NCBI GenBank assembly: GCA_964597895.1
Contig: CAZQZS010000005.1
Location: forward strand, 1 to 52,723
Length of the DNA stretch: 52,723 nucleotides
Source: an uncultured Candidatus Saccharibacteria bacterium
GTDB lineage: Bacteria > Patescibacteriota > Doudnabacteria > UBA920
Direction of reading: 5' to 3'
Under the pieces are notes generated by a model. That model saw nothing but the letters and a program-made list of their open reading frames with translations. It was not told where the DNA came from and did no database searches. A program made the position numbers and the translations under genes. Positions 1-52,723 of this stretch are shown here, piece by piece. Numbering within the stretch: position 1 is the stretch's first letter; every line of letters starts with the position of its first letter.

Positions 1-55
1 GAACCCAGGACCGATCGGTTAACAGCCGATAGCTCTACCGCTGAGCTACTCCCGA
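1..55 (-). tRNA. tRNA-Asn(GTT), 3' part truncated by window edge
   Basis: Reverse complement reads TCGGGAG-TA-GCTCAGCGGTAGAGC-T-ATCGG-CTGTTAA-CCGAT-CGGTC-CTGGGTTC: D-arm, anticodon arm with GTT and start of T-arm. Confidence 0.93.
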
Positions 56-173
56 ATATTCAATTTTACTTAGACAGTTTAGCAAAATCTGACAAATAAT
101 TCAACCTAGTAAAGCTTAGATTTCAGGCTGATTTTGTGGTATTATATAGAGAGAATTTACTTAGGAAACAAAA

Positions 174-572
174 GTGCATATCAAAAATCACAATCAGCAG
201 CGAGGATTTGGAATCCTAGAAGTCGTGGTGACCTTATTCATCATTGGTGTAACCTTATTGCTGTTTGCGATTGTTTCTAATGCGGTAGTACTCAATAAGT
301 ATAACCGGTACAAGGAAGTTGCCCTTAGGGTTGCAGAGCATGAATTACAGGCACTTCGCACCACTCCTTACGCTAGTTTGCCATCATCAGGCTCGTTGGT
401 TAATAGCCAATTAGGAACTTTACCGCAAGGCTCGGCCAGTTTAGATATAAGCGAGATCGGTACCGGTTTGTCCCAAGCCACTGTTACGGTCAGCTGGCGC
501 AACCCTACTGCGAGCGGTACTCAACAGATCAGTTTGTCTACTTACTTATGGCAGGGAGGGCTGGGTAAATGA
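174..572 (+). CDS. Type IV pilin / pseudopilin-like protein (prepilin N-terminal methylation motif)
   Basis: QRG|FGILEVVVTLFIIG class III signal with E5 and hydrophobic helix. Confidence 0.85.
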   Translation: MHIKNHNQQRGFGILEVVVTLFIIGVTLLLFAIVSNAVVLNKYNRYKEVALRVAEHELQALRTTPYASLPSSGSLVNSQLGTLPQGSASLDISEIGTGLSQATVTVSWRNPTASGTQQISLSTYLWQGGLGK

Positions 573-1141
573 CTTTATATACTCCTAACAAGCAAAGCGG
601 ATTTACTTTGTTTGAAATGGTTATTGTTATTTTTTTAATGGCCGTGTTACTCATCGGACTGCTCAACATGTTTGATTGGCAGCAAAAAGTTTACAACCTT
701 GAACAGGCGGAAATTGCTGCTACTGGCAGTGCGCGTAACGCTATGAATGCCATGACTTTTGGCCTCGCCCAAGGCAGCGCTATAATTGCCAGTCGAAATA
801 TTAGCGGTGCTGATTATTCCACTGGTAGCTCTACAGTAATTGTGCAAGTTCCCTCGTTTGACAGTAGTGGGAATTGGATCTCGGGCAGTTCTGATTATAT
901 TGTCTACACTACCAATGGTACGAACTTGTACCAGATTATTGAATCGGCTGCAGGTAGCAGTAGGACAGCAGGAACAAAATTACTCAGTGACACCCTAGAA
1001 ACTTTTACTTTATCTTATAACAACGCTTCTCCTGCCGCTGCCAGCCAGGTCTCTATTGATTTGACTACTCGCGCATACTACCGCGGCAATCAGTCTGTCA
1101 CTGTTAATTTGCAAGAAACTATCTTTTTACGCAATTTATGA
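569..1141 (+). CDS. Type IV minor pilin-like protein (PilW/PulJ-like)
   Basis: QSG|FTLFEMVIVIFLM prepilin motif; overlaps neighbours by 4 nt. Confidence 0.85.
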   Translation: MTLYTPNKQSGFTLFEMVIVIFLMAVLLIGLLNMFDWQQKVYNLEQAEIAATGSARNAMNAMTFGLAQGSAIIASRNISGADYSTGSSTVIVQVPSFDSSGNWISGSSDYIVYTTNGTNLYQIIESAAGSSRTAGTKLLSDTLETFTLSYNNASPAAASQVSIDLTTRAYYRGNQSVTVNLQETIFLRNL

Positions 1142-2904
1142 ATAAATTTCATTCACAACAAGGTCAGGTTTTGGTTTTAGGCATCGTGATCATGGCCATC
1201 TTAATGACCATGTCGGCTTCCCTGTGGGGCTACACTCATATGCAAGTAAAAGCTAGTCGGCAGGCTGTAGAGCGCAGTCAGGCCCTACAGTTGGCAGAAG
1301 CTGGTATTGACAAGGCAATTGCCGAGCTTAACACAGATTCATCATTTAACGGTGAGTCTGGAACACTTGGACCCGGTGAATATACCACCACTGTAACTAC
1401 GATAGACTCAAACAACAAGCAGATTTTGTCCACCGGATATATCCCTAGCATGAGTGATCCGCAAGTTCAGGTGAGCGTGAAAATGAATGTGAGCATTGAT
1501 CTGTCCAGTGTAGCATTTAATTTTGGCGTGCAAGTCGGAGAGGGTGGATTGGTCATGAACAATAATTCTATAGTTTATGGAAATGTTTATTCTAATGGCA
1601 ATATCTCGGGCTGGGCCGCCACGATAGATGGTGATGCCACTGTAGCCGGAGGAGGATCGCCTACTTTGGACCAGGAATGCAATACAAACAGCGGAAACTT
1701 TGATTTTAATGCCACAGGCCGCCGTGATGTTGCCCAAAGATTCACTCCAACCATCAGCGGTCCATTAACGCAAATCAGCGCTTATCTTAAAAAGACTGGT
1801 TCACCTAGCAATATTACAGTACGTGTTACCACCGATAACAGCGGTTCGCCTAGTTCTAGTCAGGTAGGAGGTTCTGGCACCATTACCAGCTCTTCGGTCA
1901 CCACAAGTTATGGCTGGATTAATGCAACTTTTTCGAGTTCTCCTAACCTTACCGCTGGAACTAATTATTGGTTAGTTCTAGACACTTCTAGTAGCACCAG
2001 TAATTATTATAGTTGGGCCATAGACGCTACTGATGGCTGTACAAACGGAACCGCAAAGCATGCTAGTAGTTGGTCGTCACCACCTTGGACTGCGATTAAC
2101 CGTGATGCTAACTTTAGAATTTACATCGGTGGGGTGACTACTAGCCTGCAAAGTGTCAATGTGACTGGAACTGCCCGGGCCAACACCCTTATCGGACCAA
2201 GTTGTACTATTGGAGGAGATGCTTATTATGCTTCATCTAATTCTTGTAGCGTCTCGGGAAGCAGCTATTCCGGTACTCCGGATTCACCCAAACAGAATAT
2301 GCCAATTTCGCAGGCGCAAATTGATGAATGGAAGTCAGTCGCGCAAAGCGGTGGTACTCACAATGGTGACTATAATATATCTGGCGGCTCCACACAGACC
2401 ATTGGACCATTGTACATTAATGGCAACTTAACGCTTTCTAACAATGCTGTGTTGTACCTCACCGGTCCGGTATGGGTCAAGGGTAATATTAATTTAAGCA
2501 ACAATTCTTTTGTGAGGATTGACGCCAGTTTGGGTAATAATGGGACGGTGTTGCTTGCCGATAATCCTGACAATCCCTCTGGCTCGGGTGCCATTACAAT
2601 TTCCAATAATGCACAAATTCTGGGGAATAATTTTCCCAACAGCTTTCCTTTAGTAATTTCTGCTAAGAGCGGTTCTGGAGCCATTAATTTAAGCAACAAC
2701 ACTGCTGGCGCCATCTACTACACTACCAGCGGATTTATAATGGTATCTAATAACGCCGGTGCATCCCAGCTTACAGGCTATGGGATTAATATGAGCAATA
2801 ACTCCACCATCACATATCAATCTGGGTTGGCTAGTGCTACGTTTTCAAATGGTCCAGGAGGTAGCTGGGCTAAAGTTGAGGGTAGTTACATAATTCTCCC
2901 ATAA
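1138..2904 (+). CDS. PilX-like minor pilin with large extracellular C-terminal domains
   Basis: QQG|QVLVLGIVIMAIL N-terminus without E5, ALQLAEAGID PilX-type motif, Ser/Asn/Gly-rich repetitive C-terminus. Confidence 0.75.
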   Translation: MNKFHSQQGQVLVLGIVIMAILMTMSASLWGYTHMQVKASRQAVERSQALQLAEAGIDKAIAELNTDSSFNGESGTLGPGEYTTTVTTIDSNNKQILSTGYIPSMSDPQVQVSVKMNVSIDLSSVAFNFGVQVGEGGLVMNNNSIVYGNVYSNGNISGWAATIDGDATVAGGGSPTLDQECNTNSGNFDFNATGRRDVAQRFTPTISGPLTQISAYLKKTGSPSNITVRVTTDNSGSPSSSQVGGSGTITSSSVTTSYGWINATFSSSPNLTAGTNYWLVLDTSSSTSNYYSWAIDATDGCTNGTAKHASSWSSPPWTAINRDANFRIYIGGVTTSLQSVNVTGTARANTLIGPSCTIGGDAYYASSNSCSVSGSSYSGTPDSPKQNMPISQAQIDEWKSVAQSGGTHNGDYNISGGSTQTIGPLYINGNLTLSNNAVLYLTGPVWVKGNINLSNNSFVRIDASLGNNGTVLLADNPDNPSGSGAITISNNAQILGNNFPNSFPLVISAKSGSGAINLSNNTAGAIYYTTSGFIMVSNNAGASQLTGYGINMSNNSTITYQSGLASATFSNGPGGSWAKVEGSYIILP

Positions 2905-2905
2905 G

Positions 2906-3172
2906 ATGCCCTCTATTTTATTAAGCCAAAGCCCTGGTTATCAGCCAGAGGTGATTAAGGAGAGAATAATCACTGTTGAAGAAGAAGTAGTAACGTCGGC
3001 TGGAGAGCCAGTAAAGCCTGTGCCGAGCTTTGTTTATTTTGTACTTGCGATTCTGTTGATTGGAGTCGCAGTCTGGGCTGTAAAAGGATTTCGGTCTGCT
3101 GATAGGCCCAACACCTCACTCACTCAACAGGTTAAAAGACCGGTTCGGCCGACAAAGATTCTCAAAAAATGA
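2906..3172 (+). CDS. Small single-pass membrane protein, unknown function
   Basis: Tightly packed ORF with one hydrophobic helix (FVYFVLAILLIGVAVWAV) and basic tail. Confidence 0.6.
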   Translation: MPSILLSQSPGYQPEVIKERIITVEEEVVTSAGEPVKPVPSFVYFVLAILLIGVAVWAVKGFRSADRPNTSLTQQVKRPVRPTKILKK

Positions 3173-4452
3173 TACGTAATTCTTTACAATTAGGAACTAC
3201 CACCAGCCGCAAACAGATTTTGCGGATTTTAGAGGCCGGCTTAGCTGCAGTGGAGACAAAACAACTTATGCAAAACGGTTTTTTTTATGATGCCAAGCAG
3301 GATGTTCTACATATTCAAGGTAAAACATATCCACTTAAGCAGTATCGCCATATTGTGTTTGTTGGCATCGGCAAAGTTTCGGCTAAGGTTGCGGAGTTCG
3401 TTGAATCCCAGCTGGCAACCAGGCTTACAGGGGGTGTGGTGATTGATGTCGTCCCTGCCAACACCAAGATAATTGTTAGCCGGGTCGGCACTCACCCTTT
3501 GCCATCCACTGCTAATGTTTCTGCTACGACCGAAATCATCACCATGCTTGAGAACTTAACCGAAGACGACCTGGCTATCATGGCAATCAGCGGCGGCGGA
3601 AGTAGTCTATTAACCAACCCTCAGGTGATCACTTTGGATGAGGAGCGCAAAATCACCCAAGCTTTGATGGATGCGGGTGCTAATATTACGGAAATGAATG
3701 TAGTCCGCAAGCATTTAAGCTCTGTTAAAGGTGGCGGACTGGTTAAGTATGCTTATCCGGCTTCTGTTATCAGTTTAATTTTTAGCGATATTCCGGGCGA
3801 TGACTTGGCGCAAGTGGCTAGTGGGCCAACTGTTCAGGATAAAACTACAGTCAATGATGCGATGGACATTATGCATAGGTACCAAATTTTGGATCGGTGC
3901 CGGATGGATCATTGTGGTATGCGGGAAACACCAAAGGACTCTAAATATTTTGCCAAAGTCAACAATATTTTGTTCTGCAGTAATCAGGTAGCGCTTAAAG
4001 CTATGGAGCGGCAGGCTCATGACTTGGGTCTTACAGTAAAAGTGTGGCCGGGCTCTTTCAGTGGAGAGGCAAGGCAGTTGGCCAAAGAGTTTGTCGGGTC
4101 ATTGAAACCAGGCGAATGTTTAGTGGCTGTAGGTGAAAGCGTGGTCACTATGAAGAGCCACCAAAAGGGTAGTGGTGGGCGCAATCAGGAGATGACGTTG
4201 GCAGCTTTGCTCAACCTGCCCGAACGGGTCACTTTTGCGGCCTTGAATTCAGATGGGCATGACAATAGCGATGTTGCTGGCGGTATAGTGGATTATAGTA
4301 CTGTGGCTAAAGCGAAAAGTATGGGCGTTGATCTAAATGCTTATTTAGACCATCATGATGAATATGGGGTGCTGTCAGATTTAGGAGCTTCAATTATGAC
4401 CGGACTGACTGGCATAAATGTTTCTGATTTAGTAGTAGCTATTCACGATTAA
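3169..4452 (+). CDS. Glycerate 2-kinase, MOFRL/TtuD-type
   Basis: VGIGK, GTHPLP, ISGGGSSL, VRKHLSSVKGGGL, SGPT, GGRNQE, TGINVSDL motifs. Confidence 0.88.
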   Translation: MIRNSLQLGTTTSRKQILRILEAGLAAVETKQLMQNGFFYDAKQDVLHIQGKTYPLKQYRHIVFVGIGKVSAKVAEFVESQLATRLTGGVVIDVVPANTKIIVSRVGTHPLPSTANVSATTEIITMLENLTEDDLAIMAISGGGSSLLTNPQVITLDEERKITQALMDAGANITEMNVVRKHLSSVKGGGLVKYAYPASVISLIFSDIPGDDLAQVASGPTVQDKTTVNDAMDIMHRYQILDRCRMDHCGMRETPKDSKYFAKVNNILFCSNQVALKAMERQAHDLGLTVKVWPGSFSGEARQLAKEFVGSLKPGECLVAVGESVVTMKSHQKGSGGRNQEMTLAALLNLPERVTFAALNSDGHDNSDVAGGIVDYSTVAKAKSMGVDLNAYLDHHDEYGVLSDLGASIMTGLTGINVSDLVVAIHD

Positions 4453-4456
4453 AAAT

Positions 4457-5437
4457 ATGAAAGTAGTATATTTTGGCCTGAGCGCCAAACAAAAATCATG
4501 GCTAAAGTCGCAACGTTCCAGGTATGACTGGCGCGCGGCCGCTGGTCCGATAACCTTGAAGCATTTACCAAGCCAAGGCACTGAAGTAATTTCTATTCAC
4601 ACTGAAAGCCGGATTACCTCTGCCATTTTGGACAAATTGCCAAACCTCAAGCTTATCGTAACTCGCACGGCTGGTGTGGATCATATTGATTTAGCGGCAT
4701 GTCATCGCCGCAAGGTGGCGGTGGTAAATTGCCCTGGCTTAAATGCTTCATCTGTGGCCGAGTTTACTTTCGCATTGCTGTTATCATACCAAAGGCGTTT
4801 ACCAGAAGCTCTCCAAGACGGTAAAAAACTACTGCTGGGATCAGAGAAATTGGCTGGTTTGGAATTGGCTGGCAAAACTCTCGGGATAGTCGGTACTGGG
4901 GCGATTGGCCAGAGGGTTGCGCAAATTGGGGCAGGGTTTGGTATGAAGTTGCTGGGTTATGACGCCAAGCGAAACGCTAAGGCTGCCAAGAAGCTTGGCT
5001 TAACTTATCTTGGCTTAAAACAGTTACTGCAGCGCTCTGATGTGGTTTCAATCCATGTGCCAGCTACTCCGCTAACCGAACATATGTTTAACCGCAGTTT
5101 GCTGGGTCATATCAAACATAATGCCATCTTAGTAAACACGGCCCGAGGGAGTGTCGTAGAGCCTAAGGCAGTTCTTTGGGCCTTAGACAATGGAAAACTC
5201 CAAGCTTATCTTACCGATGTGTTAGACAAGGAACAGCAAATTTATCTTCACGGTAGAGCAACCCCTAAGGACCGTTTGATTATTAAGTGGCAAAAACAGT
5301 TGTTACGCCATCCAAGAGTGTTAGCTACCCCACACATCGCCCATTATACTGCCGAATCAGAGCTTCGGATTTTGGAGTATACCCACGATTCTATCGGCAA
5401 GTTTTTATCAGGCAAAAAAATCTCCGCAATTATCTGA
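4457..5437 (+). CDS. D-isomer-specific 2-hydroxyacid dehydrogenase (glycerate/D-lactate type)
   Basis: TAGVDHIDL, GKTLGIVGTGAIG Rossmann motif, NTARG, TPHIA catalytic motifs. Confidence 0.9.
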   Translation: MKVVYFGLSAKQKSWLKSQRSRYDWRAAAGPITLKHLPSQGTEVISIHTESRITSAILDKLPNLKLIVTRTAGVDHIDLAACHRRKVAVVNCPGLNASSVAEFTFALLLSYQRRLPEALQDGKKLLLGSEKLAGLELAGKTLGIVGTGAIGQRVAQIGAGFGMKLLGYDAKRNAKAAKKLGLTYLGLKQLLQRSDVVSIHVPATPLTEHMFNRSLLGHIKHNAILVNTARGSVVEPKAVLWALDNGKLQAYLTDVLDKEQQIYLHGRATPKDRLIIKWQKQLLRHPRVLATPHIAHYTAESELRILEYTHDSIGKFLSGKKISAII

Positions 5438-5481
5438 TTTGTGGTTAGTAGGTTTTGTTAAGTTGTGTCAGCTCTTGAGCC

Positions 5482-5507
5482 GTCCCCGTGAGGGGACTTT
5501 TGTTTTC
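5482..5507 (+). terminator. Intrinsic terminator
   Basis: GTCCCC-GTGA-GGGGAC followed by TTTTGTTTT. Confidence 0.7.
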
Positions 5508-5597
5508 TGTGGGGATAACTGTTGATTGGACGGGCGGCTGAAAATAAAAAGTAGGTAAACCATGGCAGGTTTTTGAATTCCCGCCATTGTTTGGTTA

Positions 5598-5645
5598 CCC
5601 CAATATATAGGGGTATAATTTTTATACCTACACAACATCATGTGT
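5598..5645 (+). promoter_or_regulatory. Tandem NrdR boxes flanking a TATAAT -10 element
   Basis: cccCAATATATAGggg (5598-5613) and acaCAACATCATGtgt (5630-5645), 32 bp apart, matching acaCwAtATaTwGtgt; TATAAT at 5614-5619. Confidence 0.8.
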
Positions 5646-5710
5646 TAAGTAAAACCTCAGGTTTTAGCTGGTCTGTTCAGCTTTCGGTCTGAAGTTTAGG
5701 AGCTTCTATA

Positions 5711-6154
5711 GTGAAATGTCCCAAATGTTTAAATATTGATACCAAGGTGGTTGACTCCCGGCCAGTAGAAGAGGCTGGGGCAATCCGGCGCAGGAGGGAA
5801 TGCGAAAAATGCAATTTTAGATTCTCAACCTATGAGCAGATTGAACTTCTAGGTTTGGCAGTCACTAAACGCGATGGCAGCAAACAGCCGTATTCCCGGG
5901 AAAAGCTGGAGCACGGCCTTAGGCGGGCCTTTGAGAAGCGCAACCTCACGGACTATATGTTTCGCAAAGTTATCTCCGAGATTGAGCAAGAGATCCAGCG
6001 CAAGAATGGCGGCGAAATTACCAGCGAGCAGATTGGCGAAATTGTAATGAAGGTCATCCGCAAAATAGACAAAGTGGCTTACATCCGTTTCGCCAGCGTG
6101 TACAGGCAATTCGAAGATATCAATGAATTTAAACAAGAAATATTGAAATTGTGA
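5711..6154 (+). CDS. nrdR: Transcriptional repressor NrdR
   Basis: CPKC...RRRECEKC zinc ribbon, ATP cone, VAYIRFASVY. Confidence 0.97.
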   Translation: MKCPKCLNIDTKVVDSRPVEEAGAIRRRRECEKCNFRFSTYEQIELLGLAVTKRDGSKQPYSREKLEHGLRRAFEKRNLTDYMFRKVISEIEQEIQRKNGGEITSEQIGEIVMKVIRKIDKVAYIRFASVYRQFEDINEFKQEILKL

Positions 6155-6183
6155 GTTTCCAATTTTGGACAATTTCTTTGTGA

Positions 6184-6241
6184 GTAGCCTGCGTTCGACT
6201 TCGCCGTAGGTGTCACTACGGCTCAGCCGAGCCTCGGCTAC
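6184..6241. repeat. REP-like palindromic element, copy 1
   Basis: TTCGAC...CCGTAG-GTGTCA-CTACGG-CTCAGCC within GTAGCC/GGCTAC outer stem; core shared with 9407-9432. Confidence 0.6.
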
Positions 6242-6311
6242 TTCCTCAAACTTGCCTCAACATTGAAAACTCTGAGAACAGATAGTTAATAATTAATAGT
6301 TAAGAAACAAA

Positions 6312-9300
6312 ATGATTCAAGCAAACAATATTCTCCAAATCAAAAAGCGTAGCGGCCAAATCGTAGACTTTGATCCAGTAAAAATAGAGGTGGCGATTAG
6401 TAAAGCGTATGTAGAAGTAAATTTTAAAACCAATCAGACGTTAACCCGTGAAATCGCCAAAGCGGTAATCGCTGACCTGGATAAAAATTTTTCAGATCGT
6501 GTCCCTGGGGTGGAGGACGTCCAGAATACCGTGGAGCGCAAATTGATGGAGCAAGGTTTGTTTGAAGTGGCCAAGTCTTATATTATTTACCGTTACGAGC
6601 ATACTAAAGTCCGCGAACAGCAAAAAGCCGAAGTCTTGCAGAAGGTTGATGCTAATCAATTAATGATTACCAAGCGGGATGGCAGCAAACAGGCTTTCTC
6701 TGTAGAGAAACTCAAGAAAAGTTTACAGGTGATTTTGGGCGAGTACGCTTCCGAAATTGACCAGCAAACCGTGCTGGATCAGGTTCGTTTAGAATTGTAC
6801 GAAGATATTACTACCGCAGAGATTGAACGGGCCTTAATTATGGTTCTGCGCGCTTACATAGAAAAGGATCCGGCTTATTCTTACGTTGCGGCCCGGGCTA
6901 TGGCTAATAAAATTTACAAGGAAGTGATCGGAGCAGATCAGATTGATTTTACACCGGAAATTTTAGAATCCCAGATTCGCCAAGCTTTCATCAAGCGGAT
7001 TCAGGAAGCTGTGTCTATCGGTCGCTTGGACCCACGTATGCTGACTTTTAATTTGGAATATGTTGCATCCGAATTGGTTATGGAGCGCGACAATTTGCTT
7101 AACTATCTGGCAGTTCAGACATTGTATGATCGTTACTTAACTAAAAATCCTCAAACCAAGCAAGTTTTGGAAACCCCACAGATGTTCTGGATGCGCGTCG
7201 CCATGGGTGTAGCCTTGGCCGAATCAGACAAGGAAGCCCGCGCAGTAGAATTTTACCGCATTACCTCTACTTTGCACTTTGTGCCATCGTCACCAACTTT
7301 ATTCCATGCCGGTACTATCCATTCACAACTATCTTCTTGCTATCTGACTACCATTGAAGACGACCTGCACCATATTTATAAGTGTTTGGGTGACAACGCA
7401 CAAATGTCTAAATGGGCGGGCGGGGTGGCCAACGATTGGAGCAAGCTTCGTGGTACTGGTGCGCTAATTAAACGCGTAGGCATTGAGAGCCAGGGAGTTA
7501 TTCCATTTTTGAAAGTCGCCAATGATACTACGGTGGCCATTAACCGAAGTGGCCGTCGTCGCGGCGCCACCTGCGCTTATTTGGAAGCGTGGCATTGGGA
7601 TATTGAAGACTTTTTGGAACTTCGCAAAAACACTGGCGATGAGCGCCGCCGTACTCATGATATGAATACAGCTAATTGGATTCCTGATTTATTCATGGAG
7701 CGCGTAAAGTCGGATGGTATGTGGTCCTTGTTTAGTCCTGATGAAGTTCCAGAACTTCACGATCTTTACGGGGCAGAATTCAAGAAGCGCTATGAACAAT
7801 ACGAGCAGCAGGGGCTTGCCGGGGGATTACGCTTGTTCCGCCAGATGCCGGCCAAGGATTTATGGAAGAAAATGCTTACCATGCTCTTTGAAACTGGCCA
7901 CCCTTGGGTAACTTTCAAGGATCCATCTAATATCCGCAGTCCACAAGACCATGTTGGCGTCGTGCACAGTTCTAACCTTTGCACCGAAATAACTTTGAAT
8001 ACTTCTGCCGAAGAGACTGCTGTTTGTAATTTAGGTTCTGTGAACCTGGCACGCCATGTCCGTAATGGTCAGCTGGACATAGAAAAGATTCAGTACACTG
8101 TTACTATCGCTATGCGCATGCTGGATAATGTTATTGACCTTAACTTCTATCCAACCATTGAAGGAAAGAACTCTAACCTCAAGCACCGTCCAGTTGGACT
8201 TGGCGTGATGGGTTTCCAGGACATGCTTTATCAAATGAACGTAAAATTTGATAGCGAAGAAATGGTGCAGCTTGCCGACGAAAGCCAAGAGGCGATTGCT
8301 TACTATGCCATCCTCGCTTCCACTCAGTTAGCTAAAGAGCGCGGAGCTTACGCGTCCTTCCGGGGCAGCAAGTGGGACCGCGGAATTTTGCCGGTAGACA
8401 CCATTGCTTTGCTGGAACGCGAACGCGGCACCGAGATTCCAGTTTCCCGTACCGGTAAAATGGACTGGACAATTGTGCGCGAAGCTATCAAAGAGCACGG
8501 CATGCGCAATTCCAACACTATGGCCATTGCTCCAACCGCAACCATCTCTAATATTTCCGGAGCTATTCCTTCTATTGAACCGATTTATAAGAATATCTAT
8601 GTTAAGGCTAATATCTCTGGCGACTTCGTGGTTGTAAACCATTATTTGGTGAAGGAACTCAAGGACCGAGGTCTCTGGAACGACGACATGCTTGCCAAGC
8701 TAAAGTTCTATGACGGCCGGGTCACCGAAATCCCAGAAGTTCCGCAGGACTTAAAAGACAAGTATAAAGAAGTGTTTGAGGTGGATGCGCGCTGGCTGAT
8801 CAAAGCCGCTGCTTATCGCGGGAAATGGATTGATCAGTCCCAGTCATTAAATATTTTTTACGGCGGTAAGAGCGGTAAGGATATTAACGACATCTATATT
8901 TATGCTTGGGATATGGGCGTAAAGACAACTTACTACCTCCGCAGTTTGGCTGCATCACAGGTAGAGAAGTCTACGGTTAATACTTCAGAATTTGGCAACA
9001 CTCATTTGCGTGGCCAGAATAAGGTTTCAGAAGATGCTGTTGCAGAGAAAGTTCTACAGCAACCCCAGCCAGAGCAAGTTCCAGTAATGGCGACTGTTAC
9101 GGAGGTGGTGTCAGAAAGCGCTACAGTGACTGCCACAGCGCCAGGTATGGCACCTGTATCAGTTACCGAGAGTGTCACTCAGGTTATCACCGAAGAAGTA
9201 AATCTGGCTGAGAAGCTTGGTTTGAGCAATTCCGAAGCCGCACCAGAAACCCAATCAATAGCCGCAGAAGAAAAGCCGATGACCAGGATTCTTCAACAAA

Positions 9301-9353
9301 CTGATTTTAAAGTTTGCCGGTTAGATGATCCAGAATGCGAAGCCTGCCAATAA
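6312..9353 (+). CDS. nrdA: Ribonucleoside-diphosphate reductase class Ia alpha subunit with two ATP cones
   Basis: Two KKRSG/TKRDG cones, SPTLFHAG, SSCYL, SNLCTEI (catalytic N-C-E), APTATIS, TYYLRS, C-terminal CRLDDPECEACQ. Confidence 0.97.
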   Translation: MIQANNILQIKKRSGQIVDFDPVKIEVAISKAYVEVNFKTNQTLTREIAKAVIADLDKNFSDRVPGVEDVQNTVERKLMEQGLFEVAKSYIIYRYEHTKVREQQKAEVLQKVDANQLMITKRDGSKQAFSVEKLKKSLQVILGEYASEIDQQTVLDQVRLELYEDITTAEIERALIMVLRAYIEKDPAYSYVAARAMANKIYKEVIGADQIDFTPEILESQIRQAFIKRIQEAVSIGRLDPRMLTFNLEYVASELVMERDNLLNYLAVQTLYDRYLTKNPQTKQVLETPQMFWMRVAMGVALAESDKEARAVEFYRITSTLHFVPSSPTLFHAGTIHSQLSSCYLTTIEDDLHHIYKCLGDNAQMSKWAGGVANDWSKLRGTGALIKRVGIESQGVIPFLKVANDTTVAINRSGRRRGATCAYLEAWHWDIEDFLELRKNTGDERRRTHDMNTANWIPDLFMERVKSDGMWSLFSPDEVPELHDLYGAEFKKRYEQYEQQGLAGGLRLFRQMPAKDLWKKMLTMLFETGHPWVTFKDPSNIRSPQDHVGVVHSSNLCTEITLNTSAEETAVCNLGSVNLARHVRNGQLDIEKIQYTVTIAMRMLDNVIDLNFYPTIEGKNSNLKHRPVGLGVMGFQDMLYQMNVKFDSEEMVQLADESQEAIAYYAILASTQLAKERGAYASFRGSKWDRGILPVDTIALLERERGTEIPVSRTGKMDWTIVREAIKEHGMRNSNTMAIAPTATISNISGAIPSIEPIYKNIYVKANISGDFVVVNHYLVKELKDRGLWNDDMLAKLKFYDGRVTEIPEVPQDLKDKYKEVFEVDARWLIKAAAYRGKWIDQSQSLNIFYGGKSGKDINDIYIYAWDMGVKTTYYLRSLAASQVEKSTVNTSEFGNTHLRGQNKVSEDAVAEKVLQQPQPEQVPVMATVTEVVSESATVTATAPGMAPVSVTESVTQVITEEVNLAEKLGLSNSEAAPETQSIAAEEKPMTRILQQTDFKVCRLDDPECEACQ

Positions 9354-9356
9354 AAC

Positions 9357-9476
9357 GCGGTTAAATCTTTGGCCAACTGCTTTGTCAGAATTTCCGTTTT
9401 GACCTCACCGTAGCTTTCACTACGGCTCGGCCAAATACTCAATTCTTTCGCGCATTTGGCTCAAATCTTTAACCGC
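9357..9476. repeat. REP-like palindromic element, copy 2
   Basis: GCGGTTAAA/TTTAACCGC outer inverted repeat enclosing CCGTAG-CTTTCA-CTACGG-CTCGGCC. Confidence 0.6.
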
Positions 9477-9510
9477 TTGTCCAGTTATTAATCTATGAGT
9501 GTGAAATAAT

Positions 9511-10545
9511 ATGCCAATCCAGAAAACTAACCAAAGAGTAAATATCAACGACCGCCGTGTTATTAACGGAAAAGATGCCGACGTAATTCAGCTTTACCCA
9601 ATGAAGCATAAGTTTGCTTGGGAGTCGTATCTTGCAGCTAACGCCAACCACTGGTTGCCGACAGAAATCGGCATGCAGCTGGACATTGAGCAATGGAAGA
9701 GCCCAAACGTACTATCTGCTGATGAGCGTCAGGCTTTTGAAACCGTGCTCGGCTTCTTTACCACAGCTGATTCAATCGCTGCCAACAATATTGTGATGGC
9801 AGCGTACAAACACGTTACCTCACCAGAGGTTCGTATGTATTTGCTGCGACAAGCTTTCGAAGAGGCTATTCACACGCATGCTTACCAATACATTGTAGAA
9901 AGCCTTGGTATGGACGAAGGCAAAATCTTTAACATGTATCGGGAAATTGATTCAATCTATAACAAAGCTTCTTTTGTGCTTACCTTCAACGAGGGAATCT
10001 TTAATCCTGATTTTAAGACCGGCACATTGGAAGCTGACCAAAAGTTCGTGGAGAATATTGTTGTTTTCTCACTGATCATGGAAGGCATCTTTTTCTACAG
10101 TGCTTTTGCAGTCATGTTCGGTTTTCAGCGCCAAAAGAAAATGGTGGGCAGTGCAGAGCAGATTCAGTACATCATGCGCGACGAGTCTATGCACTTAAAC
10201 TTTGGCATTTGGCTGATTAACACTATCCGCGAGGAACAGCCAGAAATTTGGACGCCGGAATTCCAGCAGCATATTGTTGATTTGGTCAAAGAAGCAGCTG
10301 TGCTAGAGTATACCTTCGCCCAGACCGTATTCCCTAAAGGTATCTTTGGCATGAATGCCGAGGGCTTTAGGCAGTACATTGAACACATCGCCGACCGTCG
10401 CCTTAACAGCATCGGCTTGCCAGCCCAGTTTAACGTGGCCAACCCATTCCCTTGGATGAGTGAAGCAGTAGACTTAAGCAAAGAAAAGAATTTCTTCGAA
10501 ACCCGCGTAATAGAGTATCAAACTGGCGGAACCTTAGATTGGTAA
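9511..10545 (+). CDS. nrdB: Ribonucleoside-diphosphate reductase class Ia beta subunit
   Basis: ADS, EEAIHTHAY (radical Tyr present), MEGIFF, RDESMH metal ligands; NFFETRVIEY tail. Confidence 0.97.
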   Translation: MPIQKTNQRVNINDRRVINGKDADVIQLYPMKHKFAWESYLAANANHWLPTEIGMQLDIEQWKSPNVLSADERQAFETVLGFFTTADSIAANNIVMAAYKHVTSPEVRMYLLRQAFEEAIHTHAYQYIVESLGMDEGKIFNMYREIDSIYNKASFVLTFNEGIFNPDFKTGTLEADQKFVENIVVFSLIMEGIFFYSAFAVMFGFQRQKKMVGSAEQIQYIMRDESMHLNFGIWLINTIREEQPEIWTPEFQQHIVDLVKEAAVLEYTFAQTVFPKGIFGMNAEGFRQYIEHIADRRLNSIGLPAQFNVANPFPWMSEAVDLSKEKNFFETRVIEYQTGGTLDW

Positions 10546-10762
10546 AATAACGCCCCAGCTTGGCTAGGGCTGTAAATTTGCTATAATATCATTACTTTCC
10601 TGACTCCTTGGAAAGTTAAATTTGAAGTAGGATTATCATTTGCAGTCAGTGATGGAGTATTTGTGGTACGCTGAAGTCTCTGACAATCGGTCTTTGGACA
10701 CCAAACCCAAAGTCAATAATGCTGCAGAACCCATTTGTTCTGTCTCATTAGTTCGATGCCTT

Positions 10763-10794
10763 AAACACCCTTGAGAGGCCGAGGGTGTTTTCTT
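10763..10794 (+). terminator. Intrinsic terminator
   Basis: AACACCCT-loop-AGGGTGTT followed by TTCTTT. Confidence 0.65.
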
Positions 10795-10797
10795 TAC

Positions 10798-10826
10798 TTG
10801 AAAATCTTTCAGCAAACAGATATAAT
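10798..10826 (+). promoter_or_regulatory. sigma70-type promoter for 42-aa ORF
   Basis: TTGAAA-17 nt-TATAAT. Confidence 0.65.
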
Positions 10827-10852
10827 TGATTACCAGTTTAGCGGAGGTATTT

Positions 10853-10981
10853 ATGACAAAATTGAACGACTGTTTGGAGATGGTGTATAACTGTTTCCAT
10901 TTTCTGTGGTTTTCCATAATACATCCCGTGGTGGCTTTCCGCCACACGGTCCGTATTTGGAAGATGTTCCAAGGTTTATAA
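10853..10981 (+). CDS. Small 42-aa protein (not in ORF track)
   Basis: MTKLNDCLEMVYNCFHFLWFSIIHPVVAFRHTVRIWKMFQGL; GGAGGT SD at 10843-10848, own promoter and terminator. Confidence 0.6.
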   Translation: MTKLNDCLEMVYNCFHFLWFSIIHPVVAFRHTVRIWKMFQGL

Positions 10982-11010
10982 AAAAAGACAGCTCTCAGAG
11001 CTGTTTTTAT
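10981..11010. terminator. Bidirectional intrinsic terminator
   Basis: A6-G-ACAGCTCT-C-AGAGCTGT-TTTT between convergent genes. Confidence 0.75.
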
Positions 11011-11020
11011 TTTTAGTTGG

Positions 11021-11503
11021 TTATTCGTCTGCGAACATTTTTTCTAGGTCGCTAGTTACGTTGATGTCCGTGGTCTTTATGAGCCTAATAAAGTAATGCT
11101 TAGCAAGCTCATTGAGTTCTTGTTCAATTTCCGGCGCAAGGGTATAGGGAGAGATCCAAATACTATTTTGCCATTTCATGAATCCTAAAGAAACTAATTT
11201 AGCACGGATTACATTTCTAACCTGACGTTGTTTTTCTGGGATATCAAAGATAACTAGTTTCCAAATACCATCGCGTTCTTTGGCGATGGTGTGCATTAAG
11301 ATATTTGCTTCATCGCTGACCCTATAACGGTCATTCTCAAGTTCTACTACACCTTGGCTGTTTAAACGGAACATCGTGTCGTAAATCTTTTTTTTACTGG
11401 CTTGATGCCCGAACTCTTCGTAGAGCTGGTGCAGCATCTGGGGACCGCGCTCTTTGAGCAGCAGGAGAATCTCTTGAGAAAATTTTGCTAGAGGTCTAGG
11501 CAT
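11021..11503 (-). CDS. PaaX-like transcriptional regulator (wHTH plus Cas2-like ferredoxin-fold domain)
   Basis: N-terminal winged HTH-like segment; WKLVIFDIPEKQRQVRNVIRAKLVSLGFMKWQNSIWISPY. Confidence 0.75.
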   Translation of the reverse strand: MPRPLAKFSQEILLLLKERGPQMLHQLYEEFGHQASKKKIYDTMFRLNSQGVVELENDRYRVSDEANILMHTIAKERDGIWKLVIFDIPEKQRQVRNVIRAKLVSLGFMKWQNSIWISPYTLAPEIEQELNELAKHYFIRLIKTTDINVTSDLEKMFADE

Positions 11504-11575
11504 AAATCAAAACTAACTTAATTGCGCGTAGATTCATCATACATTTTAATTTTCTGTCCCGTCAAGTATAAAAAG

Positions 11576-11681
11576 TTTACCCGCACACCTTTACTGATGA
11601 TTATATAAAGAAGAGGTACTGATATCAGTCAATGGTCATTAGATTAACCTAGCTTTAGGTTGGAAAAGGTGTGCGGGTAAA
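11576..11681. repeat. 17-bp perfect inverted repeat pair
   Basis: TTTACCCGCACACCTTT (11576-11592) / AAAGGTGTGCGGGTAAA (11665-11681). Confidence 0.85.
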
Positions 11682-11700
11682 ACCAGTTGACAATTCTTCT

Positions 11701-11866
11701 GTGAAGGATTTCCCGAAAATATTTTTTTAGCGAAATTTACTACTTTTGAGCTAGTTTGATCAAAGAAATTTTGACGTTTAGTTAGTAACTAAACGGAGAA
11801 ATTTTTTGGCCAAGATAGTCGAAAGTTCGTAAATTGCAGCACAAAATATTTTTGGAAAGGTTTCAC
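11701..11866. repeat. 166-nt imperfect palindrome
   Basis: Centre CGTTTAGTTA-G-TAACTAAACG (11775-11795); arms pair out to GTGAA/TTCAC with several G-U pairs. Confidence 0.75.
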
Positions 11867-11928
11867 TTTAAGTTAACAAATATGTTATAATTATTTCAAC
11901 GTTAAAGGTAAGAAATAAACATCAAGCT

Positions 11929-12891
11929 TTGAATTCAGACACAACAGACAATCAATTCCCGCATCGGATCTCGTTATCTCAGGCCGCAGCTCTGAGCGGC
12001 TACCACCAAGACTATCTTGGCCAGCTTTGCCGGATGGGCAAGATTAAAGCGTCTAAAATTGGACGCAATTGGTATACTACTCAAAGCGAACTTCAGTCCT
12101 TACTTAGTTTCACCGACGCAATAGAAGAAGAAACTAACAGCTTTAATAGTCAAGTTGACGACGAAGAAGACAAGGGTCTGTTTGATTTTCGGGTGCGCGA
12201 GCAAGATAATGCAGCCCGCCTAGATGGCGTGAAAGCAGCGGTGGTTTCGGATATTTCGCTTGACAAAAAATCAACTCCTTCTGTTGTTGAAGAAATTCAA
12301 GTTCAGCAAAAAATTGAACCAATCATCGCTAAGCCAGTTGTGATGGATAACTATGTGATTAGCGAAGTGGATGGAATTCCTATTCGGCTTGCAGTAGAGA
12401 ATGCAGCCCGCCAGCACCATACTATTCAATCTTTGGTCACTAGATTAAAATTAGATTCTTTGCGCAGCGAAGTATTACAAGTGTCAGAGGTTGTGCAGAC
12501 TATGTCAGACGAGTTAGCGCAGGTTAAAGAATTGGTTGCCAAGCACGACCAGGTTTTGCGCCACCGCAAAGATTTAGCTACCAGTTACGCTGCTAGTATT
12601 GATATGTTCCCTAAGCGTGCCGAACAAGAATCCGAGCTCCTATCTTTAGAGGACAATTCAGCTCCTGTCCAGGTGAGAGTTTGGCAGGTTTGGGCCGCCC
12701 CTGCATTTGCAACGCTGCTGGTCGCAGTGGCCACGGGGTGGCTTTTACTTACTAACCTGCCTTCCGGTCACGGTTCATTGAGTACAATAAAATACCAACC
12801 TTTGGTAGGTATTCAGCAGGGTAGTGTAGCTGGGGATAACATAGGTAGTTTTGAGGCAGACGGAAGTGCTAGTATCAATATAGAACCCTAA
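11929..12891 (+). CDS. Excisionase-like HTH protein with coiled coil and C-terminal membrane anchor
   Basis: ISLSQAAALSGYHQDYLGQLCRMGKIKASKIGRNWY; heptad-like middle; APAFATLLVAVATGWLLL. Confidence 0.7.
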   Translation: MNSDTTDNQFPHRISLSQAAALSGYHQDYLGQLCRMGKIKASKIGRNWYTTQSELQSLLSFTDAIEEETNSFNSQVDDEEDKGLFDFRVREQDNAARLDGVKAAVVSDISLDKKSTPSVVEEIQVQQKIEPIIAKPVVMDNYVISEVDGIPIRLAVENAARQHHTIQSLVTRLKLDSLRSEVLQVSEVVQTMSDELAQVKELVAKHDQVLRHRKDLATSYAASIDMFPKRAEQESELLSLEDNSAPVQVRVWQVWAAPAFATLLVAVATGWLLLTNLPSGHGSLSTIKYQPLVGIQQGSVAGDNIGSFEADGSASINIEP

Positions 12892-12894
12892 CTT

Positions 12895-13428
12895 ATGAAA
12901 TCAATTATTTGGAAAATTGGCGCTGCCGCCACTGTCATGCTCGGATCGCTCGGTCCTCACGTTGCTCATGGCCATTGGACGCAAGTCGCCCCAGTTGCAG
13001 AAGTAGAAAAGCAATCTGGCCCAGCTTTGGAAGTTATGAGTCTTAATCTAGGCACTGATATTACAGTTACAGAGACAGCGCAGTGCGGTGCGTCGGCTTT
13101 AAATATAGAGCGAATAGATTTAATGCTCTGGCATAACTGTAATTTTAGTATTAAACTCGGCCAGATTAGCGCGCCTCAGCTTACAGTGGTTACAGAGCTA
13201 CCAAATTTACCATCAATAAAGATATTCCGCTCTGAGCCAAACCAACTTACTGACCATTCTGAGTTTTGGACTGACTATAGTAAAGCCCCTGCTGCATTCC
13301 TTAATCAGATCATATTGTCAGCTATGCATCGTTATAACTCTCCGGATTATTTAGTGACTTCTAGCTATACTCAATCATTGGCTGTAGTCAATAACAGTAC
13401 CCAAACGCATATCGTGATGCGTTGCTGA
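12895..13428 (+). CDS. Putative secreted hypothetical protein
   Basis: Basic-hydrophobic N-terminus; adjacent to and co-oriented with upstream gene. Confidence 0.55.
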   Translation: MKSIIWKIGAAATVMLGSLGPHVAHGHWTQVAPVAEVEKQSGPALEVMSLNLGTDITVTETAQCGASALNIERIDLMLWHNCNFSIKLGQISAPQLTVVTELPNLPSIKIFRSEPNQLTDHSEFWTDYSKAPAAFLNQIILSAMHRYNSPDYLVTSSYTQSLAVVNNSTQTHIVMRC

Positions 13429-13473
13429 TTCACGATTGGAGGACAGGTTTAATTAATTAATATTATATTTATC

Positions 13474-14043
13474 ATGAATGATGAAATTCGGGTTGGTGGC
13501 GGCCCTGAGCGCCAAATGAATTCCGGTATGCGTGGGGTTCCCCGCAACAACATGCCTTGGGTTATCCTCGCTGTAGTTGTATTATTAGTAATCGTTGGGG
13601 CTGTATTGTTCCGTGACAAATTATTCCCTAGCCAGAGCGGGGATCAAGACGGTACCGCACAAGAAGAAACTCTTTCTGGCTATCAAGCAGTTTTCTTGAC
13701 CAACGGACAGGTTTATTTTGGTAAGTTGTCTGATGTGAGCGCTACTTACGCAACTTTAAATGACATTTATTATCTTCAGGTAACTCAGCCTCCTTTGCAG
13801 GGCTCCCAACCAGAGGGCACACCACAGCAACAGCCACAGCTTTCTTTGGTAAAGCTTGGTCAAGAGCTTCATGGTCCAGTTGATGAAATGAAGATAAACC
13901 GCGAACAGATTCTCTTCTACGAAGACATTAAGGAAGATGGTCGGGTGATGCAAGCAATTCGCGAATACCAAAAGAATCCGCCAGCTAACAACCAGCAATC
14001 TGGTCAGCAGCAACAGGCTCCAGCTACTCAGCCACAACGCTAA
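13474..14043 (+). CDS. Membrane-anchored conserved hypothetical protein (YQAVFLxNGQVYFGKL type)
   Basis: One TM helix, YQAVFLTNGQVYFGKL and LVKLGQELHGP motifs recalled from CPR proteins, Gln-rich tail. Confidence 0.75.
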   Translation: MNDEIRVGGGPERQMNSGMRGVPRNNMPWVILAVVVLLVIVGAVLFRDKLFPSQSGDQDGTAQEETLSGYQAVFLTNGQVYFGKLSDVSATYATLNDIYYLQVTQPPLQGSQPEGTPQQQPQLSLVKLGQELHGPVDEMKINREQILFYEDIKEDGRVMQAIREYQKNPPANNQQSGQQQQAPATQPQR

Positions 14044-14053
14044 ACGCAAGTTT

Positions 14054-14078
14054 AAAACCTCCCGCAAGGGAGGTTTTA
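14054..14078 (+). terminator. Intrinsic terminator
   Basis: AAAACCTCCC-GCAA-GGGAGGTTTT. Confidence 0.75.
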
Positions 14079-14103
14079 ATTTACCAAGCAAACCCAGGTA
14101 ATA

Positions 14104-14130
14104 AAAACCCCGGCATAGGGCCGGGGTTTT
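14104..14130 (-). terminator. Intrinsic terminator of infC-rpmI-rplT
   Basis: AAAACCCCGG/CCGGGGTTTT stem directly after rplT stop. Confidence 0.7.
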
Positions 14131-14133
14131 GAT

Positions 14134-14481
14134 TTATTTGCTGAGGTCGTTGACCATTTTGTCAAAACCAGCTGGGGCTTTGATAGCCATTTCGGAAAGC
14201 ATTTTACGGTTAACAGTAACACCTTCTTTTTTGAGAACCGCTGCGAACTTGCTCCATGTGGTGCCGTTTTCGCGGAGGGCAGCTCCCAAGCGGACTAGCC
14301 AGAGGGCGCGCTGATCGCGCTTCTTATTGCGACGATCGCGGTAAGCGTAGCTTTCTGCCTTGAGCAAAGCTTCACGAGCTTGGCGCAAGTTGGTGGAACG
14401 ACGGTTATCGAAGCCTTTAGCTCGCTTAAGAATATTTTTACGGCGCTTAGTATGGGCAACGCCGCGTTTAACTCTTGTCAT
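14134..14481 (-). CDS. rplT: 50S ribosomal protein L20
   Basis: MTRVKRG...KKILKRAKG-like, YAYRDRRNKKRD, NRKMLSEMA. Confidence 0.97.
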   Translation of the reverse strand: MTRVKRGVAHTKRRKNILKRAKGFDNRRSTNLRQAREALLKAESYAYRDRRNKKRDQRALWLVRLGAALRENGTTWSKFAAVLKKEGVTVNRKMLSEMAIKAPAGFDKMVNDLSK

Positions 14482-14496
14482 ATATTAGAAATAAAA

Positions 14497-14691
14497 TTAC
14501 TTATGGATGATAAGGGTCTTTACACGGCGGTTAGCAGGGCTAAGTTCGGTGTCGCGACGCTTATTTTTGGAGACTTTACCGGTTTCACGGGTGTTGAAAT
14601 GATCCTGTCCGCTGGTGCGGTGCAGAATTTTTCCGGTTTTGGTCTTGCGGAACCGCTTGGCAGTTCCTTGGTGAGTTTTCAATTTAGGCAT
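14497..14691 (-). CDS. rpmI: 50S ribosomal protein L35
   Basis: MPKLKTHQGTAKRFRKTKTGKI; position between infC and rplT. Confidence 0.96.
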   Translation of the reverse strand: MPKLKTHQGTAKRFRKTKTGKILHRTSGQDHFNTRETGKVSKNKRRDTELSPANRRVKTLIIHK

Positions 14692-14724
14692 CTTATATAT
14701 AGTTAAGAACTTTGAAGTTCTCTG

Positions 14725-15231
14725 TTATTTAGTAGGGGCTAAGGTCATGCTTATGGTATTCCCAGCTTTCTTTGGAGCAACCTCTACCCGATAGGGGGCG
14801 GTTAAAGCTTGCTTAAAAGTTTCTAATTGCTGGTTGGCGACATCCAAGAAGGCCTGTTCGCGACCGCGCATGCGCAGTTCTAGCTTGACCCAGTCACCGT
14901 CTTGCAAAAATTCATCGGCGTGTTTGGCTTTAGTGGCAATATCGTGCGAAGCGATTTTGGCACTCAACCGGATAGTCTTAACTTCAACTTTCTTTACACG
15001 CTTTTTTTGTTGCTGCTCAAGCTTTTTTTGCTGGTATTTAAACTTATCAAAGCTGATCAGTTTTACTACTGGAGGTTTAGCGCCTGGTGAAATTTCCACT
15101 AGGTCTAGACCGTGTTCCTCGCCTAAAGCGAGCGCTTGAGCAATCGGCATCACACCCAGCTGCTCACCTTGATCATTCAAGAGGCGGATTTCAGGGGCGG
15201 TAATTTGCCGATTAATTCTGGTTTTTTGCAA
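14725..15231 (-). CDS. infC: Translation initiation factor IF-3
   Basis: RINRQITAPEIRL, GLDLVEISPGAKPPVVKL, DFKYQQKK-like, GDWVKLELRMRGRE; non-ATG (TTG) start. Confidence 0.96.
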   Translation of the reverse strand: MQKTRINRQITAPEIRLLNDQGEQLGVMPIAQALALGEEHGLDLVEISPGAKPPVVKLISFDKFKYQQKKLEQQQKKRVKKVEVKTIRLSAKIASHDIATKAKHADEFLQDGDWVKLELRMRGREQAFLDVANQQLETFKQALTAPYRVEVAPKKAGNTISMTLAPTK

Positions 15232-15354
15232 ATTCTTTAGTTGATTACTAACCTTAACTAGGCTAAATTATAGCTTTTCTTGCTGATTTTGTCAAAACCG
15301 CTGATTGTATGAGATAATATAGAAAGATTTTCCCTAAAACATTCAGAAACAAAA

Positions 15355-16725
15355 ATGACAGGCAAAGAAATAATTACCGAAGTTGCCGAAGCTCCGGCTA
15401 AGGCGCTAGAGTCGGCTATGCTGCAAAGCCAGCACGCGTTGCATAGCATCAACAAGCCACTGCGCGAAGCTGAGGACTATTGGTATTCCTTGGGCCCTGG
15501 GATCACCACCGGCGCTTCTGACGATGATCCATCTGGAATCGCCACTTATTCTCAGGCGGGCGCTATGTTTGGCTATTCTTTGTTGTGGCTGGCTCCGCTC
15601 ACATTCCCGCTTATGGTGGCTGTGCAGGAAATGTGCGCCCGCATCGGTTTGGCTACAGGCAAGGGTCTTGCCGCCAATATTCGCTCACAATATCGCTTGG
15701 GGGTGCTGTATGTTCTGACCGGCATTTTATTTGTTACCAACACTTTTAACATCGGTGCAGATCTGGGCGCCATGGCAGCAGCCGGACAGCTGATTTTTCC
15801 TTCTTTCAACTTTATTACTTTTCTCGCTTTGTTTACTATTGTTAGTCTGGGGATGCAGATCTTTGTTTCGTATGCCAACTACGCTAGATTTTTAAAATAT
15901 CTTACGCTTGTTTTGTTCCTCTATGTGCTGACCGCCTTAACACTGGACAACCTTCCCTGGAATGAAATTTGGCGGAACACGATTTTGCCAAACATTACAT
16001 GGTCTAAAAGCATCATCATAATGATTTGCGCGATTCTTGGAACCACAATTTCGCCGTACTTATTTTTTTGGCAGACTGCCTCGGAGGTGGAAGCGCGCAA
16101 ACAGGAAGGCCGCATCTCGCCCAAACTTCGACATCAATTAGTGACCAAAAAAGAAGTCCGGCGCATGCGCTTGGATGTTGTAGTTGGTATGTTCATCTCA
16201 AATTTAGTGATGTTCTTCATTATTGTGACTTGCGCCGCAGTGCTATTTCCTCAGGGTGTCATGGTTGAATCAGCAGAGCAGGCGGCTTTAGCTCTTCGTC
16301 CTCTGGCGGGCAATCAAGCTTACATGCTTTTTGCTCTTGGTATTATCGGCACGGGCTTGTTGGCTGTGCCAGTATTGGCGGGCAGTTCTGCTTACGCATT
16401 GGCCGAAAGCTTCAAGTGGTCTTCAGGATTAAACAAAGGCTTGAGCCATGCTCGCGCTTTTTACGGCGTCATAATCATCGCTATGTTTTTCGGCCTACTC
16501 ATGAATTTCATCGGAATTAATCCGATTGAAGCGTTGGTTTATTCCGCTGTGTTAAACGGTATTGTGGCACCGGTAATTCTGTACTTTATAGTGAAGATCA
16601 GCTCGGACAAGAATATAATGGGCAAATGGGTAAACCGTTCGGTCGTTACCTGGATAGGGTATGGTGTGGTCGTGCTTATGACAGTGGCGGCTCTCGGCGC
16701 TATAGCTGCCTTAATTGAGCTTTGA
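15355..16725 (+). CDS. NRAMP-family divalent metal cation transporter
   Basis: GPGITTGASDDDPSGIATYSQAGA, GTTISPYLFFWQ, about 11 TM helices. Confidence 0.9.
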   Translation: MTGKEIITEVAEAPAKALESAMLQSQHALHSINKPLREAEDYWYSLGPGITTGASDDDPSGIATYSQAGAMFGYSLLWLAPLTFPLMVAVQEMCARIGLATGKGLAANIRSQYRLGVLYVLTGILFVTNTFNIGADLGAMAAAGQLIFPSFNFITFLALFTIVSLGMQIFVSYANYARFLKYLTLVLFLYVLTALTLDNLPWNEIWRNTILPNITWSKSIIIMICAILGTTISPYLFFWQTASEVEARKQEGRISPKLRHQLVTKKEVRRMRLDVVVGMFISNLVMFFIIVTCAAVLFPQGVMVESAEQAALALRPLAGNQAYMLFALGIIGTGLLAVPVLAGSSAYALAESFKWSSGLNKGLSHARAFYGVIIIAMFFGLLMNFIGINPIEALVYSAVLNGIVAPVILYFIVKISSDKNIMGKWVNRSVVTWIGYGVVVLMTVAALGAIAALIEL

Positions 16726-16776
16726 CAACACTGTTAAGTAACAGTTAACATACTGGTACCCCAAAGGAGGTGATCT

Positions 16777-17169
16777 ATGAGCGTGCAGTCAGATTTTGAC
16801 GCCATGATTAATGTCGCAAACGTATTTCGTTTCATCGTGGTTTGTGCCAGAAATTTTTTCTTGGGTGGCTCTGACGGGACCTTATCTCATGTTTATCCAG
16901 TTTGGGTGCCGCTCAGCAACCAAATTCAAAAGCAGTTACAGGTCTTAAGTGACAGAGAGCTAGACATGCTGGATGATATACTGGAGGGTGTTGGAGTTCG
17001 CCAGGGAAAGGAACTTAAGATTGAGTTGGACGACAATGGAATTTGGTTTATGACAATTAGTCCCATACTCCCAGACTTTGACCCTGGTCCGGATGACGAC
17101 GACACTGATCCTAGACCTGAATATGAGGAGCCTAAAGTTTTGAAAGCAATGGCCGCTGGAACGCACTAA
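16777..17169 (+). CDS. Hypothetical protein with acidic C-terminus
   Basis: AAGGAGGTGA SD at 16764-16773, TTGACA at 16722, terminator downstream. Confidence 0.7.
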   Translation: MSVQSDFDAMINVANVFRFIVVCARNFFLGGSDGTLSHVYPVWVPLSNQIQKQLQVLSDRELDMLDDILEGVGVRQGKELKIELDDNGIWFMTISPILPDFDPGPDDDDTDPRPEYEEPKVLKAMAAGTH

Positions 17170-17174
17170 CAATT

Positions 17175-17204
17175 GAACCCGAGAAAATTCTCGGGTTCGT
17201 TTTT
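17175..17204. terminator. Intrinsic terminator between convergent genes
   Basis: GAACCCGAGA-AAAT-TCTCGGGTTC-GTTTTT. Confidence 0.75.
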
Positions 17205-18195
17205 ATTTTAGGTTTTGATTGAAGAAATTGATTGTGCGCTGCATGACCGTTCCCCATGCCGGACCAAACTCATGCCCTTCGCCAGGGTACTCGTGCAGAA
17301 TCACTTCTTTGCCTGCTGCCTGTAGAGCATCACGCGTGCGGTAGCTCCACTCTAGAGGTACATCTGCATCATTGGTGCCATGGTTAATCATGACAGGGGA
17401 CTTAATGCGGTCAAAAAAGTTGACCGGCGACAGGTTGTCCCAAAATTCTGGATTGGTTTCCGGATCGCCATGTTGCTGTTTGATTTGCTCAACTGCTTCT
17501 GGTCGGCTCTTTGTCCAGCGGTAGTAGCTTTCGCGCACGTCGGAAGACACCGGAGCATACAGCATGTAAGCGTCTACCAATTCTGGCTGAACAACCATGA
17601 CAGCTTGAGCAATGCCGCCGCCCATGGAGTGTCCGATCATAGCGATGCGGTTGGTGTCAGCGTAAGTCAGGTTTGCTGACTTGAGTGCATAGATAGCATT
17701 AATCACATCCTCTATGTATCCGATTCTGATGTCGCCTTCTACATTGTCGTCCTTGGATGACTGTGCGTGATTGCGATAGTCAGGATGGATTACAATGTAA
17801 CCACGAGCAGCAAAGTAATCTTGTTCGCGACGCAGACCGCGACCATTGGTGTAGATGGCAGGATCGATGTAGCCATGGTTCATAATTACGACTTGGAAGG
17901 GACCGGTGCCTTTCGGTACGTTCATAATTCCCGAGATGGTAAGCTCCCCGCTTTTGTATGTAATGTAGTAGCGAGTGTAGGTAGCGGTTTCAGATTGCAC
18001 TTGGCCAATCTGCAAATCTCGGCCGTCAAATTGTTTTTGCATGAGCGCTTGCAGGGAAGTGGGGTTCACAATTTCACCGCCCTCGGTTTTGATTTGCTGG
18101 TTTGGGTTTACTGTTTGGCTGCTTTCCGTAGATTGCTGGCTGCAGCCCACTGCTATCATAGAGATAGCTATAAAAATAAGGATAATATACTTCAT
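17203..18195 (-). CDS. Alpha/beta-hydrolase lipoprotein (S9 / prolyl-oligopeptidase-like)
   Basis: Start revised from 18315 to MKYIILIFIAISMIAVG|C lipobox; GHSMGG, HGTNDADV, GEGHEF catalytic triad. Confidence 0.85.
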   Translation of the reverse strand: MKYIILIFIAISMIAVGCSQQSTESSQTVNPNQQIKTEGGEIVNPTSLQALMQKQFDGRDLQIGQVQSETATYTRYYITYKSGELTISGIMNVPKGTGPFQVVIMNHGYIDPAIYTNGRGLRREQDYFAARGYIVIHPDYRNHAQSSKDDNVEGDIRIGYIEDVINAIYALKSANLTYADTNRIAMIGHSMGGGIAQAVMVVQPELVDAYMLYAPVSSDVRESYYRWTKSRPEAVEQIKQQHGDPETNPEFWDNLSPVNFFDRIKSPVMINHGTNDADVPLEWSYRTRDALQAAGKEVILHEYPGEGHEFGPAWGTVMQRTINFFNQNLK

Positions 18196-18232
18196 ATAGT
18201 TACTATAACGCATTTTGGCAGATTTTATATCA

Positions 18233-18259
18233 AAAAAAGACCCTTTTATCGCAGGGTCA
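18233..18259 (-). terminator. Intrinsic terminator
   Basis: Minus strand GACCCT-loop-AGGGTC-T7 directly after the 71-aa ORF. Confidence 0.7.
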
Positions 18260-18472
18260 GGCGATTTCCTCATCCGATAACCTAAGTTTATATCTTTGAG
18301 GGTGGCAGAGTTCACAGCTATAATCAGGGATTATTAGCGGCCCGACTGGGCCTTGTTCTTGTTGAACAGCCCAAGCCCAAGCAAAGACCGAACCGTCAGG
18401 GATAATTGATTCATGCCGGCCAGACTCGCATCGCCAAGTGCGCTGCGGCCCCACAAAGTGTTGATCTTTCAT
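18257..18472 (-). CDS. Small Cys/His-containing protein (71 aa), possible metal-binding
   Basis: GGAGG SD 6 nt upstream of ATG 18472; C-x4-H and CELCH motifs; terminator downstream. Confidence 0.6.
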   Translation of the reverse strand: MKDQHFVGPQRTWRCESGRHESIIPDGSVFAWAWAVQQEQGPVGPLIIPDYSCELCHPQRYKLRLSDEEIA

Positions 18473-18814
18473 TAGCATCCTCCAATTGATTCAAAAATAA
18501 ATACCATCCTTACATCCTTAGCTAAAAAGAATATAACAATGGTATTTATTTTGGTGGAGATGGCTATTCGGCAAGCTCAGGGCAGGCGGGAGTCTGTTTA
18601 ACTCCCACTATACCATTAACAAACATTCCACTTCGTGAAATCTTTGTTAATGATGGACATCATCTCAAAAAACTTGGAACCCATTCAAGATTACATCCTG
18701 CGGTGGTATCTTGTGTTGTTTGATGTCCAAAGATACAGCATTTGCGGGCATACTAGCAAGTTCCAGCTATTGAAGAGCCGATATCTGTAGTTTTTTTAGA
18801 TTTTCCTCATGCTC

Positions 18815-18843
18815 TTGACATAAATCCCGAAATTCGTTATAGT
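18815..18843 (+). promoter_or_regulatory. sigma70-type promoter for islet peptide operon
   Basis: TTGACA (18815-18820)-17 nt-TATAGT (18838-18843). Confidence 0.8.
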
Positions 18844-18924
18844 TGGGCTGACCTTGGAAACTAGGTTTTTGCCTGCTATCTGGCAGACAAAGTCAATTTT
18901 ATAGACTAAGGAGGGGTCAAACGC

Positions 18925-19026
18925 ATGAAGAAATTCAAGTTTCGTTCACGAGTGCGCAAGCCGAAGGCGAAAAACCTGAAGCTCGCATCAACGTGTTCCG
19001 GCGGCGACGATAGCAACAACTGCTAA
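18925..19026 (+). CDS. 33-aa peptide, basic N-terminus and Cys-flanked C-terminus (not in ORF track)
   Basis: MKKFKFRSRVRKPKAKNLKLASTCSGGDDSNNC; TAAGGAGG SD; near-consensus promoter; downstream hairpin 19052-19082. Confidence 0.7.
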   Translation: MKKFKFRSRVRKPKAKNLKLASTCSGGDDSNNC

Positions 19027-19096
19027 TTGCTATGGAAGCCTTTCTACAACATTGGTCACTGCAAGTTTTCTTGTGTGGCCAATTATTTATATAAAG

Positions 19097-19741
19097 ATGA
19101 AGATAAATATAATATACTCGGACCAAATTAAGCTGAGTCCAGCGTTAAAGCTTAAAATCAATAAGACCATTAGGAACACTTACTCCAAGGCGGAGGATTT
19201 GATAGAGCTGAAACCGCTAACCTTTTTCGTTTATGGTAATCCCGGTATAGATGTTAAAAGAGTCGGAGGCTACACTCCATCGGGAAGCGTTATCCAAATT
19301 GCTTTAAACCCTAAATCTAGAATTACGGCGGCATATTTGGACCTGCTTTCGATGACCGTAGCTCATGAGCTTCATCACGCTGCAAGATGGAATGGGATAG
19401 GTTTTGGAGATACTCTTTTTGATGTGCTGATTAGCGAGGGTATGGGGAAACTGTTTGAAGTAGAGGTTACTGGCTTGGAATTGGATACGCTGATAGCTAA
19501 ATTCGGCACGGACGAGGTGAAGAGATGGTATTCAATAGCAAAAAAAGAGTTTCTTTCTGAAAAGTATTCTTACGCCGACTGGTTTTTTGGCTCCGAAGCC
19601 AGAGCGATTCCTAAACGGATGGGTTACGCTTTGGGTTGTTATATTGTGAGCGAATATATGAGACTCAAAAAGCTCAAGCCGTCCCAGTTAGTAAATGTCA
19701 AAAGCGACAAAATCTATGCCACGATTATCAAAGCCTTATAA
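19097..19741 (+). CDS. Putative Zn-dependent metallopeptidase (DUF2268-like gluzincin)
   Basis: TVAHELHHAAR (HExxH), LISEGMG, WFFGS...RMGYALG; start revised from 19052 to MKINIIYS. Confidence 0.8.
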   Translation: MKINIIYSDQIKLSPALKLKINKTIRNTYSKAEDLIELKPLTFFVYGNPGIDVKRVGGYTPSGSVIQIALNPKSRITAAYLDLLSMTVAHELHHAARWNGIGFGDTLFDVLISEGMGKLFEVEVTGLELDTLIAKFGTDEVKRWYSIAKKEFLSEKYSYADWFFGSEARAIPKRMGYALGCYIVSEYMRLKKLKPSQLVNVKSDKIYATIIKAL

Positions 19742-20018
19742 AATTACTTATATTGATTCGCCAAATTTTTCCTCAGGGTTTGAGCCTTTTATAAAGGAAG
19801 AAATCAATATGCTAATGAAGAATTTGGATAAGCCTAAGACTGCGATCCAATTTGTGGTTTTCGAACAACTCACCAAGGCCTCCCGAATGGGTTACGCATT
19901 AACCTCCGCTAAAGGACTTATCGGTATTGGCTTGAATAGCAAGCTAAAAAATTTAAAAGAAATTGTTAAGACAAATCTTCCGGCAGATTTAAAGATAAAA
20001 ATACAATCATTACAATGA
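19695..20018 (+). CDS. Hypothetical protein, weakly similar to N-terminal half of upstream peptidase
   Basis: Open 107 codons, start uncertain (ATG 19695 or 19716); overlaps peptidase 3' end. Confidence 0.5.
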   Translation: MSKATKSMPRLSKPYKITYIDSPNFSSGFEPFIKEEINMLMKNLDKPKTAIQFVVFEQLTKASRMGYALTSAKGLIGIGLNSKLKNLKEIVKTNLPADLKIKIQSLQ

Positions 20019-20034
20019 TTGGAGGTGAAAGCAA

Positions 20035-20118
20035 ATGACTCGTAAAGAGCGAATCAGGCGCATAGCTGAGAAGCTTTGCGCAGCTAAGTGCGCTGCCTGT
20101 CAGGGCTGCACATCATGA
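20035..20118 (+). CDS. 27-aa Cys-rich peptide (not in ORF track)
   Basis: MTRKERIRRIAEKLCAAKCAACQGCTS; GGAGGTGA SD at 20021-20028; two hairpins downstream (20119-20161). Confidence 0.7.
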   Translation: MTRKERIRRIAEKLCAAKCAACQGCTS

Positions 20119-20185
20119 AGCCGAAAGGCTAAGGGCGTAGTACATTCAATATGTGCTACGCTCAATTTTAATATATACTTAATTT

Positions 20186-20776
20186 ATGGATAATAAATCT
20201 ACAAGCAATTGGGATAATTACTACGAAAATACAAAGAATTATCCTCCAGCTCCATTATTAGTTAAAGCCTTAGAGTACGTAGAAACAATAGGCAAGGCTA
20301 TTGATATAGGTGGAGGCGGAACATTAAAAGATACCTTATTTTTACTCTCCAAAGGTTTTGATACTACTGTAGTTGATAAAGAGGATGTGATAGCAGTGTC
20401 AGTAGAAAAGGTTGGTTCTGATAAACTTCATTTTTTCGTTAGCAGTTTCTCTGATTTTGATTTCCCTGTAAATGAGTATGATTTAGCAGCTGCTATCTAC
20501 TCATTGCCTTTTACTCCGCCAAAAGATTTCGAAAGAGTGTTTGAAAAAGTTAAGTCTTCTTTAGTACAAAATGGCGTATTTTGTGGTCAGTTTTTTGGTG
20601 ATCGCGATGGATGGAAAGACAATTCTAATTTAACATTTGTTACAAAAGAGAAGGCAATGTCTATGTTAGACGGCATGGAGGTCCTCCATTTTGAAGAAAA
20701 AGAATTTGATGGCAAAACAGCCGATGGCTCGGCAAAGCATTGGCATGTGTTCGATATTATTGCTAGAAAGTTATAA
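20186..20776 (+). CDS. Class I SAM-dependent methyltransferase (TehB-like)
   Basis: AIDIGGGG motif I, acidic VVD motif II, YDLAAAIYSLPF, NGVFCGQFFG, HWHVF; TATACT 7 nt before ATG. Confidence 0.85.
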   Translation: MDNKSTSNWDNYYENTKNYPPAPLLVKALEYVETIGKAIDIGGGGTLKDTLFLLSKGFDTTVVDKEDVIAVSVEKVGSDKLHFFVSSFSDFDFPVNEYDLAAAIYSLPFTPPKDFERVFEKVKSSLVQNGVFCGQFFGDRDGWKDNSNLTFVTKEKAMSMLDGMEVLHFEEKEFDGKTADGSAKHWHVFDIIARKL

Positions 20777-20852
20777 CCTTACTTTTATTCGTAGAGCGCT
20801 TTGGCTAATTTCTCTACTAACAAAAAAAGCACTTATATAAGCGCAATTTTAG

Positions 20853-21234
20853 TGGTGGAGATGGCGGGAGTTAAACCCGCGTCCAAAACTGGTTCACCAT
20901 CTCATTGGTCACAAGCTTAGTCCGTTTAAGTGCCTTTAGTCTAACAACGGACAACTAAACTAAAGGTTGATTAACAACTATTCGGCTGAGTCGCGTTAAT
21001 CAAACGACGCAGCTATAACTCCTAATAAAGCAGTGACTCTGTGGCCGGAGTAGACAACAGGACTGCGCTTTCACCTAAGTTAGGCTACAGCAGGTGCGTA
21101 GTCAGCAGAAAATGCTGCTACGACCTTGTTCCATGCGTTAGCACGTATGAATGCTTGTAAGATTTACGAGCTTGCAAGCTGGCTCGGCTTGTATATGAAA
21201 TGATGTCAAAGTTCTGTCAAAATCCGGCATCCCC
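20853..21234 (-). ncRNA. ssrA: tmRNA (transfer-messenger RNA)
   Basis: 5' GGGGATGCCGGATTTTGAC, 3' GACGCGGGTTTAACTCCCGCCATCTCCACCA; tag ORF ANAWNKVVAAFSADYAPAVA at 21080-21142; smpB nearby. Confidence 0.95.
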
Positions 21235-21244
21235 GGTAGCTAAT

Positions 21245-21273
21245 ATTGTACGGTAAAATAAGGGTTTTGTCAA
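21245..21273 (-). promoter_or_regulatory. ssrA promoter
   Basis: Minus strand TTGACA-17 nt-TACAAT. Confidence 0.75.
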
Positions 21274-21326
21274 GGCTGTCTGTAACGATGATATAATAAA
21301 TTTAACTGAAATTAATTATCTAGATT

Positions 21327-22118
21327 ATGCCATTTGATTCAGACCCGGACCGAAAATTTAACCATGAGCATTATTCGTTTTTACCAAGCAATCATTATGA
21401 GGTTTTGGGCGTAAGCAACTCTGCTTCACCCGAAGAGATCAAGAAAGCTTACCGCCAGAAGCTAGTTGAAGGTCTGCACGAGGATAAAATTGCCGGCATG
21501 CCTGAAGGGCCGGAAAAGGATAGTGCGCAGCGAAAGTTGGAGGCACTAAAAGAAGCTCAAAGAGTGTTAGAAAACCCCCGGCTTCGGCAAATTTACGATA
21601 CGCACCTTGAAGGACAAGCTGGTAAACAGTCGGTAAGTCCAGATACTGACTCTCCAGAATCAGAAGCTGGTTCGGTTTCACCCGAGCAAGTAAAGGAGTG
21701 GTTTGATTTGGCTATGTCGCGTTTGGATTTAGCGGTTGATAAGGACGCTATGGATGCGGCGATAGCCGATTTTAACGCCAATTTCCCAGGACCTAAACCA
21801 ACCGCTGATTCAGATGGACGTCAGAGTATTCAGCGGGAAAAGCTTGTCAGCATTCCCGAAGGGGATTTTATAATTTATACCGTGGCTAACATGGGCGACA
21901 TCGCTTCACAGCGTCTGGTGGCGCGTGAACTTCCGCCATTCAAAATTGGCGACATGCTAAAAGTTAAGCGTACTAGCGGTGAAGTTGAAGAAGGCTGGCA
22001 GGTGAGCGATTTTGAAATCAAGGATGGAGTCCACGGTCCCGTGCGAATTATTGTTTTAGAAAAAGGCGATCTAATCAAAAAAGTAAATGCCAAGAATCTT
22101 AGAGAGATAAATAGCTAA
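21327..22118 (+). CDS. J-domain-like protein (HPD changed to HED) with C-terminal beta domain
   Basis: NHYEVLGVSNSASPEEIKKAYRQK..LHEDK..EAQRVLENPRLRQIYD. Confidence 0.75.
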   Translation: MPFDSDPDRKFNHEHYSFLPSNHYEVLGVSNSASPEEIKKAYRQKLVEGLHEDKIAGMPEGPEKDSAQRKLEALKEAQRVLENPRLRQIYDTHLEGQAGKQSVSPDTDSPESEAGSVSPEQVKEWFDLAMSRLDLAVDKDAMDAAIADFNANFPGPKPTADSDGRQSIQREKLVSIPEGDFIIYTVANMGDIASQRLVARELPPFKIGDMLKVKRTSGEVEEGWQVSDFEIKDGVHGPVRIIVLEKGDLIKKVNAKNLREINS

Positions 22119-22128
22119 GGGTTACATT

Positions 22129-22443
22129 ATGGAATTTAGAGAAGTAGAGCCGAGTTTTTCGGTAGAAGAGTCAATCTCGCCAGAAAAGATCTTGGGAATT
22201 ACCGAGCATGCCAATCTTGAAGAATTAGAACAGGCTTTTGCTCGCCGTATGCAAGGATTGTTAGATGAACTAATCGCTGGTCAGAGCGGAGAGGGCTTGC
22301 GGGTGATTCCGCAGCAGGAGTACGAGGCGAGGCTGGCTGAGATTCAGCATGCTTACCAAACTTTAAAAGCACGGGCAGCAGCAGAAAACGAGATTGATAC
22401 CCAGGAACTGGACCCTAATTTTCCTAATCAATTAATAAAATAA
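22129..22443 (+). CDS. Degenerate J-domain-like small protein
   Basis: PEKILGITEHANLEELEQAFARR...EIQHAYQTLK; no HPD. Confidence 0.6.
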   Translation: MEFREVEPSFSVEESISPEKILGITEHANLEELEQAFARRMQGLLDELIAGQSGEGLRVIPQQEYEARLAEIQHAYQTLKARAAAENEIDTQELDPNFPNQLIK

Positions 22444-22444
22444 A

Positions 22445-22479
22445 AAAACTCCCTTCGCTGGCAGGCGGAAGGGAGTTTT
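22445..22479. terminator. Bidirectional terminator
   Basis: AAAACTCCCTTC(GC)...GAAGGGAGTTTT between convergent genes. Confidence 0.75.
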
Positions 22480-22482
22480 AAA

Positions 22483-22908
22483 TTATTTTTTTGCTTTTTT
22501 GGCAACCTTTTTGGCTTTAGTTACCTTAACTTTTTTGACTGCGGATTTTACAGCCTTAGGCACAACTTTTTTTACGCTTTTGCCGGCTGCGTTGATTTCT
22601 GCGCTGATAATGTCCCAGTGCGCTTTGAGCTCTGCGGCTAAACCGGCCAGTTCGGGCGTATCAACATTCTTTAATCCTTTGTATTGCTTAGCTGCAGTGT
22701 CTACAATTTTGTTGTAAGTCGCTTTGGTAACTTTGCCGGCCTTGTTTACTTCTTTGGCTACGTCAGCCTGCATATCTTTTGCCCACTTGGCAATTTTTTT
22801 GCGGTTTTTAGCATTCTTCCCGGTTAGGAAGTAAGCTGCTGTGGCAGCTGCGGCAATGGCAGCTACTCCGGCTCCCACGGCGACTGCTTTTTTTTGAGAC
22901 TTGTTCAT
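22483..22908 (-). CDS. Lys/Ala-rich membrane-anchored protein (YtxH-like)
   Basis: N-terminal hydrophobic AVAVGAGVAAIAAAATAAYFL, amphipathic helices, histone-like KKA tail. Confidence 0.65.
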   Translation of the reverse strand: MNKSQKKAVAVGAGVAAIAAAATAAYFLTGKNAKNRKKIAKWAKDMQADVAKEVNKAGKVTKATYNKIVDTAAKQYKGLKNVDTPELAGLAAELKAHWDIISAEINAAGKSVKKVVPKAVKSAVKKVKVTKAKKVAKKAKK

Positions 22909-22909
22909 A

Positions 22910-23182
22910 CTACTTTTTCTTTCTTGATTGCTTGGACTTAAGTCCTAAAACAAATTTAATGAATGAGCTGAGCTTAAACCCCTCTTGTTTAATGCTTTTG
23001 CTTAGCTCTCCTAGATCCTCAACGATGAACTTTCCAGCTCGGCTGGCTTGATCAGCAATCATTTTTAGCGTGCGTAAGAACATGATGAAGTAAATCAACG
23101 CGACTACCAAAAATGCGGTGATGAAAATCACAGCAATGCCGGTGACTATGAAAAATAAATCAGTGAGTGTAAGAGAATCCAT
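22910..23182 (-). CDS. Small membrane protein (DUF948/YtxG-like)
   Basis: N-terminal TM followed by coiled segment; paired with YtxH-like gene; TGATATAAT 7 nt upstream of ATG. Confidence 0.6.
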   Translation of the reverse strand: MDSLTLTDLFFIVTGIAVIFITAFLVVALIYFIMFLRTLKMIADQASRAGKFIVEDLGELSKSIKQEGFKLSSFIKFVLGLKSKQSRKKK

Positions 23183-23203
23183 TACTGTATTATATCACAC
23201 TAG

Positions 23204-23761
23204 TTAGTACGAATATTTACGGAGCAATGTTTCTAGTAACTTTTGATAGCTACGCCGCAGTTTTTCGTCCCGGCCAATCTCTAAAACTTCATCGTTGCGC
23301 TCGGTGGCGCTTGCTGTCCAGTTATAAGAGCCGCTAACAAAGCTTTTATCGGTCACTAAAGTTTTAAGATGCATAATGGCGCTGTGGTCGTTGAATTCAA
23401 TCGGGATTCCGGCGCCTTGCAGTTCTGCAACAATTTTGGCTTGAGGCTCTAGCTCCATAGATTGCTTGCGGTCTATTAAGCCATGGACGTCCAGGCCGCG
23501 CAGTTTGGCAGCTATAAGCGCATCTTTAATATCTTCGCGGGTAAAAGTATAAATGGCAAAGTAAACATACTTGTCTGCTTGGTGAATTTGATCAATCACG
23601 AGTTCGTTGGCGGCGACTTCGCGACTGTAATAGATGCTGACCTCTCGGTTTTTGGCTTCTTGCCAGTTTGGTTGCCAAACCAAAGAGTAGTAAAGCTGGC
23701 TGAGCGCGGCGATTAAGCAGACAATAATGGTTATATAGATTAAATCGCGATTGAGTTTCAT
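23204..23761 (-). CDS. Membrane-anchored phospholipase D-family (single HKD, Nuc-like) protein
   Basis: MHLKTLVTDK...SGSYNWT; AIYTFT, RGLDV. Confidence 0.85.
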   Translation of the reverse strand: MKLNRDLIYITIIVCLIAALSQLYYSLVWQPNWQEAKNREVSIYYSREVAANELVIDQIHQADKYVYFAIYTFTREDIKDALIAAKLRGLDVHGLIDRKQSMELEPQAKIVAELQGAGIPIEFNDHSAIMHLKTLVTDKSFVSGSYNWTASATERNDEVLEIGRDEKLRRSYQKLLETLLRKYSY

Positions 23762-23812
23762 AGATTAATTGTAAAACAGGATTGCTAAATCCTGTTTCAA
23801 TTTTATTTCAAG

Positions 23813-24250
23813 TTATCGGTCGGTGGCCTTACGGGTTTCGCGCTTGGTATCGCGCTCTTTGATGTACTCGCGCTTGTCAGTTTTCTTGCGGCCGCGGCCA
23901 ACTCCGATTTTTAGCTTTACAAGATTGCGGGGACCAATGAAAATTTCTAGTGGAATAATGACGGTGCCTTTTTCTTTGCCCACCAGCTGGTTAAGCTCAC
24001 GCTTATTAAGTAGAATTTTTCGGGATTGTGTGGGTTCGTATCCTTCTTGCGGGGCATAACGGTAAGGACCGATGTGTGCATTTACCAGGCTCGCTCCTGT
24101 GGCTGATACTTTGACGTAGCTGCCTGCCAGCGAGATATTGCCTTCCTTTGCTGATTTGACCTCGCGCCCTTCCAATACTAAACCAGCATCAAAAGTATCT
24201 TTGATGTCGTAATCAAATTTGGCTCGCTTGTTCTGGGCTAAAGATTTCAT
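23813..24250 (-). CDS. smpB: SsrA-binding protein SmpB
   Basis: NKRAKFDY, AGLVLEGREVKS, RKILLNKRE, GRGRKKTDKRE. Confidence 0.97.
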   Translation of the reverse strand: MKSLAQNKRAKFDYDIKDTFDAGLVLEGREVKSAKEGNISLAGSYVKVSATGASLVNAHIGPYRYAPQEGYEPTQSRKILLNKRELNQLVGKEKGTVIIPLEIFIGPRNLVKLKIGVGRGRKKTDKREYIKERDTKRETRKATDR

Positions 24251-24309
24251 AAAGTTATTTTACCTCTCATAAGCAAATAAAAAAAGCCGGAGTGGGAGCA
24301 CTCTGGCTG

Positions 24310-24567
24310 TTATCCTGGCCATTCTGTTAACCAGGATTTATTAAAGAAGCGTTGTTGGTTATCCGAATGTTTCAGAATTTTATCCTGTTTCCTATCGGCC
24401 AGCATAACTTTAGGCACTTCATAAATCCCAGATTCTACATCCAAGACTGTGAATGGACCTGGTCCGAATCGTTCAGTTAAGCGGATAATCCAGCTGCTTT
24501 GGTCTTGAGTTCTCCAAGTCACCAGTGTCTGAAGCGGGAAGTTATTCGTTTGCTTCATTTTGAACAT
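24310..24567 (-). CDS. Small hypothetical protein (85 aa)
   Basis: Start revised to ATG 24567 with AAAGGAGGTG SD; TTGACA-17-TATAAT at 24618-24590; terminator 24279-24308. Confidence 0.7.
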   Translation of the reverse strand: MFKMKQTNNFPLQTLVTWRTQDQSSWIIRLTERFGPGPFTVLDVESGIYEVPKVMLADRKQDKILKHSDNQQRFFNKSWLTEWPG

Positions 24568-24589
24568 AAACACCTCCTTTAGGTCATAA

Positions 24590-24618
24590 ATTATAGGATA
24601 TAACACTAAACTTGTCAA
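24590..24618 (-). promoter_or_regulatory. Perfect consensus sigma70 promoter
   Basis: Minus strand TTGACA-17 nt-TATAAT. Confidence 0.8.
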
Positions 24619-24654
24619 GATAAGTGATTGTAAGATTGTGATATAATACAGGGA

Positions 24655-26391
24655 ATGAAAGCCTATATTTCTGAGCTAATTTTTGAGGCGATAAAGCAAA
24701 TTTCTCCAGACGAAGCTGGGGGTGTTTTTGCTTCTAGGCTGGTTGATGTAACTTATCCCAAAGCCGGCTTCGGCGATTATGCGTCCAATGCCGCGATGGT
24801 GTTGTTTAAAAAATTTACCAAAGCTCCGGCAGACTCTCCGACAGACTTTGCGGCCGTGTTGGCAGAAAAGGTTGCTGCGCTTGATCACCAAAAGACTTTT
24901 TCTAAGGTGGAGTCAGCCGGCGGGTTTATAAACTTTTGGTTATCAGAATCTTTTTTGGCAAACAACTTGCGCAAGATTCAGCAAAGCGGCGAGAGTTATG
25001 GGCAGAGCGATATTGGCGCTGGCAAAAAAATCTTAGTTGAATACTTTCAGCCTAACATTGCTAAACCTCTCCACTTGGGGCATCTGCGCACAGCAATCAT
25101 CGGCGACAGCATTTTCCGAATTTTAAAGTTCACGGGGCACGATGTGGAGAGTGATACTCATTTGGGCGATTGGGGTACGCAGTTTGGTTTACTGATTTTA
25201 GCCTATAAGAAGTGGGGCGATGATAATCAGATTGCTAGCGATCCGATTGATGAGCTGAATAAACTTTATGTAAAGATTAATGCGGAAATGGAAGGCGATG
25301 AATCTTTGCGTGAACAAGGCAAGCAAGAGTTTGTAAAACTAGAACAGGGCGATGAGGAGAATATTGCTCTATGGCAGCAGTTTAAGGACTGGAGCTGGAG
25401 CGAGTACAAGGTTATCTATGATGATTTAGAGATCCGCAAGTCTGATCATGATTGGCCAGAAAGTTTTTATGCCGACAAAATGCCTCAAGTTTTGGACATG
25501 CTCAGAGCTAAGGGTTTGCTAAAGGAATCGCAAGGAGCGCAAATTGTAGATTTGGAGGATCGTGGTTTAGGTGTTGCGGTTGTCGTGAAAGGAGACGGCG
25601 GCACGACTTACTTACTGCGCGATTTAGCAACTTATATTTTTCGAAAGCAAGAAGGGTTTGATAAGCAGCTTTACGTTGTAGATAATCGCCAGACTCATAC
25701 CCTGGCACAGACCTTTAAGATTTTGGAATTACTAGGCGTCATTACTTCGCCAGAAGAAGCAGTTCATATCGCCTATGGTGTTCTCAGCCTTCCGGAAGGC
25801 CAGATGAGCACGCGCAAAGGAACCATGATTGGCGCCAAAGAATTGATTAGCAAGGCCCAAGAAAAAGCTTTGGCAATTATTCAAGATAAGAATCCCGCTT
25901 TGTCTCAAAAAGAGCAGGTGGCTGGCCAAGTCATGCGCGCGGCGCTCAAGTATTTTGACCTCTCGCACAACTACAAAAGCGACATCGTGTTTACCTGGGA
26001 CAAAGCCTTGTCGTTTGAGGGAAACACTGGTCCGTATTTGCAATATACTCATGCTCGCATTAACGGAATCTTGCGCAAAGGGCAGATTCAAGACAATGAT
26101 CAGGTAGCTCAGCCTGCTGAATTAACCGAACAAGAGCTGGCAGTTTTGCGCAAGCTCAATCAGTTTACAGAAGTGGTTCAGCAAGCGGCGAGCAACTACA
26201 CTCCAAATGTTATCTGCAATTATTTATATGAGCTTTCCCAGATATTCAACTCTTTCTACGAAGCAATCCCTATTTTGAAAGAAGATGATCAGCACAAGAA
26301 GGCTTTCCGAATCGCCATGATTCGTTCAACCGCGACAGTATTAAGCACTGGACTCACCTTATTAGGAGTCCAAGCACCAAAGGAAATGTAA
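24655..26391 (+). CDS. argS: Arginine--tRNA ligase
   Basis: PNIAKPLHLGHLR, GDWGTQFG, MSTRKG, GNTGPYLQYTHAR. Confidence 0.97.
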   Translation: MKAYISELIFEAIKQISPDEAGGVFASRLVDVTYPKAGFGDYASNAAMVLFKKFTKAPADSPTDFAAVLAEKVAALDHQKTFSKVESAGGFINFWLSESFLANNLRKIQQSGESYGQSDIGAGKKILVEYFQPNIAKPLHLGHLRTAIIGDSIFRILKFTGHDVESDTHLGDWGTQFGLLILAYKKWGDDNQIASDPIDELNKLYVKINAEMEGDESLREQGKQEFVKLEQGDEENIALWQQFKDWSWSEYKVIYDDLEIRKSDHDWPESFYADKMPQVLDMLRAKGLLKESQGAQIVDLEDRGLGVAVVVKGDGGTTYLLRDLATYIFRKQEGFDKQLYVVDNRQTHTLAQTFKILELLGVITSPEEAVHIAYGVLSLPEGQMSTRKGTMIGAKELISKAQEKALAIIQDKNPALSQKEQVAGQVMRAALKYFDLSHNYKSDIVFTWDKALSFEGNTGPYLQYTHARINGILRKGQIQDNDQVAQPAELTEQELAVLRKLNQFTEVVQQAASNYTPNVICNYLYELSQIFNSFYEAIPILKEDDQHKKAFRIAMIRSTATVLSTGLTLLGVQAPKEM

Positions 26392-26392
26392 A

Positions 26393-29365
26393 ATGTCAGA
26401 AGAAACAACAAAGCCCCAATCAAATGCTCCAGACTTTAACGAACAGGAATTAGCTGTTTTAGAATTTTGGAAGGGGAATAAAATTTTTGAGAAGTCGCTT
26501 GACCAAACCAAGACTCAGGCGCCCTTCGTATTTTATGATGGCCCGCCTTTTGCTACAGGTTTACCTCATCATGGCCACATCTTAATTTCTGCTGTAAAAG
26601 ATGCCATCGGTCGTTACCAAACCATGAAGGGCAAGTATGTGCGCCGCGTTTGGGGCTGGGACTGTCATGGACTGCCGATTGAAAATATCGTAGAAGCCAA
26701 GCTTGGCATCTCTGGTAAAAAACAGATTGAAGAAATCGGAGTAGATAAATTCAACGCTACCTGCCGCGAAAGTGTTTTAACTTACGCCGAAGAATGGGGT
26801 AAGACTGTAGCGCGTATGGGCCGCTGGGTTAACTTTCAAAATTCCTACAAGACCATGGACACTACTTTTATGGAAAGCGTCTGGTGGGGAATTAAGCAGG
26901 TTTGGGACAAGGGCCTCATCTACGAAGATTTTAAGGTTTTACTGTACTGCAGCCGCTGCGAAACGCCGCTGTCTAATTTTGAGGTGGCTATGGATAACAG
27001 CTATCAAGATGTCACCGAAGAATCCGTGTTTGTAAAGTTTAAGGTCAGAGCTGGTCAGCGCATTTTGGACTTTATGACTAACGAGTCAACTTATGCTCTG
27101 GCTTGGACAACTACTCCTTGGACCCTGCCCGGTAACACAGCTTTGAATGTTGGGCCGGATATCACCTATGTAATAGTAGAGCAGAACGGGGAAAATTATA
27201 TTCTGGCCAAGGATCGCTTGGAAGTGCTGGAAGGTGATTACGAGATCAAGGCCGAACTTAGCGCCCGTTCTTTGGAAGGCATTTCGTACGAACCTCTCTA
27301 TCCTGGAGTGATTACCGATGAAGCTGGTACTGCTCATAAGATTTATTTAGAAGATTTCGTAACCACTGAGGACGGTACCGGTATTGTTCACAATGCTGCC
27401 ATGTACGGTGAAGAAGACTTTGCCGCCGCCAAACGCCGCAATTTGCCCCGTCAGCAAATGTTGGACAACAAAGGCGAGTACATGGATGTAGCTCCGGAAA
27501 GCTTGCGCGGCAAGTTCTTTAAGGATGCTGACCGAATTGTGCTAGATGAGCTGTCCGCAAAGAACCTAGTTTATAAAACTCTTCATTATACTCACAGCTA
27601 TCCGCATTGCTGGCGCTGCGGCACGCCTTTATATTATTCCGCCTTGTCTGCTTGGTTTATTAATATTCAGCAGATAAAGTCTAGACTCCTTGAGCTGAAC
27701 GAGAATATCAATTGGTATCCTGAGCACCTTAAGCATGGCCGTTTTGCCCAAGGCATTCAAAATGCGCCGGACTGGAACATTTCCCGCAATCGTTACTGGG
27801 CCACTGCTTTGCCGTTTTGGAAGTGCGAAAGTGAAGACTGTGATAATAAAGTTTGTGTCGGTTCGGTGGAAGAACTTAAAGCACACAGCACTAATTTTGA
27901 AGAAGTTTATCCAAATTATGACCCAAATGACTTACAAGCTTTGGATCTACACCGCCCATATATAGACAAAATTAAATTGCGATGTGAGAAGTGCGAAGGT
28001 ACTATGGCGCGCATCCCCGAAGTCGTGGACTGTTGGGTGGAGTCAGCGAGCATGCCGTTTGCCGAACTGCACGCGCCGTTTGAGAATCAGGACTTGTTGG
28101 AACAGCGTTTGCCTGCTGATTTCGTTGCCGAATATATTCCGCAAACTCGCGCTTGGTTTTACGTCATGCATGTCTTTAGCACGATTATTTTTGACAAAGC
28201 TCCTTTCCGCAACGTTGTCACTACCGGAACAGTCTTGGCCGAAGATGGCGCTAAGATGTCGAAATCCAAAAAGAACTTTGAAGACCCGAACCTGTTAATT
28301 GAGCGTTACGGTGTTGACCCGATGCGCTTCTATCTGTTAACTAGTCCGGTGGTTGTCGGCGAGGATTTAAACTTCTCCGAAACCGGCATTGCGGAGGTTA
28401 ACAGGAAGCTCAGTCTCATTTTTTGGAACACCTGGCAGTTTTACAGAATGTACAGCAAAGACACGGTAAGCTCGGACGTGCCGAATGTAAGCCACAGTCT
28501 TGATTCCTGGATGTTAGCGAAGCTGTTTGCGACCCACGCTGAGGTTACTAAATATTTAGATAGTTACAACACCGTCAAAGCTGGCCGGGCGATTAGCGCT
28601 TTGATTACCGAGCTGTCTACCTGGTACGTGCGCCGCAGCCGTGATCGCATGAAACTTGGCAATGAAGATTCGCGCACAGCTTTGCGTGTACTCGGATACA
28701 GTCTAGTTGAAATCAGCAAAATGCTGGCGCCATTCATGCCGTATCTTAGCGAAGTAATTTATCGTGATTTAACCAGTCAGGAATCAGTTCACTTAGCTTC
28801 TTGGACCGAGGCTCGCGAGTATCGTCAAAGCATTTTGGACGAGATGACTGCTGCTCGTCAGATTGTTGAACTGGGTTTATCGTTGCGCAAAGAGCAAAAT
28901 TTAAAGGTTCGCCAGCCTCTAGCTGAATTGCAATATTCTTTTAGTGACGAAGAACTATCCTTGGATGAGTTCATGCAGCAGATAATTGCAGAAGAGCTTA
29001 ATGTTAAAAAGGTGACCAATACCGAGCTTATTTCTCGCAGTAACTGGGTGAGCAAAGAAGCTATGGGTTGTTCTGTGGCACTTAATACCGAGCTAACCGA
29101 AGAACTTAAAACCGAAGGCATGGCCCGTGATTTAGAGCGAGCTATTCAGGATTTGCGAAAAAAGAGCGGTCTAAAAGTCGGACAAATAGTTGATTTGTAT
29201 TACAATAGCTCAGACGATCAACTGGTGCATGCTTTAACAAACATGGTTGACCGCAAAAAGACTTTTATCAATCAGATCAAGACTAATTTAGAGGTTGATG
29301 CGGACTATGAGATTCAGGCAACAGTCAATGGGAGTGCAATTTGGTTGGGATTGGTTCAAGTTTAG
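26393..29365 (+). CDS. ileS: Isoleucine--tRNA ligase, type 2 (archaeal/eukaryotic-like)
   Basis: DGPPFATGLPHHGH, GWDCHGLP, WTTTPWTLP, DWNISRNRYW, KMSKS; C-terminus lacks the type 1 zinc finger. Confidence 0.95.
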   Translation: MSEETTKPQSNAPDFNEQELAVLEFWKGNKIFEKSLDQTKTQAPFVFYDGPPFATGLPHHGHILISAVKDAIGRYQTMKGKYVRRVWGWDCHGLPIENIVEAKLGISGKKQIEEIGVDKFNATCRESVLTYAEEWGKTVARMGRWVNFQNSYKTMDTTFMESVWWGIKQVWDKGLIYEDFKVLLYCSRCETPLSNFEVAMDNSYQDVTEESVFVKFKVRAGQRILDFMTNESTYALAWTTTPWTLPGNTALNVGPDITYVIVEQNGENYILAKDRLEVLEGDYEIKAELSARSLEGISYEPLYPGVITDEAGTAHKIYLEDFVTTEDGTGIVHNAAMYGEEDFAAAKRRNLPRQQMLDNKGEYMDVAPESLRGKFFKDADRIVLDELSAKNLVYKTLHYTHSYPHCWRCGTPLYYSALSAWFINIQQIKSRLLELNENINWYPEHLKHGRFAQGIQNAPDWNISRNRYWATALPFWKCESEDCDNKVCVGSVEELKAHSTNFEEVYPNYDPNDLQALDLHRPYIDKIKLRCEKCEGTMARIPEVVDCWVESASMPFAELHAPFENQDLLEQRLPADFVAEYIPQTRAWFYVMHVFSTIIFDKAPFRNVVTTGTVLAEDGAKMSKSKKNFEDPNLLIERYGVDPMRFYLLTSPVVVGEDLNFSETGIAEVNRKLSLIFWNTWQFYRMYSKDTVSSDVPNVSHSLDSWMLAKLFATHAEVTKYLDSYNTVKAGRAISALITELSTWYVRRSRDRMKLGNEDSRTALRVLGYSLVEISKMLAPFMPYLSEVIYRDLTSQESVHLASWTEAREYRQSILDEMTAARQIVELGLSLRKEQNLKVRQPLAELQYSFSDEELSLDEFMQQIIAEELNVKKVTNTELISRSNWVSKEAMGCSVALNTELTEELKTEGMARDLERAIQDLRKKSGLKVGQIVDLYYNSSDDQLVHALTNMVDRKKTFINQIKTNLEVDADYEIQATVNGSAIWLGLVQV

Positions 29366-29404
29366 TTTCGCTCAGCTTGGTTTTTGGAATATCAACTTAA
29401 CGTT

Positions 29405-29433
29405 AGAACCTCCCATCTGGGAGGTTCTTTGTT
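29405..29433 (+). terminator. Intrinsic terminator after ileS
   Basis: AGAACCTCCC-ATCT-GGGAGGTTCT-TTGTTT. Confidence 0.75.
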
Positions 29434-29448
29434 TGATATAATGAATTT

Positions 29449-30159
29449 ATGAAAGCCCAGGATTTAATGACCAACAAAGTGATTACCGTGACGCCCGACA
29501 CATTGGTGAGCGAGGTGGCTGACTTGCTGCATAAGTACCATTACTCTGGTTTGCCGGTAGTTAATGGCGAAGGTCGGGTTTTGGGTACGATTTCCGAACG
29601 GGATTTTATTACGGCCGACTCAAATTTGTATCTGCCGACCTATATTCAAATGCTGTCTAACGTTGACTTTGTACAGGGAGCAGGGAAAAAGTTGCCACAT
29701 GTGGTGGAGCAGGTCGTGAATGCCAAGGCTAAAGATATTATGAACCAGGCCGTACCTTTTGCTCGTCCTGACACTTCCATCGAAGAGCTGGCGCGGATGT
29801 TTGCCGAGCAGCGAGTCAATCCAATTCCGGTCACAGACAGTACCAATAAGCTTATTGGTATAATCTCGCGCAGTGACTTAATCAAGTTTTTTTCGCCAAG
29901 CATGGTCCGCGCCAACTACATCCCAGAACAAAGGCCTGTGCCCCAGCCTAGACTGATAGATTCACAGGTAGAGTTTACACATAACCATTTTACATCCAGA
30001 TTTGCGTATGTCGCAAAAGCTCGCGCTAATATTTGGCTGACAGCTGCAGTGGTGTTGTTTATCGTGGGGTTTGTGGCCGGCATCATCTATGTGGCTGACC
30101 CGAATGTTTTGCGTGGCCGCAATGCATTGGAATATTCACCAACTTCAACCAAGCAATAA
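29449..30159 (+). CDS. CBS-pair protein with C-terminal membrane anchor
   Basis: Two CBS repeats (DLMTNKVITV...SGLPVV; DIMNQ...NPIPV), TM WLTAAVVLFIVGFVAGIIYV. Confidence 0.85.
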   Translation: MKAQDLMTNKVITVTPDTLVSEVADLLHKYHYSGLPVVNGEGRVLGTISERDFITADSNLYLPTYIQMLSNVDFVQGAGKKLPHVVEQVVNAKAKDIMNQAVPFARPDTSIEELARMFAEQRVNPIPVTDSTNKLIGIISRSDLIKFFSPSMVRANYIPEQRPVPQPRLIDSQVEFTHNHFTSRFAYVAKARANIWLTAAVVLFIVGFVAGIIYVADPNVLRGRNALEYSPTSTKQ

Positions 30160-30160
30160 C

Positions 30161-30871
30161 GTGTCCAAAGAATTAATTTTACAGGGTTACATCATTAAGT
30201 CGCAAGATATTGGTGAGCACGATGTTCTGCTCACTTTTTTTTCGTTGGAGCATGGTAAGTTACGCGTCATTGTAAAGTCGGCCAAGAAGCTTACTAGTAG
30301 ATTGGCTGGGCGTCTTCAAGCTGCAGCTAAGATTGAGATTACCTTAGCTGGCAATCACTCCTTGCCGAAGTTAATTGGTGCCTCGGTTCAAGAAAGTTTT
30401 CATGACATTGTGCAAAGCCAGGATCGCATTGCCGTAGTGATGGTTTTGCAAGAATATACCAACCGAGCTTTGGCTGATCTCCAGCCGAATGAGCAATTAT
30501 TTGAGAATTATAGCCAAGCCCTCCGCCAGCTTGCTGTGGCTGATACCAGTGAGTGCCTTCGGATTGCTACGTTCTTTATTGTACAAACTTTACAGGCAAT
30601 TGGCGTGGCGCCTAGATTGCTGCAACAGGAATATACTGGCGCAAAGCTTTGGCTAAATTTTGATGACGGCAGTTTTATCGTAAATTCAGGGACCGGTCAG
30701 CAGTCAGAAGTGACACTTAAAGTGTATGAGCTGTTTGTAAATCTTTATCAGGCCGGCGACAGGGAAACGTATGATGATGTAGTTTGGCAAAAATTGTTAA
30801 AGTTGCTGAATGATTTTAGCGGATATCAGCTGGAAAGGCAGCTCCGCGCTGCAGAATATTTTTTAAGTTAG
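30161..30871 (+). CDS. recO: DNA repair protein RecO
   Basis: Start revised to GTG 30161; GYIIKSQDIGEHDVLLTFFSLEHGKL, AKKLTSRLAG OB-fold. Confidence 0.85.
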   Translation: MSKELILQGYIIKSQDIGEHDVLLTFFSLEHGKLRVIVKSAKKLTSRLAGRLQAAAKIEITLAGNHSLPKLIGASVQESFHDIVQSQDRIAVVMVLQEYTNRALADLQPNEQLFENYSQALRQLAVADTSECLRIATFFIVQTLQAIGVAPRLLQQEYTGAKLWLNFDDGSFIVNSGTGQQSEVTLKVYELFVNLYQAGDRETYDDVVWQKLLKLLNDFSGYQLERQLRAAEYFLS

Positions 30872-30893
30872 CGTGATATAATAAATTTAAGCT

Positions 30894-32711
30894 ATGGAAG
30901 ACTTCCAACCACAATCTGTGCCAGGACCAGATGGAAATACTCCTCAAGACACTCCAGTTGTTGCGCCAGAAGGTTCTCTCGCTCCAGAACAGTCCAGTTC
31001 TGGCGGTTTTAAAAATTTTCTTAAACAGAATAAGTGGTACGTGGTGGCCATAGTTCTGGGCGTTTTAATTATCGGTGTGCTGGCCGCAGTGGCATTTTGG
31101 CCTCGACAGGAGCAAAGCCGAGGACAAGCCCAAGTCTCTTTGGCGATAGACGCTCCAGAGACTACTCAAGCTGGTGGCGAAGTAATTTACCGAATTCAAA
31201 TCTTAAATCAGGATCCCGCCAAGCTCATTGATATGAATTTAGAGCTTGTCTATGACGACGGTGTGAGTTATGTCTCCAGCTCTCCAAAAGCCGAAAACCT
31301 TTCTGGAACGAGTTTTAAAGTCCCAGATTTGGCTAATGGTCAGAACGCGGTCGTGATAGTAAAGACTTTAGCGCAAGGCAATGTTAATGATCAAAAGCGA
31401 CTAGTGGCTCGGCTCAGGTATCGCTTTGATAATTTTAGCTCCAGCTTTACTTCCGAGACTAGTCATCAGACCAGGCTGGTGGCAGCTAATGTGATTCTAG
31501 ATTTTTCTGGTCGCAACCAAATTAATGCCGGTGAACAGGTCAGTTTTGATCTCTCTTATCGCAACACTTCTAACCGGACTATAGAAAATAGCCGCATCCA
31601 AATCACTTATCCGAGCAGTTTTAAATTTGGCGCTGGCGACCCTGCACCTTCCTTGGGTAATAACATTTGGAATTTGGGCAGTTTGTCACCAAATCAGGCT
31701 GGGAAGATTTCTTTTACCGGCACCATGGGTTCGTCTCAAGTTGGTCAAAAATATGAATTAGTTGCGGAGTTTTTAGTGCCTGACGATGAAGGCAACTATT
31801 TTACACAGTCCAGCAACATTTACCCACTAGAAATTAGTCAGCAGCCTTTGTCGGTGGAAGCGTCTGTGAGTTCATCAGCTCAGGGCGGTATTGTTAAGCC
31901 TGGCAGTAGTGTCAGTGTAGATTTAAAATTTAATAATAACAGCAACGTTGTCCATACCGGTCTTCAGTTATTGGCGGAAGTTGAATCTGGGAGCGTGGAG
32001 CCCGGTTCTCTGCAAACTGATTCAGGATTTGTTTCCGACCAGCTGGTGAATTGGAATGGATCATCATCACCTCTGTTGGAGCAGTTGGCAGTCGGGGACA
32101 GTGGTACGTTGCGAATGCGATTTAACGTGGCTAATCCTGCCACGACAACAGATACCAAGAATCTGACAATTAAAATTCGCCCGCGCATCAAATCTAATCA
32201 AAATGAACAGTTTATCTCTGGTGGCGAGATTGAGCTAAAAATCTCTAGTCCTTCGGCTTTAACTAACAGCGTATCCCATGCAGGCGGACCCCTACCTCCT
32301 CTAGTCGGCCAGCAGAGCAGCTTTACAGTCAGGTTGATTTTAAAAAATAGTTCTAATGACTATCGGAATGGCGTGCTTACAGCTCTTGTGCCAGTGGGGG
32401 TTAATCTGGACACCAATAGCATTTCTGCATCAGAAAGAAATCTGGTGAAATTTGATTCCTCAACCGGTCGCTTGACCTGGGAACTTGGCCAGCTGTTGGC
32501 TCATAGCGGCGTACTACGACCCGAAAGATCACTAGAGTTTACCGTGCGAGTAACGCCATCCAGTTCTCAAGTTGGGCAAGCCTTGGAGCTCTTGCGCGGC
32601 ATAGAGTTTCAAGCGGTGGATAGTTTCACCGAAGAAAATATCAAGTTGAATAATCAGGACATCAATACCAACGCACTACCTTCTGGTCAAAACGGCCGTG
32701 TCACTCAATAA
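30894..32711 (+). CDS. Membrane-anchored surface protein with tandem Ig-like/DUF11-type domains
   Basis: Single N-terminal TM; repeated GGEVIYRI..N / GEQVSFDL..N units, WNLGSL and WELGQL motifs. Confidence 0.7.
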   Translation: MEDFQPQSVPGPDGNTPQDTPVVAPEGSLAPEQSSSGGFKNFLKQNKWYVVAIVLGVLIIGVLAAVAFWPRQEQSRGQAQVSLAIDAPETTQAGGEVIYRIQILNQDPAKLIDMNLELVYDDGVSYVSSSPKAENLSGTSFKVPDLANGQNAVVIVKTLAQGNVNDQKRLVARLRYRFDNFSSSFTSETSHQTRLVAANVILDFSGRNQINAGEQVSFDLSYRNTSNRTIENSRIQITYPSSFKFGAGDPAPSLGNNIWNLGSLSPNQAGKISFTGTMGSSQVGQKYELVAEFLVPDDEGNYFTQSSNIYPLEISQQPLSVEASVSSSAQGGIVKPGSSVSVDLKFNNNSNVVHTGLQLLAEVESGSVEPGSLQTDSGFVSDQLVNWNGSSSPLLEQLAVGDSGTLRMRFNVANPATTTDTKNLTIKIRPRIKSNQNEQFISGGEIELKISSPSALTNSVSHAGGPLPPLVGQQSSFTVRLILKNSSNDYRNGVLTALVPVGVNLDTNSISASERNLVKFDSSTGRLTWELGQLLAHSGVLRPERSLEFTVRVTPSSSQVGQALELLRGIEFQAVDSFTEENIKLNNQDINTNALPSGQNGRVTQ

Positions 32712-32721
32712 GTTACAAAGG

Positions 32722-32748
32722 AAGCCACCTAGAGTATAGGTGGCTTTT
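32722..32748 (+). terminator. Intrinsic terminator
   Basis: AAGCCACCTA-loop-TAGGTGGCTT-TT. Confidence 0.7.
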
Positions 32749-32802
32749 GCAATAAAAAAGCCGCAGAAATTAGCCGCGGCTTGAATAAAATAAAGACCAA
32801 AC

Positions 32803-33072
32803 TTACCTTCGTCTTCCGATTTCGCTTTCGATCTTGTTGATTGAATCACGGTAGCTATGGGCATAGCAAGCATCTGGTCCAGTCTCACCATCAGTGAGCC
32901 ACTGACCTTCTTTTAAGGCTGTTAGGACTTCTAGCAGTTCCGCCGTTTCAATACCACTTATGGAACCATTGACCAACTGTTCGGCTTGATGGGCTTTGTC
33001 GTGGATGTCATGGAATGTGCCAACTGTTATTTTGATCGACATTTCGCCCAGTAACTCATTTCTATCGTGCAT
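32803..33072 (-). CDS. Small hypothetical protein (89 aa)
   Basis: GGAGG SD 9 nt upstream; standalone with downstream hairpin. Confidence 0.6.
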   Translation of the reverse strand: MHDRNELLGEMSIKITVGTFHDIHDKAHQAEQLVNGSISGIETAELLEVLTALKEGQWLTDGETGPDACYAHSYRDSINKIESEIGRRR

Positions 33073-33270
33073 ACTTTTTGTCCTCCTGGTCAGGTTTTTG
33101 GTGAGATTGGATTATAGCAATTATCGGACAACATATAAACCCCGCCTATCGCGGGGATTATAAGTCAAGTGGATAGTAAACTATACTTGTGCTTGAGCCG
33201 AAGGACTACGCCTTGGTAAAATCTTTCCATAACATAAAACCCTCCGCATTGGGCGAAGGGTTAAAAGTTT

Positions 33271-34494
33271 TTATTTGGGATGGATAACACCTTGGATACG
33301 CTTGTCTGAGATGTCTAGCGTGCGGACAGTTTTGATGTATAGTCCTTCATAATTCCATTCGCTGATAGTAACTTTAGAGCCGTTAACACTTTCAATGTAG
33401 GCTACGTGTCCATAGCGGTTGTTTTCATTGGTAACGAGAATGGCGCCAGCTACAGGTGTGCGGTTGACGGTTGCACCGTGAGCTTTGGAGTTGGCAATCC
33501 AGCGATTGGCGTTGCCACCCCAGGTAATGCCAGCAACTTTGCGGGCAACGTAATCAGTGCAATAGCCAGGGGCGAATCGGTGATTGCCGGCAATGGTTGC
33601 GGCGCGAGGAACAGACGGTTTGGTGGTCTTGCTTGCCGTAGTGGATGGGGAAGGAGCAGGTGCTTGAGGCAAGCTACCGCCGGGGATAATCAGGTAGCCA
33701 TTAAGTTCTACCATGTCTTCGGCATCAGCCAATCCATTATAAGAAACAATTTTATTGATATCGGCATTATATTTGCCGGCAACGTCAGTTAGGGTTAAGT
33801 TGGGGTTAGTTACTTGGATCACGATACCGTCTACTGGTGGGATAATCAGATCCCAGCCAGCCAGCAAGGCATTGTTGGGCAAGCTGTTAGTTTCGCGAAT
33901 TGTTTTTGTAGAAACGCCGAATTTTTCTGCCACAGTGTAAACTGTGTCAAACGGTTGAGTCTTATATATAGTAACTTGGCGTTCGACCAAGCTCTTGATA
34001 CTGTCAGGGTTTGGCTTGGTGATGCCTGAGTCGTCAATTTGAGCTTCATCGCTGATCTCGGCCAGCACATCTGTTGCGCCTAAGACCGAGCCAAATTCAT
34101 CGTAGTTGCTGGCGATGGCTTGAGAAAAAATACTGTGGCTGGCAATGGTGGTGCTGATAGTGTCTTGCTTATCAGCTAATTGAGGGTTGAGATTGGTGTG
34201 GTTACGTAAAAGTTCGCTAGCCAGGCTTTTGTCGTTGTGTTTGTAGTCTGCGGAGAGAGGATTAAAAATGACCACATTGATTGCGGCAGCTATGATAACA
34301 ACTGCCCCTACTAGGATCTCACTAGAGAAGTTAATACTGTAATCCCATCCTGAAAGCTTCTGGTTGAGTTGCACCGAAGGGTGGTGGTCAGTGTAGAGCC
34401 TAGAGATTCTGGGATAGTGAGTCTTGAGGCTGTAAGATAGTTTTTTAAAAAGGTATTGGCTAATTAACCAATATCGTTTTACTTTTTTGATCAA
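33271..34494 (-). CDS. LysM + CHAP domain peptidoglycan hydrolase
   Basis: Two LysM-like repeats (DTVYTVAEKFGVS..IRETN; TLTDVAGKY..I.SYN), GYCTDYV, WGGNANRW, YGHVAYIE, ISEWNY; start uncertain. Confidence 0.9.
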   Translation of the reverse strand: MIKKVKRYWLISQYLFKKLSYSLKTHYPRISRLYTDHHPSVQLNQKLSGWDYSINFSSEILVGAVVIIAAAINVVIFNPLSADYKHNDKSLASELLRNHTNLNPQLADKQDTISTTIASHSIFSQAIASNYDEFGSVLGATDVLAEISDEAQIDDSGITKPNPDSIKSLVERQVTIYKTQPFDTVYTVAEKFGVSTKTIRETNSLPNNALLAGWDLIIPPVDGIVIQVTNPNLTLTDVAGKYNADINKIVSYNGLADAEDMVELNGYLIIPGGSLPQAPAPSPSTTASKTTKPSVPRAATIAGNHRFAPGYCTDYVARKVAGITWGGNANRWIANSKAHGATVNRTPVAGAILVTNENNRYGHVAYIESVNGSKVTISEWNYEGLYIKTVRTLDISDKRIQGVIHPK

Positions 34495-34891
34495 GTATTG
34501 AGTTAAATGCGAAGCGGGTATGGCTTAACTTTCTAGCAAATCTGCAACAGGTGATAGGGTGGTTTGCCGGAATTGATAGACCTCTTTTCTGATCAGCTCT
34601 AGAGCATTCGTTTGAACGCAAACTTCCCCCCGAGAGCCACCAAAAATTTGGATTAATTTTTGTAAAAAACACGAATTTATTGGACTATTTTGCTGAAATT
34701 CGACAGCTTCAGCAGCGATACTAAGCCAGTCTAACAGGACATTTTGAATCATACAAGTGGAATTGGGGATTAGTGCCGACAAGCCCAATATCTAAGCCAA
34801 TTTTTTTCCACATTCCGCTTAAGTAAAGGCAAAATTGCCAGTCAAATCAAAAAACTCCGACTCATCCGACAATGCTATAATGATAGTAGAA

Positions 34892-37009
34892 ATGAACCTC
34901 TCAACACTTAACAAACAGCAGTCAGAAGCAGTGACCGCGCCCCTAGGGCCGGTTTTAGTTTTGGCGGGCGCAGGCAGCGGTAAAACCCGAGTTTTAACTT
35001 ACCGAATCGCCTATTTAATAGAGCAAGGTTTATTCTCCCCTGGACAGATATTGGCTGTAACTTTCACTAACAAGGCGGCCAAGGAAATGCAAGGGCGGGT
35101 GAACCAGCTGCTATCCGGCCAGGCTTCCGCTAAACTGGCAAGCCAGCCGCTGATTGGCACCTTCCACTCCATCGGCGTCAGGATTCTGCGAAAGCATATC
35201 CCTAAGCTTGGCTACAGTGCCGGCTTTATTATTGTAGACAGTGATGATCAAGTTAAGATTCTAAAAGACATTCTAAAAGACTTAAACATTCCAAAGCAGT
35301 ATGGCCCAACCTTGTTTCGGGCTTATATCTCATCGGCTAAGAATCTCTTGCAGACTCCAGCAACTATGGATTTGGGATTAGACGGACATATTCGCGATTT
35401 GGCTAATCAAGTTTATGTGCGGTATCAAGATTTTTTATTCCGTCAGAATAGTGTGGACTTTGATGATTTGCTGATGTTGCCAATTATTTTATTTCAGAAT
35501 TTCCCGGAGGTGCTCAGCAAGTTTCAGGAGCAGTGGCAGTATATATTAGTAGATGAGTATCAGGATACTAACCAAGCTCAGTATATGTTTTTGCACTTGC
35601 TCGCTAAATCCGGCAACTTGTTTGTAGTCGGCGATGATGCGCAAAGCATTTATGGATTCCGAGGAAGCAACATAGCTAACATCTTAAACTTTGAAAAGGA
35701 TTATCCTAGCGCCCAGGTAATCAAGCTGGAGCAAAATTACCGCTCAACCAAAAATATTTTGGCTGCTGCACAGAAGGTGATTGAATTAAATAGTGATCAG
35801 AAGCCCAAAACTCTCTGGACCGATAATAGCCATGGCGACAAAGTGGTAATCAAAGAAGTATATGACGGGCATGCCGAAGCTGTATTTGTGGCCAAGAAAA
35901 TCGTGCAGTTCGCTTCTGGTGAGTCTGATGAGCTGGAGTATGAAGACGAAGCCCCGGCGCAGCCATTCTCAATTTTGGATAAATTTTTAACCAAGCAACG
36001 CGCTGGCAACCGGGGCCTGCGCAGTGATCTAGGAATTCCTCAATTGCCTAAAGAGCATAGTTCGCTTAATGAGTTCGCAGTGCTGTATAGAACCCATGCG
36101 CAAAGCCGTGAAATAGAAGAAGTTTTTATTGCTGCGGGAATCCCGTACCATATTGTTGGCGGAGTTAAGTTTTATGAGCGCAAGGAAATTAAAGATGTAT
36201 TGGCTTACCTACGTTTGATTGTTAACCCTCTGGACTTACTATCTTTGGGTAGAGTGATTAATTTGCCGCCCCGCGGCATAGGAGAAAAATCTTTTGAAAC
36301 CATTCGCAAGTTTTTGCTTGGCCTACCCAAAGACAGCGACGTGGAATTTATCCGCGATGCTAGTTTTGAGCTGCGCTTGCCGCCGAAGCAGTCACAGGGG
36401 TTAAAAGAATTTTTGGAAATTTTACTAACTGTACACAGGATTGCCCCATCAATAACCTTGTCCGAGGTTTTAAAAACTCTCGTAAAGCTCACTGGAATAG
36501 ACGCACATTTGCAGGATGGTACTGATCAAGGCGAGATTCGCCGCGAAAACGTGCGAGAACTGTTTAATGTGACATCTAAATTTGACCACGTTCCTTGGCG
36601 AGAAGGCCTAGAAACATTCTTAGAAGAAGTGGCTTTAATCACTGATTTAGATAATCTTACTGATGAAAGAAATTCTGTTACACTAATGACGCTTCATGCA
36701 GCCAAGGGCTTGGAATTTGATACCGTTTTCTTTGTTGGTTTAGAGGAGGGGATTCTGCCTCATACTAACAGCCTGTTTAACCCAGGCGAACTGGCCGAAG
36801 AAATCCGTCTGGCTTATGTTGGGCTTACTAGGGCTCGCCAGCGCCTATTTTTGTTGTACGCTAAGGGCCGGCAAATGTACGGCAGTTTCCAGTCAAATTC
36901 TCCTTCACGAATACTGCACGCGCTGCCAGACTCTGCCATTGACTCAGCAGCTTCAAGTTTTCGCCAACTAAACGACAATGAAGTTAGTTACGAACCATTT
37001 GATTCATGA
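34892..37009 (+). CDS. pcrA: ATP-dependent DNA helicase UvrD/PcrA
   Basis: LAGAGSGKT, TFTNKAA, VDEYQDTN, VGDDAQSIYGFRG, LEQNYRS, TLHAAKGLEF; start revised from 34835 because TGCTATAAT lies inside the extension. Confidence 0.95.
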   Translation: MNLSTLNKQQSEAVTAPLGPVLVLAGAGSGKTRVLTYRIAYLIEQGLFSPGQILAVTFTNKAAKEMQGRVNQLLSGQASAKLASQPLIGTFHSIGVRILRKHIPKLGYSAGFIIVDSDDQVKILKDILKDLNIPKQYGPTLFRAYISSAKNLLQTPATMDLGLDGHIRDLANQVYVRYQDFLFRQNSVDFDDLLMLPIILFQNFPEVLSKFQEQWQYILVDEYQDTNQAQYMFLHLLAKSGNLFVVGDDAQSIYGFRGSNIANILNFEKDYPSAQVIKLEQNYRSTKNILAAAQKVIELNSDQKPKTLWTDNSHGDKVVIKEVYDGHAEAVFVAKKIVQFASGESDELEYEDEAPAQPFSILDKFLTKQRAGNRGLRSDLGIPQLPKEHSSLNEFAVLYRTHAQSREIEEVFIAAGIPYHIVGGVKFYERKEIKDVLAYLRLIVNPLDLLSLGRVINLPPRGIGEKSFETIRKFLLGLPKDSDVEFIRDASFELRLPPKQSQGLKEFLEILLTVHRIAPSITLSEVLKTLVKLTGIDAHLQDGTDQGEIRRENVRELFNVTSKFDHVPWREGLETFLEEVALITDLDNLTDERNSVTLMTLHAAKGLEFDTVFFVGLEEGILPHTNSLFNPGELAEEIRLAYVGLTRARQRLFLLYAKGRQMYGSFQSNSPSRILHALPDSAIDSAASSFRQLNDNEVSYEPFDS

Positions 37010-37827
37010 CAATAGAAACGTTAAAACATTTACTTCAGCACTACGGCTTGAGTCCAAACAAGACTTACGGTCAGCATTTTTTGATGGACGAAACTATTTT
37101 GGAAGACATGATTGATGCGGCAAGTGTCGCAGCGGGTGATGCGGTGGTTGAAGTCGGACCAGGGATTGGCAATCTTACTGAGCGGCTGCTGCAGCGGGGA
37201 GCTCAGGTTTTGTCTTTGGAAAAAGATGAGCAGTTCGCACCGGTCTTACGCTCGCTAAAAAAACAGCATAAGAATTTTGAGTATGAATTTACAGACGTGC
37301 TTAAGTTTAATTTTTCTGAGAGCGGACTAAAAAATTATAAAGTTGTAGCCAACATTCCTTACTACATCACAGGAAAAATTATTCAGTTATTCTTGGCGCA
37401 GGGAAACAAGCCAAAGAGTCTTACGCTGCTAATTCAAAAAGAGGTTGCGCAAAATGTTGTGGCCAAGCCAGGTCAATTAAATTTGCTCGCTTTGTCGGTC
37501 CAGCTTTACGGGCAAGCTGAGCTGGTGACGATTGTTCCAGCGCATAAATTTTATCCAGCACCAAAAGTTGACAGTGCCGTAATTCACATCACGCTGTATA
37601 AAACTCCAAAGTATAAAATTGATGACGAAAAGAAATTCTTTCGGATACTCAAAGGCTGTTTTGCGGGCAAACGAAAACAGATTCACAATACTTTAACCAA
37701 CAACCTCGGTGTGGCAAAAGAAGATGCATTAAAAATTCTTTCGGAACTAAAAATCCAGCCATCGGCGCGTCCGCAGCAGCTCACGATAGAACAGTGGATT
37801 GAACTGTATAAAAAAATTGAGCAGTAA
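37006..37827 (+). CDS. rsmA: 16S rRNA adenine dimethyltransferase
   Basis: KTYGQHFL, VEVGPGIG, VVANIPYYIT, PAPKVDSA. Confidence 0.96.
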   Translation: MTIETLKHLLQHYGLSPNKTYGQHFLMDETILEDMIDAASVAAGDAVVEVGPGIGNLTERLLQRGAQVLSLEKDEQFAPVLRSLKKQHKNFEYEFTDVLKFNFSESGLKNYKVVANIPYYITGKIIQLFLAQGNKPKSLTLLIQKEVAQNVVAKPGQLNLLALSVQLYGQAELVTIVPAHKFYPAPKVDSAVIHITLYKTPKYKIDDEKKFFRILKGCFAGKRKQIHNTLTNNLGVAKEDALKILSELKIQPSARPQQLTIEQWIELYKKIEQ

Positions 37828-37849
37828 AAAACTCCCGAACGGGAGTTTT
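37828..37849. terminator. Bidirectional terminator
   Basis: AAAACTCCC-GAAC-GGGAGTTTT. Confidence 0.75.
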
Positions 37850-38339
37850 AAATTTTCACTTGATCGCCGACTTTAATTTTGGCTCGTTCTGCGTAACCGC
37901 TTGGCACTTCCAGTACGTGGGTAATGTTTGATGGGGGAGGATAGGTTGGTAAATTGTCTGGGTCAGTCGGCCTTGGGACATTAGGAGTAATGCCGATAAC
38001 TGTATTGTTGTTAATCCAGATGATATCCAGATCAATCTTCATATCCTTCATCCAAAAACTTGGTTTGGTAATTTCGGTGTTGGTAAAATCAAACAGCATG
38101 CCTTGGCCGTCTTCCAGATTTTCGCGGCCCGATAAACCTTGAGCGCGTGAGCTGTCCGTATTTACGATCTCTACGTAAATAGTCTGTGCGCCTACGGTTA
38201 CTGCTCTCGTGTAAGGAGATTGAGCGGAGCCTGATTCATTGAAAGAAGGGCGGGTTGGCTCGGTAAAAGTCGGCCCGTTGCAGCCAGCAAACAGCAAGCC
38301 AACTGAACTAATTGCGATAATGAATTTTTTTGCATTCAT
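37848..38339 (-). CDS. DUF192-family lipoprotein
   Basis: Start revised to MNAKKFII..LLFAG|C; RAQGLSGRE, GMLFDF, FWMKDM..DLDIIWI, VLEVPSG. Confidence 0.85.
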   Translation of the reverse strand: MNAKKFIIAISSVGLLFAGCNGPTFTEPTRPSFNESGSAQSPYTRAVTVGAQTIYVEIVNTDSSRAQGLSGRENLEDGQGMLFDFTNTEITKPSFWMKDMKIDLDIIWINNNTVIGITPNVPRPTDPDNLPTYPPPSNITHVLEVPSGYAERAKIKVGDQVKI

Positions 38340-38422
38340 GCTCTTGTCAAAATGATAAATTTCTGATATAATAATACTAGAAATACGGAATTTCTGAAAC
38401 AAAAATCAAAATAAAATTGAAT

Positions 38423-38560
38423 ATGTCCAATCATTTCGTCCAAAAAATCGCGTCAGTGGTTTTAATTCTCGGTATTTTTGTCAGCTTTTTTATGGCTGTA
38501 CAAAGTGCACGGGCAGGTAAAACATCAACTAACTCTAGCCCTGCTGCTGTTAATCAGTAG
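38423..38560 (+). CDS. 45-aa signal-peptide-like ORF (not in ORF track)
   Basis: MSNHFVQKIASVVLILGIFVSFFMAVQSARA-GKTSTNSSPAAVNQ; TAAAAT at 38412-38417; stops 12 nt before next gene. Confidence 0.5.
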   Translation: MSNHFVQKIASVVLILGIFVSFFMAVQSARAGKTSTNSSPAAVNQ

Positions 38561-38572
38561 AGGGTTTTATTT

Positions 38573-39292
38573 ATGAAAGAATTAGGATTTAATCGCAACC
38601 ACTTTCTGGTCGGCCTAACCGCACTCGCATTGTTTGCGGTTTTGGTGTTTTCTAAAACCGGAATCACTTTATCGGCTATGTTCACCAATGCCGATGACTC
38701 TCAGCCGCTGCTGACCTACGAGCAAGCTAAGGGGGAAGTCTACGCTCAAATGGGTATAGTTGACGAAGAGAAGTATTTGCAAGATTTAGAAAACCAGTTT
38801 GCGTTATTGGATCGTGGACAAGTGGACGGCGCAGTACTTGGTCAGGCTATTGGTATTGGTGCAGTGCCCAGCTCAGAGCAAATTTTTACTAGAGAGATGC
38901 TTGATCAGATTCCTGTTATTAAGTCATCAGACAATTCTAGAGAAGCAATCCAACGCTATTCTGAATTACTTTTGGGTGCAGAAGCAGAGAGTGGGGCAAT
39001 GATATCGATTGCGAATCTAAACAGTTCTGATCCTTTAGTGTTGAATCAAGCCAAGGAATCAGCGGCTCAAGCCGTTTCTAATTTGAAGTCGTTGAGTGTT
39101 CCTAGTGAACTGGCGGACTTTCATCGCTATAAAATGATTTACTATCAAAATTTGGCTGCCATTGCAGACTCGTTGATTAATCCGGATGCAACTCAGGATT
39201 TACAGAATCAGACTTCCATTTTTTTGAGTATCACAGAAAGAATCAATCAGATTAAATCCGATATTTGGGATAAGCTTCAGGTTCAACTATGA
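38573..39292 (+). CDS. Membrane-anchored hypothetical protein of the T4SS-like operon
   Basis: N-terminal TM, helical C-terminus; overlaps next gene by 4 nt. Confidence 0.7.
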   Translation: MKELGFNRNHFLVGLTALALFAVLVFSKTGITLSAMFTNADDSQPLLTYEQAKGEVYAQMGIVDEEKYLQDLENQFALLDRGQVDGAVLGQAIGIGAVPSSEQIFTREMLDQIPVIKSSDNSREAIQRYSELLLGAEAESGAMISIANLNSSDPLVLNQAKESAAQAVSNLKSLSVPSELADFHRYKMIYYQNLAAIADSLINPDATQDLQNQTSIFLSITERINQIKSDIWDKLQVQL

Positions 39293-41223
39293 AGAAAGTT
39301 TCTACTATAATTACAAGCTCGCTAATTTTACTCACTATCATTGTGAGTAATTTTCCTGTTAAGAAAGCAGAAGCGCAATTTGTTGTGGAATTCGGCCCTG
39401 CCGCTACTGCTTTAGTCACTGGGATTTTGACTGCTACAACCAGTTCGGCAGTGGTGAGTGGTATACCAGGGATAGGAGCTACGACTGTTAATTTAGCTCG
39501 GGCTGGAATCGGCGCGCCTTGTCTTGCATTATTAACTTCATTGGAAACCGCAGATTCCTTGGATAGTTACCTTGATGCAACTTCTTCCGCAACTTTGAAT
39601 GTGATCGGTGGTAGCCCATTTGAGTTCACAAAAGTTAACGCCAAATTGGCTAAGGCCACGGCTGCTAAAAGTTGTGTGGACACATACGTAGAAGCACTAA
39701 GTGCAATTCCTGGCACGACCTTTGAGATTTCAAATGAGGTTTCTCGCGAACAGGATAAGTACACCAAGATTAGTAATTCTCTTCGTGAGCAAATTCAGAG
39801 TCTGAGTGAACAGCAAAATGCTAGCGCTAAAGATATCATGAAAGCGTTCATGGTAAAGCTTGTGCTGAACTTAAATAAAAACCTTACTACCAAAGTCGTG
39901 AACGAGTTAATGAACGAATATAAGATTCAAGATTACTTGGCTTACGGTGATGCCTTGGCAACACAGGTTTACGCCATGAAGTATATTAATCAGAATTTTG
40001 AAGGTGATGCTCGTACCCAAATGATGATGCGTTCGCTTATTCAGAGTGAAAAAACTCCACAAAAAGCTCGGGTAGCTGCGGCGTTTGCCAACCAACAAGC
40101 GAGGGAATATGTTGCCGCCCAATGCGGCACTGTTGGCCAGCTGGATGCGACTGACGCTTCATCTTTGAACTGTTTGGCATCTTACGGCAATGAGCAGGCT
40201 AGCCCGATGTTTAAATATCTTAATGCTTTAGATACGTCTTCTAAAATTAAGGCAGAGGCTCAAAAGACTGCGCAGGCAGAAATTAGCCAGAGCGAAGGTT
40301 ATGCGCCGCCACGCAACTGTGGAGGTTCGTTGAGTCAGCAAGCGCAAATTGATTCGCAGGTAGACAGCGCTGTGAGCGAGCGTGATGCAGCTTTGGCGGT
40401 TTTAGTTCGTATGACCGATGCGTTGGCAGCGGGGCAAACCAATGAAGCAGAATTTGCCAAGGCGCAGGCCGCGTACGAAGCAGCAGAGCAAAAGTTAGCC
40501 AACCTGCCTTCCGAAGTGGATAGCCCAGTGATTGATATTTGTGAAGCCATTGATTCTCCTGCAAAGTTCGTGTCCGGTTCTATCCAGGATTACCTTAAGC
40601 AGCACTTTGATCAGGGTAGTTCTTTGCAAACAGACAATTTGCCATTTTATGCAAACTTCCTTGCTGATTTGACCGGAAACTTTTTGACTAACTTGTTAAC
40701 TGGCGGAAAGAGCGGATCAAAAGTTCTTAAAGAAGGTGGTGTGCAGGCCTTAGGTCTAGGCATCGCTTCGGTGCCGGCGATTATTGGAAACTCTGGTTCT
40801 GGCGCTGGCCAAGAATTTGGCGATCAGTGGGTTACTGTATACATGACCCCAGCTGGCAGTAACGATAAAATTTCCGATGTGCGTCCGGGACAACAATATA
40901 CTTTCAATATTGATTTAAGTGGACATCTTAATGCAGGACGCGAGGCTCCAAACCGCATCGTCATTCGCGATCGTGATTCAGGGCAAGCCATCGTGAATCA
41001 GTCCATAAGCAATTTATCTGCCAATACAGTTCTCAAGTACAACTTTACTGCTGAAAGCAGGACAGTGCGCTGGGAAGTTGAGCTATCGGTACGCGACGGC
41101 GACGGCGCGCGAATACTGAGCACGGTTACAGGTGCATACTTTGTCCAAGGCACGGTAAGCGGTGTTGTGACTACGAACTTTAATCCCCGCGGAGAGGCTC
41201 GCGAGCCGCTACAAATCAGATAA
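39289..41223 (+). CDS. Large secreted helical protein with Cys pairs (possible VirB5/TrbJ-like role)
   Basis: Signal peptide ending AEA|Q, six Cys, coiled-coil segments, C-terminal beta-rich domain. Confidence 0.65.
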   Translation: MKKVSTIITSSLILLTIIVSNFPVKKAEAQFVVEFGPAATALVTGILTATTSSAVVSGIPGIGATTVNLARAGIGAPCLALLTSLETADSLDSYLDATSSATLNVIGGSPFEFTKVNAKLAKATAAKSCVDTYVEALSAIPGTTFEISNEVSREQDKYTKISNSLREQIQSLSEQQNASAKDIMKAFMVKLVLNLNKNLTTKVVNELMNEYKIQDYLAYGDALATQVYAMKYINQNFEGDARTQMMMRSLIQSEKTPQKARVAAAFANQQAREYVAAQCGTVGQLDATDASSLNCLASYGNEQASPMFKYLNALDTSSKIKAEAQKTAQAEISQSEGYAPPRNCGGSLSQQAQIDSQVDSAVSERDAALAVLVRMTDALAAGQTNEAEFAKAQAAYEAAEQKLANLPSEVDSPVIDICEAIDSPAKFVSGSIQDYLKQHFDQGSSLQTDNLPFYANFLADLTGNFLTNLLTGGKSGSKVLKEGGVQALGLGIASVPAIIGNSGSGAGQEFGDQWVTVYMTPAGSNDKISDVRPGQQYTFNIDLSGHLNAGREAPNRIVIRDRDSGQAIVNQSISNLSANTVLKYNFTAESRTVRWEVELSVRDGDGARILSTVTGAYFVQGTVSGVVTTNFNPRGEAREPLQIR

Positions 41224-41233
41224 ACAACTTATC

Positions 41234-41270
41234 AAAAACTGCCTTTCGGCAAACGCTGAAGGCAGTTTTT
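41234..41270 (+). terminator. Intrinsic terminator
   Basis: AAAAACTGCCTT...AAGGCAGTTTTT. Confidence 0.7.
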
Positions 41271-41396
41271 TAGTAGTCTCAAACAGCTTGGAGTTTGGGA
41301 GGTCTATGTGGTATAATTATTACAAGTTATCGCGGTTGTGGATGAAATTTTGCCAAGGAATTTTGGCTGAAACAAATATCAAATTTTTCTAAATTT

Positions 41397-44300
41397 TTGT
41401 CTTATTTTCTAGGAAAAAACCTTAAGATTTATAGCAAGCGAATTGCGCTGGCAATTTTGCTTGCTGTTTTTGTTACTCCTGCTGTACTGTTCATTGTGCC
41501 ACAAGCTGCTCCTACCACTAATGCGCAGTCACCAGCTTTAAATTTGTCTGTTTCACCAACAAGCCCGGTTCCTCCGGGCACGACATTGAACATCTCCTGG
41601 TCAGTTAGTGGTCAGGACACTTTTATTGGAGGTGGGTGTAAGGTTTCGCCGCCAGTTGGCGACTCCGATCCAGCAATAAGGCTAGCTGCTCAGTCGTGCG
41701 GAAATAACCTGGGTGTTGGAGGCAGAACCAACGGTGCTGTGACGACCCAGATAGATGCAACCTCGCAAATAATTTTTTATACGTCAGGCTATACAGTAGT
41801 TAAGGCTGTTCTTGTAGAGGTTAGTGCGGAGGCACCGACGCCAACCCCGGGTGAATTCAAAGTTACTCAGGCAGTAGTTAATCCTAATCCTGTAACTGCA
41901 GGTAAGATAGATAAGTTGGATTTAGGTTGGACTTTTGAAAATGGCCCAGCAACTTTCATAGTTACTTATACAACCAAAAATGAAAAAGGGGAGGTGCTCA
42001 AGGGTCCAGACAATCAACCACTTGAGAACCTTACTTTAGAGATTCCTTCGGGCGCGTGTAGTAATGCCTCGTGTACAGTTGATATTCGACGTTTCGCAGC
42101 TGTTGGCCCAGAAGGGTTAAGTTGTCAAGGTATTACCATTTTTACGATTGAAGGTACGGGAACAAGAAATAAGTCTGCAACCACAGCTCAGTTAACAGTC
42201 AATAAGAGTCTGAACGCTCCAGATCAAGGTGATACAACCGGCGGGGTTTGTAATCAAACCATACCAGACAATAGCCTTACCGGCTCGCTATTTAGCTTCC
42301 TCCGCCAAGTCATCGCCTACATCGTTCTTGTTCTAACCGGAATTATCTACTACATATTCTCTTCTATTCTCGTGCCAGTGATTGTGGCTTTGCTCGGTAT
42401 TCATCCTTACAAAGATTCATTTGTTAACTTTATCTATCCCGGCTGGCTGATTCTCCGTAATATTTCAAATATATTCTTTATTATCGCGCTGCTCTGGATT
42501 GGCTTGCGGACAATTTTTCAGATGGAAGACGCTGCTAAGAGCCGCACGTTCATACTGAGATTAATTCTTGCAGCATTGCTTGTGAACTTTAGCCTTGTGA
42601 TTGGCCAAGCAATCGTTGGTATTGCCGACACTGTGCAGTCGCAGTTTTTACCTGCAGACAGCAAAGTCGTAGAAACGCTCGGGTTTAAATTGATGGTTGA
42701 TCCGATTATAACCTTCCGCGGAACAGAGGGTGGTGGTCAGGATAATTATGGCTTAACCGAAGGCGGGAATTTTACCACTCAAGGATTGGCCAGCGATTTG
42801 CCTAAGGCAGTCATCTTGCTGATTTTGGCTATCTCCGCGTTCTTTGCCTTTGTGGCCCTCATAGCTTTCCTGATTGTACGAGTTGTGGCTTTATGGCTTC
42901 TGTACATGATATCGCCAATTGCCTATGTTGGCAGAATTTTACCGCAAACAGAGCAAGCTGCTAATAAGTGGTGGGCTGAGTTTATAAAGTACGCGTTTGC
43001 TGTGCCGATTATGGCTTTCTTCTTGAACATCGCTGCCTTGCTCGCAGTAAACCTGTCTAGGCCAACTGGGCAAACTGTTCAGACCGGGAATTCCAATACA
43101 ACCATTCTTGGTGGCTTAATTAGCACCGGGACAATCGCCTCAGAATTTGTGAGTTTTGCAACTACGGTTTTGTCTCATTTCTTGGTGTTGGTGTTTATGT
43201 ATGGCGGCATGATGTTTGCGCTCAAGTTCGGCGGCGCAGGTTCTAAGAAAATTGTTGAATACGCCAAGAAAGGCTTTGATGCGGTTACCCGCAAAGCACC
43301 GCTTTATGCCGGCAAGTGGGCGAAGGATACTGGGGCGGACTTCATGGCGCAGCGCGAATTTGCGCAAAAGCGTCCTGGACTTCAGACTTTGTTCCGTTCT
43401 ACAGCCCGGCCTATAGAGGCTTTAAAGGCTGTTAAAAAAGGCTATTTGGACGAACCGCGCAAAGCCATGGAGAAGCGGTTTACTGATAAGTTTGATGACG
43501 TGTCTAGCAAGTGGCAGCCTTGGGGCGAGGACAAACTTTTGCCGGCAAAGATGCTCGGCTGGAAGTTGGCTGGTAAAAACGCACCTGCCTTATTAGCGCA
43601 GGCCAAGCGACTTCAAGATCAGCGAAGCATTATGGATGACGAAGAACGCGATAAGAAGCTGGAGCAACTTCAAACCGCGACAACAGATAAGGCTCGCAAT
43701 CAGGAAATCATTGAGCGCATGGCCGATGGCAAGCTTGGCTTATACGCAGCTAATAATGAATTGGCGCGGCTGGACAACCTCCATGAGGATGCAGAACAAA
43801 AAATGTTGGCCGAAAAAGATCCGCTCAAGAAGAAGCAGTTGCGCGACCGAAGCGATGAGCTTAAGGAGCGTAAAGAAGCGCTTGGTGTTGCCATTGCTGC
43901 CGCAACCGCTGCGGGCAGTGCCGAAATAAATCTTGCAGATGTTTCATCATTCAATAAGGATGAGTTAACTGAGGTTCTGCAGAAGCAGATTGATGATGCA
44001 GATAGTCTTACGACACAAATTAAGCCAGAATTAGATAAAGATACCGAACTTCGCAACCGATACGGCATAGACAAGATGAATCCAGAAATCAGAAAGGATC
44101 TTGATAAGCAAATCGCCAAGCTTACTAAGGATGCGCAGGAACGAGAATGGCCATATTCTAAATCAGTTGAGAAGGCCGAAGCGGCTGCAGTCAAGGAAGA
44201 GCAAAAAGGTTTGGTGGATTTGGACTACGAACAGTTAGAGGATGTCTACCTAAGCGCTTTAAAGAAAAATAATGTTGTGCAGGCAAAGGCAGCTGTTAAG

Positions 44301-44816
44301 CAGATGGCCGAAAATGGCCAAGTGTCAAAGCTGCTTGAGGCTAAAGGTCTTAAGAATAATGTTGAAGATTTAGCCAAGCTAGTTGCACAGGACTTTAAAG
44401 GAACCCAAAGAAGTCAGGTACAGATTATTAGAGAAATTTCCAATACCAGCGCCAAGAATGGTAATAATTCATTAGCGTATGCAGTAACTAGCATTCAGGG
44501 CGGCGGCGGCATTGTAAACAGTCTGCAAGCCCAGCAAGTTAAATTGGCCGAAGGTAAGCAAAAATCTATTTATGAATCCAAAGCGGACGATTTGATTTAT
44601 ACAGATCCTAGCGGTCAAAAACGTTTTAACAAAGGTACTTTTGAAAAGGTTATTAAACCAAATGATACGGAAACTAAAATTAAAGAGGTGCAAAAGAAAC
44701 TGGATCCAAAGGTGGCAGCAAAAGTTTGGGAGGTATTAGACAGTCAGCCAGAACTAAGGCAGAAGCTTAGTAGTAAATTCATCAAAGCAATAGACGAAGT
44801 GCGCTTAAAAGGTTAA
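41397..44816 (+). CDS. VirB6/TrbL-like polytopic membrane protein with extracellular N-terminal domains and long charged C-terminus
   Basis: YPGWLILRNISNIFFIIALLWIG, LILAALLVNFS, RVVALWLLYMISPIAY..ILP, KWWAEFIKYAF motifs. Confidence 0.7.
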   Translation: MSYFLGKNLKIYSKRIALAILLAVFVTPAVLFIVPQAAPTTNAQSPALNLSVSPTSPVPPGTTLNISWSVSGQDTFIGGGCKVSPPVGDSDPAIRLAAQSCGNNLGVGGRTNGAVTTQIDATSQIIFYTSGYTVVKAVLVEVSAEAPTPTPGEFKVTQAVVNPNPVTAGKIDKLDLGWTFENGPATFIVTYTTKNEKGEVLKGPDNQPLENLTLEIPSGACSNASCTVDIRRFAAVGPEGLSCQGITIFTIEGTGTRNKSATTAQLTVNKSLNAPDQGDTTGGVCNQTIPDNSLTGSLFSFLRQVIAYIVLVLTGIIYYIFSSILVPVIVALLGIHPYKDSFVNFIYPGWLILRNISNIFFIIALLWIGLRTIFQMEDAAKSRTFILRLILAALLVNFSLVIGQAIVGIADTVQSQFLPADSKVVETLGFKLMVDPIITFRGTEGGGQDNYGLTEGGNFTTQGLASDLPKAVILLILAISAFFAFVALIAFLIVRVVALWLLYMISPIAYVGRILPQTEQAANKWWAEFIKYAFAVPIMAFFLNIAALLAVNLSRPTGQTVQTGNSNTTILGGLISTGTIASEFVSFATTVLSHFLVLVFMYGGMMFALKFGGAGSKKIVEYAKKGFDAVTRKAPLYAGKWAKDTGADFMAQREFAQKRPGLQTLFRSTARPIEALKAVKKGYLDEPRKAMEKRFTDKFDDVSSKWQPWGEDKLLPAKMLGWKLAGKNAPALLAQAKRLQDQRSIMDDEERDKKLEQLQTATTDKARNQEIIERMADGKLGLYAANNELARLDNLHEDAEQKMLAEKDPLKKKQLRDRSDELKERKEALGVAIAAATAAGSAEINLADVSSFNKDELTEVLQKQIDDADSLTTQIKPELDKDTELRNRYGIDKMNPEIRKDLDKQIAKLTKDAQEREWPYSKSVEKAEAAAVKEEQKGLVDLDYEQLEDVYLSALKKNNVVQAKAAVKQMAENGQVSKLLEAKGLKNNVEDLAKLVAQDFKGTQRSQVQIIREISNTSAKNGNNSLAYAVTSIQGGGGIVNSLQAQQVKLAEGKQKSIYESKADDLIYTDPSGQKRFNKGTFEKVIKPNDTETKIKEVQKKLDPKVAAKVWEVLDSQPELRQKLSSKFIKAIDEVRLKG

Positions 44817-44823
44817 TTACAAC

Positions 44824-45744
44824 ATGGCATTAGACATACAAAAAACTATTACTGATGCGATTACTTATTTAGACCAAGAACGGGCTAGAGAAGTTTTAAG
44901 TTATGTCGCAAAGCATCCTTCCACGCAGCTTGATCCAGGCGATCAAGCAAGGTTGAATTATTTAAGGCTTACGAGCATAGATGAAGATCGCGCCTTAGGA
45001 TTGATGCAGCGGTCAATTCTAGCAGCTTATACTATAGAAGGGTATCAGCTAGAGCAAAAGCTAGTAGATTATCTGGAGCAGTTGGAATACGCGCCAGACA
45101 TCATGGACTTCGTCTATAAGCTCCGTGATATTCTAAGTTCGCATAACGAACAGCTCGGCAGCAAAGAGATTGTTGTCGGAGGAAAGCAAACTCCGCCGAC
45201 TATCGGCAATTGGATGGCTGACTACTCAGCTTTTGCGGGTAAGAATCAGCATGATGCTTTGCTGCAAGTTAAATATGTTAACACTTCGCAGAATGCAAAA
45301 ATCTTGAGCGCTGCTGAGAAACGAGTTTTGCAGAGCTTGATCAGTATCTACGATCATTTGCAGAGATACATTGAGATGTGGGAATTAATTCCAGACGAGT
45401 TCCCACCTGATGAGCAGCAAGAATTAAAGCGGAAGTTGGAGCAAATTTTTGACAGTGAGTTACCAACAGCAGAACAGAGCGTTTCGGAGCCCGTTGAGCC
45501 AGCGAGCAGCACTCCAATTGAAGCGGCGCGGCCAGTAGCCCCAAGTTTTAAAATACCGTTGCAAAAAGATTTAGACTTAAGCACAGCCAAGCGCGGCGGT
45601 TTGGTATTTGATCAGCCAACTAATGTTAATTTGGATGACGAAATGCAGTCGCAAACCGAAAAACGCCGCAACGAATTAGCCATTCAAGCTAAGTTGGAAG
45701 CATTAAAGCAAAAGCAAGGTATTAATGATCAAGAGAGTAGTTAA
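44824..45744 (+). CDS. Hypothetical protein of the T4SS-like operon
   Basis: Long ORF with 3-7 nt spacing to neighbours; IGNWMADY motif. Confidence 0.7.
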   Translation: MALDIQKTITDAITYLDQERAREVLSYVAKHPSTQLDPGDQARLNYLRLTSIDEDRALGLMQRSILAAYTIEGYQLEQKLVDYLEQLEYAPDIMDFVYKLRDILSSHNEQLGSKEIVVGGKQTPPTIGNWMADYSAFAGKNQHDALLQVKYVNTSQNAKILSAAEKRVLQSLISIYDHLQRYIEMWELIPDEFPPDEQQELKRKLEQIFDSELPTAEQSVSEPVEPASSTPIEAARPVAPSFKIPLQKDLDLSTAKRGGLVFDQPTNVNLDDEMQSQTEKRRNELAIQAKLEALKQKQGINDQESS

Positions 45745-45747
45745 CCT

Positions 45748-46518
45748 ATGTTAGACCCGATCAAAATGCAAAAAATTACTCAACTGGTACAGAACGCCAG
45801 CATTTTGAACGCGCAAGAAAAAGCCGAGTGGTTGTCTTTGATGGGTTTGATGAATGATAAACAGCTGGCCGAACTAGAAACTATTCTCCAAGGTTCGGGG
45901 AGCGCTGAGGTGATTCAACAGGCAGAAGCACCAAAACCTTCGCCGATTATTGAAGCACAGACCCCGTCTCTTGGTCATATTAGTAATTTACCTAGCCGGA
46001 TGACCGATCCTCGCCTAGCTATTAAACCGGCGCAGTCAGTGTCTACTCCTGGTCCAGAACGGGATTTTGCGCGTAATTCTAAAATTGCGCCCATGCAGAC
46101 GACCCAACCTGCAGATCGTCCTCTTCCAGATGTGTCCGAGCCTAAACCTGTTAGAAAGCCAGATGTTTCCGACGCAGGCCTAGCCACTGGTAAGCCAGTC
46201 ATTTCTAGTCCTGCTATGGAACAAGCGGTTGGTAAAGACTTGAAGCTTCTTGTCATTGACGACATTAAACACCTTACCGCCGAAGCTTTACATCACCGCA
46301 ATCGTGCTAATTTTTTCGCTGCTATCAGCGCTTTATCTGAAACAGAAGGCTACTTTAATATCCTTACACATTTTGAAGAAAGCCCGTTGTATCAGGATTA
46401 TTTGAATTATGGCAAGCTGTTACTGAGTGGTGCTAGCGGTGATAATTTACCTTTGAGTCAAGAGGAATTTGAGTTTGTGGCCGATTTACTGCAAGCGCTT
46501 AAAATTAATCGCGTTTAG
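45748..46518 (+). CDS. Hypothetical protein with Pro-rich linker
   Basis: Helical N- and C-terminal domains (FEESPLYQDYLNYG) joined by a Pro-rich spacer. Confidence 0.7.
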   Translation: MLDPIKMQKITQLVQNASILNAQEKAEWLSLMGLMNDKQLAELETILQGSGSAEVIQQAEAPKPSPIIEAQTPSLGHISNLPSRMTDPRLAIKPAQSVSTPGPERDFARNSKIAPMQTTQPADRPLPDVSEPKPVRKPDVSDAGLATGKPVISSPAMEQAVGKDLKLLVIDDIKHLTAEALHHRNRANFFAAISALSETEGYFNILTHFEESPLYQDYLNYGKLLLSGASGDNLPLSQEEFEFVADLLQALKINRV

Positions 46519-46544
46519 TTTGATATAATTACTAAGAATTACGA

Positions 46545-46690
46545 GCCGTCTGGCTTTGCCAGCGGCGAGTAAACATTCGGAAAGGGGAGGCAGATTCGCG
46601 AAGCGAATCGTTGGAAGGGGTCCGGGTTAAGTCCAAACTTGATTTGGACTGCTAACCGGTGAAAACCCCTTCTGGGTTTTCCCCTTCAAG
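46545..46690 (+). other. Highly structured intergenic element / 5' leader of prgI-virB4
   Basis: Four hairpins, the last two enclosed by a GAAGGGG/CCCCTTC stem; TGATATAAT at 46521-46529 upstream. Confidence 0.65.
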
Positions 46691-46697
46691 GCACTCT

Positions 46698-47147
46698 ATG
46701 CAATTCCCAGTCCCACAATTTACCGATGTAGAAGATAAGATTATTGCCGGCTTAACTTTTAAGCAATTCGCAATCATTTTTGGCGCGGGTGTGTTTACGT
46801 TTGTAATCTATACAATCAGTAAAAATCTGCCTATTACTATTGCGGTAGGATTGTTTACAGGTGTGCCAGCTTTGGCTTTGGTGTTCGGCAAACTGAATGG
46901 CCGACCGCTGTATGCTAGCGCTGGGAATTTTATTCAGTATTTGTTCGGCTCTAAGATTTATGTTTATCACAAAGAGGGTAAGGATTTTCTTGATGAACAG
47001 ATACCTGTTGCTATAGAAGAGCAGGTGGCTCCGAAAGACAGCAAAGAAACTGCGGTAAAAATCAAAGAGTTAAATTATCTTTTACAACAACAACAATCTG
47101 AGCAAAGCAAGCTGGTAGAGATGATTAAGCAAAACCGCGGCAAATAA
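46698..47147 (+). CDS. PrgI-family protein (VirB3-like)
   Basis: Start revised to MQFPVPQFTDVEDKIIAGLTFKQF; two TM helices; LNGRPL. Confidence 0.85.
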   Translation: MQFPVPQFTDVEDKIIAGLTFKQFAIIFGAGVFTFVIYTISKNLPITIAVGLFTGVPALALVFGKLNGRPLYASAGNFIQYLFGSKIYVYHKEGKDFLDEQIPVAIEEQVAPKDSKETAVKIKELNYLLQQQQSEQSKLVEMIKQNRGK

Positions 47148-47153
47148 ATTATC

Positions 47154-47840
47154 ATGGCTCAAACAAACACCAAAAAATTATTAGGAACTCCTACACAGCA
47201 GTTTCTTAAACTTTCGGAAATCCGAGATGATTTAATTGTGATGAATGACGGCACTTTGCGTTCAGTGTTAGCAGTTTCCTCCACTAACTTTGACCTCAAG
47301 AGCGAGGAAGAGCAGAATGCATTAATTTACAGCTACCAAAGATTTTTAAATTCATTGGAGTTTCATATTCAGATCGTGGTTCAGTCCCGCAAGATGGATA
47401 TTGCCGAATATATGGGCAAGCTTAAAGTTATGGCCGAGAAACAGACTAACGAGCTTTTGCGCATGCAGACTCAAGAATATATAGAGTTCATTGACCGCCT
47501 AGTGGAATCAGCCAATGTTATGAACAAGAATTTTTATGTGATCGTTCCTTATGATATCAGTATCAACCCTGCTGCCACTAGCTTGTTTGGTAAATTATTT
47601 GGTACAGGCAAAGTTAAGGAAATCGCTGATCGTGAAGCTAATTTAAGTAATGCAAAAAGACAATTAGATGAGCGCACTAACACTGTCTCGGCCACTTTAG
47701 CGGGTAGCGGTTTGCGGGTAGTCCGGCTTAACACTGATCAGTTGATTGAGTTGGTATATAATTCATATAATTTTGCCTCAGGCCCAAGCATTGATGCTAG
47801 TCAATTGCCCAAAATAACTATTCGTGACCTTTCTAAATAA
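47154..47840 (+). CDS. Conserved T4SS-associated protein preceding VirB4-like ATPase
   Basis: STNFDLKSEEEQNALIYSYQRFLNSL, QIVVQSRKMDI, KNFYVIVPY; located between prgI and virB4. Confidence 0.75.
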   Translation: MAQTNTKKLLGTPTQQFLKLSEIRDDLIVMNDGTLRSVLAVSSTNFDLKSEEEQNALIYSYQRFLNSLEFHIQIVVQSRKMDIAEYMGKLKVMAEKQTNELLRMQTQEYIEFIDRLVESANVMNKNFYVIVPYDISINPAATSLFGKLFGTGKVKEIADREANLSNAKRQLDERTNTVSATLAGSGLRVVRLNTDQLIELVYNSYNFASGPSIDASQLPKITIRDLSK

Positions 47841-47841
47841 T

Positions 47842-49689
47842 ATGCCTCTATTTTCTATAAACAAAAGCGAAATAGACAAGAAAAAGGCCGAACTTGAGCA
47901 TCTAAAAGGCCAAGTTTCTGCCGATACAAAACTGGCCGAAGTAGAAAAGCAGTATCGCGAAGGTGTAACAACTTTGCGGGATTTGCTGGCGCCAGCCTCC
48001 CTTAAGTTTACCAATTCTTACTTTGAACTCAACGGCAAGTTTGGCCGCAGTTTCTTTGTGCTCGCTTATCCTCGGTTTTTGTCTTCTAACTGGCTGTCTT
48101 TTATTATTAACTCCGAAAGCGCTTTGGACGTATCAATGTTTATCTATCCGATAGATTCTGGCATGGTGCTAAAGAAGCTCAAGAGTAAAATCGGTGAAAT
48201 TGGTTCGCAGATTACCATAGAACAGGAAAAAGGTTTGGCCCGTAACCCGCTTTTAGAAACGGCTTATCATGATGTGGAGGAGCTGCGTGACCAGCTCCAG
48301 CAGGGTGTTGAACACTTCTTCCGCTTTGGTTTGTATTTCACTTTGTACTCTGACAGCTTGGAAGAACTAGATAAGAACTCCAAAATTTTGGAAAGCGCTT
48401 TGGGTGCGAAGCTAGTGGTCACTAAGCGTGCCATGCTCGCCGTGGAAGCCGGCTTTAATTCCACGCTACCTTTGGCGGTAGACGAACTGGACGTGGCTAG
48501 TAATCTTAACACCAGTCCTTTGTCTAGCACTTTCCCGTTTGTTTCTTCGGATTTAACCGGCAATGACGGAATTTTATACGGCATCAATCGCCACAACAAC
48601 AGTTTGATTTTATTTGACCGTTTCCAAATGGAGAACGCCAACTTTGTGGTGTTTGCCAAATCTGGTGCTGGTAAGTCTTATGCCGTGAAGCTGGAAATCC
48701 TGCGTTCCTTGATGGTTGGGATAGAGGTGATTGTTATTGACCCAGAAAATGAATATCAGCATCTGGCCGAAGCCGTGGGCGGAACGTACATCAATATTTC
48801 TTTAAATTCCGATTTCCGTATTAATCCGTTTGATTTGCCGATTGGCTTAGAAGACGAAGACAAGGCGGACATTTTGCGCAGCGCCATTATCAACTTGGTT
48901 GGTTTGATGGGGCTGGTGCTTGGGAAGCTTGATCCAACCGAAGAAGCTATTTTAGACAAGGCGCTTTGGGCAACTTACGCTAAGAAAGACATCACCGAGA
49001 ATTCCGATTTTGCCACTGCCGAGATGCCAATCATGAGCGATTTGATTGAAATTCTTTCTGGTATGGTTGGCGGGGAGAGCCTTGCTCAGCGTTTGGGCAA
49101 ATTTACCGAAGGCACTTTTGCGGGACTATTAAACAACCAAACCAACGTTGTGCTCAAGAATCAATTGTTAGTATTTTCTATCCGTGATTTGGAAGACCAG
49201 CTGCGGCCGATTGCCATGTATATCATTTTAGGACACATTTGGAATGTAGTGCGCAGCGAACTCAAAAAGCGCATTATGGTGCTTGATGAAGCTTGGATCA
49301 TGATGCAGCACGAAGATTCTGCCCGCTTTGTGTTTGGCATTGCCAAGCGTGCCCGCAAGTATTATCTTGGCTTAACAACCATCACGCAAGACGTGGCAGA
49401 TTTTATGGCTAGTCCTTACGGCAAACCAATTGTTACCAACTCATCCATTCAGCTGCTCTTAAAGCAAAGTCCAGCCGCCATAGATATTGTTCAAGAGACT
49501 TTCTTCTTAACGGAAGGGGAAAAGTATCTCTTACTGGAAAGCGACGTTGGTGAAGGCATTTTCTTTGCTGGCCTAAAGCATGCCGCCATCAAGATTTATG
49601 CTTCGTATGTGGAAGACCAGATTATTACTACAGACCCTAAACAGCTATTAGAAATTGAGCAAAGCAAAGAAGAACTAGCCGGTCAGTAA
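47842..49689 (+). CDS. VirB4/TraC-like conjugative-transfer ATPase
   Basis: Walker A AKSGAGKS, VIDPENEY, INPFDL, Walker B VLDEAW, KRARKY, TITQDV; start revised to MPLFS. Confidence 0.92.
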   Translation: MPLFSINKSEIDKKKAELEHLKGQVSADTKLAEVEKQYREGVTTLRDLLAPASLKFTNSYFELNGKFGRSFFVLAYPRFLSSNWLSFIINSESALDVSMFIYPIDSGMVLKKLKSKIGEIGSQITIEQEKGLARNPLLETAYHDVEELRDQLQQGVEHFFRFGLYFTLYSDSLEELDKNSKILESALGAKLVVTKRAMLAVEAGFNSTLPLAVDELDVASNLNTSPLSSTFPFVSSDLTGNDGILYGINRHNNSLILFDRFQMENANFVVFAKSGAGKSYAVKLEILRSLMVGIEVIVIDPENEYQHLAEAVGGTYINISLNSDFRINPFDLPIGLEDEDKADILRSAIINLVGLMGLVLGKLDPTEEAILDKALWATYAKKDITENSDFATAEMPIMSDLIEILSGMVGGESLAQRLGKFTEGTFAGLLNNQTNVVLKNQLLVFSIRDLEDQLRPIAMYIILGHIWNVVRSELKKRIMVLDEAWIMMQHEDSARFVFGIAKRARKYYLGLTTITQDVADFMASPYGKPIVTNSSIQLLLKQSPAAIDIVQETFFLTEGEKYLLLESDVGEGIFFAGLKHAAIKIYASYVEDQIITTDPKQLLEIEQSKEELAGQ

Positions 49690-49690
49690 T

Positions 49691-50785
49691 ATGCGCTACT
49701 TAGATGCTACCAATTTTCAAGGTTCCGATTCAGATGAATCTCTCTTGCCAGACGAGGGAGATTCTTTTGCTAATGAACCAATCCCTCAAGATTCGCCGTT
49801 TAAAGAACGTTCTGGACTACAAGTTAGTGAGCTGATTAAACAGAAAGCAAAAGACCGAGCCATTCGGCGATTAAACCGTCCAATAGATAAGAAACTGACT
49901 TCAGTGGGCCAGCGCGCAGGGTTTTCTAGCGATGTCTTGTCGGGTTTAAGCAGTGATACAGATGAGAACCGCGAACGGTTAAAAGAAGAAGCTCGCGAGC
50001 GAGCCAAGAGTTACTCAAAGGATGTGGGAAAGAAGCTGGACAACCGGATTGCAAGCCGTGGTTTGCAGACAAGCGAGAAGGTGGCCGGTGATGTGGGCCG
50101 AGGTGCTCGGGCAGCTCAAGAAGCGCGTGCGGCGGCTACAGCCGCTAAAGGCGCAAAAACAGCTGCTGCAACTGCTAAAGGCGCGAAAGCTGCCGGTACA
50201 GCGGTAAAAGGCGTACAGGGTGCGATTGCAGTGGCTGGAGTTGCTTCTGGCCCAGAAACTTTAGGACTCGGCACTATTGCAGCCTTGCTTCTAAATATCG
50301 CGATTGGTCTTGGAATCAGCGATGCGATTGATTGTCTGTTTGAACTCAAGAATGGCAATCTCAAACAAGCGATGTTTCATGCGATCAAGGCCATTTATCT
50401 GATCCAGGGATTCCTTTGGCTGTTAGTTGCGCTCATTTTAAATATTAGCGTTGTGGGAATGATCGTGGGTGCGCCGCTGCTGTTAATCATGAACATTTAC
50501 ATGGTTTTGGGAATGTTTTTCCCTGACGTTCCTCATTTGCAAGGCTTGTCTCGAAAGTGGATGATGGCAATCATTTTATTGTTGGATATTTTTGTGATTG
50601 TCATGATTATCACAGTTGCAGCGGGGGTGCTGTATGGAATTTGCACCCAAACAGTGATTGGTTCACTCATCGGTTGGACAGGCATAATAGGCGATGCCAT
50701 CAACTATTTAGACACCAACTATGGCACAGGCGGTGCAGTTGCGGGTTTAAACCAAGCCTGCGCAGCAGTCCAGTCTTTTAAGTAA
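49691..50785 (+). CDS. Hypothetical protein with charged N-terminus, Ala/Lys repeats and several C-terminal TM helices
   Basis: AKGAKTAAAT 10-aa repeats; hydrophobic C-terminal half. Confidence 0.7.
   Translation: MRYLDATNFQGSDSDESLLPDEGDSFANEPIPQDSPFKERSGLQVSELIKQKAKDRAIRRLNRPIDKKLTSVGQRAGFSSDVLSGLSSDTDENRERLKEEARERAKSYSKDVGKKLDNRIASRGLQTSEKVAGDVGRGARAAQEARAAATAAKGAKTAAATAKGAKAAGTAVKGVQGAIAVAGVASGPETLGLGTIAALLLNIAIGLGISDAIDCLFELKNGNLKQAMFHAIKAIYLIQGFLWLLVALILNISVVGMIVGAPLLLIMNIYMVLGMFFPDVPHLQGLSRKWMMAIILLLDIFVIVMIITVAAGVLYGICTQTVIGSLIGWTGIIGDAINYLDTNYGTGGAVAGLNQACAAVQSFK
50144..50214 (+). repeat. 30-nt period tandem repeat within CDS
   Basis: GCTAAAGGCGC at 50144 and 50174, GTAAAAGGCG at 50204. 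Confidence 0.6.
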
Positions 50786-50923
50786 GCCTTGGAAATATCA
50801 AAGGAATTGTGCTATAATAAATAAAAGTCTTGAATTAGAAACTAATACAAAATTATTGATTCTGGCTTTACCAGGGACTGTGTCAGACGCAGGCCTTGCT
50901 GCGAGCAGAATAACGGACTATGA

Positions 50924-52108
50924 ATGAATAAAAAAGCTATAGCGATTTTGGGAGGAGTGTTTCTGTTAATCATCGCCACATTAGGGGTGATTATATATCT
51001 GCGTTCAAGCTCAGGCTCAGACTCCGAATCACAGATTGTTGTGGAAGGTAATGTGCCGTTTCCGGTAGTGCCCGAGGTGGATGTGCCAGAACCGATTCAG
51101 CCTGATTCGGGATCTGGCGAGAACCAAACCAATACTGGTGCTGAGCAGGTTGGCCGCGGTGCTAGCAAACTTACAGATGAGGCAGTGATCACGCCAGCGC
51201 TATTTTTTCAGGGCAACGGCATTGCATATTTTAACCGTAACGGACAATTGTTCCGTACCGATATGGCCGTATCAGGCAGCACTGTGTTGCTTAGCAATAA
51301 GACTGAACTTACTATTCCGCCAAAAACTGGCATCAATAGAATTCTTTGGCCAGCAGTTGGCAGCAGTTTTATCGCTGAGTCAGGTTTGGGTATCGCCAAG
51401 CAGTGGAGCTATTACAACCCCGCCACAGGGCAGTATATTGAACTGCCATCGCAAGTAAAAAGCGTGTCTTGGATGCCTGCTGGAGATAAAATCGTGTTTG
51501 TATGGGTGGATGCCAATAACAATTCTTCGGTCAACAAGGCTAATCCCGACACTAGCGAGTATGAGTCAATTTCCGAATTGTACGATTCAGATACCGTGCT
51601 TAGTGTTTCTCCTGACGGGCGTTTAATTGCTTATTACCGCAGTCAAAATTCTAACCAGACACAGAACGTCATTTTTACTTCAACCATCAATGGCACTGAT
51701 TGGACAAACGTAGTAGCGGACGGATTTAATAAGGGCGTTTTATGGAGTCCCGATAGCCGGAAAATTTTGTTTAGCAAGCGGGATCCTGCCACTTCAAAGT
51801 TTAGTTTGTGGGTGGTGGATCTAGCAACTGGGCAATCAAAGAATCTCGGCGTTTCAACTCTGGAGTCAAAGGCTGTATGGACTCGCGATAGTCAGAGTAT
51901 TGTGGTGGCTGTGCCAACTTCCGGAACGGCAGGCGAAGGTGTTACTCAAGACACTATTTATAAGATTGATGTCGGAACAGGTAGTCGTACGGAATTCACC
52001 CCTGGCAGTGGCATGGATGCCCAAGAATTATTTTTAAGCTTAGACGAGAACATTCTGTTCTTCAGAAACGCTCAAGACGGTTACCTCTACTATCTATTCG
52101 TGCAGTAA
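50924..52108 (+). CDS. Membrane-anchored TolB-like beta-propeller protein
   Basis: N-terminal TM; repeated SWMPAGDKI, VSPDGRLIAY, WSPDSRKILF, WTRDSQSI. Confidence 0.8.
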   Translation: MNKKAIAILGGVFLLIIATLGVIIYLRSSSGSDSESQIVVEGNVPFPVVPEVDVPEPIQPDSGSGENQTNTGAEQVGRGASKLTDEAVITPALFFQGNGIAYFNRNGQLFRTDMAVSGSTVLLSNKTELTIPPKTGINRILWPAVGSSFIAESGLGIAKQWSYYNPATGQYIELPSQVKSVSWMPAGDKIVFVWVDANNNSSVNKANPDTSEYESISELYDSDTVLSVSPDGRLIAYYRSQNSNQTQNVIFTSTINGTDWTNVVADGFNKGVLWSPDSRKILFSKRDPATSKFSLWVVDLATGQSKNLGVSTLESKAVWTRDSQSIVVAVPTSGTAGEGVTQDTIYKIDVGTGSRTEFTPGSGMDAQELFLSLDENILFFRNAQDGYLYYLFVQ

Positions 52109-52117
52109 TCATTTCAA

Positions 52118-52141
52118 AAAAGCCCCGCGAGCGGGGCTTTT
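52118..52141 (+). terminator. Intrinsic terminator
   Basis: AAAAGCCCCGC-GA-GCGGGGCTTTT. Confidence 0.75.
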
Positions 52142-52186
52142 AAATTTCTTGATTATTGCTTGAGCTGCTTAGGGTATAATAAATCT

Positions 52187-52723
52187 ATGAGCTTAAAAAG
52201 CGTATATATTTGCGAAAATTGTGGGTTTCAAAGCCCTCGGTGGCAAGGCAAATGTCCGTCTTGCGAACAATGGAATACATTTCAGGAACAATTGGTGCAG
52301 TCAGCCAAAAAAGGGGTTGCAGTTTCGGCGAACAGCCAGGCTAAGCCTGTGCAGTTATCCGAAGTCAAACAGCATAGCGTCCCAAGGATTAATACTAAAA
52401 TTTCGGAGCTAGATTTGGTTTTGGGCGGCGGAATAGTTCCTGGTTCTGTAATCTTGCTCGGAGGCGATCCAGGAATCGGCAAGTCCACCCTGGCACTGCA
52501 ATTAGCTAATTTATTGGAAAAGGCACAGCAGCGGGTATTGTATGTATCCGGAGAAGAATCCGCCCAGCAGATTGCCATGCGCAACCAGAGACTGGCTTTA
52601 AATGAAGACATTTCTGTTCTTGCAGAAACAGACTTAGAAACCGCCTTGGCCAGTATAGAAAGCTTTAAGCCAAGCGTAGTCGTAGTTGATTCTATTCAAA
52701 CTATGAGCTCTTCCGAAGCCGGC
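52187..52723 (+). CDS. radA: DNA repair protein RadA/Sms, 5' part (runs off window; not in ORF track)
   Basis: MSLKSVYICENCGFQSPRWQGKCPSCEQWNT zinc finger; GGDPGIGKST Walker A; YVSGEES; VVVDSIQT. Confidence 0.95.
   Translation, partial: MSLKSVYICENCGFQSPRWQGKCPSCEQWNTFQEQLVQSAKKGVAVSANSQAKPVQLSEVKQHSVPRINTKISELDLVLGGGIVPGSVILLGGDPGIGKSTLALQLANLLEKAQQRVLYVSGEESAQQIAMRNQRLALNEDISVLAETDLETALASIESFKPSVVVVDSIQTMSSSEAG

Follow-up and report, generated by a model that had tools for sequence, protein, structure and literature searches.

A probable composite of two conserved peptide-gene modules beside the tmRNA gene of a Patescibacteria genome

The window analysed here, a stretch of 52,723 nucleotides from a Patescibacteria (CPR) genome, carries between positions 18552 and 20865 two short peptide genes, a metallopeptidase gene and a methyltransferase gene, which an initial annotation had taken for a self-contained minimal system of a new kind. 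Our analysis makes it probable that the interval combines two peptide-gene modules, unrelated to each other and each conserved in its own right, which a recent recombination or deletion event brought together; with the same good confidence, we place the site of joining in variable sequence immediately downstream of the tmRNA gene. Module A (about 18651-20020) would be the 5′ part of a mobile cluster of ~4.3 kb for a ribosomally synthesised peptide of the thiazole/oxazole type (a TOMM/LAP-like RiPP), contributing a promoter, the precursor gene pepA, an attenuator hairpin, a DUF2268 gluzincin and an ORF of 107 codons (ORF107). Module B (20021-20776) would derive from a conserved set of four genes, of which the 3′ half, with pepB, its terminator and the methyltransferase gene, is left here. 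Since each half has its own conserved partners in relatives, pepA and pepB are best described, from gene context, as unrelated neighbours from two different gene sets. The candidate modifying enzymes of both peptides are missing from the contig: a YcaO/dehydrogenase fusion for pepA and, in a putative role, a dioxygenase pair for pepB. The arrangement could have arisen in two ways: a deletion may have fused two neighbouring clusters, or a cluster fragment may have taken the place of the UCP032817-like and TauD-like genes.

All features first listed for the interval, namely promoter, peptides, peptidase, 107-aa ORF, hairpins, methyltransferase and repeats, were recovered at their positions. The proposal that the small ORFs are genuine genes was also borne out: pepA and pepB are both conserved in other genomes, and for this reason are more than chance ORFs.

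Module A and its intact relatives

The recombination junction lies at 20019..20022. Homology to intact clusters (L104, L001 and L007) ends at 20020, and homology to L011, the closest, syntenic relative, starts at 20021. The segment 18794-20020 is 99.92% identical to L104, a locus from another metagenome (1 mismatch in 1227 nt), with an identical DUF2268 protein, and exactly at the point of divergence L104 runs on into a fusion gene (MNLRIKPIALSYGY...). L001-L007 show the same break, with homology lost 2 nt past the stop codon of ORF107. An independent Logan contig (L103), from a second assembly, has the junction too, at 100% identity.

In L104 and L001-L007, the next gene after ORF107 encodes a 729-aa SagB-dehydrogenase/YcaO-cyclodehydratase fusion, and a convergent UbiE-type methyltransferase gene comes after it. 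The fusion protein comprises an N-terminal winged-helix-like domain, a SagB-type FMN dehydrogenase and a YcaO cyclodehydratase. It scores 92.5 bits against the SagB model TIGR03605 (cut-off 78.4) and matches the SagD-type YcaO model TIGR03604 (E = 2e-40) and the Pfam YcaO (E = 1e-43) and Nitroreductase (E = 3e-16) families; among PDB profiles, it matched McbC, BmdC and CyaGox, and also TruD, LynD and MusD. Its N-terminal domain gives weak wHTH/PqqD hints (E about 0.05), and we infer that it may be a leader-recognition element.

None of these enzymes is encoded in the window. Translated searches (tblastn) of the 52.7-kb window with the fusion (L001 and L010 queries), the convergent methyltransferase, and the UCP, TauD and HIT proteins gave no match. 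Thus, of the features that define TOMM/LAP systems, the window has a short precursor with a Cys/Ser/Thr-rich core beside enzymes (pepA), and has neither a YcaO cyclodehydratase, which is present in L104, L001-L007 and L010, nor a SagB/McbC-type FMN dehydrogenase. Because YcaO is missing, this locus could yield pepA at most as a translated and cleaved peptide without heterocycles; a YcaO fusion encoded beyond the contig to which the search was confined could, however, act in trans. The lack of a cyclase, listed among the caveats of the initial annotation, is explained by truncation: L104 and all other relatives continue into the fusion gene exactly at the point where the window changes to other DNA. 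The window copies of pepA, DUF2268 and ORF107 are all intact, and DUF2268 has no excess of derived amino-acid changes. With intact ORFs, loss of function at module A is deduced from gene content, not from decay.

Module A has a probable sigma-70-type promoter on the plus strand (18815..18843; TTGACA at 18815-18820, a 17-nt spacer and TATAGT at 18838-18843), with 11 of 12 consensus matches. Promoter-like matches are not enriched in the region (11 versus 7.9 ± 2.7 in shuffled sequences); both hexamers of this promoter are nevertheless unchanged in L001, L007 and L104 while the spacer varies, with three substitutions in L001. The pepA gene (18925..19026, plus strand; SD sequence AAGGAGG at 18908-18914) encodes a 33-aa precursor-type peptide, MKKFKFRSRVRKPKAKNLKLASTCSGGDDSNNC, with a basic leader, MKKFKFRSRVRKPKAKNLKLA, and a core, STCSGGDDSNNC. 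Its protein is 100% identical in L001-L007, the two nucleotide differences both being synonymous, while DUF2268 identity falls to 87%. A hairpin with the tail UUAUUUAU follows (19051..19083, plus strand; -18.4 kcal/mol, z = -2.5). It is a possible attenuating terminator, whose stem survives in L001 with a U-G pair replaced by U-A.

The peptidase gene (19097..19741, plus strand) encodes a 214-aa DUF2268 (YjaZ-like) zinc metallopeptidase with an HELHH...EG motif, which matches Pfam PF10026 over its full length and above the gathering score (E = 2e-23; 83.3 bits, cut-off 23.6). Its assignment to the gluzincins, already made in the initial annotation, is upheld: the HExxH motif (H90, E91, H94) and E114-G115 are invariant across 26-27 homologues, and the AF2 model (pLDDT 96) is predicted to adopt a gluzincin-type, thermolysin-like fold, its best Foldseek matches all being M1 or M4 gluzincins (probability 0.94-1.0, TM 0.38-0.55), at E values of only ~4e-3. 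Sequence-based and literature searches detected no characterised member or solved structure of the PF10026 family. ORF107 (19695..20018, plus strand), a candidate coding sequence seen in this lineage only, is weakly similar to the N-terminal half of DUF2268; its true start may be the ATG at 19809, preceded by the SD sequence AAGGAAG, which would give 69 aa.

A survey of 185,579 species genomes found 26 loci with near-full-length fusions, mostly in Saccharibacteria, Taylorbacteria and other Patescibacteria; L104 holds two fusion genes within 8 kb. A DUF2268 gene lies within about 400 nt at 16 of these loci. Short SD-led ORFs were found beside related fusions at 15 loci at least, encoding 29-63 aa with a shared leader motif, F-x-W/F-K/R-V, and a Cys/Ser/Gly-rich tail. 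The association of DUF2268 with fusions and pepA-like precursors at many loci is the reason to regard pepA and DUF2268 of the window as the probable remnant of a thiazole/oxazole-type peptide cluster. Linkage to YcaO clusters is limited to a subset of DUF2268 proteins, a Deinococcus homologue (L009) and the L008 homologue being unlinked. In an intact cluster, the fusion would bind the basic leader (motif F-x-W/F-K/R-V...KP) and then turn Cys, Ser and Thr residues of the core into azol(in)es, before DUF2268 would finally cut off the leader. The predicted role of DUF2268 as leader peptidase is suggested by its conserved adjacency to precursor and fusion genes.

Compared with known TOMM/LAP systems (microcin B17 McbBCD, streptolysin S SagBCD and plantazolicin PznBCD), the family is alike in the short precursor with a Cys/Ser/Thr/Gly-rich core that abuts the enzymes, in the hairpin after the precursor gene and in the SagB-type FMN dehydrogenase and YcaO cyclodehydratase of the window's relatives. 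A dedicated protease and a SAM methyltransferase in the intact cluster recall plantazolicin, with its methyltransferase PznL and protease. Unlike these systems, the window is without dehydrogenase and YcaO, and in the relatives both are fused in a single protein of 720-740 aa that has an additional domain at its N terminus. The relatives' fusions had no separate E1-like or Ocin-ThiF partner next to them, and in the loci read no ABC exporter adjoined the cluster. Furthermore, the protease is a DUF2268 gluzincin and not a CaaX-type enzyme or TldD/E, and the precursors, at 29-63 aa, are very short and have a highly basic leader that carries the F-x-W/F-K/R-V...KP motif. A literature search found no description of the arrangement of fusion, DUF2268 and short precursor, and the complete cluster family in the relatives seems to be undescribed.

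Module B and the status of pepB

To the right of the junction, the DNA (20021-20776) is, by its gene order, native and syntenic. The L011 locus runs S9 peptidase, 71-aa gene, UCP, TauD, pepB (identical), methyltransferase, HIT, tmRNA, SmpB and ArgRS, collinear with the window, and carries the four-gene set at the same chromosomal position. In relatives this set consists of genes for a UCP032817-like protein, a TauD-like Fe/2-oxoglutarate dioxygenase, pepB and the methyltransferase, with a terminator after pepB; the first three usually precede the methyltransferase gene in Patescibacteria, and the set recurs in differing contexts (L014-17, L098 and L100-102). The suggestion that pepB and the methyltransferase gene are cargo of the same element as pepA therefore fails, as in relatives they are syntenic chromosomal genes behind the UCP032817-like/TauD pair. 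The proposed RiPP-type order of precursor, hairpin and processing enzyme holds for pepA, its hairpin and the peptidase, which are part of a RiPP cluster.

The pepB gene (20035..20118, plus strand; SD sequence GGAGGTG) encodes a 27-aa peptide with four Cys residues, MTRKERIRRIAEKLCAAKCAACQGCTS. Its length, position and SD sequence are alike in L011, L014-17, L098, L100 and L101/102, and with dN of 0.08-0.20 against dS of 0.65 to saturated (dN/dS about 0.1) it is under purifying selection, in keeping with a conserved, translated microprotein. There are two candidate roles for pepB: precursor for the dioxygenase pair, or small CxxxCxxCxxC metal/redox peptide.

Two hairpins follow (20119..20163, plus strand), one with a GNRA loop and the other a 13-bp intrinsic terminator (20133-20163; -26.6 kcal/mol, z = -6.7). 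Compensatory changes are found in L011, and equivalent hairpins in L014, L100 and L101. The methyltransferase gene (20186..20776, plus strand) is a native syntenic gene without an SD sequence; its product is 81% identical in L011 and 77% in L013. A -10-like box lies 6-7 nt ahead of its ATG, in the window as in relatives, and the gene is apparently expressed as a leaderless one. Class I membership is indicated by the Gly-rich SAM motif DIGGGGG and by a match to Methyltransf_11 (22.6 bits, cut-off 21.2), with Methyltransf_25 just below threshold (26.2 bits, cut-off 27). The Rossmann fold, this motif and weak TehB-model matches liken it to TehB-type enzymes, but it falls far short of the NCBIfam TehB equivalog (28.6 bits versus a cut-off of 218). 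A caveat of the initial annotation, that the methyltransferase may be independent, proved apt: it is a syntenic, independent unit that stands alone in L013.

The layout of this region also brings to mind a leader peptide, whereby translation of a Cys/Ala-rich pepB would control terminator read-through into the SD-less methyltransferase gene and have no product of its own. In keeping with such attenuation, pepB ends 15 nt before the strong terminator, which itself ends 23 nt before the methyltransferase ATG, and the last 13 pepB codons hold four Cys and five Ala. We nevertheless regard attenuation as improbable, because the N-terminal half (MTR[KQ]ERI.RIAE.L) is conserved like the Cys codons at saturated dS, which is unusual for attenuator leaders; moreover, no alternative antiterminator pairing is evident in the folds, the methyltransferase gene of L013 is present without pepB, and the -10-like box is conserved.

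The composite reading can also be set against the original one, in which a single islet encodes two Cys peptides that would both undergo processing by DUF2268 and methylation by the SAM enzyme. In its favour, the genes share one strand, transcription from the promoter at 18815 could extend from pepA to pepB, each peptide has a basic N-terminal and a Cys-containing C-terminal half, and every ORF is intact. Yet the order pepA-DUF2268-ORF107-pepB-methyltransferase is absent from diverged genomes in the sample examined and recurs only in the 100%-identical short contig, the partners of each half that are conserved elsewhere are absent here, the junction is fresh, at 99.9% identity to an intact cluster, and a strong terminator parts pepB from a methyltransferase gene that can occur alone. 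This makes a single minimal system highly unlikely. Under the composite reading, pepB, its SD sequence intact, now lies behind the module A promoter and may be part of a new functional combination.

The tmRNA-adjacent region

The tmRNA gene (ssrA; 20853..21234, minus strand) was identified by ARAGORN and Rfam (115.6 bits), has the tag ANAWNKVVAAFSADYAPAVA and is 99% identical to the L011 tmRNA, whose tag is the same. A 13-nt exact copy of its 3′ end, TGGTGGAGATGGC, lies at 18552..18564, with the partner copy at 20853 in the tmRNA itself and no further exact copy in the 52.7-kb window; a direct repeat like that of a tmRNA island is thus present. The left copy belongs to a window-specific segment of ~100 nt (18552..18651) which, by alignment, is absent from L011, L013, L001 and L002. 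The minus strand of this segment (fold -37.1 kcal/mol, z = -5.0) has a long hairpin, a T-arm-like one (GGGAGU-loop-ACUCCC) and then ...GCCAUCUCCACCA, and the segment creates two tandem tmRNA-end-like cores, TGGTGGAGAT at 18552 and TGATGGACAT at 18651. It has no Rfam match, and no copy in the fetched loci or viral contigs. The left end of the cluster cassette, which is conserved and non-coding, occupies 18651..18793 (plus strand) and starts with the core TG(G/A)TGGACATCATCTCAAAAAACTTGGAACCC. The first ~65 nt of this left end sit directly upstream of the methyltransferase gene in L013.

Genomic islands at the ssrA 3′ end include the classical tyrosine-integrase islands and prophages. The interval resembles them in the tmRNA 3′-end direct repeat, low GC content, strain-variable cargo and tmRNA-end-like cores at cassette boundaries; it differs in having no integrase and a repeat of 13 nt only, in content that is partly shared vertically and in cargo exchanged piecemeal. 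Site-specific recombination at the 3′ end of ssrA might have brought in the whole of 18552-20865, bounded by the 13-nt att repeats and with later loss of the integrase. The repeat does sit precisely at the tmRNA terminus, its left copy has a T-arm-like hairpin after it and a terminator-like hairpin before it, as a displaced tmRNA end would, and GC content is 0.35-0.41 inside the interval versus 0.45-0.49 outside. Likewise, relatives have decayed tmRNA-end-like cores (TGGTGGACAT...AAACCC) at the same place, the whole 4.3-kb cassette of L001 is flanked by a 9-nt direct repeat of the core TTGGTGGAC, contig L003 spans exactly from one such repeat to the other, and L013 has only a 44-nt tmRNA 3′ fragment.

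However, 18552-20865 contains no integrase or recombinase ORF or Pfam match, and its right half (pepB, the methyltransferase gene and a HIT stub) is collinear with relatives that are without the exact repeat, so that the description as one islet between att repeats does not stand. The repeat itself stems from the window-specific insertion, only 18562-20020 differs from L011 and L013, and module A relatives occupy three other genomic contexts. An empty site was not found among these loci, L011 and L013 both keeping the methyltransferase and HIT genes in place, and L011 also pepB. Entry of the whole interval as a tmRNA islet is accordingly unlikely; at best, the interval is a long-standing hot spot next to the tmRNA gene that has been remodelled repeatedly, a view that agrees with the composite explanation. 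Further deletional erosion is shown by the HIT-family stub (LVEKLAKALYE*; 20785..20820, minus strand), the remnant of a ~0.47-kb deletion from a gene kept whole in L011, L012 and L013.

Implications

The genomes of Patescibacteria are tiny, and a life attached to other microbes is presumed for these bacteria; to our knowledge, almost nothing is known of the peptides that they possibly secrete. Tentatively, we propose an undescribed, Patescibacteria-typical RiPP family in which the three-domain fusion and DUF2268, as a new type of leader peptidase, would mature very short precursors to azole peptides. On the same tentative proposal, the 4.3-kb integrase-less cassette would be mobile between the tmRNA-3′-end-like TTGGTGGAC cores, and a second undescribed pathway, with a TauD-like dioxygenase, a UCP032817-like protein and possibly the TehB-like methyltransferase, would act on pepB (CxxxCxxCxxC, 27 aa).

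For the window itself, what appeared to be a new system is an apparently accidental junction of two incomplete modules. It records the breakage and reshuffling of such clusters at a hot spot beside the tmRNA gene, and provides a natural 'minus-YcaO' allele that is 99.9% identical to an intact one. In pepB, the analysis also brings to light a Cys-rich microprotein of 27 aa that is strongly conserved and is missed by gene callers. Finally, the SagB/YcaO fusion, DUF2268 and a recognisable family of very short precursors occur together in many CPR lineages, and DUF2268, previously a family without a function, thereby gains a candidate role that is testable.

The interval downstream of ssrA and its left half

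The interval at 18552–20865 lies immediately downstream of the minus-strand tmRNA gene (ssrA, 20853–21234; ARAGORN tag ANAWNKVVAAFSADYAPAVA; Rfam RF00023, 115.6 bits), and its GC content is 0.35–0.41 against 0.45–0.49 in the flanks. Every feature listed in the initial annotation is present there. On the plus strand these comprise a TTGACA-17-TATAGT promoter located by consensus search (18815–18843), the SD-led 33-aa peptide gene pepA (18925–19026), a hairpin (19051–19083; −18.4 kcal/mol, z = −2.5), a gene for a 214-aa DUF2268 protein (19097–19741; PF10026, E = 2e-23), the 107-aa ORF107 (19695–20018), the SD-led gene pepB for a 27-aa peptide with four cysteines (20035–20118), two hairpins, of which the second is a 13-bp terminator (−26.6 kcal/mol, z = −6.7), and a class I methyltransferase gene (20186–20776). 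A repeat search finds the exact 13-nt repeat TGGTGGAGATGGC at 18552 and at 20853, the tmRNA 3′ end, with no further exact copy in the 52.7-kb window. The promoter match alone is not significant (11 promoter-like sites observed versus 7.9 ± 2.7 in shuffles), but the conservation of both hexamers in relatives, against a changing spacer, lends it weight. A 51-aa ORF at 18635–18790 was rejected as a gene, since its region is absent from two related contigs, L007 and L104, that retain the promoter. Homology searches confine ORF107 to the lineage of the window, and it resembles the N-terminal half of DUF2268 too weakly for kinship to be claimed (3.4 bits, blastp E = 0.04).

The closest homologues of the DUF2268 protein (P0001 with 95% and P0002 with 87% identity) are encoded on contigs L001–L007. 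In all of these, pepA lies upstream, with a 100% identical protein and two nucleotide differences, both synonymous, and a gene for a 729-aa protein combining a Nitroreductase and a YcaO domain (hereafter the fusion) lies downstream of ORF107; a convergent UbiE-type methyltransferase gene follows the fusion in L001 and L003. Nucleotide homology between the window and L001 extends from about 18615 to 20020, ending 2 nt past the ORF107 stop codon. The decisive comparison is with L104, a 78.9-kb contig from another sample whose DUF2268 protein is identical to that of the window: positions 18794–20020 match L104 4698–5924 at 99.92% (1 mismatch in 1227 nt), and this near-identical copy runs on into its fusion gene (MNLRIKPIALSYGY...) precisely where the window passes into the SD of pepB. 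A tblastn search with fusion proteins gave no match in the whole 52.7-kb window, which is the entire contig, as P0030 shows. On these alignments, the left half of the interval is a truncated YcaO cluster.

An assembly chimera at 20020/20021 was considered and rejected. An independent Logan contig (L103, 1441 nt) matches window 18610–20050 at 100% and spans the junction, and the parental sequences share no repeat there longer than about 6 nt. The truncation itself appears very recent. Polarised against L001, the DUF2268 gene carries three derived non-synonymous changes in the window versus five in L007, giving no signal of relaxed selection, as expected for a very recent event; likewise, the 99.9% identity to an intact copy accounts for the lack of decay in the window genes.

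Two further observations concern variation at this locus. Divergence between window 18925–20018 and L001 5829–6922 is very uneven: dS is 0.68 for DUF2268, 0.10 for pepA and 0.02 for the final 69 codons of ORF107, a pattern suggestive of recombination inside the cluster or of nucleotide-level constraint. The junction-bearing contig L103 comes from run ERR2586215, and an allele with an intact HIT-family gene (L012), of the type found in the related contig L011, comes from ERR2586216; as the run accessions are adjacent, both strain variants may coexist in related samples.

The SagB/YcaO fusion and its partners in Patescibacteria

The fusion scores above the cut-off of the SagB model TIGR03605 (92.5 versus 78.4 bits), and matches Pfam YcaO (E = 1e-43) as well as TIGR03604 (E = 2e-40, under the full-length cut-off of that model). 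Its profile matches include the azoline oxidases McbC, BmdC and CyaGox, which have solved structures, and the cyclodehydratases TruD, LynD and MusD. By these matches it is classed as a SagB-type peptide dehydrogenase with a SagD-type YcaO fused to it. The N-terminal ~120 residues give weak Pfam hints of wHTH and PqqD domains (E about 0.05), and may serve in leader recognition.

A scan of GTDB r232 with one genome per species, using an alignment of two fusion proteins as query, recovered 538 relatives. The best near-full-length fusions come mainly from Saccharibacteria, Taylorbacteria, Yanofskybacteria, Magasanikbacteria and other Patescibacteria; a few belong to Proteobacteria and Bdellovibrionales. 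At 16 of the 26 near-full-length loci examined, an HMM built from DUF2268 homologues detected a DUF2268 ORF no more than about 400 nt away from the fusion gene. The pairing extends to a DUF2268 protein only 39% identical (L010), and DUF2268 homologues also occur without YcaO, in L008 and in L009 from Deinococcus.

A lack of conserved peptides beside homologous peptidases would have counted against the initial annotation, but such peptides do occur: SD-led ORFs of 29–63 aa lie between or beside the fusion and DUF2268 genes in no fewer than 15 of these loci. Examples are MKVKRVRKVRVIPYSKTVGASSNTSQTCNHSSG (L010), MSKTKTVKVAVKPYEGSIHAYMSKCGSCSDKR (L018), MKIPKKFSWKVTAEQKPAPGTIRCQEQCSSGKCSGKCNKDK (L028), ...SLSWKVSVKPRRAGRSAVPMGCSCCGGK (L029) and MRKFNWKLSAKAKRPSGTSPKSRNSNQCQSSNDCGNGVCGK (L030). 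When aligned, these putative precursors show a basic leader, F-x-W/F-K/R-V/I...K/R-P, and then a tail rich in Cys, Ser, Gly and Asn; pepA fits the pattern with its leader FKFRSRVRKPK and tail STCSGGDDSNNC. Fusion, DUF2268 and short precursor form a conserved trio. The same comparison identifies the YcaO fusion, absent from the window, as the partner that counts.

In the DUF2268 peptidase H90, E91, H94, R97, E114 and G115 are invariant, and the AF2 model (pLDDT 96) has only gluzincins as its best Foldseek neighbours, namely an M1-family aminopeptidase, thermolysin, vibriolysin, aureolysin and LTA4H, with probabilities of 0.94–1.0 and TM-scores up to 0.55, but E-values of only about 4e-3. Its gene neighbourhood suggests that it is the leader peptidase of the cluster. 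Full-text literature searches found no paper tying DUF2268 to YcaO or to leader peptidases or processing, and searches of PDB sequences with DUF2268, the UCP032817-like protein described below and the methyltransferase returned nothing informative.

If its proteins follow the chemistry established for the SagB, YcaO and McbC families, the intact cluster would most likely work as follows. The promoter would drive a transcript rich in pepA, attenuated at the hairpin. The fusion would bind the basic leader of pepA, carry out ATP-dependent cyclodehydration of Cys, Ser and Thr in STCSGGDDSNNC and then oxidise the products to azoles; DUF2268 would take off the leader, with possible tailoring of the product by the UbiE-type methyltransferase. 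The window retains just precursor, peptidase and ORF107, and the pathway is interrupted in this genome unless a fusion gene lies elsewhere in it. A second copy is not far-fetched, since L104 holds two fusion genes within 8 kb.

The additional fusion gene of L104 lies about 4 kb upstream of the cluster. Peptidase_S66 genes (LD-carboxypeptidase/MccF-like) are found directly upstream of the cluster in three contexts (regions L104 1–4664, L002 1280–2416 and L007 2–361). These genes and the second fusion may reflect immunity or a second cluster.

pepB and the native synteny of the right half

The right half of the interval has a separate history. The contig L011, whose tmRNA is 99% identical to that of the window and has the same tag, is collinear with the window in the order Nramp, 131-aa gene, S9 peptidase, (414-aa gene), 71-aa gene, UCP032817-like gene, TauD-like dioxygenase, pepB (27 aa, identical), methyltransferase (81%), HIT, tmRNA, 141-aa gene, 92-aa gene, PLD, SmpB and ArgRS. 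Matches to the window cover 18233–18561, 20021–20816 and 20818 onward, and the right half is therefore vertically shared. In L013 the 71-aa gene and HIT are kept together with a methyltransferase of 77% identity, but pepB is missing. The placing of pepB and the methyltransferase in one peptide system with pepA therefore does not hold: they are native DNA of another module.

In L011 this module is a four-gene set (3657–5591) of a UCP032817-like protein (~165 aa), a TauD-like dioxygenase (~220 aa), the 27-aa pepB, a terminator and a leaderless TehB-like methyltransferase. The set recurs in unrelated contexts in L014–L017, L098, L100 and L101/L102, and the 52 methyltransferase homologues are nearly all from Patescibacteria. 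By tblastn, UCP and TauD are absent from the whole window. As the terminator splits off the methyltransferase, which has no SD and carries its own conserved −10-like box 6–7 nt ahead of the ATG, pepB belongs with the upstream UCP-TauD operon.

Across the set pepB is always 27 aa long, with an AAGGAGG SD and a small hairpin and terminator behind it, and it is never called by gene callers. Its sequence is MTRKERIRRIAEKLCAAKCAACQGCTS in the window and L011, MTRQERIKYIAENLYAAKCAACTGCTS in L014, MTRQERIKRIAEMLCATNCAACQGCQS in L100 and MTRQERITRIAEKLCAATCAACQGCTT in L101, with the motif CxxxCxxCxxC (CxxCxxC in L014). Pairwise dN of 0.08–0.20 is low against a dS of 0.65 to saturated, so pepB is translated and under selection, and its proposal as a genuine gene is upheld. 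A degenerate DNA pattern for its C-terminus found two loci in JGI metagenomes, both of known lineage, and was too strict to widen the family. Full-text literature searches yielded nothing on UCP032817 or on the set as a whole. Most likely, the TauD-like/UCP pair has pepB as its substrate or partner, with a metal- or redox-active peptide as the second choice. A pure attenuator leader is the least likely reading, because the N-terminal half is conserved as strongly as the Cys codons.

Remodelling near ssrA and relation to known peptide systems

The initial annotation had described an islet between att-like repeats. A single inserted unit does not fit the shared right half, nor the origin of the 13-nt match, which stems from about 100 extra nt at 18552–18651 of the window. 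To the right of a terminator-like hairpin, L011, L013, L001 and L002 begin TGGTGGA(C/T)AT..., continuing (C)ATCTCAAAAAA(C/A)TTGGAACC in L013, L001 and L002, with L011 more diverged (TGGTGGACATAGTGCAAAAAACTTTAAACCC); owing to the extra piece, the window has two tandem cores, TGGTGGAGAT and TGATGGACAT. On the minus strand the piece forms a long hairpin and a T-arm-like hairpin, then ...GCCAUCUCCACCA (−37.1 kcal/mol, z = −5.0). The T-arm-like insert has no exact copy in the fetched loci or viral contigs, and neither the 100-nt insert nor the conserved upstream element matches Rfam at gathering or permissive thresholds, where the tmRNA is found.

In L001, 9-nt direct repeats TTGGTGGAC (5554–5562 and 9868–9876) bracket the complete 4.3-kb cluster, which extends from pepA through the convergent methyltransferase gene. 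L003, a 4322-bp contig from another sample, spans exactly repeat to repeat, as expected if the cassette, which has no integrase, exists in circular or tandem form, and L002, L007 and L104 have the cluster in other left-hand contexts beside the S66 peptidase genes. From these repeats, L003 and the varied contexts, the cluster appears to behave as a cassette recombining at cores like the tmRNA 3′ end (TGGTGGAG); no recombinase gene is encoded in the cassette or the window interval. The slot filled by UCP-TauD in L011 holds the first 1.4 kb of the YcaO cassette in the window, a composite that could have arisen by deletion between two adjacent clusters or by replacement. HIT is reduced to its last 11 codons and stop (LVEKLAKALYE*; 20785–20820, minus strand), a deletion of ~0.47 kb relative to L011, L012 and L013. 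To us the stretch from the 71-aa gene to ssrA looks like a hot spot of long standing that has been remodelled time and again, rather than one 2.3-kb island.

Its left neighbour, a minus-strand 73-aa ORF (18257–18478; 71 aa in relatives), lies between the S9 peptidase gene and the variable region, has no family match, is 97% identical in nucleotide sequence in L011 and is also present in L013. On the other side of ssrA, two genes at 21277–22522, flanked by the promoter side of the tmRNA gene and by the 141-aa gene, encode proteins of 263 aa, with a DnaJ J-domain (E = 1e-12), and 104 aa, with a faint J-domain match. L011 has no such insertion, its 141-aa gene directly following the tmRNA, and by this comparison the two genes mark a second variable spot. 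L013, a 6-kb contig in which ARAGORN detects no tmRNA, has only a tmRNA 3′ fragment of ~44 nt (5299–5342) with unrelated sequence after it; ssrA may have been interrupted or moved in this relative. Far from this region, the contig end cuts a partial minus-strand tRNA gene (1–55; Rfam RF00005, 37.8 bits).

Module A, as the pepA-to-ORF107 segment (~18651–20020) may be called, works like TOMM/LAP clusters in the proposed scheme, but YcaO and dehydrogenase, two defining features, are both absent from the window copy, which is therefore filed as the remnant of a TOMM/LAP cluster rather than a functional one. What sets the intact family apart from described TOMM/LAP clusters is its three-domain fusion protein, a DUF2268 peptidase where others use a CaaX-type enzyme or TldD/E, a distinctive precursor family and its concentration in Patescibacteria. 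YcaO clusters of CPR bacteria appear in the literature only as antiSMASH counts (e.g. PMC12153355).

The initial interpretation is thus partly sustained. Its features and peptides stand; the minimal new system does not exist as such in the window, which holds an accidental junction of two incomplete modules. The leads that it opened are real and testable: the intact cluster is probably an undescribed variant of a RiPP kind already known, and pepB is, on its pattern of conservation, an unannotated conserved microprotein.

Follow-up and report, generated by a model that had tools for sequence, protein, structure and literature searches.

The short open reading frame (ORF) at 18925-19026, here called peptide 1, is a real gene and is probably (we put the probability at roughly 70%) the precursor gene of a LAP/TOMM cassette in a Doudnabacteria-like Patescibacterium, the maturase of which has been lost or replaced in the window. 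The window, meaning the whole 52,723-nt stretch of DNA that was analyzed, has a GC content of 44.5% and encodes an ArgRS that shares about 70% identity with proteins labeled Candidatus Doudnabacteria (Patescibacteria/CPR). The anatomy of the gene, its conservation, the cluster context in relatives and the absence of the maturase from the window are direct observations. The following features make up the locus:

18794..20020, plus strand: recombining cassette (promoter, precursor gene, hairpin, DUF2268 peptidase gene and 107-aa gene), from alignment with relatives
18815..18843, plus strand: sigma-70-type promoter, TTGACA-17-TATAGT, 11/12 consensus matches
18908..18915, plus strand: Shine-Dalgarno (SD) site TAAGGAGG, read directly, 9 nt upstream of the ATG
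18925..19026, plus strand: peptide 1, putative LAP/TOMM precursor, 33-codon ORF with its ATG at 18925
19051..19093, plus strand: terminator-like hairpin and U-rich tract, with the stem-loop at 19051-19083 (fold compared with shuffles)
19097..19741, plus strand: DUF2268 zinc metallopeptidase, probable leader peptidase (Pfam PF10026, E = 2e-23)
19695..20018, plus strand: 107-aa ORF, last gene of the cassette; an alternative start (ATG 19809) would give 69 aa

Anatomy of the peptide 1 gene

Peptide 1 (MKKFKFRSRVRKPKAKNLKLASTCSGGDDSNNC, 33 aa) has a basic N terminus, with ten Lys or Arg among residues 1 to 19, and its last ten residues are CSGGDDSNNC, with Cys at both ends and two Asp inside. Its layout is about that of a basic leader (residues 1 to 22) followed by a core, (S)TCSGGDDSNNC. 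The core, STCSGGDDSNNC, contains two Cys, three Ser and one Thr, giving the combination of leader and Cys/Ser/Thr core sought in a LAP precursor. The SD site, the run of basic residues and the Cys-bounded acidic C-terminal decapeptide, all claimed in the initial annotation of this DNA, were confirmed in the sequence; the near-consensus promoter had gone unmentioned there. No signal peptide was found in peptide 1, and exact look-up of peptide 1 and of the methyltransferase encoded further downstream in the window matched no record.

A GGAGG motif at the right spacing precedes 7 of the 715 small ORFs of the window, and four of these seven, peptide 1 among them, are intergenic; because such intergenic ORFs are so few (4/715), the anatomy of peptide 1 goes beyond chance. 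SD (4-mer) motifs were found upstream of 8 of the 62 large ORFs in the window, a rarity that makes the SD site of peptide 1 worthy of note and the peptidase gene, which has no SD site, normal for this DNA. Both precursor-like small ORFs of the window (peptide 1 and peptide 2, described below) have a strong SD site despite the rarity of such sites before large ORFs. An intergenic 89-aa ORF at 32803-33072 (minus strand) also carries a GGAGG SD site at correct spacing, and a tRNA gene at positions 1-55 (minus strand; Rfam RF00005, 37.8 bits) is partial because the window begins within it.

Conservation of the cassette among close relatives

The close relatives are metagenome contigs (L001-L007 and L090-L092) with peptidases of 87-100% protein identity. 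Over the cassette, identity to the window is 99.9% for L090 (1 mismatch in 1,227 nt), 95.5% for L007 and ∼90-91% for L001-L006 and L092. A reading frame broken where the peptidase is conserved had been named in advance as the observation that would tell against a peptide gene; the frame is intact and the 33-aa peptide 100% identical in 10 of 10 related contigs, and the peptidase protein differs by up to 13% among relatives that share this identical peptide. Between the window and the most divergent allele, the peptide 1 ORF differs by two substitutions (2 synonymous, 0 nonsynonymous), and with two substitutions only this test of conservation has little power; the peptidase gene differs from the same allele at 14-15% of bases (dS 0.68, dN 0.069, dN/dS ∼0.10). 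Synonymous divergence is thus 0.10 in the peptide 1 ORF versus 0.68 in the peptidase gene, with 0 of 24 nt changed in the spacer after the peptide 1 stop codon, and the cause of this low divergence of synonymous sites and spacer could be recombination mosaicism or RNA-level constraint as opposed to protein selection. The cassette is a mosaic in its divergence: 0.6% upstream, 10.9% over promoter plus 5′ untranslated region (UTR), 14-15% in the peptidase gene and 5% in the 107-aa gene, and homology to the relatives ends at 20020, just past the stop codon of the 107-aa gene. The promoter hexamers, SD site and hairpin are kept in relatives, both hexamers being unchanged across all eight aligned sequences.

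The block at 18651-18814, only 0.6% diverged from the L001/L092 allele, lies beside the 11-15% diverged promoter/UTR and peptidase. It contains most of a 51-aa ORF (18635-18790) that matched no family, and an 18-nt inverted repeat (18614-18652) is located at its left edge.

Further relatives were sought with the peptidase in a single-protein scan of genome contigs and in a scan of JGI metagenome contigs, neither of which returned any, and a degenerate back-translated leader pattern had no match in JGI metagenomes. As the JGI scans were empty, no copies of peptide 1 of intermediate divergence were available for comparison.

SagB-YcaO fusion genes in relatives

Directly 3′ of the cassette, L001, L003 and L092 encode a 729-aa SagB-YcaO fusion, and every related contig that extends far enough has the peptide-peptidase-107-aa cassette followed by this gene. 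The L090 contig ends inside the downstream gene, the 594 residues that it encodes being 100% identical to the L001 fusion, and the L007 contig, also truncated, retains just the N-terminal nitroreductase part of its downstream gene. The fusion consists of an N-terminal domain, a SagB FMN-dehydrogenase and a YcaO cyclodehydratase. It scored 92.5 bits against TIGR03605 SagB (cut-off 78.4), matched Pfam YcaO (E = 1e-43) and Nitroreductase, and matched the SagD-type maturase model TIGR03604 (E = 2e-40); its sequence matches in the PDB include McbC (6gos_C, E = 1.4e-7, over the SagB domain), LynD, TruD and MusD. The N-terminal 140 aa had no match in Pfam, so no RRE is demonstrable there. A SagB-type dehydrogenase and a YcaO cyclodehydratase are the pair of enzymes by which TOMM/LAP peptides acquire thiazole and oxazole rings. 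The LAP loci of L001, L003 and L092 also contain a UbiE-like methyltransferase.

This context bears on the first proposal for peptide 1, namely a leader with a disulfide or cyclic core released by the adjacent peptidase. A leader-plus-core gene tied to that peptidase stands, the pair being co-conserved in ten loci; the disulfide or simple cyclization gives way to a probable conversion of Cys, Ser or Thr to azoles, to which the SagB-YcaO context points.

In some relatives a second LAP cluster is located just upstream (L090 1-1300; L002 1-1203), in which a 715-aa YcaO fusion precedes the precursor MKRRKKNVRVVPYSTTTASSTCGSSCNHSSR. This precursor gene has a GGAGG SD site and a terminator; its cluster itself contains no peptidase gene, and the DUF2268 cassette is ∼2.7 kb away.

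A strain-variable island without a maturase

No YcaO or SagB was found in the 52.7-kb window by tblastn (best E = 1.6). Of the genomic context that marks a LAP precursor, the window therefore has neither an adjacent YcaO gene nor a SagB/McbC dehydrogenase; an adjacent YcaO gene was found in L001, L003, L090 and L092. Beyond the cassette, the window carries the following:

20021..20844, plus strand: window-specific segment of 824 bp, where the sister strain has the fusion and a UbiE-like methyltransferase
20035..20118, plus strand: peptide 2, precursor-like small ORF (MTRKERIRRIAEKLCAAKCAACQGCTS), with SD site GGAGGTGA 7 nt upstream
20186..20776, plus strand: TehB-like SAM methyltransferase, with a homologue in L014 (9172-9753, E = 1e-52)
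20853..21234, minus strand: tmRNA gene, with the right edge of the strain-variable island (18559-20844) at its 3′ end

Contig L092 is 99.9% identical to the window over 16668-18558 and 99.5% identical over 20845-36390. Between these matching blocks it has 4.3 kb of different content: a 91%-identical allele of the cassette, the YcaO fusion and the UbiE-like methyltransferase. A gap of 8 nt separates the right edge of the island from the tmRNA 3′ end, identity with L092 resuming at 20845. An independent 1.4-kb contig (L091) is 100% identical over 18610-20050 and spans the junction; the arrangement is therefore no obvious artifact of assembly. No integrase was found at the island, a search for att-like direct repeats flanking it gave short chance repeats only, and neither an exporter nor an immunity gene was identified nearby.

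Peptide 2 takes exactly the position that the YcaO fusion occupies in relatives and, among the loci seen, is present in the window only; it is followed by a very strong hairpin (∼20133-20163, z = −6.2). The TehB-like methyltransferase has its only homologue among the fetched loci in L014, a Paceibacteria genome in which a LAP cluster is ordered YcaO fusion, precursor MQKPLITVLRRPYAEDKTTGRNSANGCNSSCGRCSG, HELCH protease and methyltransferase. The placement of this homologue suggests that the window methyltransferase may be a LAP tailoring enzyme, and with it the window would hold several LAP accessory parts without the core enzyme.

With YcaO and SagB absent, azole chemistry is impossible from the window locus alone, and replacement of the maturase leaves the precursor orphaned unless a YcaO is encoded outside the 52.7 kb. 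Loss or replacement was recent, given that the L090 cassette differs at one position and yet retains the fusion. The promoter, SD site, ORF and peptidase gene are all intact in the window though the maturase is gone, the cassette recombines as a unit apart from the YcaO gene, and a ten-residue loop is bounded by two Cys, all of which would suit a YcaO-independent product: a 33-aa cationic/acidic bipartite peptide or signal, trimmed by DUF2268 and either unmodified or closed by a Cys24-Cys33 disulfide. However, the near-identity to the maturase-bearing L090 cassette (1 nt in 1,227) means that intact genes in the window are uninformative on function without a maturase. Moreover, the YcaO fusion is present in all other occurrences that could be checked, and a cytoplasmic disulfide is improbable for a peptide with no signal peptide and no identified export gene nearby. 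We therefore consider a YcaO-independent peptide unlikely and retain the reading of peptide 1 as a LAP precursor separated from its maturase.

The wider fusion family and its precursors

Alignment of the fusion was used to fetch 80 genome loci, mostly from Patescibacteria, in which the fusion family is widespread. A DUF2268 gene is located beside (within ∼1 kb of) the YcaO fusion in 42 of these 80 loci, and ∼30 of the 80 have an adjacent ORF of 30-75 aa with a basic N terminus and a Cys/Ser/Gly-rich tail, many of them with an SD site. Leader motifs recur among the family precursors ("KKFSWKIT" and "VKVxxRPY"). Precursor sequences are otherwise hypervariable between lineages, and the protease active site is invariant. 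Saccharibacteria members of the YcaO-DUF2268 family (L033, L038, L054, L055 and L029) have precursors of 60-75 aa that consist almost entirely of Gly/Cys repeats.

Among 14,506 ORFs, the best nonself matches of peptide 1 were the L046 and L042 precursors, of the "KKFSWK...KP...CSSG...C" type. Composition-preserving shuffles reached the alignment score of peptide 1 in 1 of 2,000 cases for L046, 5 of 2,000 for L042 and 21 of 2,000 for L048 (uncorrected, six comparisons). When profile hidden Markov models (HMMs) of two precursor groups were run against the 715 small ORFs of the window, peptide 1 ranked second with one profile at a nonsignificant E value of 0.18 and had no match to the other; a scan of peptide 1 against NCBIfam matched no model. 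The core of peptide 1 is also poorer in cyclizable residues than those of most relatives (two Cys and three Ser/Thr, plus two Asp). Given this weak homology to the family precursors, peptide 1 is assigned to the class mainly by genomic context.

The hairpin downstream of peptide 1

A hairpin at 19052-19082 followed by a U-rich tract had been noted before the peptidase gene; both were found, with the stem-loop extending over 19051-19083. It has 14 bp, a single bulge and a UUUU loop, is followed by UUAUUUAUAU, and starts after a gap of ∼25 nt from the stop codon of peptide 1. The fold of the hairpin with its flanks (19020-19110) gave z = −1.95 against shuffles, and that of the 70 nt 3′ of the stop codon gave z = −3.1. 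A simple terminator consensus scan made no call on the hairpin. The U-tract is interrupted. The divergent allele differs from the window hairpin at three positions, two in the loop and one in the stem (G19078A, which turns a U.G pair into U-A).

The arrangement is general. We tested 31 small ORFs (peptide 1 twice, as window and L001 alleles, peptide 2 of the window and 28 from other loci), of which 28 have a strong hairpin, usually with a U-tract, on their 3′ side (mean z = −4.0). ORF and hairpin are also found together where the peptide gene is convergent to the peptidase gene or follows the YcaO gene. Retention of the hairpin even at convergent peptide genes argues against an attenuator and for a terminator or stabilizer that sets a high ratio of precursor to enzyme. 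The initial annotation had offered an attenuator as one alternative, in which translation of the small ORF would govern the 19051-19083 terminator and hence expression of the peptidase, and a small ORF with a terminator-like hairpin immediately 5′ of an SD-less peptidase gene does invite that reading. Yet SD scarcity is general in this genome, 25 nt separate the stop codon from the hairpin, the ORF has no codon run for one regulatory amino acid, and in the predicted fold the terminator forms independently, with no competing antiterminator or other alternative pairing. In L042, L046, L048, L052, L066, L071 and L077, moreover, the ORF-hairpin unit follows a YcaO gene or is convergent to the peptidase gene, positions from which it cannot attenuate the latter. 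An attenuator leader peptide is therefore very unlikely.

The conserved synonymous sites of the ORF and the unchanged 24-nt spacer (dS 0.10 versus 0.68; 0/24), together with a whole peptide 1 transcript that folds somewhat better than shuffles (z = −2.25), could alternatively be taken as marks of a noncoding, structured or regulatory RNA conserved at the nucleotide level. But no Rfam family was found at the locus at gathering threshold, and raising the E value to 10 over 18250-19250 gave chance-level matches only; the SD site is perfect and ideally spaced, and the ∼30 distant loci have analogous ORFs with unrelated nucleotides that keep the same protein-level design and position. We find a noncoding element scarcely credible beside a translated LAP precursor.

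Sequestration of the SD site by the post-stop spacer was also considered. The pairing is present in the minimum free energy (MFE) fold but is broken by an A at a paired SD position in the L001-type allele (inspection of the alignment), and it was rejected.

The DUF2268 peptidase and the 107-aa ORF

The gene after the hairpin encodes a peptidase, as initially annotated. It scored 83.3 bits against PF10026 (cut-off 23.6) and has HELHH at residues 90-94 and Glu114; across 28 sequences, H90, E91, H94 and E114 do not vary. AF2 modeled the protein with confidence (pLDDT 96), and the best fold matches of the model are gluzincins (the M1 aminopeptidase N family, thermolysin and LTA4H), with weak but consistent scores (TMq 0.46-0.55, E = 2.5e-3 to 1.3e-2). 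No N-terminal signal is evident in the peptidase sequence. The DUF2268 family is not LAP specific: homologues P0005 and P0010 (Deinococcus), at 36-38% identity, are not beside YcaO. In the cassette, co-location with maturase and precursor makes DUF2268 the probable leader peptidase. A full-text literature search found no paper tying DUF2268 to YcaO or RiPPs.

A small peptide gene closely linked to a metalloprotease gene, the two remaining paired after loss of the maturase, could also be expected if peptide 1 were a propeptide or inhibitor of the DUF2268 protease acting in trans, the other alternative raised at the outset. Nothing in the analysis supports inhibition, however. The peptides are hypervariable between lineages against an invariant protease active site, and over ∼30 loci their Cys/Ser/Gly-rich tails and linkage to YcaO fit substrates of heterocyclization instead, which renders an inhibitor highly improbable.

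The 107-aa ORF is conserved in the close clade only. Its protein matched no family in Pfam or NCBIfam, formed one cluster among 1.84 billion representatives, and gave an unusable AF2 model (pLDDT 41).

Proposed pathway and its implications

In relatives with a complete cluster, the strong promoter and strong SD site would drive high expression of the 33-aa precursor. The hairpin and U-tract would end or stabilize most transcripts, with only read-through reaching the peptidase genes, and precursor would thereby exceed enzyme. The 729-aa fusion would then turn Cys, Ser or Thr in the TCSGG..S..C core into thiazole or oxazole rings, and the DUF2268 gluzincin, presumably in the cytoplasm, would cut off the basic leader.

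A broader interpretation goes further, and we regard it as tentative and on the doubtful side. According to this, the 1.2-kb cassette would be a unit that recombines independently and that persists and works with no YcaO of its own, for instance served by a maturase elsewhere in the genome or yielding a YcaO-independent peptide; DUF2268 would be a dedicated, formerly unrecognized family of RiPP leader peptidases of Patescibacteria; and the ssrA-adjacent island would be a hotspot at which alleles of precursor and peptidase are shuffled against maturase and methyltransferase modules between near-identical strains.

Patescibacteria (CPR) have tiny genomes with very few natural-product genes, and each of their LAP clusters is a candidate mediator of an episymbiotic or competitive lifestyle. 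For one LAP cluster family a concrete 33-aa precursor is now available. The co-location of DUF2268 with the fusion in 42 genomes gives this uncharacterized domain a testable role in RiPP leader processing, and the existence of near-identical strains with and without the maturase in a tmRNA-adjacent island bears on how LAP clusters are gained and lost.

Comparison with known systems

The locus in relatives resembles that of microcin B17 (McbA; McbBCD) in combining a precursor made of a leader and a Gly/Ser/Cys core with a YcaO cyclodehydratase and an FMN dehydrogenase. Microcin B17 has B, C and D as separate proteins and relies on the housekeeping protease TldD/E for leader removal; the relatives, in contrast, have one fused enzyme, no recognizable E1-like partner and a dedicated DUF2268 gluzincin in the putative role of leader peptidase. 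The Cys-Gly-repeat peptides of the L054 type match heterocycloanthracin/sonorensin (TIGR03601) weakly (E = 0.014; 16 bits, cut-off 35), whereas peptide 1 has no match to this model, is much shorter and lacks CxG repeats. Plantazolicin-type LAP clusters include a tailoring methyltransferase, and a SAM methyltransferase beside LAP genes (UbiE-like in L001, L003 and L092; TehB-like in the window and L014) is a likeness in gene content. In lantibiotic, sactipeptide and lasso-peptide operons a terminator hairpin is placed between the structural gene, which it directly follows, and the processing genes; the hairpin predicted after the precursor gene, here in 28 of 31 small ORFs, is similar.

The closest known systems are LAP clusters of the CPR that combine YcaO, a nitroreductase and a peptidase with a neighboring precursor, of which 110 have been described in 93 genomes (Sharrar et al. 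2020, mBio, PMC7298704). As presented in the parts of that study that describe the clusters, they belong to the same phylogenetic group and have the same gene set as the relatives of peptide 1. The example precursor given there, from Microgenomates, is 84 aa long compared with 33 aa here, and the enzyme is named in those parts just "peptidase", with no family, whereas here it belongs to DUF2268, the maturation enzymes are fused and the window copy has no maturase. Peptide 1 thus most likely joins the already known CPR LAP clusters with no new mechanism, and what it adds is modestly new: DUF2268 as a recurrent peptidase partner, and presence or absence of the maturase at the level of strains.

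Follow-up and report, generated by a model that had tools for sequence, protein, structure and literature searches.

What does a run of 27 codons with four cysteine codons encode when it lies directly upstream of a methyltransferase gene, and what would such a peptide be used for? The question is raised by a stretch of 52,723 nucleotides from an uncultured Candidatus Saccharibacteria bacterium (GCA_964597895.1, CAZQZS010000005.1:1-52723), which we refer to as the window. The initial annotation had described a Shine-Dalgarno sequence, a 27-residue peptide with C-x3-C-x2-C-x2-C spacing and two hairpins, all of which are present in the sequence. The second hairpin, given as GCGTAG...CTACGC at 20135-20161, exists, but its full stem has 13 pairs and it is of the terminator type. 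The features, counted from the first nucleotide of the window, are as follows.

20021 to 20028, plus strand: Shine-Dalgarno sequence GGAGGTGA, with a gap of 9 nt from GGAGG to the ATG
20035 to 20118, plus strand: 27-codon peptide gene of 84 nt encoding MTRKERIRRIAEKLCAAKCAACQGCTS, with ATG at 20035 and TGA at 20116-20118
20119 to 20130, plus strand: small hairpin AGCC-GAAA-GGCT, directly 3' of the stop codon
20133 to 20169, plus strand: intrinsic terminator found by a terminator scan, with the 13-pair stem at 20133-20163, the loop TCAAT and then AATTTT, of which TTTT is 20166-20169
20186 to 20776, plus strand: class I SAM methyltransferase of 196 aa, TehB-like (Pfam Methyltransf_25/11 and TehB)

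The cysteines of the window peptide are residues 15, 19, 22 and 25. When the six frames of the 52.7-kb window were compared with shuffled sequences, C-x3-C-x2-C-x2-C was observed once and expected 0.05 times, which exceeds chance expectation. A GGAGG 4-12 nt before the start was found at only four of the window's ORFs of 100 codons or more. Since GGAGG is rare at these other gene starts, the conserved Shine-Dalgarno sequence is a specific feature of the peptide gene and not a general one of gene starts in the window.

Gene callers had annotated the peptide gene in none of the loci examined. Because a gene of 84 nt is missed in this way, the family is invisible in protein databases. Peptide loci were collected via their neighbouring genes, and the peptide was then sought in six-frame translations. 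The first sampling used homologues of the methyltransferase and the second used homologues of a UCP032817-like protein (hereafter UCP). Ten independent loci from different lineages of Patescibacteria, the window included, carry a peptide of exactly 27 residues. The first seven peptides listed here were reached via the methyltransferase homologues and lie directly upstream of the methyltransferase; the last two were added by the UCP sampling.

Window and L001: MTRKERIRRIAEKLCAAKCAACQGCTS
L005: MTRKQRIKRIAKKLCAANCAACQGCQS
L017: MTRQERIKRIAEMLCATNCAACQGCQS
L212/213: MTRQERITRIAEKLCAATCAACQGCTT
L208/209: TREERITHIAEQLCAVKCAACQGCTS, with a TTG start
L204-207: MTRQERIKYIAENLYAAKCAACTGCTS
L210/211: MTRQERIKRIAEKLYSAKCASCQGCTT
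L216/217: TRKERIKRIVKKLSASDCSACQGCTS, with a GTG start
L218: MTRQQRIKKIAARLMASTCAACQGCTS

In L208/L209 the gene is duplicated, and the upstream copy is truncated. The locus L214, from a Moraniibacteriota genome, encodes at 3776-3892 a peptide of 38 aa, MQVETIADAKTSAQKDQVIARILAQLKAGNGACQGCES, that ends in ...IARILAQLKAGNGACQGCES. It keeps I-x-R-I-x-x-x-L and A-C-Q-G-C-x-S with only two cysteines, has its own Shine-Dalgarno sequence and terminator, and is placed upstream of UCP and TauD genes. With an E-value of 0.015 against the peptide profile in a small search, it is probably a divergent member of the family.

The peptide profile had no match in 66 loci with a methyltransferase at most 57% identical, and none in L003, whose methyltransferase is 77% identical. 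In a metagenome collection, a degenerate nucleotide pattern for CAAKCAAC returned no true homologue; its matches came from a conserved gene read out of frame (...YAPAITPCAAKCAACW...). The peptide was without a match in Pfam, NCBIfam (E up to 1), Rfam and PDB by sequence, PADLOC assigned no defence system, and the papers searched gave nothing relevant on UCP032817, on strings of the peptide motif or on RiPPs in Patescibacteria. The peptides constitute a previously unannotated family of the Patescibacteria.

Is the open frame translated? Among the ten loci, ATG, GTG and TTG serve as start codons and all three stop codons are used. Out of 26 codons, the first position varies in 16, the second in 11 and the third in 25. 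In the family alignment, all four codons are in use for Thr2 and three for Gly24. The mean pairwise pS is 0.65 and pN is 0.18, with a mean pN/pS of 0.28, and the synonymous sites are near saturation. A GGAGG(T) stands 5-9 nt upstream of the start codon in 10/10 loci. Judged by its codon statistics, the 27-codon ORF is a real protein-coding gene under purifying selection, which upholds the initial description of a genuine, conserved cysteine-bearing peptide.

The residues T2, R3, R6, I7, I10, L14, C19, C22, G24 and C25 are invariant in the 27-residue members. Five further positions are restricted, namely 20 and 21 (A/S), 23 (Q/T), 26 (T/Q) and 27 (S/T), and two residues follow the last cysteine in every member. 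Position 15 is C, Y, S or M, and it is not a cysteine in four of the nine distinct homologues. From the alignment, the family motif reads as a predicted N-terminal basic amphipathic helix followed by C-x-x-C-x-G-C-x-(S/T)-COOH. The comparison with the C-x3-C-x2-C spacing of radical SAM proteins, which had been drawn from the window sequence, did not hold up, as the first cysteine (position 15) is not conserved and no radical SAM protein was called in any of the loci with gene calls. In the radical SAM [4Fe-4S] motif (CxxxCxxC), three invariant cysteines spaced x3/x2 belong to a radical SAM domain of at least about 200 aa. We rejected this motif for the peptide, which has 27 aa, a variable position 15 and no Pfam match.

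The initial annotation had also tied the peptide to the neighbouring methyltransferase, and this tie was confirmed by the other loci. The TehB-like gene starts 67-91 nt after the peptide stop codon in 10/10 loci, including three that were sampled via another gene, and fusions of the UCP found elsewhere (below) bear on the same connection. An exact look-up of the window methyltransferase gave no match. It scores 28.6 bits with the NCBIfam TehB model against a cut-off of 218 and 17.8 with the Pfam TehB model against 20.4, and so lies below the curated (equivalog) cut-offs of the TehB family. Its AlphaFold model (pLDDT 93) was compared by Foldseek with 2xvm, 2xva and 4dq0, giving TM scores of 0.78-0.80 and E-values of about 1e-13. 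The closest folds are an uncharacterised methyltransferase of Clostridium acetobutylicum (2p8j) and the TehB proteins of E. coli and Salmonella; E. coli TehB is the best characterised structural match (TM 0.80), and the sequence identity to TehB is 19-20%. The model thus predicts a class I Rossmann fold with TehB as its closest characterised relative. Since the methyltransferase gene has no Shine-Dalgarno sequence and, in most loci, a TATACT/TAGAAT-like (TAnAAT-like) box 6-7 nt before its ATG, its mRNA may be leaderless. The methyltransferase does not need the peptide, because L003 and the homologues of at most 57% identity lack it.

Which other genes accompany the peptide? In every peptide locus except the window, the order is UCP, TauD-family dioxygenase, peptide and TehB-like methyltransferase. 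This cassette occurs in nine distinct loci besides the window (L001, L017, L204-213, L216-218 and L005); eight are complete, and L005 is cut short on a short contig. The first two genes of the cassette are the following.

Cassette gene 1: UCP032817-like protein, PF27765, about 165 aa
Cassette gene 2: TauD-type Fe(II)/2-oxoglutarate dioxygenase, PF02668, about 220 aa, which retains the HxD...H iron ligands

The MAGs that carry the cassette are labelled Saccharibacteria, Colwellbacteria, Doudnabacteria, FCPU426 and 'Patescibacteria group', and their flanking genes differ. The UCP is 64-75% identical across MAGs labelled Saccharibacteria, Colwellbacteria, Doudnabacteria, Andersenbacteria and others. 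Because the UCP is this similar across lineages while the flanking genes differ, the cassette is horizontally mobile. The peptide family, which is under purifying selection, thus travels with three enzymes between distant lineages of Patescibacteria. The cassette is not accompanied by any conserved protease, transporter or leader-recognition (RRE) protein, and a secreted natural product is therefore unlikely. No Radical_SAM Pfam family was found among the called genes of L001, L204-213 and L216-218.

The model of the UCP is all-helical and confident (pLDDT 91). A fold search against the PDB gave no match (best E 0.34), and a search of the PDB by sequence gave nothing. Its invariant residues include WLWLNA, D72, W75, H76, H99 and a C-terminal P-C-E. 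With an E-value cut-off of 0.001, the UCP profile matched 5,494 cluster representatives, and we surveyed the best 149 of these for fusions. Among the best 149 of 5,494, one protein is a fusion of UCP with TauD (P0255), one is a fusion of UCP with a thiopurine S-methyltransferase (P0242; PF05724, E 1e-59), and seven have a C-terminal extension of 55-75 aa that forms a helix and then a cysteine-rich end. Examples of these tails are ...AVIAEILATRFKNRYCRGCGVYCTCRRKCTD and ...YYCGTNCGPYCSCSDADAS, and one of the seven proteins is named 'glycine-rich domain-containing protein' by NCBI. The UCP is therefore linked by fusions to TauD, to an S-methyltransferase and to cysteine-rich tails.

The same connection appears at more distant methyltransferase loci. 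In L038, L049 and L053, the gene immediately before the methyltransferase encodes a UCP-like or GRDP-like protein. Two of these proteins, from L049 and L053, have C-terminal Cys/Gly tails, and that of L049 passes the Pfam GRDP-like threshold. The UCP of the cassette shares with the GRDP-like family (PF07173/DUF1399) the core D-E-x-W-H-x-[FH]-I-L-H...Y...C, and GRDP-like members with a helix and a cysteine-rich C-terminal tail may be the fused counterpart of the free peptide. The peptide differs from them as a separate gene, and the peptide profile showed no significant similarity to the fused tails. The parallel, a helix and C-terminally clustered cysteines on a UCP, suggests a related function and is not proof of homology. 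The papers found on GRDP/DUF1399 dealt with plant physiology only, and none gave a biochemical function.

Among known systems, the nearest analogy is with the very small genes that encode precursors of peptide-derived cofactors, although the peptide lacks their radical SAM and RRE partners. The genes of PqqA (PQQ) and MftA (mycofactocin) have about 23-30 codons and are missed by gene callers. A radical SAM enzyme and an RRE/PqqD-type chaperone are the hallmarks of their systems, in which Glu/Tyr or Val/Tyr are the residues acted upon. The peptide shares with them the tiny gene, the strict C-terminal motif, the operon with enzymes, the hairpin that follows and the lack of a dedicated exporter. 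It differs in its partners, which are a TauD-type dioxygenase, a TehB-like methyltransferase and a UCP, and in its conserved residues, which are Cys and Gly. The cassette is a small peptide gene within a set of enzyme genes, one partner of which has an uncharacterised fold (UCP).

Ranthipeptide/SCIFF and other cysteine-rich RiPP precursors are likewise short peptides with cysteines clustered at the C-terminus. Ranthipeptide/SCIFF precursors need an adjacent radical SAM/SPASM maturase, whereas no such maturase was called in the annotated peptide loci. This class was rejected, as there was no Radical_SAM in the called genes and no match to an NCBIfam precursor model at E up to 1.

We prefer the reading that the peptide is a modified precursor or scaffold, RiPP-like or cofactor-like, and not a free-standing metalloprotein; this we hold tentatively, a little short of an even chance. 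It is predicted to be a short, ribosomally made peptide, and it is co-conserved with putative modifying enzymes in nine loci besides the window, as RiPP precursors are with theirs. The N-terminal amphipathic helix (T2, R3, R6, I7, I10, L14) would serve to dock the peptide onto one of the enzymes, with the UCP as the most likely partner, and the thiols of C-x-x-C-x-G-C-x-(S/T)-COOH would be the reactive part. The TehB/TPMT-like methyltransferase and the dioxygenase could then act on the thiol motif, for example by S-methylation of cysteine. The strong Shine-Dalgarno sequence and the terminator right after the gene would provide the peptide in excess over the enzymes, as is usual for precursor genes.

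Some observations count against a modified precursor, among them the lack of a conserved protease, transporter or RRE protein. The core is strictly conserved, and most RiPP cores are not, although PqqA and MftA come similarly close to strict conservation. The 52.7 kb of the window contain neither UCP nor TauD, the presumed partners. Also, the methyltransferase is found without the peptide, as in L003 and the homologues at or below 57% identity.

In its most specific form the proposal is that the peptide is the substrate of a new modification or thiol-chemistry system, in which UCP032817/GRDP-like, TauD and TehB/TPMT-like proteins act on C-x-x-C-x-G-C, for example by S-methylation and oxidation. 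We consider this version rather unlikely. If true, it would give the UCP032817/GRDP-like (DUF1399) superfamily its first biochemical function and would add a new RiPP-like class in the genome-reduced Patescibacteria. A peptide that is either a substrate or a carrier would already offer a handle on the UCP032817-like/GRDP-like superfamily and on the TehB-like methyltransferases of organisms with minimal metabolism.

The carrier is the alternative that survives best, and we regard it as possible, though on the unlikely side. Here the peptide would be a thiol-based carrier of a metal, a metalloid or redox equivalents without covalent modification, and its helix would serve for dimerisation or docking. 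The CxxCxxC could bind Zn, Fe or Fe-S, or it could hold selenite, tellurite or arsenite as an RS-X-SR adduct that is passed to the TehB-like methyltransferase. A covalent change of the peptide is what separates the modified precursor from the carrier, and in several respects a metal or metalloid carrier fits the same data equally well. TehB, the structurally closest relative of the methyltransferase, methylates tellurite and selenite, and in P0242 the UCP is fused to a TPMT-type chalcogen/thiol methyltransferase. The neighbouring enzyme thus resembles the TehB and bacterial TPMT chalcogen systems; for TehAB and Tpm we know of no peptide partner, TauD or UCP-like protein.

The peptide itself also has features that would suit a carrier. 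The small residues within the invariant C-x-x-C-x-G-C are typical of metal sites, I7, I10 and L14 have a heptad spacing compatible with a short coiled-coil dimer, and the pair of peptide and methyltransferase survives in the window without UCP and TauD. The number of cysteines, three invariant ones in the 27-aa members and two in L214, leaves room for a small metal-binding peptide if a dimer completes the site, but the two cysteines of this probable divergent member weigh against it. The fixed length of 27 aa and the two residues after the last cysteine speak for a C-terminus that an enzyme recognises and against a simple chelator. A carrier would moreover leave the roles of TauD and UCP unexplained, and no conserved transporter or resistance gene lies nearby.

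Why are UCP and TauD missing next to the peptide in the window? The closest relative found is the Candidatus Saccharibacteria MAG GCA_964594755.1 (L001/L004), with an ArgRS that is 92% identical. The gene order around the peptide is rplT, rpmI, infC, an Nramp transporter, an S9 peptidase, DUF2268, p69, the peptide and the methyltransferase, followed by tmRNA, two DnaJ-domain proteins, smpB, argS and ileS. At the gathering threshold, Rfam found only the tmRNA and a partial tRNA in the window. The coordinates are the following.

15355 to 16725: Nramp transporter
17203 to 18315, minus strand: S9 peptidase
19097 to 20018, plus strand: DUF2268-p69 module, with DUF2268 at 19097-19741 and p69 (69 aa) at 19809-20018
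20020/20021: recombination junction, at the first base of the Shine-Dalgarno sequence of the peptide gene
20853 to 21234, minus strand: tmRNA

Positions 18300-18561 of the window are 97% identical to L001. Homology to L001 starts again at 20021, and 20021-20200 is 94.5% identical to the peptide-methyltransferase module at L001 5835-6015. The 1.46 kb between these L001-like flanks are unrelated to the UCP and TauD genes of L001. Instead, 18615-20020 is 90% identical to L221 4515-5924, which is a DUF2268-p69 module. In L221-L225 this module is followed by a nitroreductase-YcaO fusion gene (729 aa in L221), and L221 also has a UbiE-like methyltransferase on the opposite strand beyond the YcaO fusion. 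No YcaO, UCP or TauD was found within the 52.7-kb window, and a search for UCP or TauD remnants at 18300-20200 gave tblastn matches at chance level only. Read from these alignments, the window locus is a chimera of two modules, in which DUF2268-p69 replaced UCP and TauD; on the same comparison DUF2268-p69 is a foreign module and not part of the peptide system. The locus illustrates how two peptide-associated modules, one of the YcaO type and the other the peptide cassette, are shuffled at a variable chromosomal site of Saccharibacteria.

This history also bears on the peptidase that the initial annotation had considered as a possible partner. The S9 peptidase belongs to the chromosomal backbone and is present in both syntenic relatives: L001, which has the peptide, and L003, which lacks it but has the methyltransferase. 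DUF2268 is part of the other module that was joined by recombination. Because the S9 peptidase is independent of the peptide and DUF2268 comes from another module, neither peptidase is a partner of the peptide, and this part of the proposal was given up.

For the modified precursor, the chimera would mean that recombination at the Shine-Dalgarno sequence removed UCP and TauD and that the peptide and the methyltransferase remain. In the window genome the peptide may be the orphan of a recently broken cassette. A stronger version of this makes the gene a functionless remnant, which has not yet decayed because UCP and TauD were lost by recombination only recently. Besides the absence of the two genes, the sharp junction and the flanks, which are 94.5-97% identical to L001 as against 73-89% for neighbouring genes, suggest a recent exchange, and no peptide is left in the sister lineage L003. 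However, the ORF, the Shine-Dalgarno sequence and the terminator are all intact in the window, the breakpoint spares the Shine-Dalgarno sequence to the nucleotide, and UCP and TauD could sit elsewhere in the genome, beyond the 52.7-kb window. We consider a functionless remnant improbable; the window peptide is intact and probably still expressed. A remnant would in any case be a matter of the state of this locus, leaving the nature of the family untouched, and can be reconciled with a modified precursor.

The peptide gene starts 16 nt behind p69. A promoter-like site lies at 19988-20016, and its predicted transcription start would fall inside the Shine-Dalgarno sequence of the peptide. Co-transcription with p69 is more likely than transcription from this site.

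Downstream of the peptide gene, a strong stem-loop with a T-run follows within 10-30 nt of the stop codon in 10/10 loci. The terminator stems are unrelated in sequence between lineages while the structure is kept, and the terminator comes after the peptide gene wherever this gene sits in the cluster, including L214. The small hairpin beside the stop codon is lineage-specific. It reads AGCT-GAAA-AGCT in L001, a compensatory change from C-G to U-A with respect to the window; a hairpin of different sequence (CCTGC-N5-GCAGG) occupies its position in L017, L204 and L212, and in L005, L208 and L218 the hairpin is weak or missing.

A terminator that begins 15 nt behind the stop codon and precedes the next gene, together with three to four Cys codons among the last 13, raises the question whether the peptide is a leader, in which stalling at scarce Cys-tRNA would block the terminator and allow read-through into the methyltransferase. 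Mycobacterial polycysteine short ORFs upstream of genes are attenuators of this kind that respond to Cys (bioRxiv 10.1101/834739), and the peptide gene shares with them the short frame with several Cys codons upstream of a gene and the terminator in between. It differs from them in its strong Shine-Dalgarno sequence, as opposed to a leaderless start, and in the conservation of the whole peptide and its length. A leader that counts codons needs none of the invariant T2, R3, R6, I7, I10, L14 and G24 nor a fixed length. In all ten loci, the ORF paired with the terminator's 5' arm, as an antiterminator would require, no better than shuffled ORFs did (z -1.8 to +0.8). The terminator stems differ per lineage while the ORF is conserved, the peptide and terminator of L214 precede UCP, and the gene downstream of the peptide is not a cysteine or sulfur-assimilation gene. 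An attenuator is thus very improbable.

The region 20010-20185 folds into a chain of hairpins (z = -3.8 against shuffles). The idea that it is a structured RNA, either a small RNA or a cis-regulatory element, with a fortuitous open frame would draw on this fold and on the 99% nucleotide identity of the ORF between the window and L001 while the flanks diverge, but it is extremely improbable and was rejected, since the variable codon positions (16/11/25) and near-saturated synonymous sites are those of a coding frame, RNAalifold found no covariation on the ORFs (covariation term +0.39) with several predicted pairs broken, Rfam had no match at 19950-20250 even at E up to 1, and the terminator supplies most of the folding energy.

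The identity between the window and L001 varies along the locus. The Shine-Dalgarno sequence and the ORF are 99% identical, with one of 27 codons changed, synonymously; the terminator and spacer are 86-90% and the methyltransferase 68-86% identical, and in neighbouring genes 21-41% of the codons for identical residues are changed. A short gene-conversion tract of recent date could account for the 99% identity of the ORF, as could a constraint on the nucleotides that is specific to this lineage. Across the whole peptide family, the synonymous sites are free to vary.

Related Saccharibacteria have a variable slot that runs from the 71/73-aa gene to the methyltransferase gene. The following features of the window delimit, occupy or follow it:

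18257-18478, minus strand, a Cys- and His-containing 73-aa gene (MLMKDQHFVGPQRTWRCESGRHESIIPDG...CELCHPQRYKL...)
18562-20020, the variable slot (L001 4437-5834; L003 4021-4195)
19097-20018, DUF2268 and p69, a 69-aa gene
20853-21234, minus strand, the tmRNA gene (tag peptide ANAWNKVVAAFSADYAPAVA), directly downstream of the methyltransferase
23813-24250, minus strand, smpB, 2.6 kb beyond the tmRNA gene

In the relative L001, the slot holds the UCP032817-like gene, the TauD dioxygenase gene and the Cys peptide gene, in the window it holds DUF2268, p69 and the peptide gene, and in L003 it is empty. The 73-aa gene is conserved as a 71-aa gene in L001 and L003; the window and L001 versions share 97% nucleotide identity, and the L001 protein had no match in Pfam. 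On the other side, a HIT-family gene lies immediately 3' of the methyltransferase in L001 and L003, and was not seen at that one position in the window.

The peptide gene was compared at the nucleotide level between the window and L001. The Shine-Dalgarno site and the peptide ORF (window 20021-20120, L001 5835-5934) are 99% identical; identity is 86-90% in the terminator and 68-86% in the methyltransferase. A single codon of the 27 in the peptide is changed, compared with 21-41% of the codons in the neighbouring genes. This high identity could reflect a gene-conversion tract or a constraint acting on the nucleotide sequence. Another form of the peptide gene was found in the comparison loci L208 (1778-1846) and L209 (1693-1761), where a truncated second copy spans codons 6-27, lacks a start codon and carries its own degenerate hairpin, with the intact copy immediately downstream. 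In these loci the peptide-terminator unit is duplicated in tandem.

At the start of the methyltransferase gene (window 20170-20188; likewise the corresponding sites of L001, L204, L210 and L017), no Shine-Dalgarno site is present, and a TATACT/TAGAAT/TATAAT-like box lies 6-7 nt upstream of the ATG. This suggests a leaderless mRNA with its 5' end at the start codon.

The DUF2268-p69 pair has a counterpart, with 87-97% protein and 90% DNA identity, in a module of L221 (5001-8191) and of L222-L225. In L221 and L223, a 729-aa nitroreductase-YcaO fusion comes after the pair, and so does a UbiE-like methyltransferase on the opposite strand; the L222, L224 and L225 sequences stop within the fusion gene. 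This module looks like an azoline/azole-type peptide-modification cluster, of which the window copy has lost YcaO. p69 contains no cysteine and is not an obvious precursor; precursor, partner and RRE-like protein are its candidate roles.

The UCP032817-like family is large, with 5,494 cluster representatives, and its predicted fold had no relative in the PDB. Distant homologues in Legionella (L219/L220 4001-4417, 138 aa, 33-35% identity) adjoin DotU and IcmF-family genes; TauD, the methyltransferase and the peptide are all absent there. Among the best 149 profile-search matches examined, fusions to TPMT (P0242) and TauD (P0255) occur, and P0169, P0200, P0245, P0183, P0234, P0217 and P0250 carry a helix and a Cys-rich C-terminal tail.
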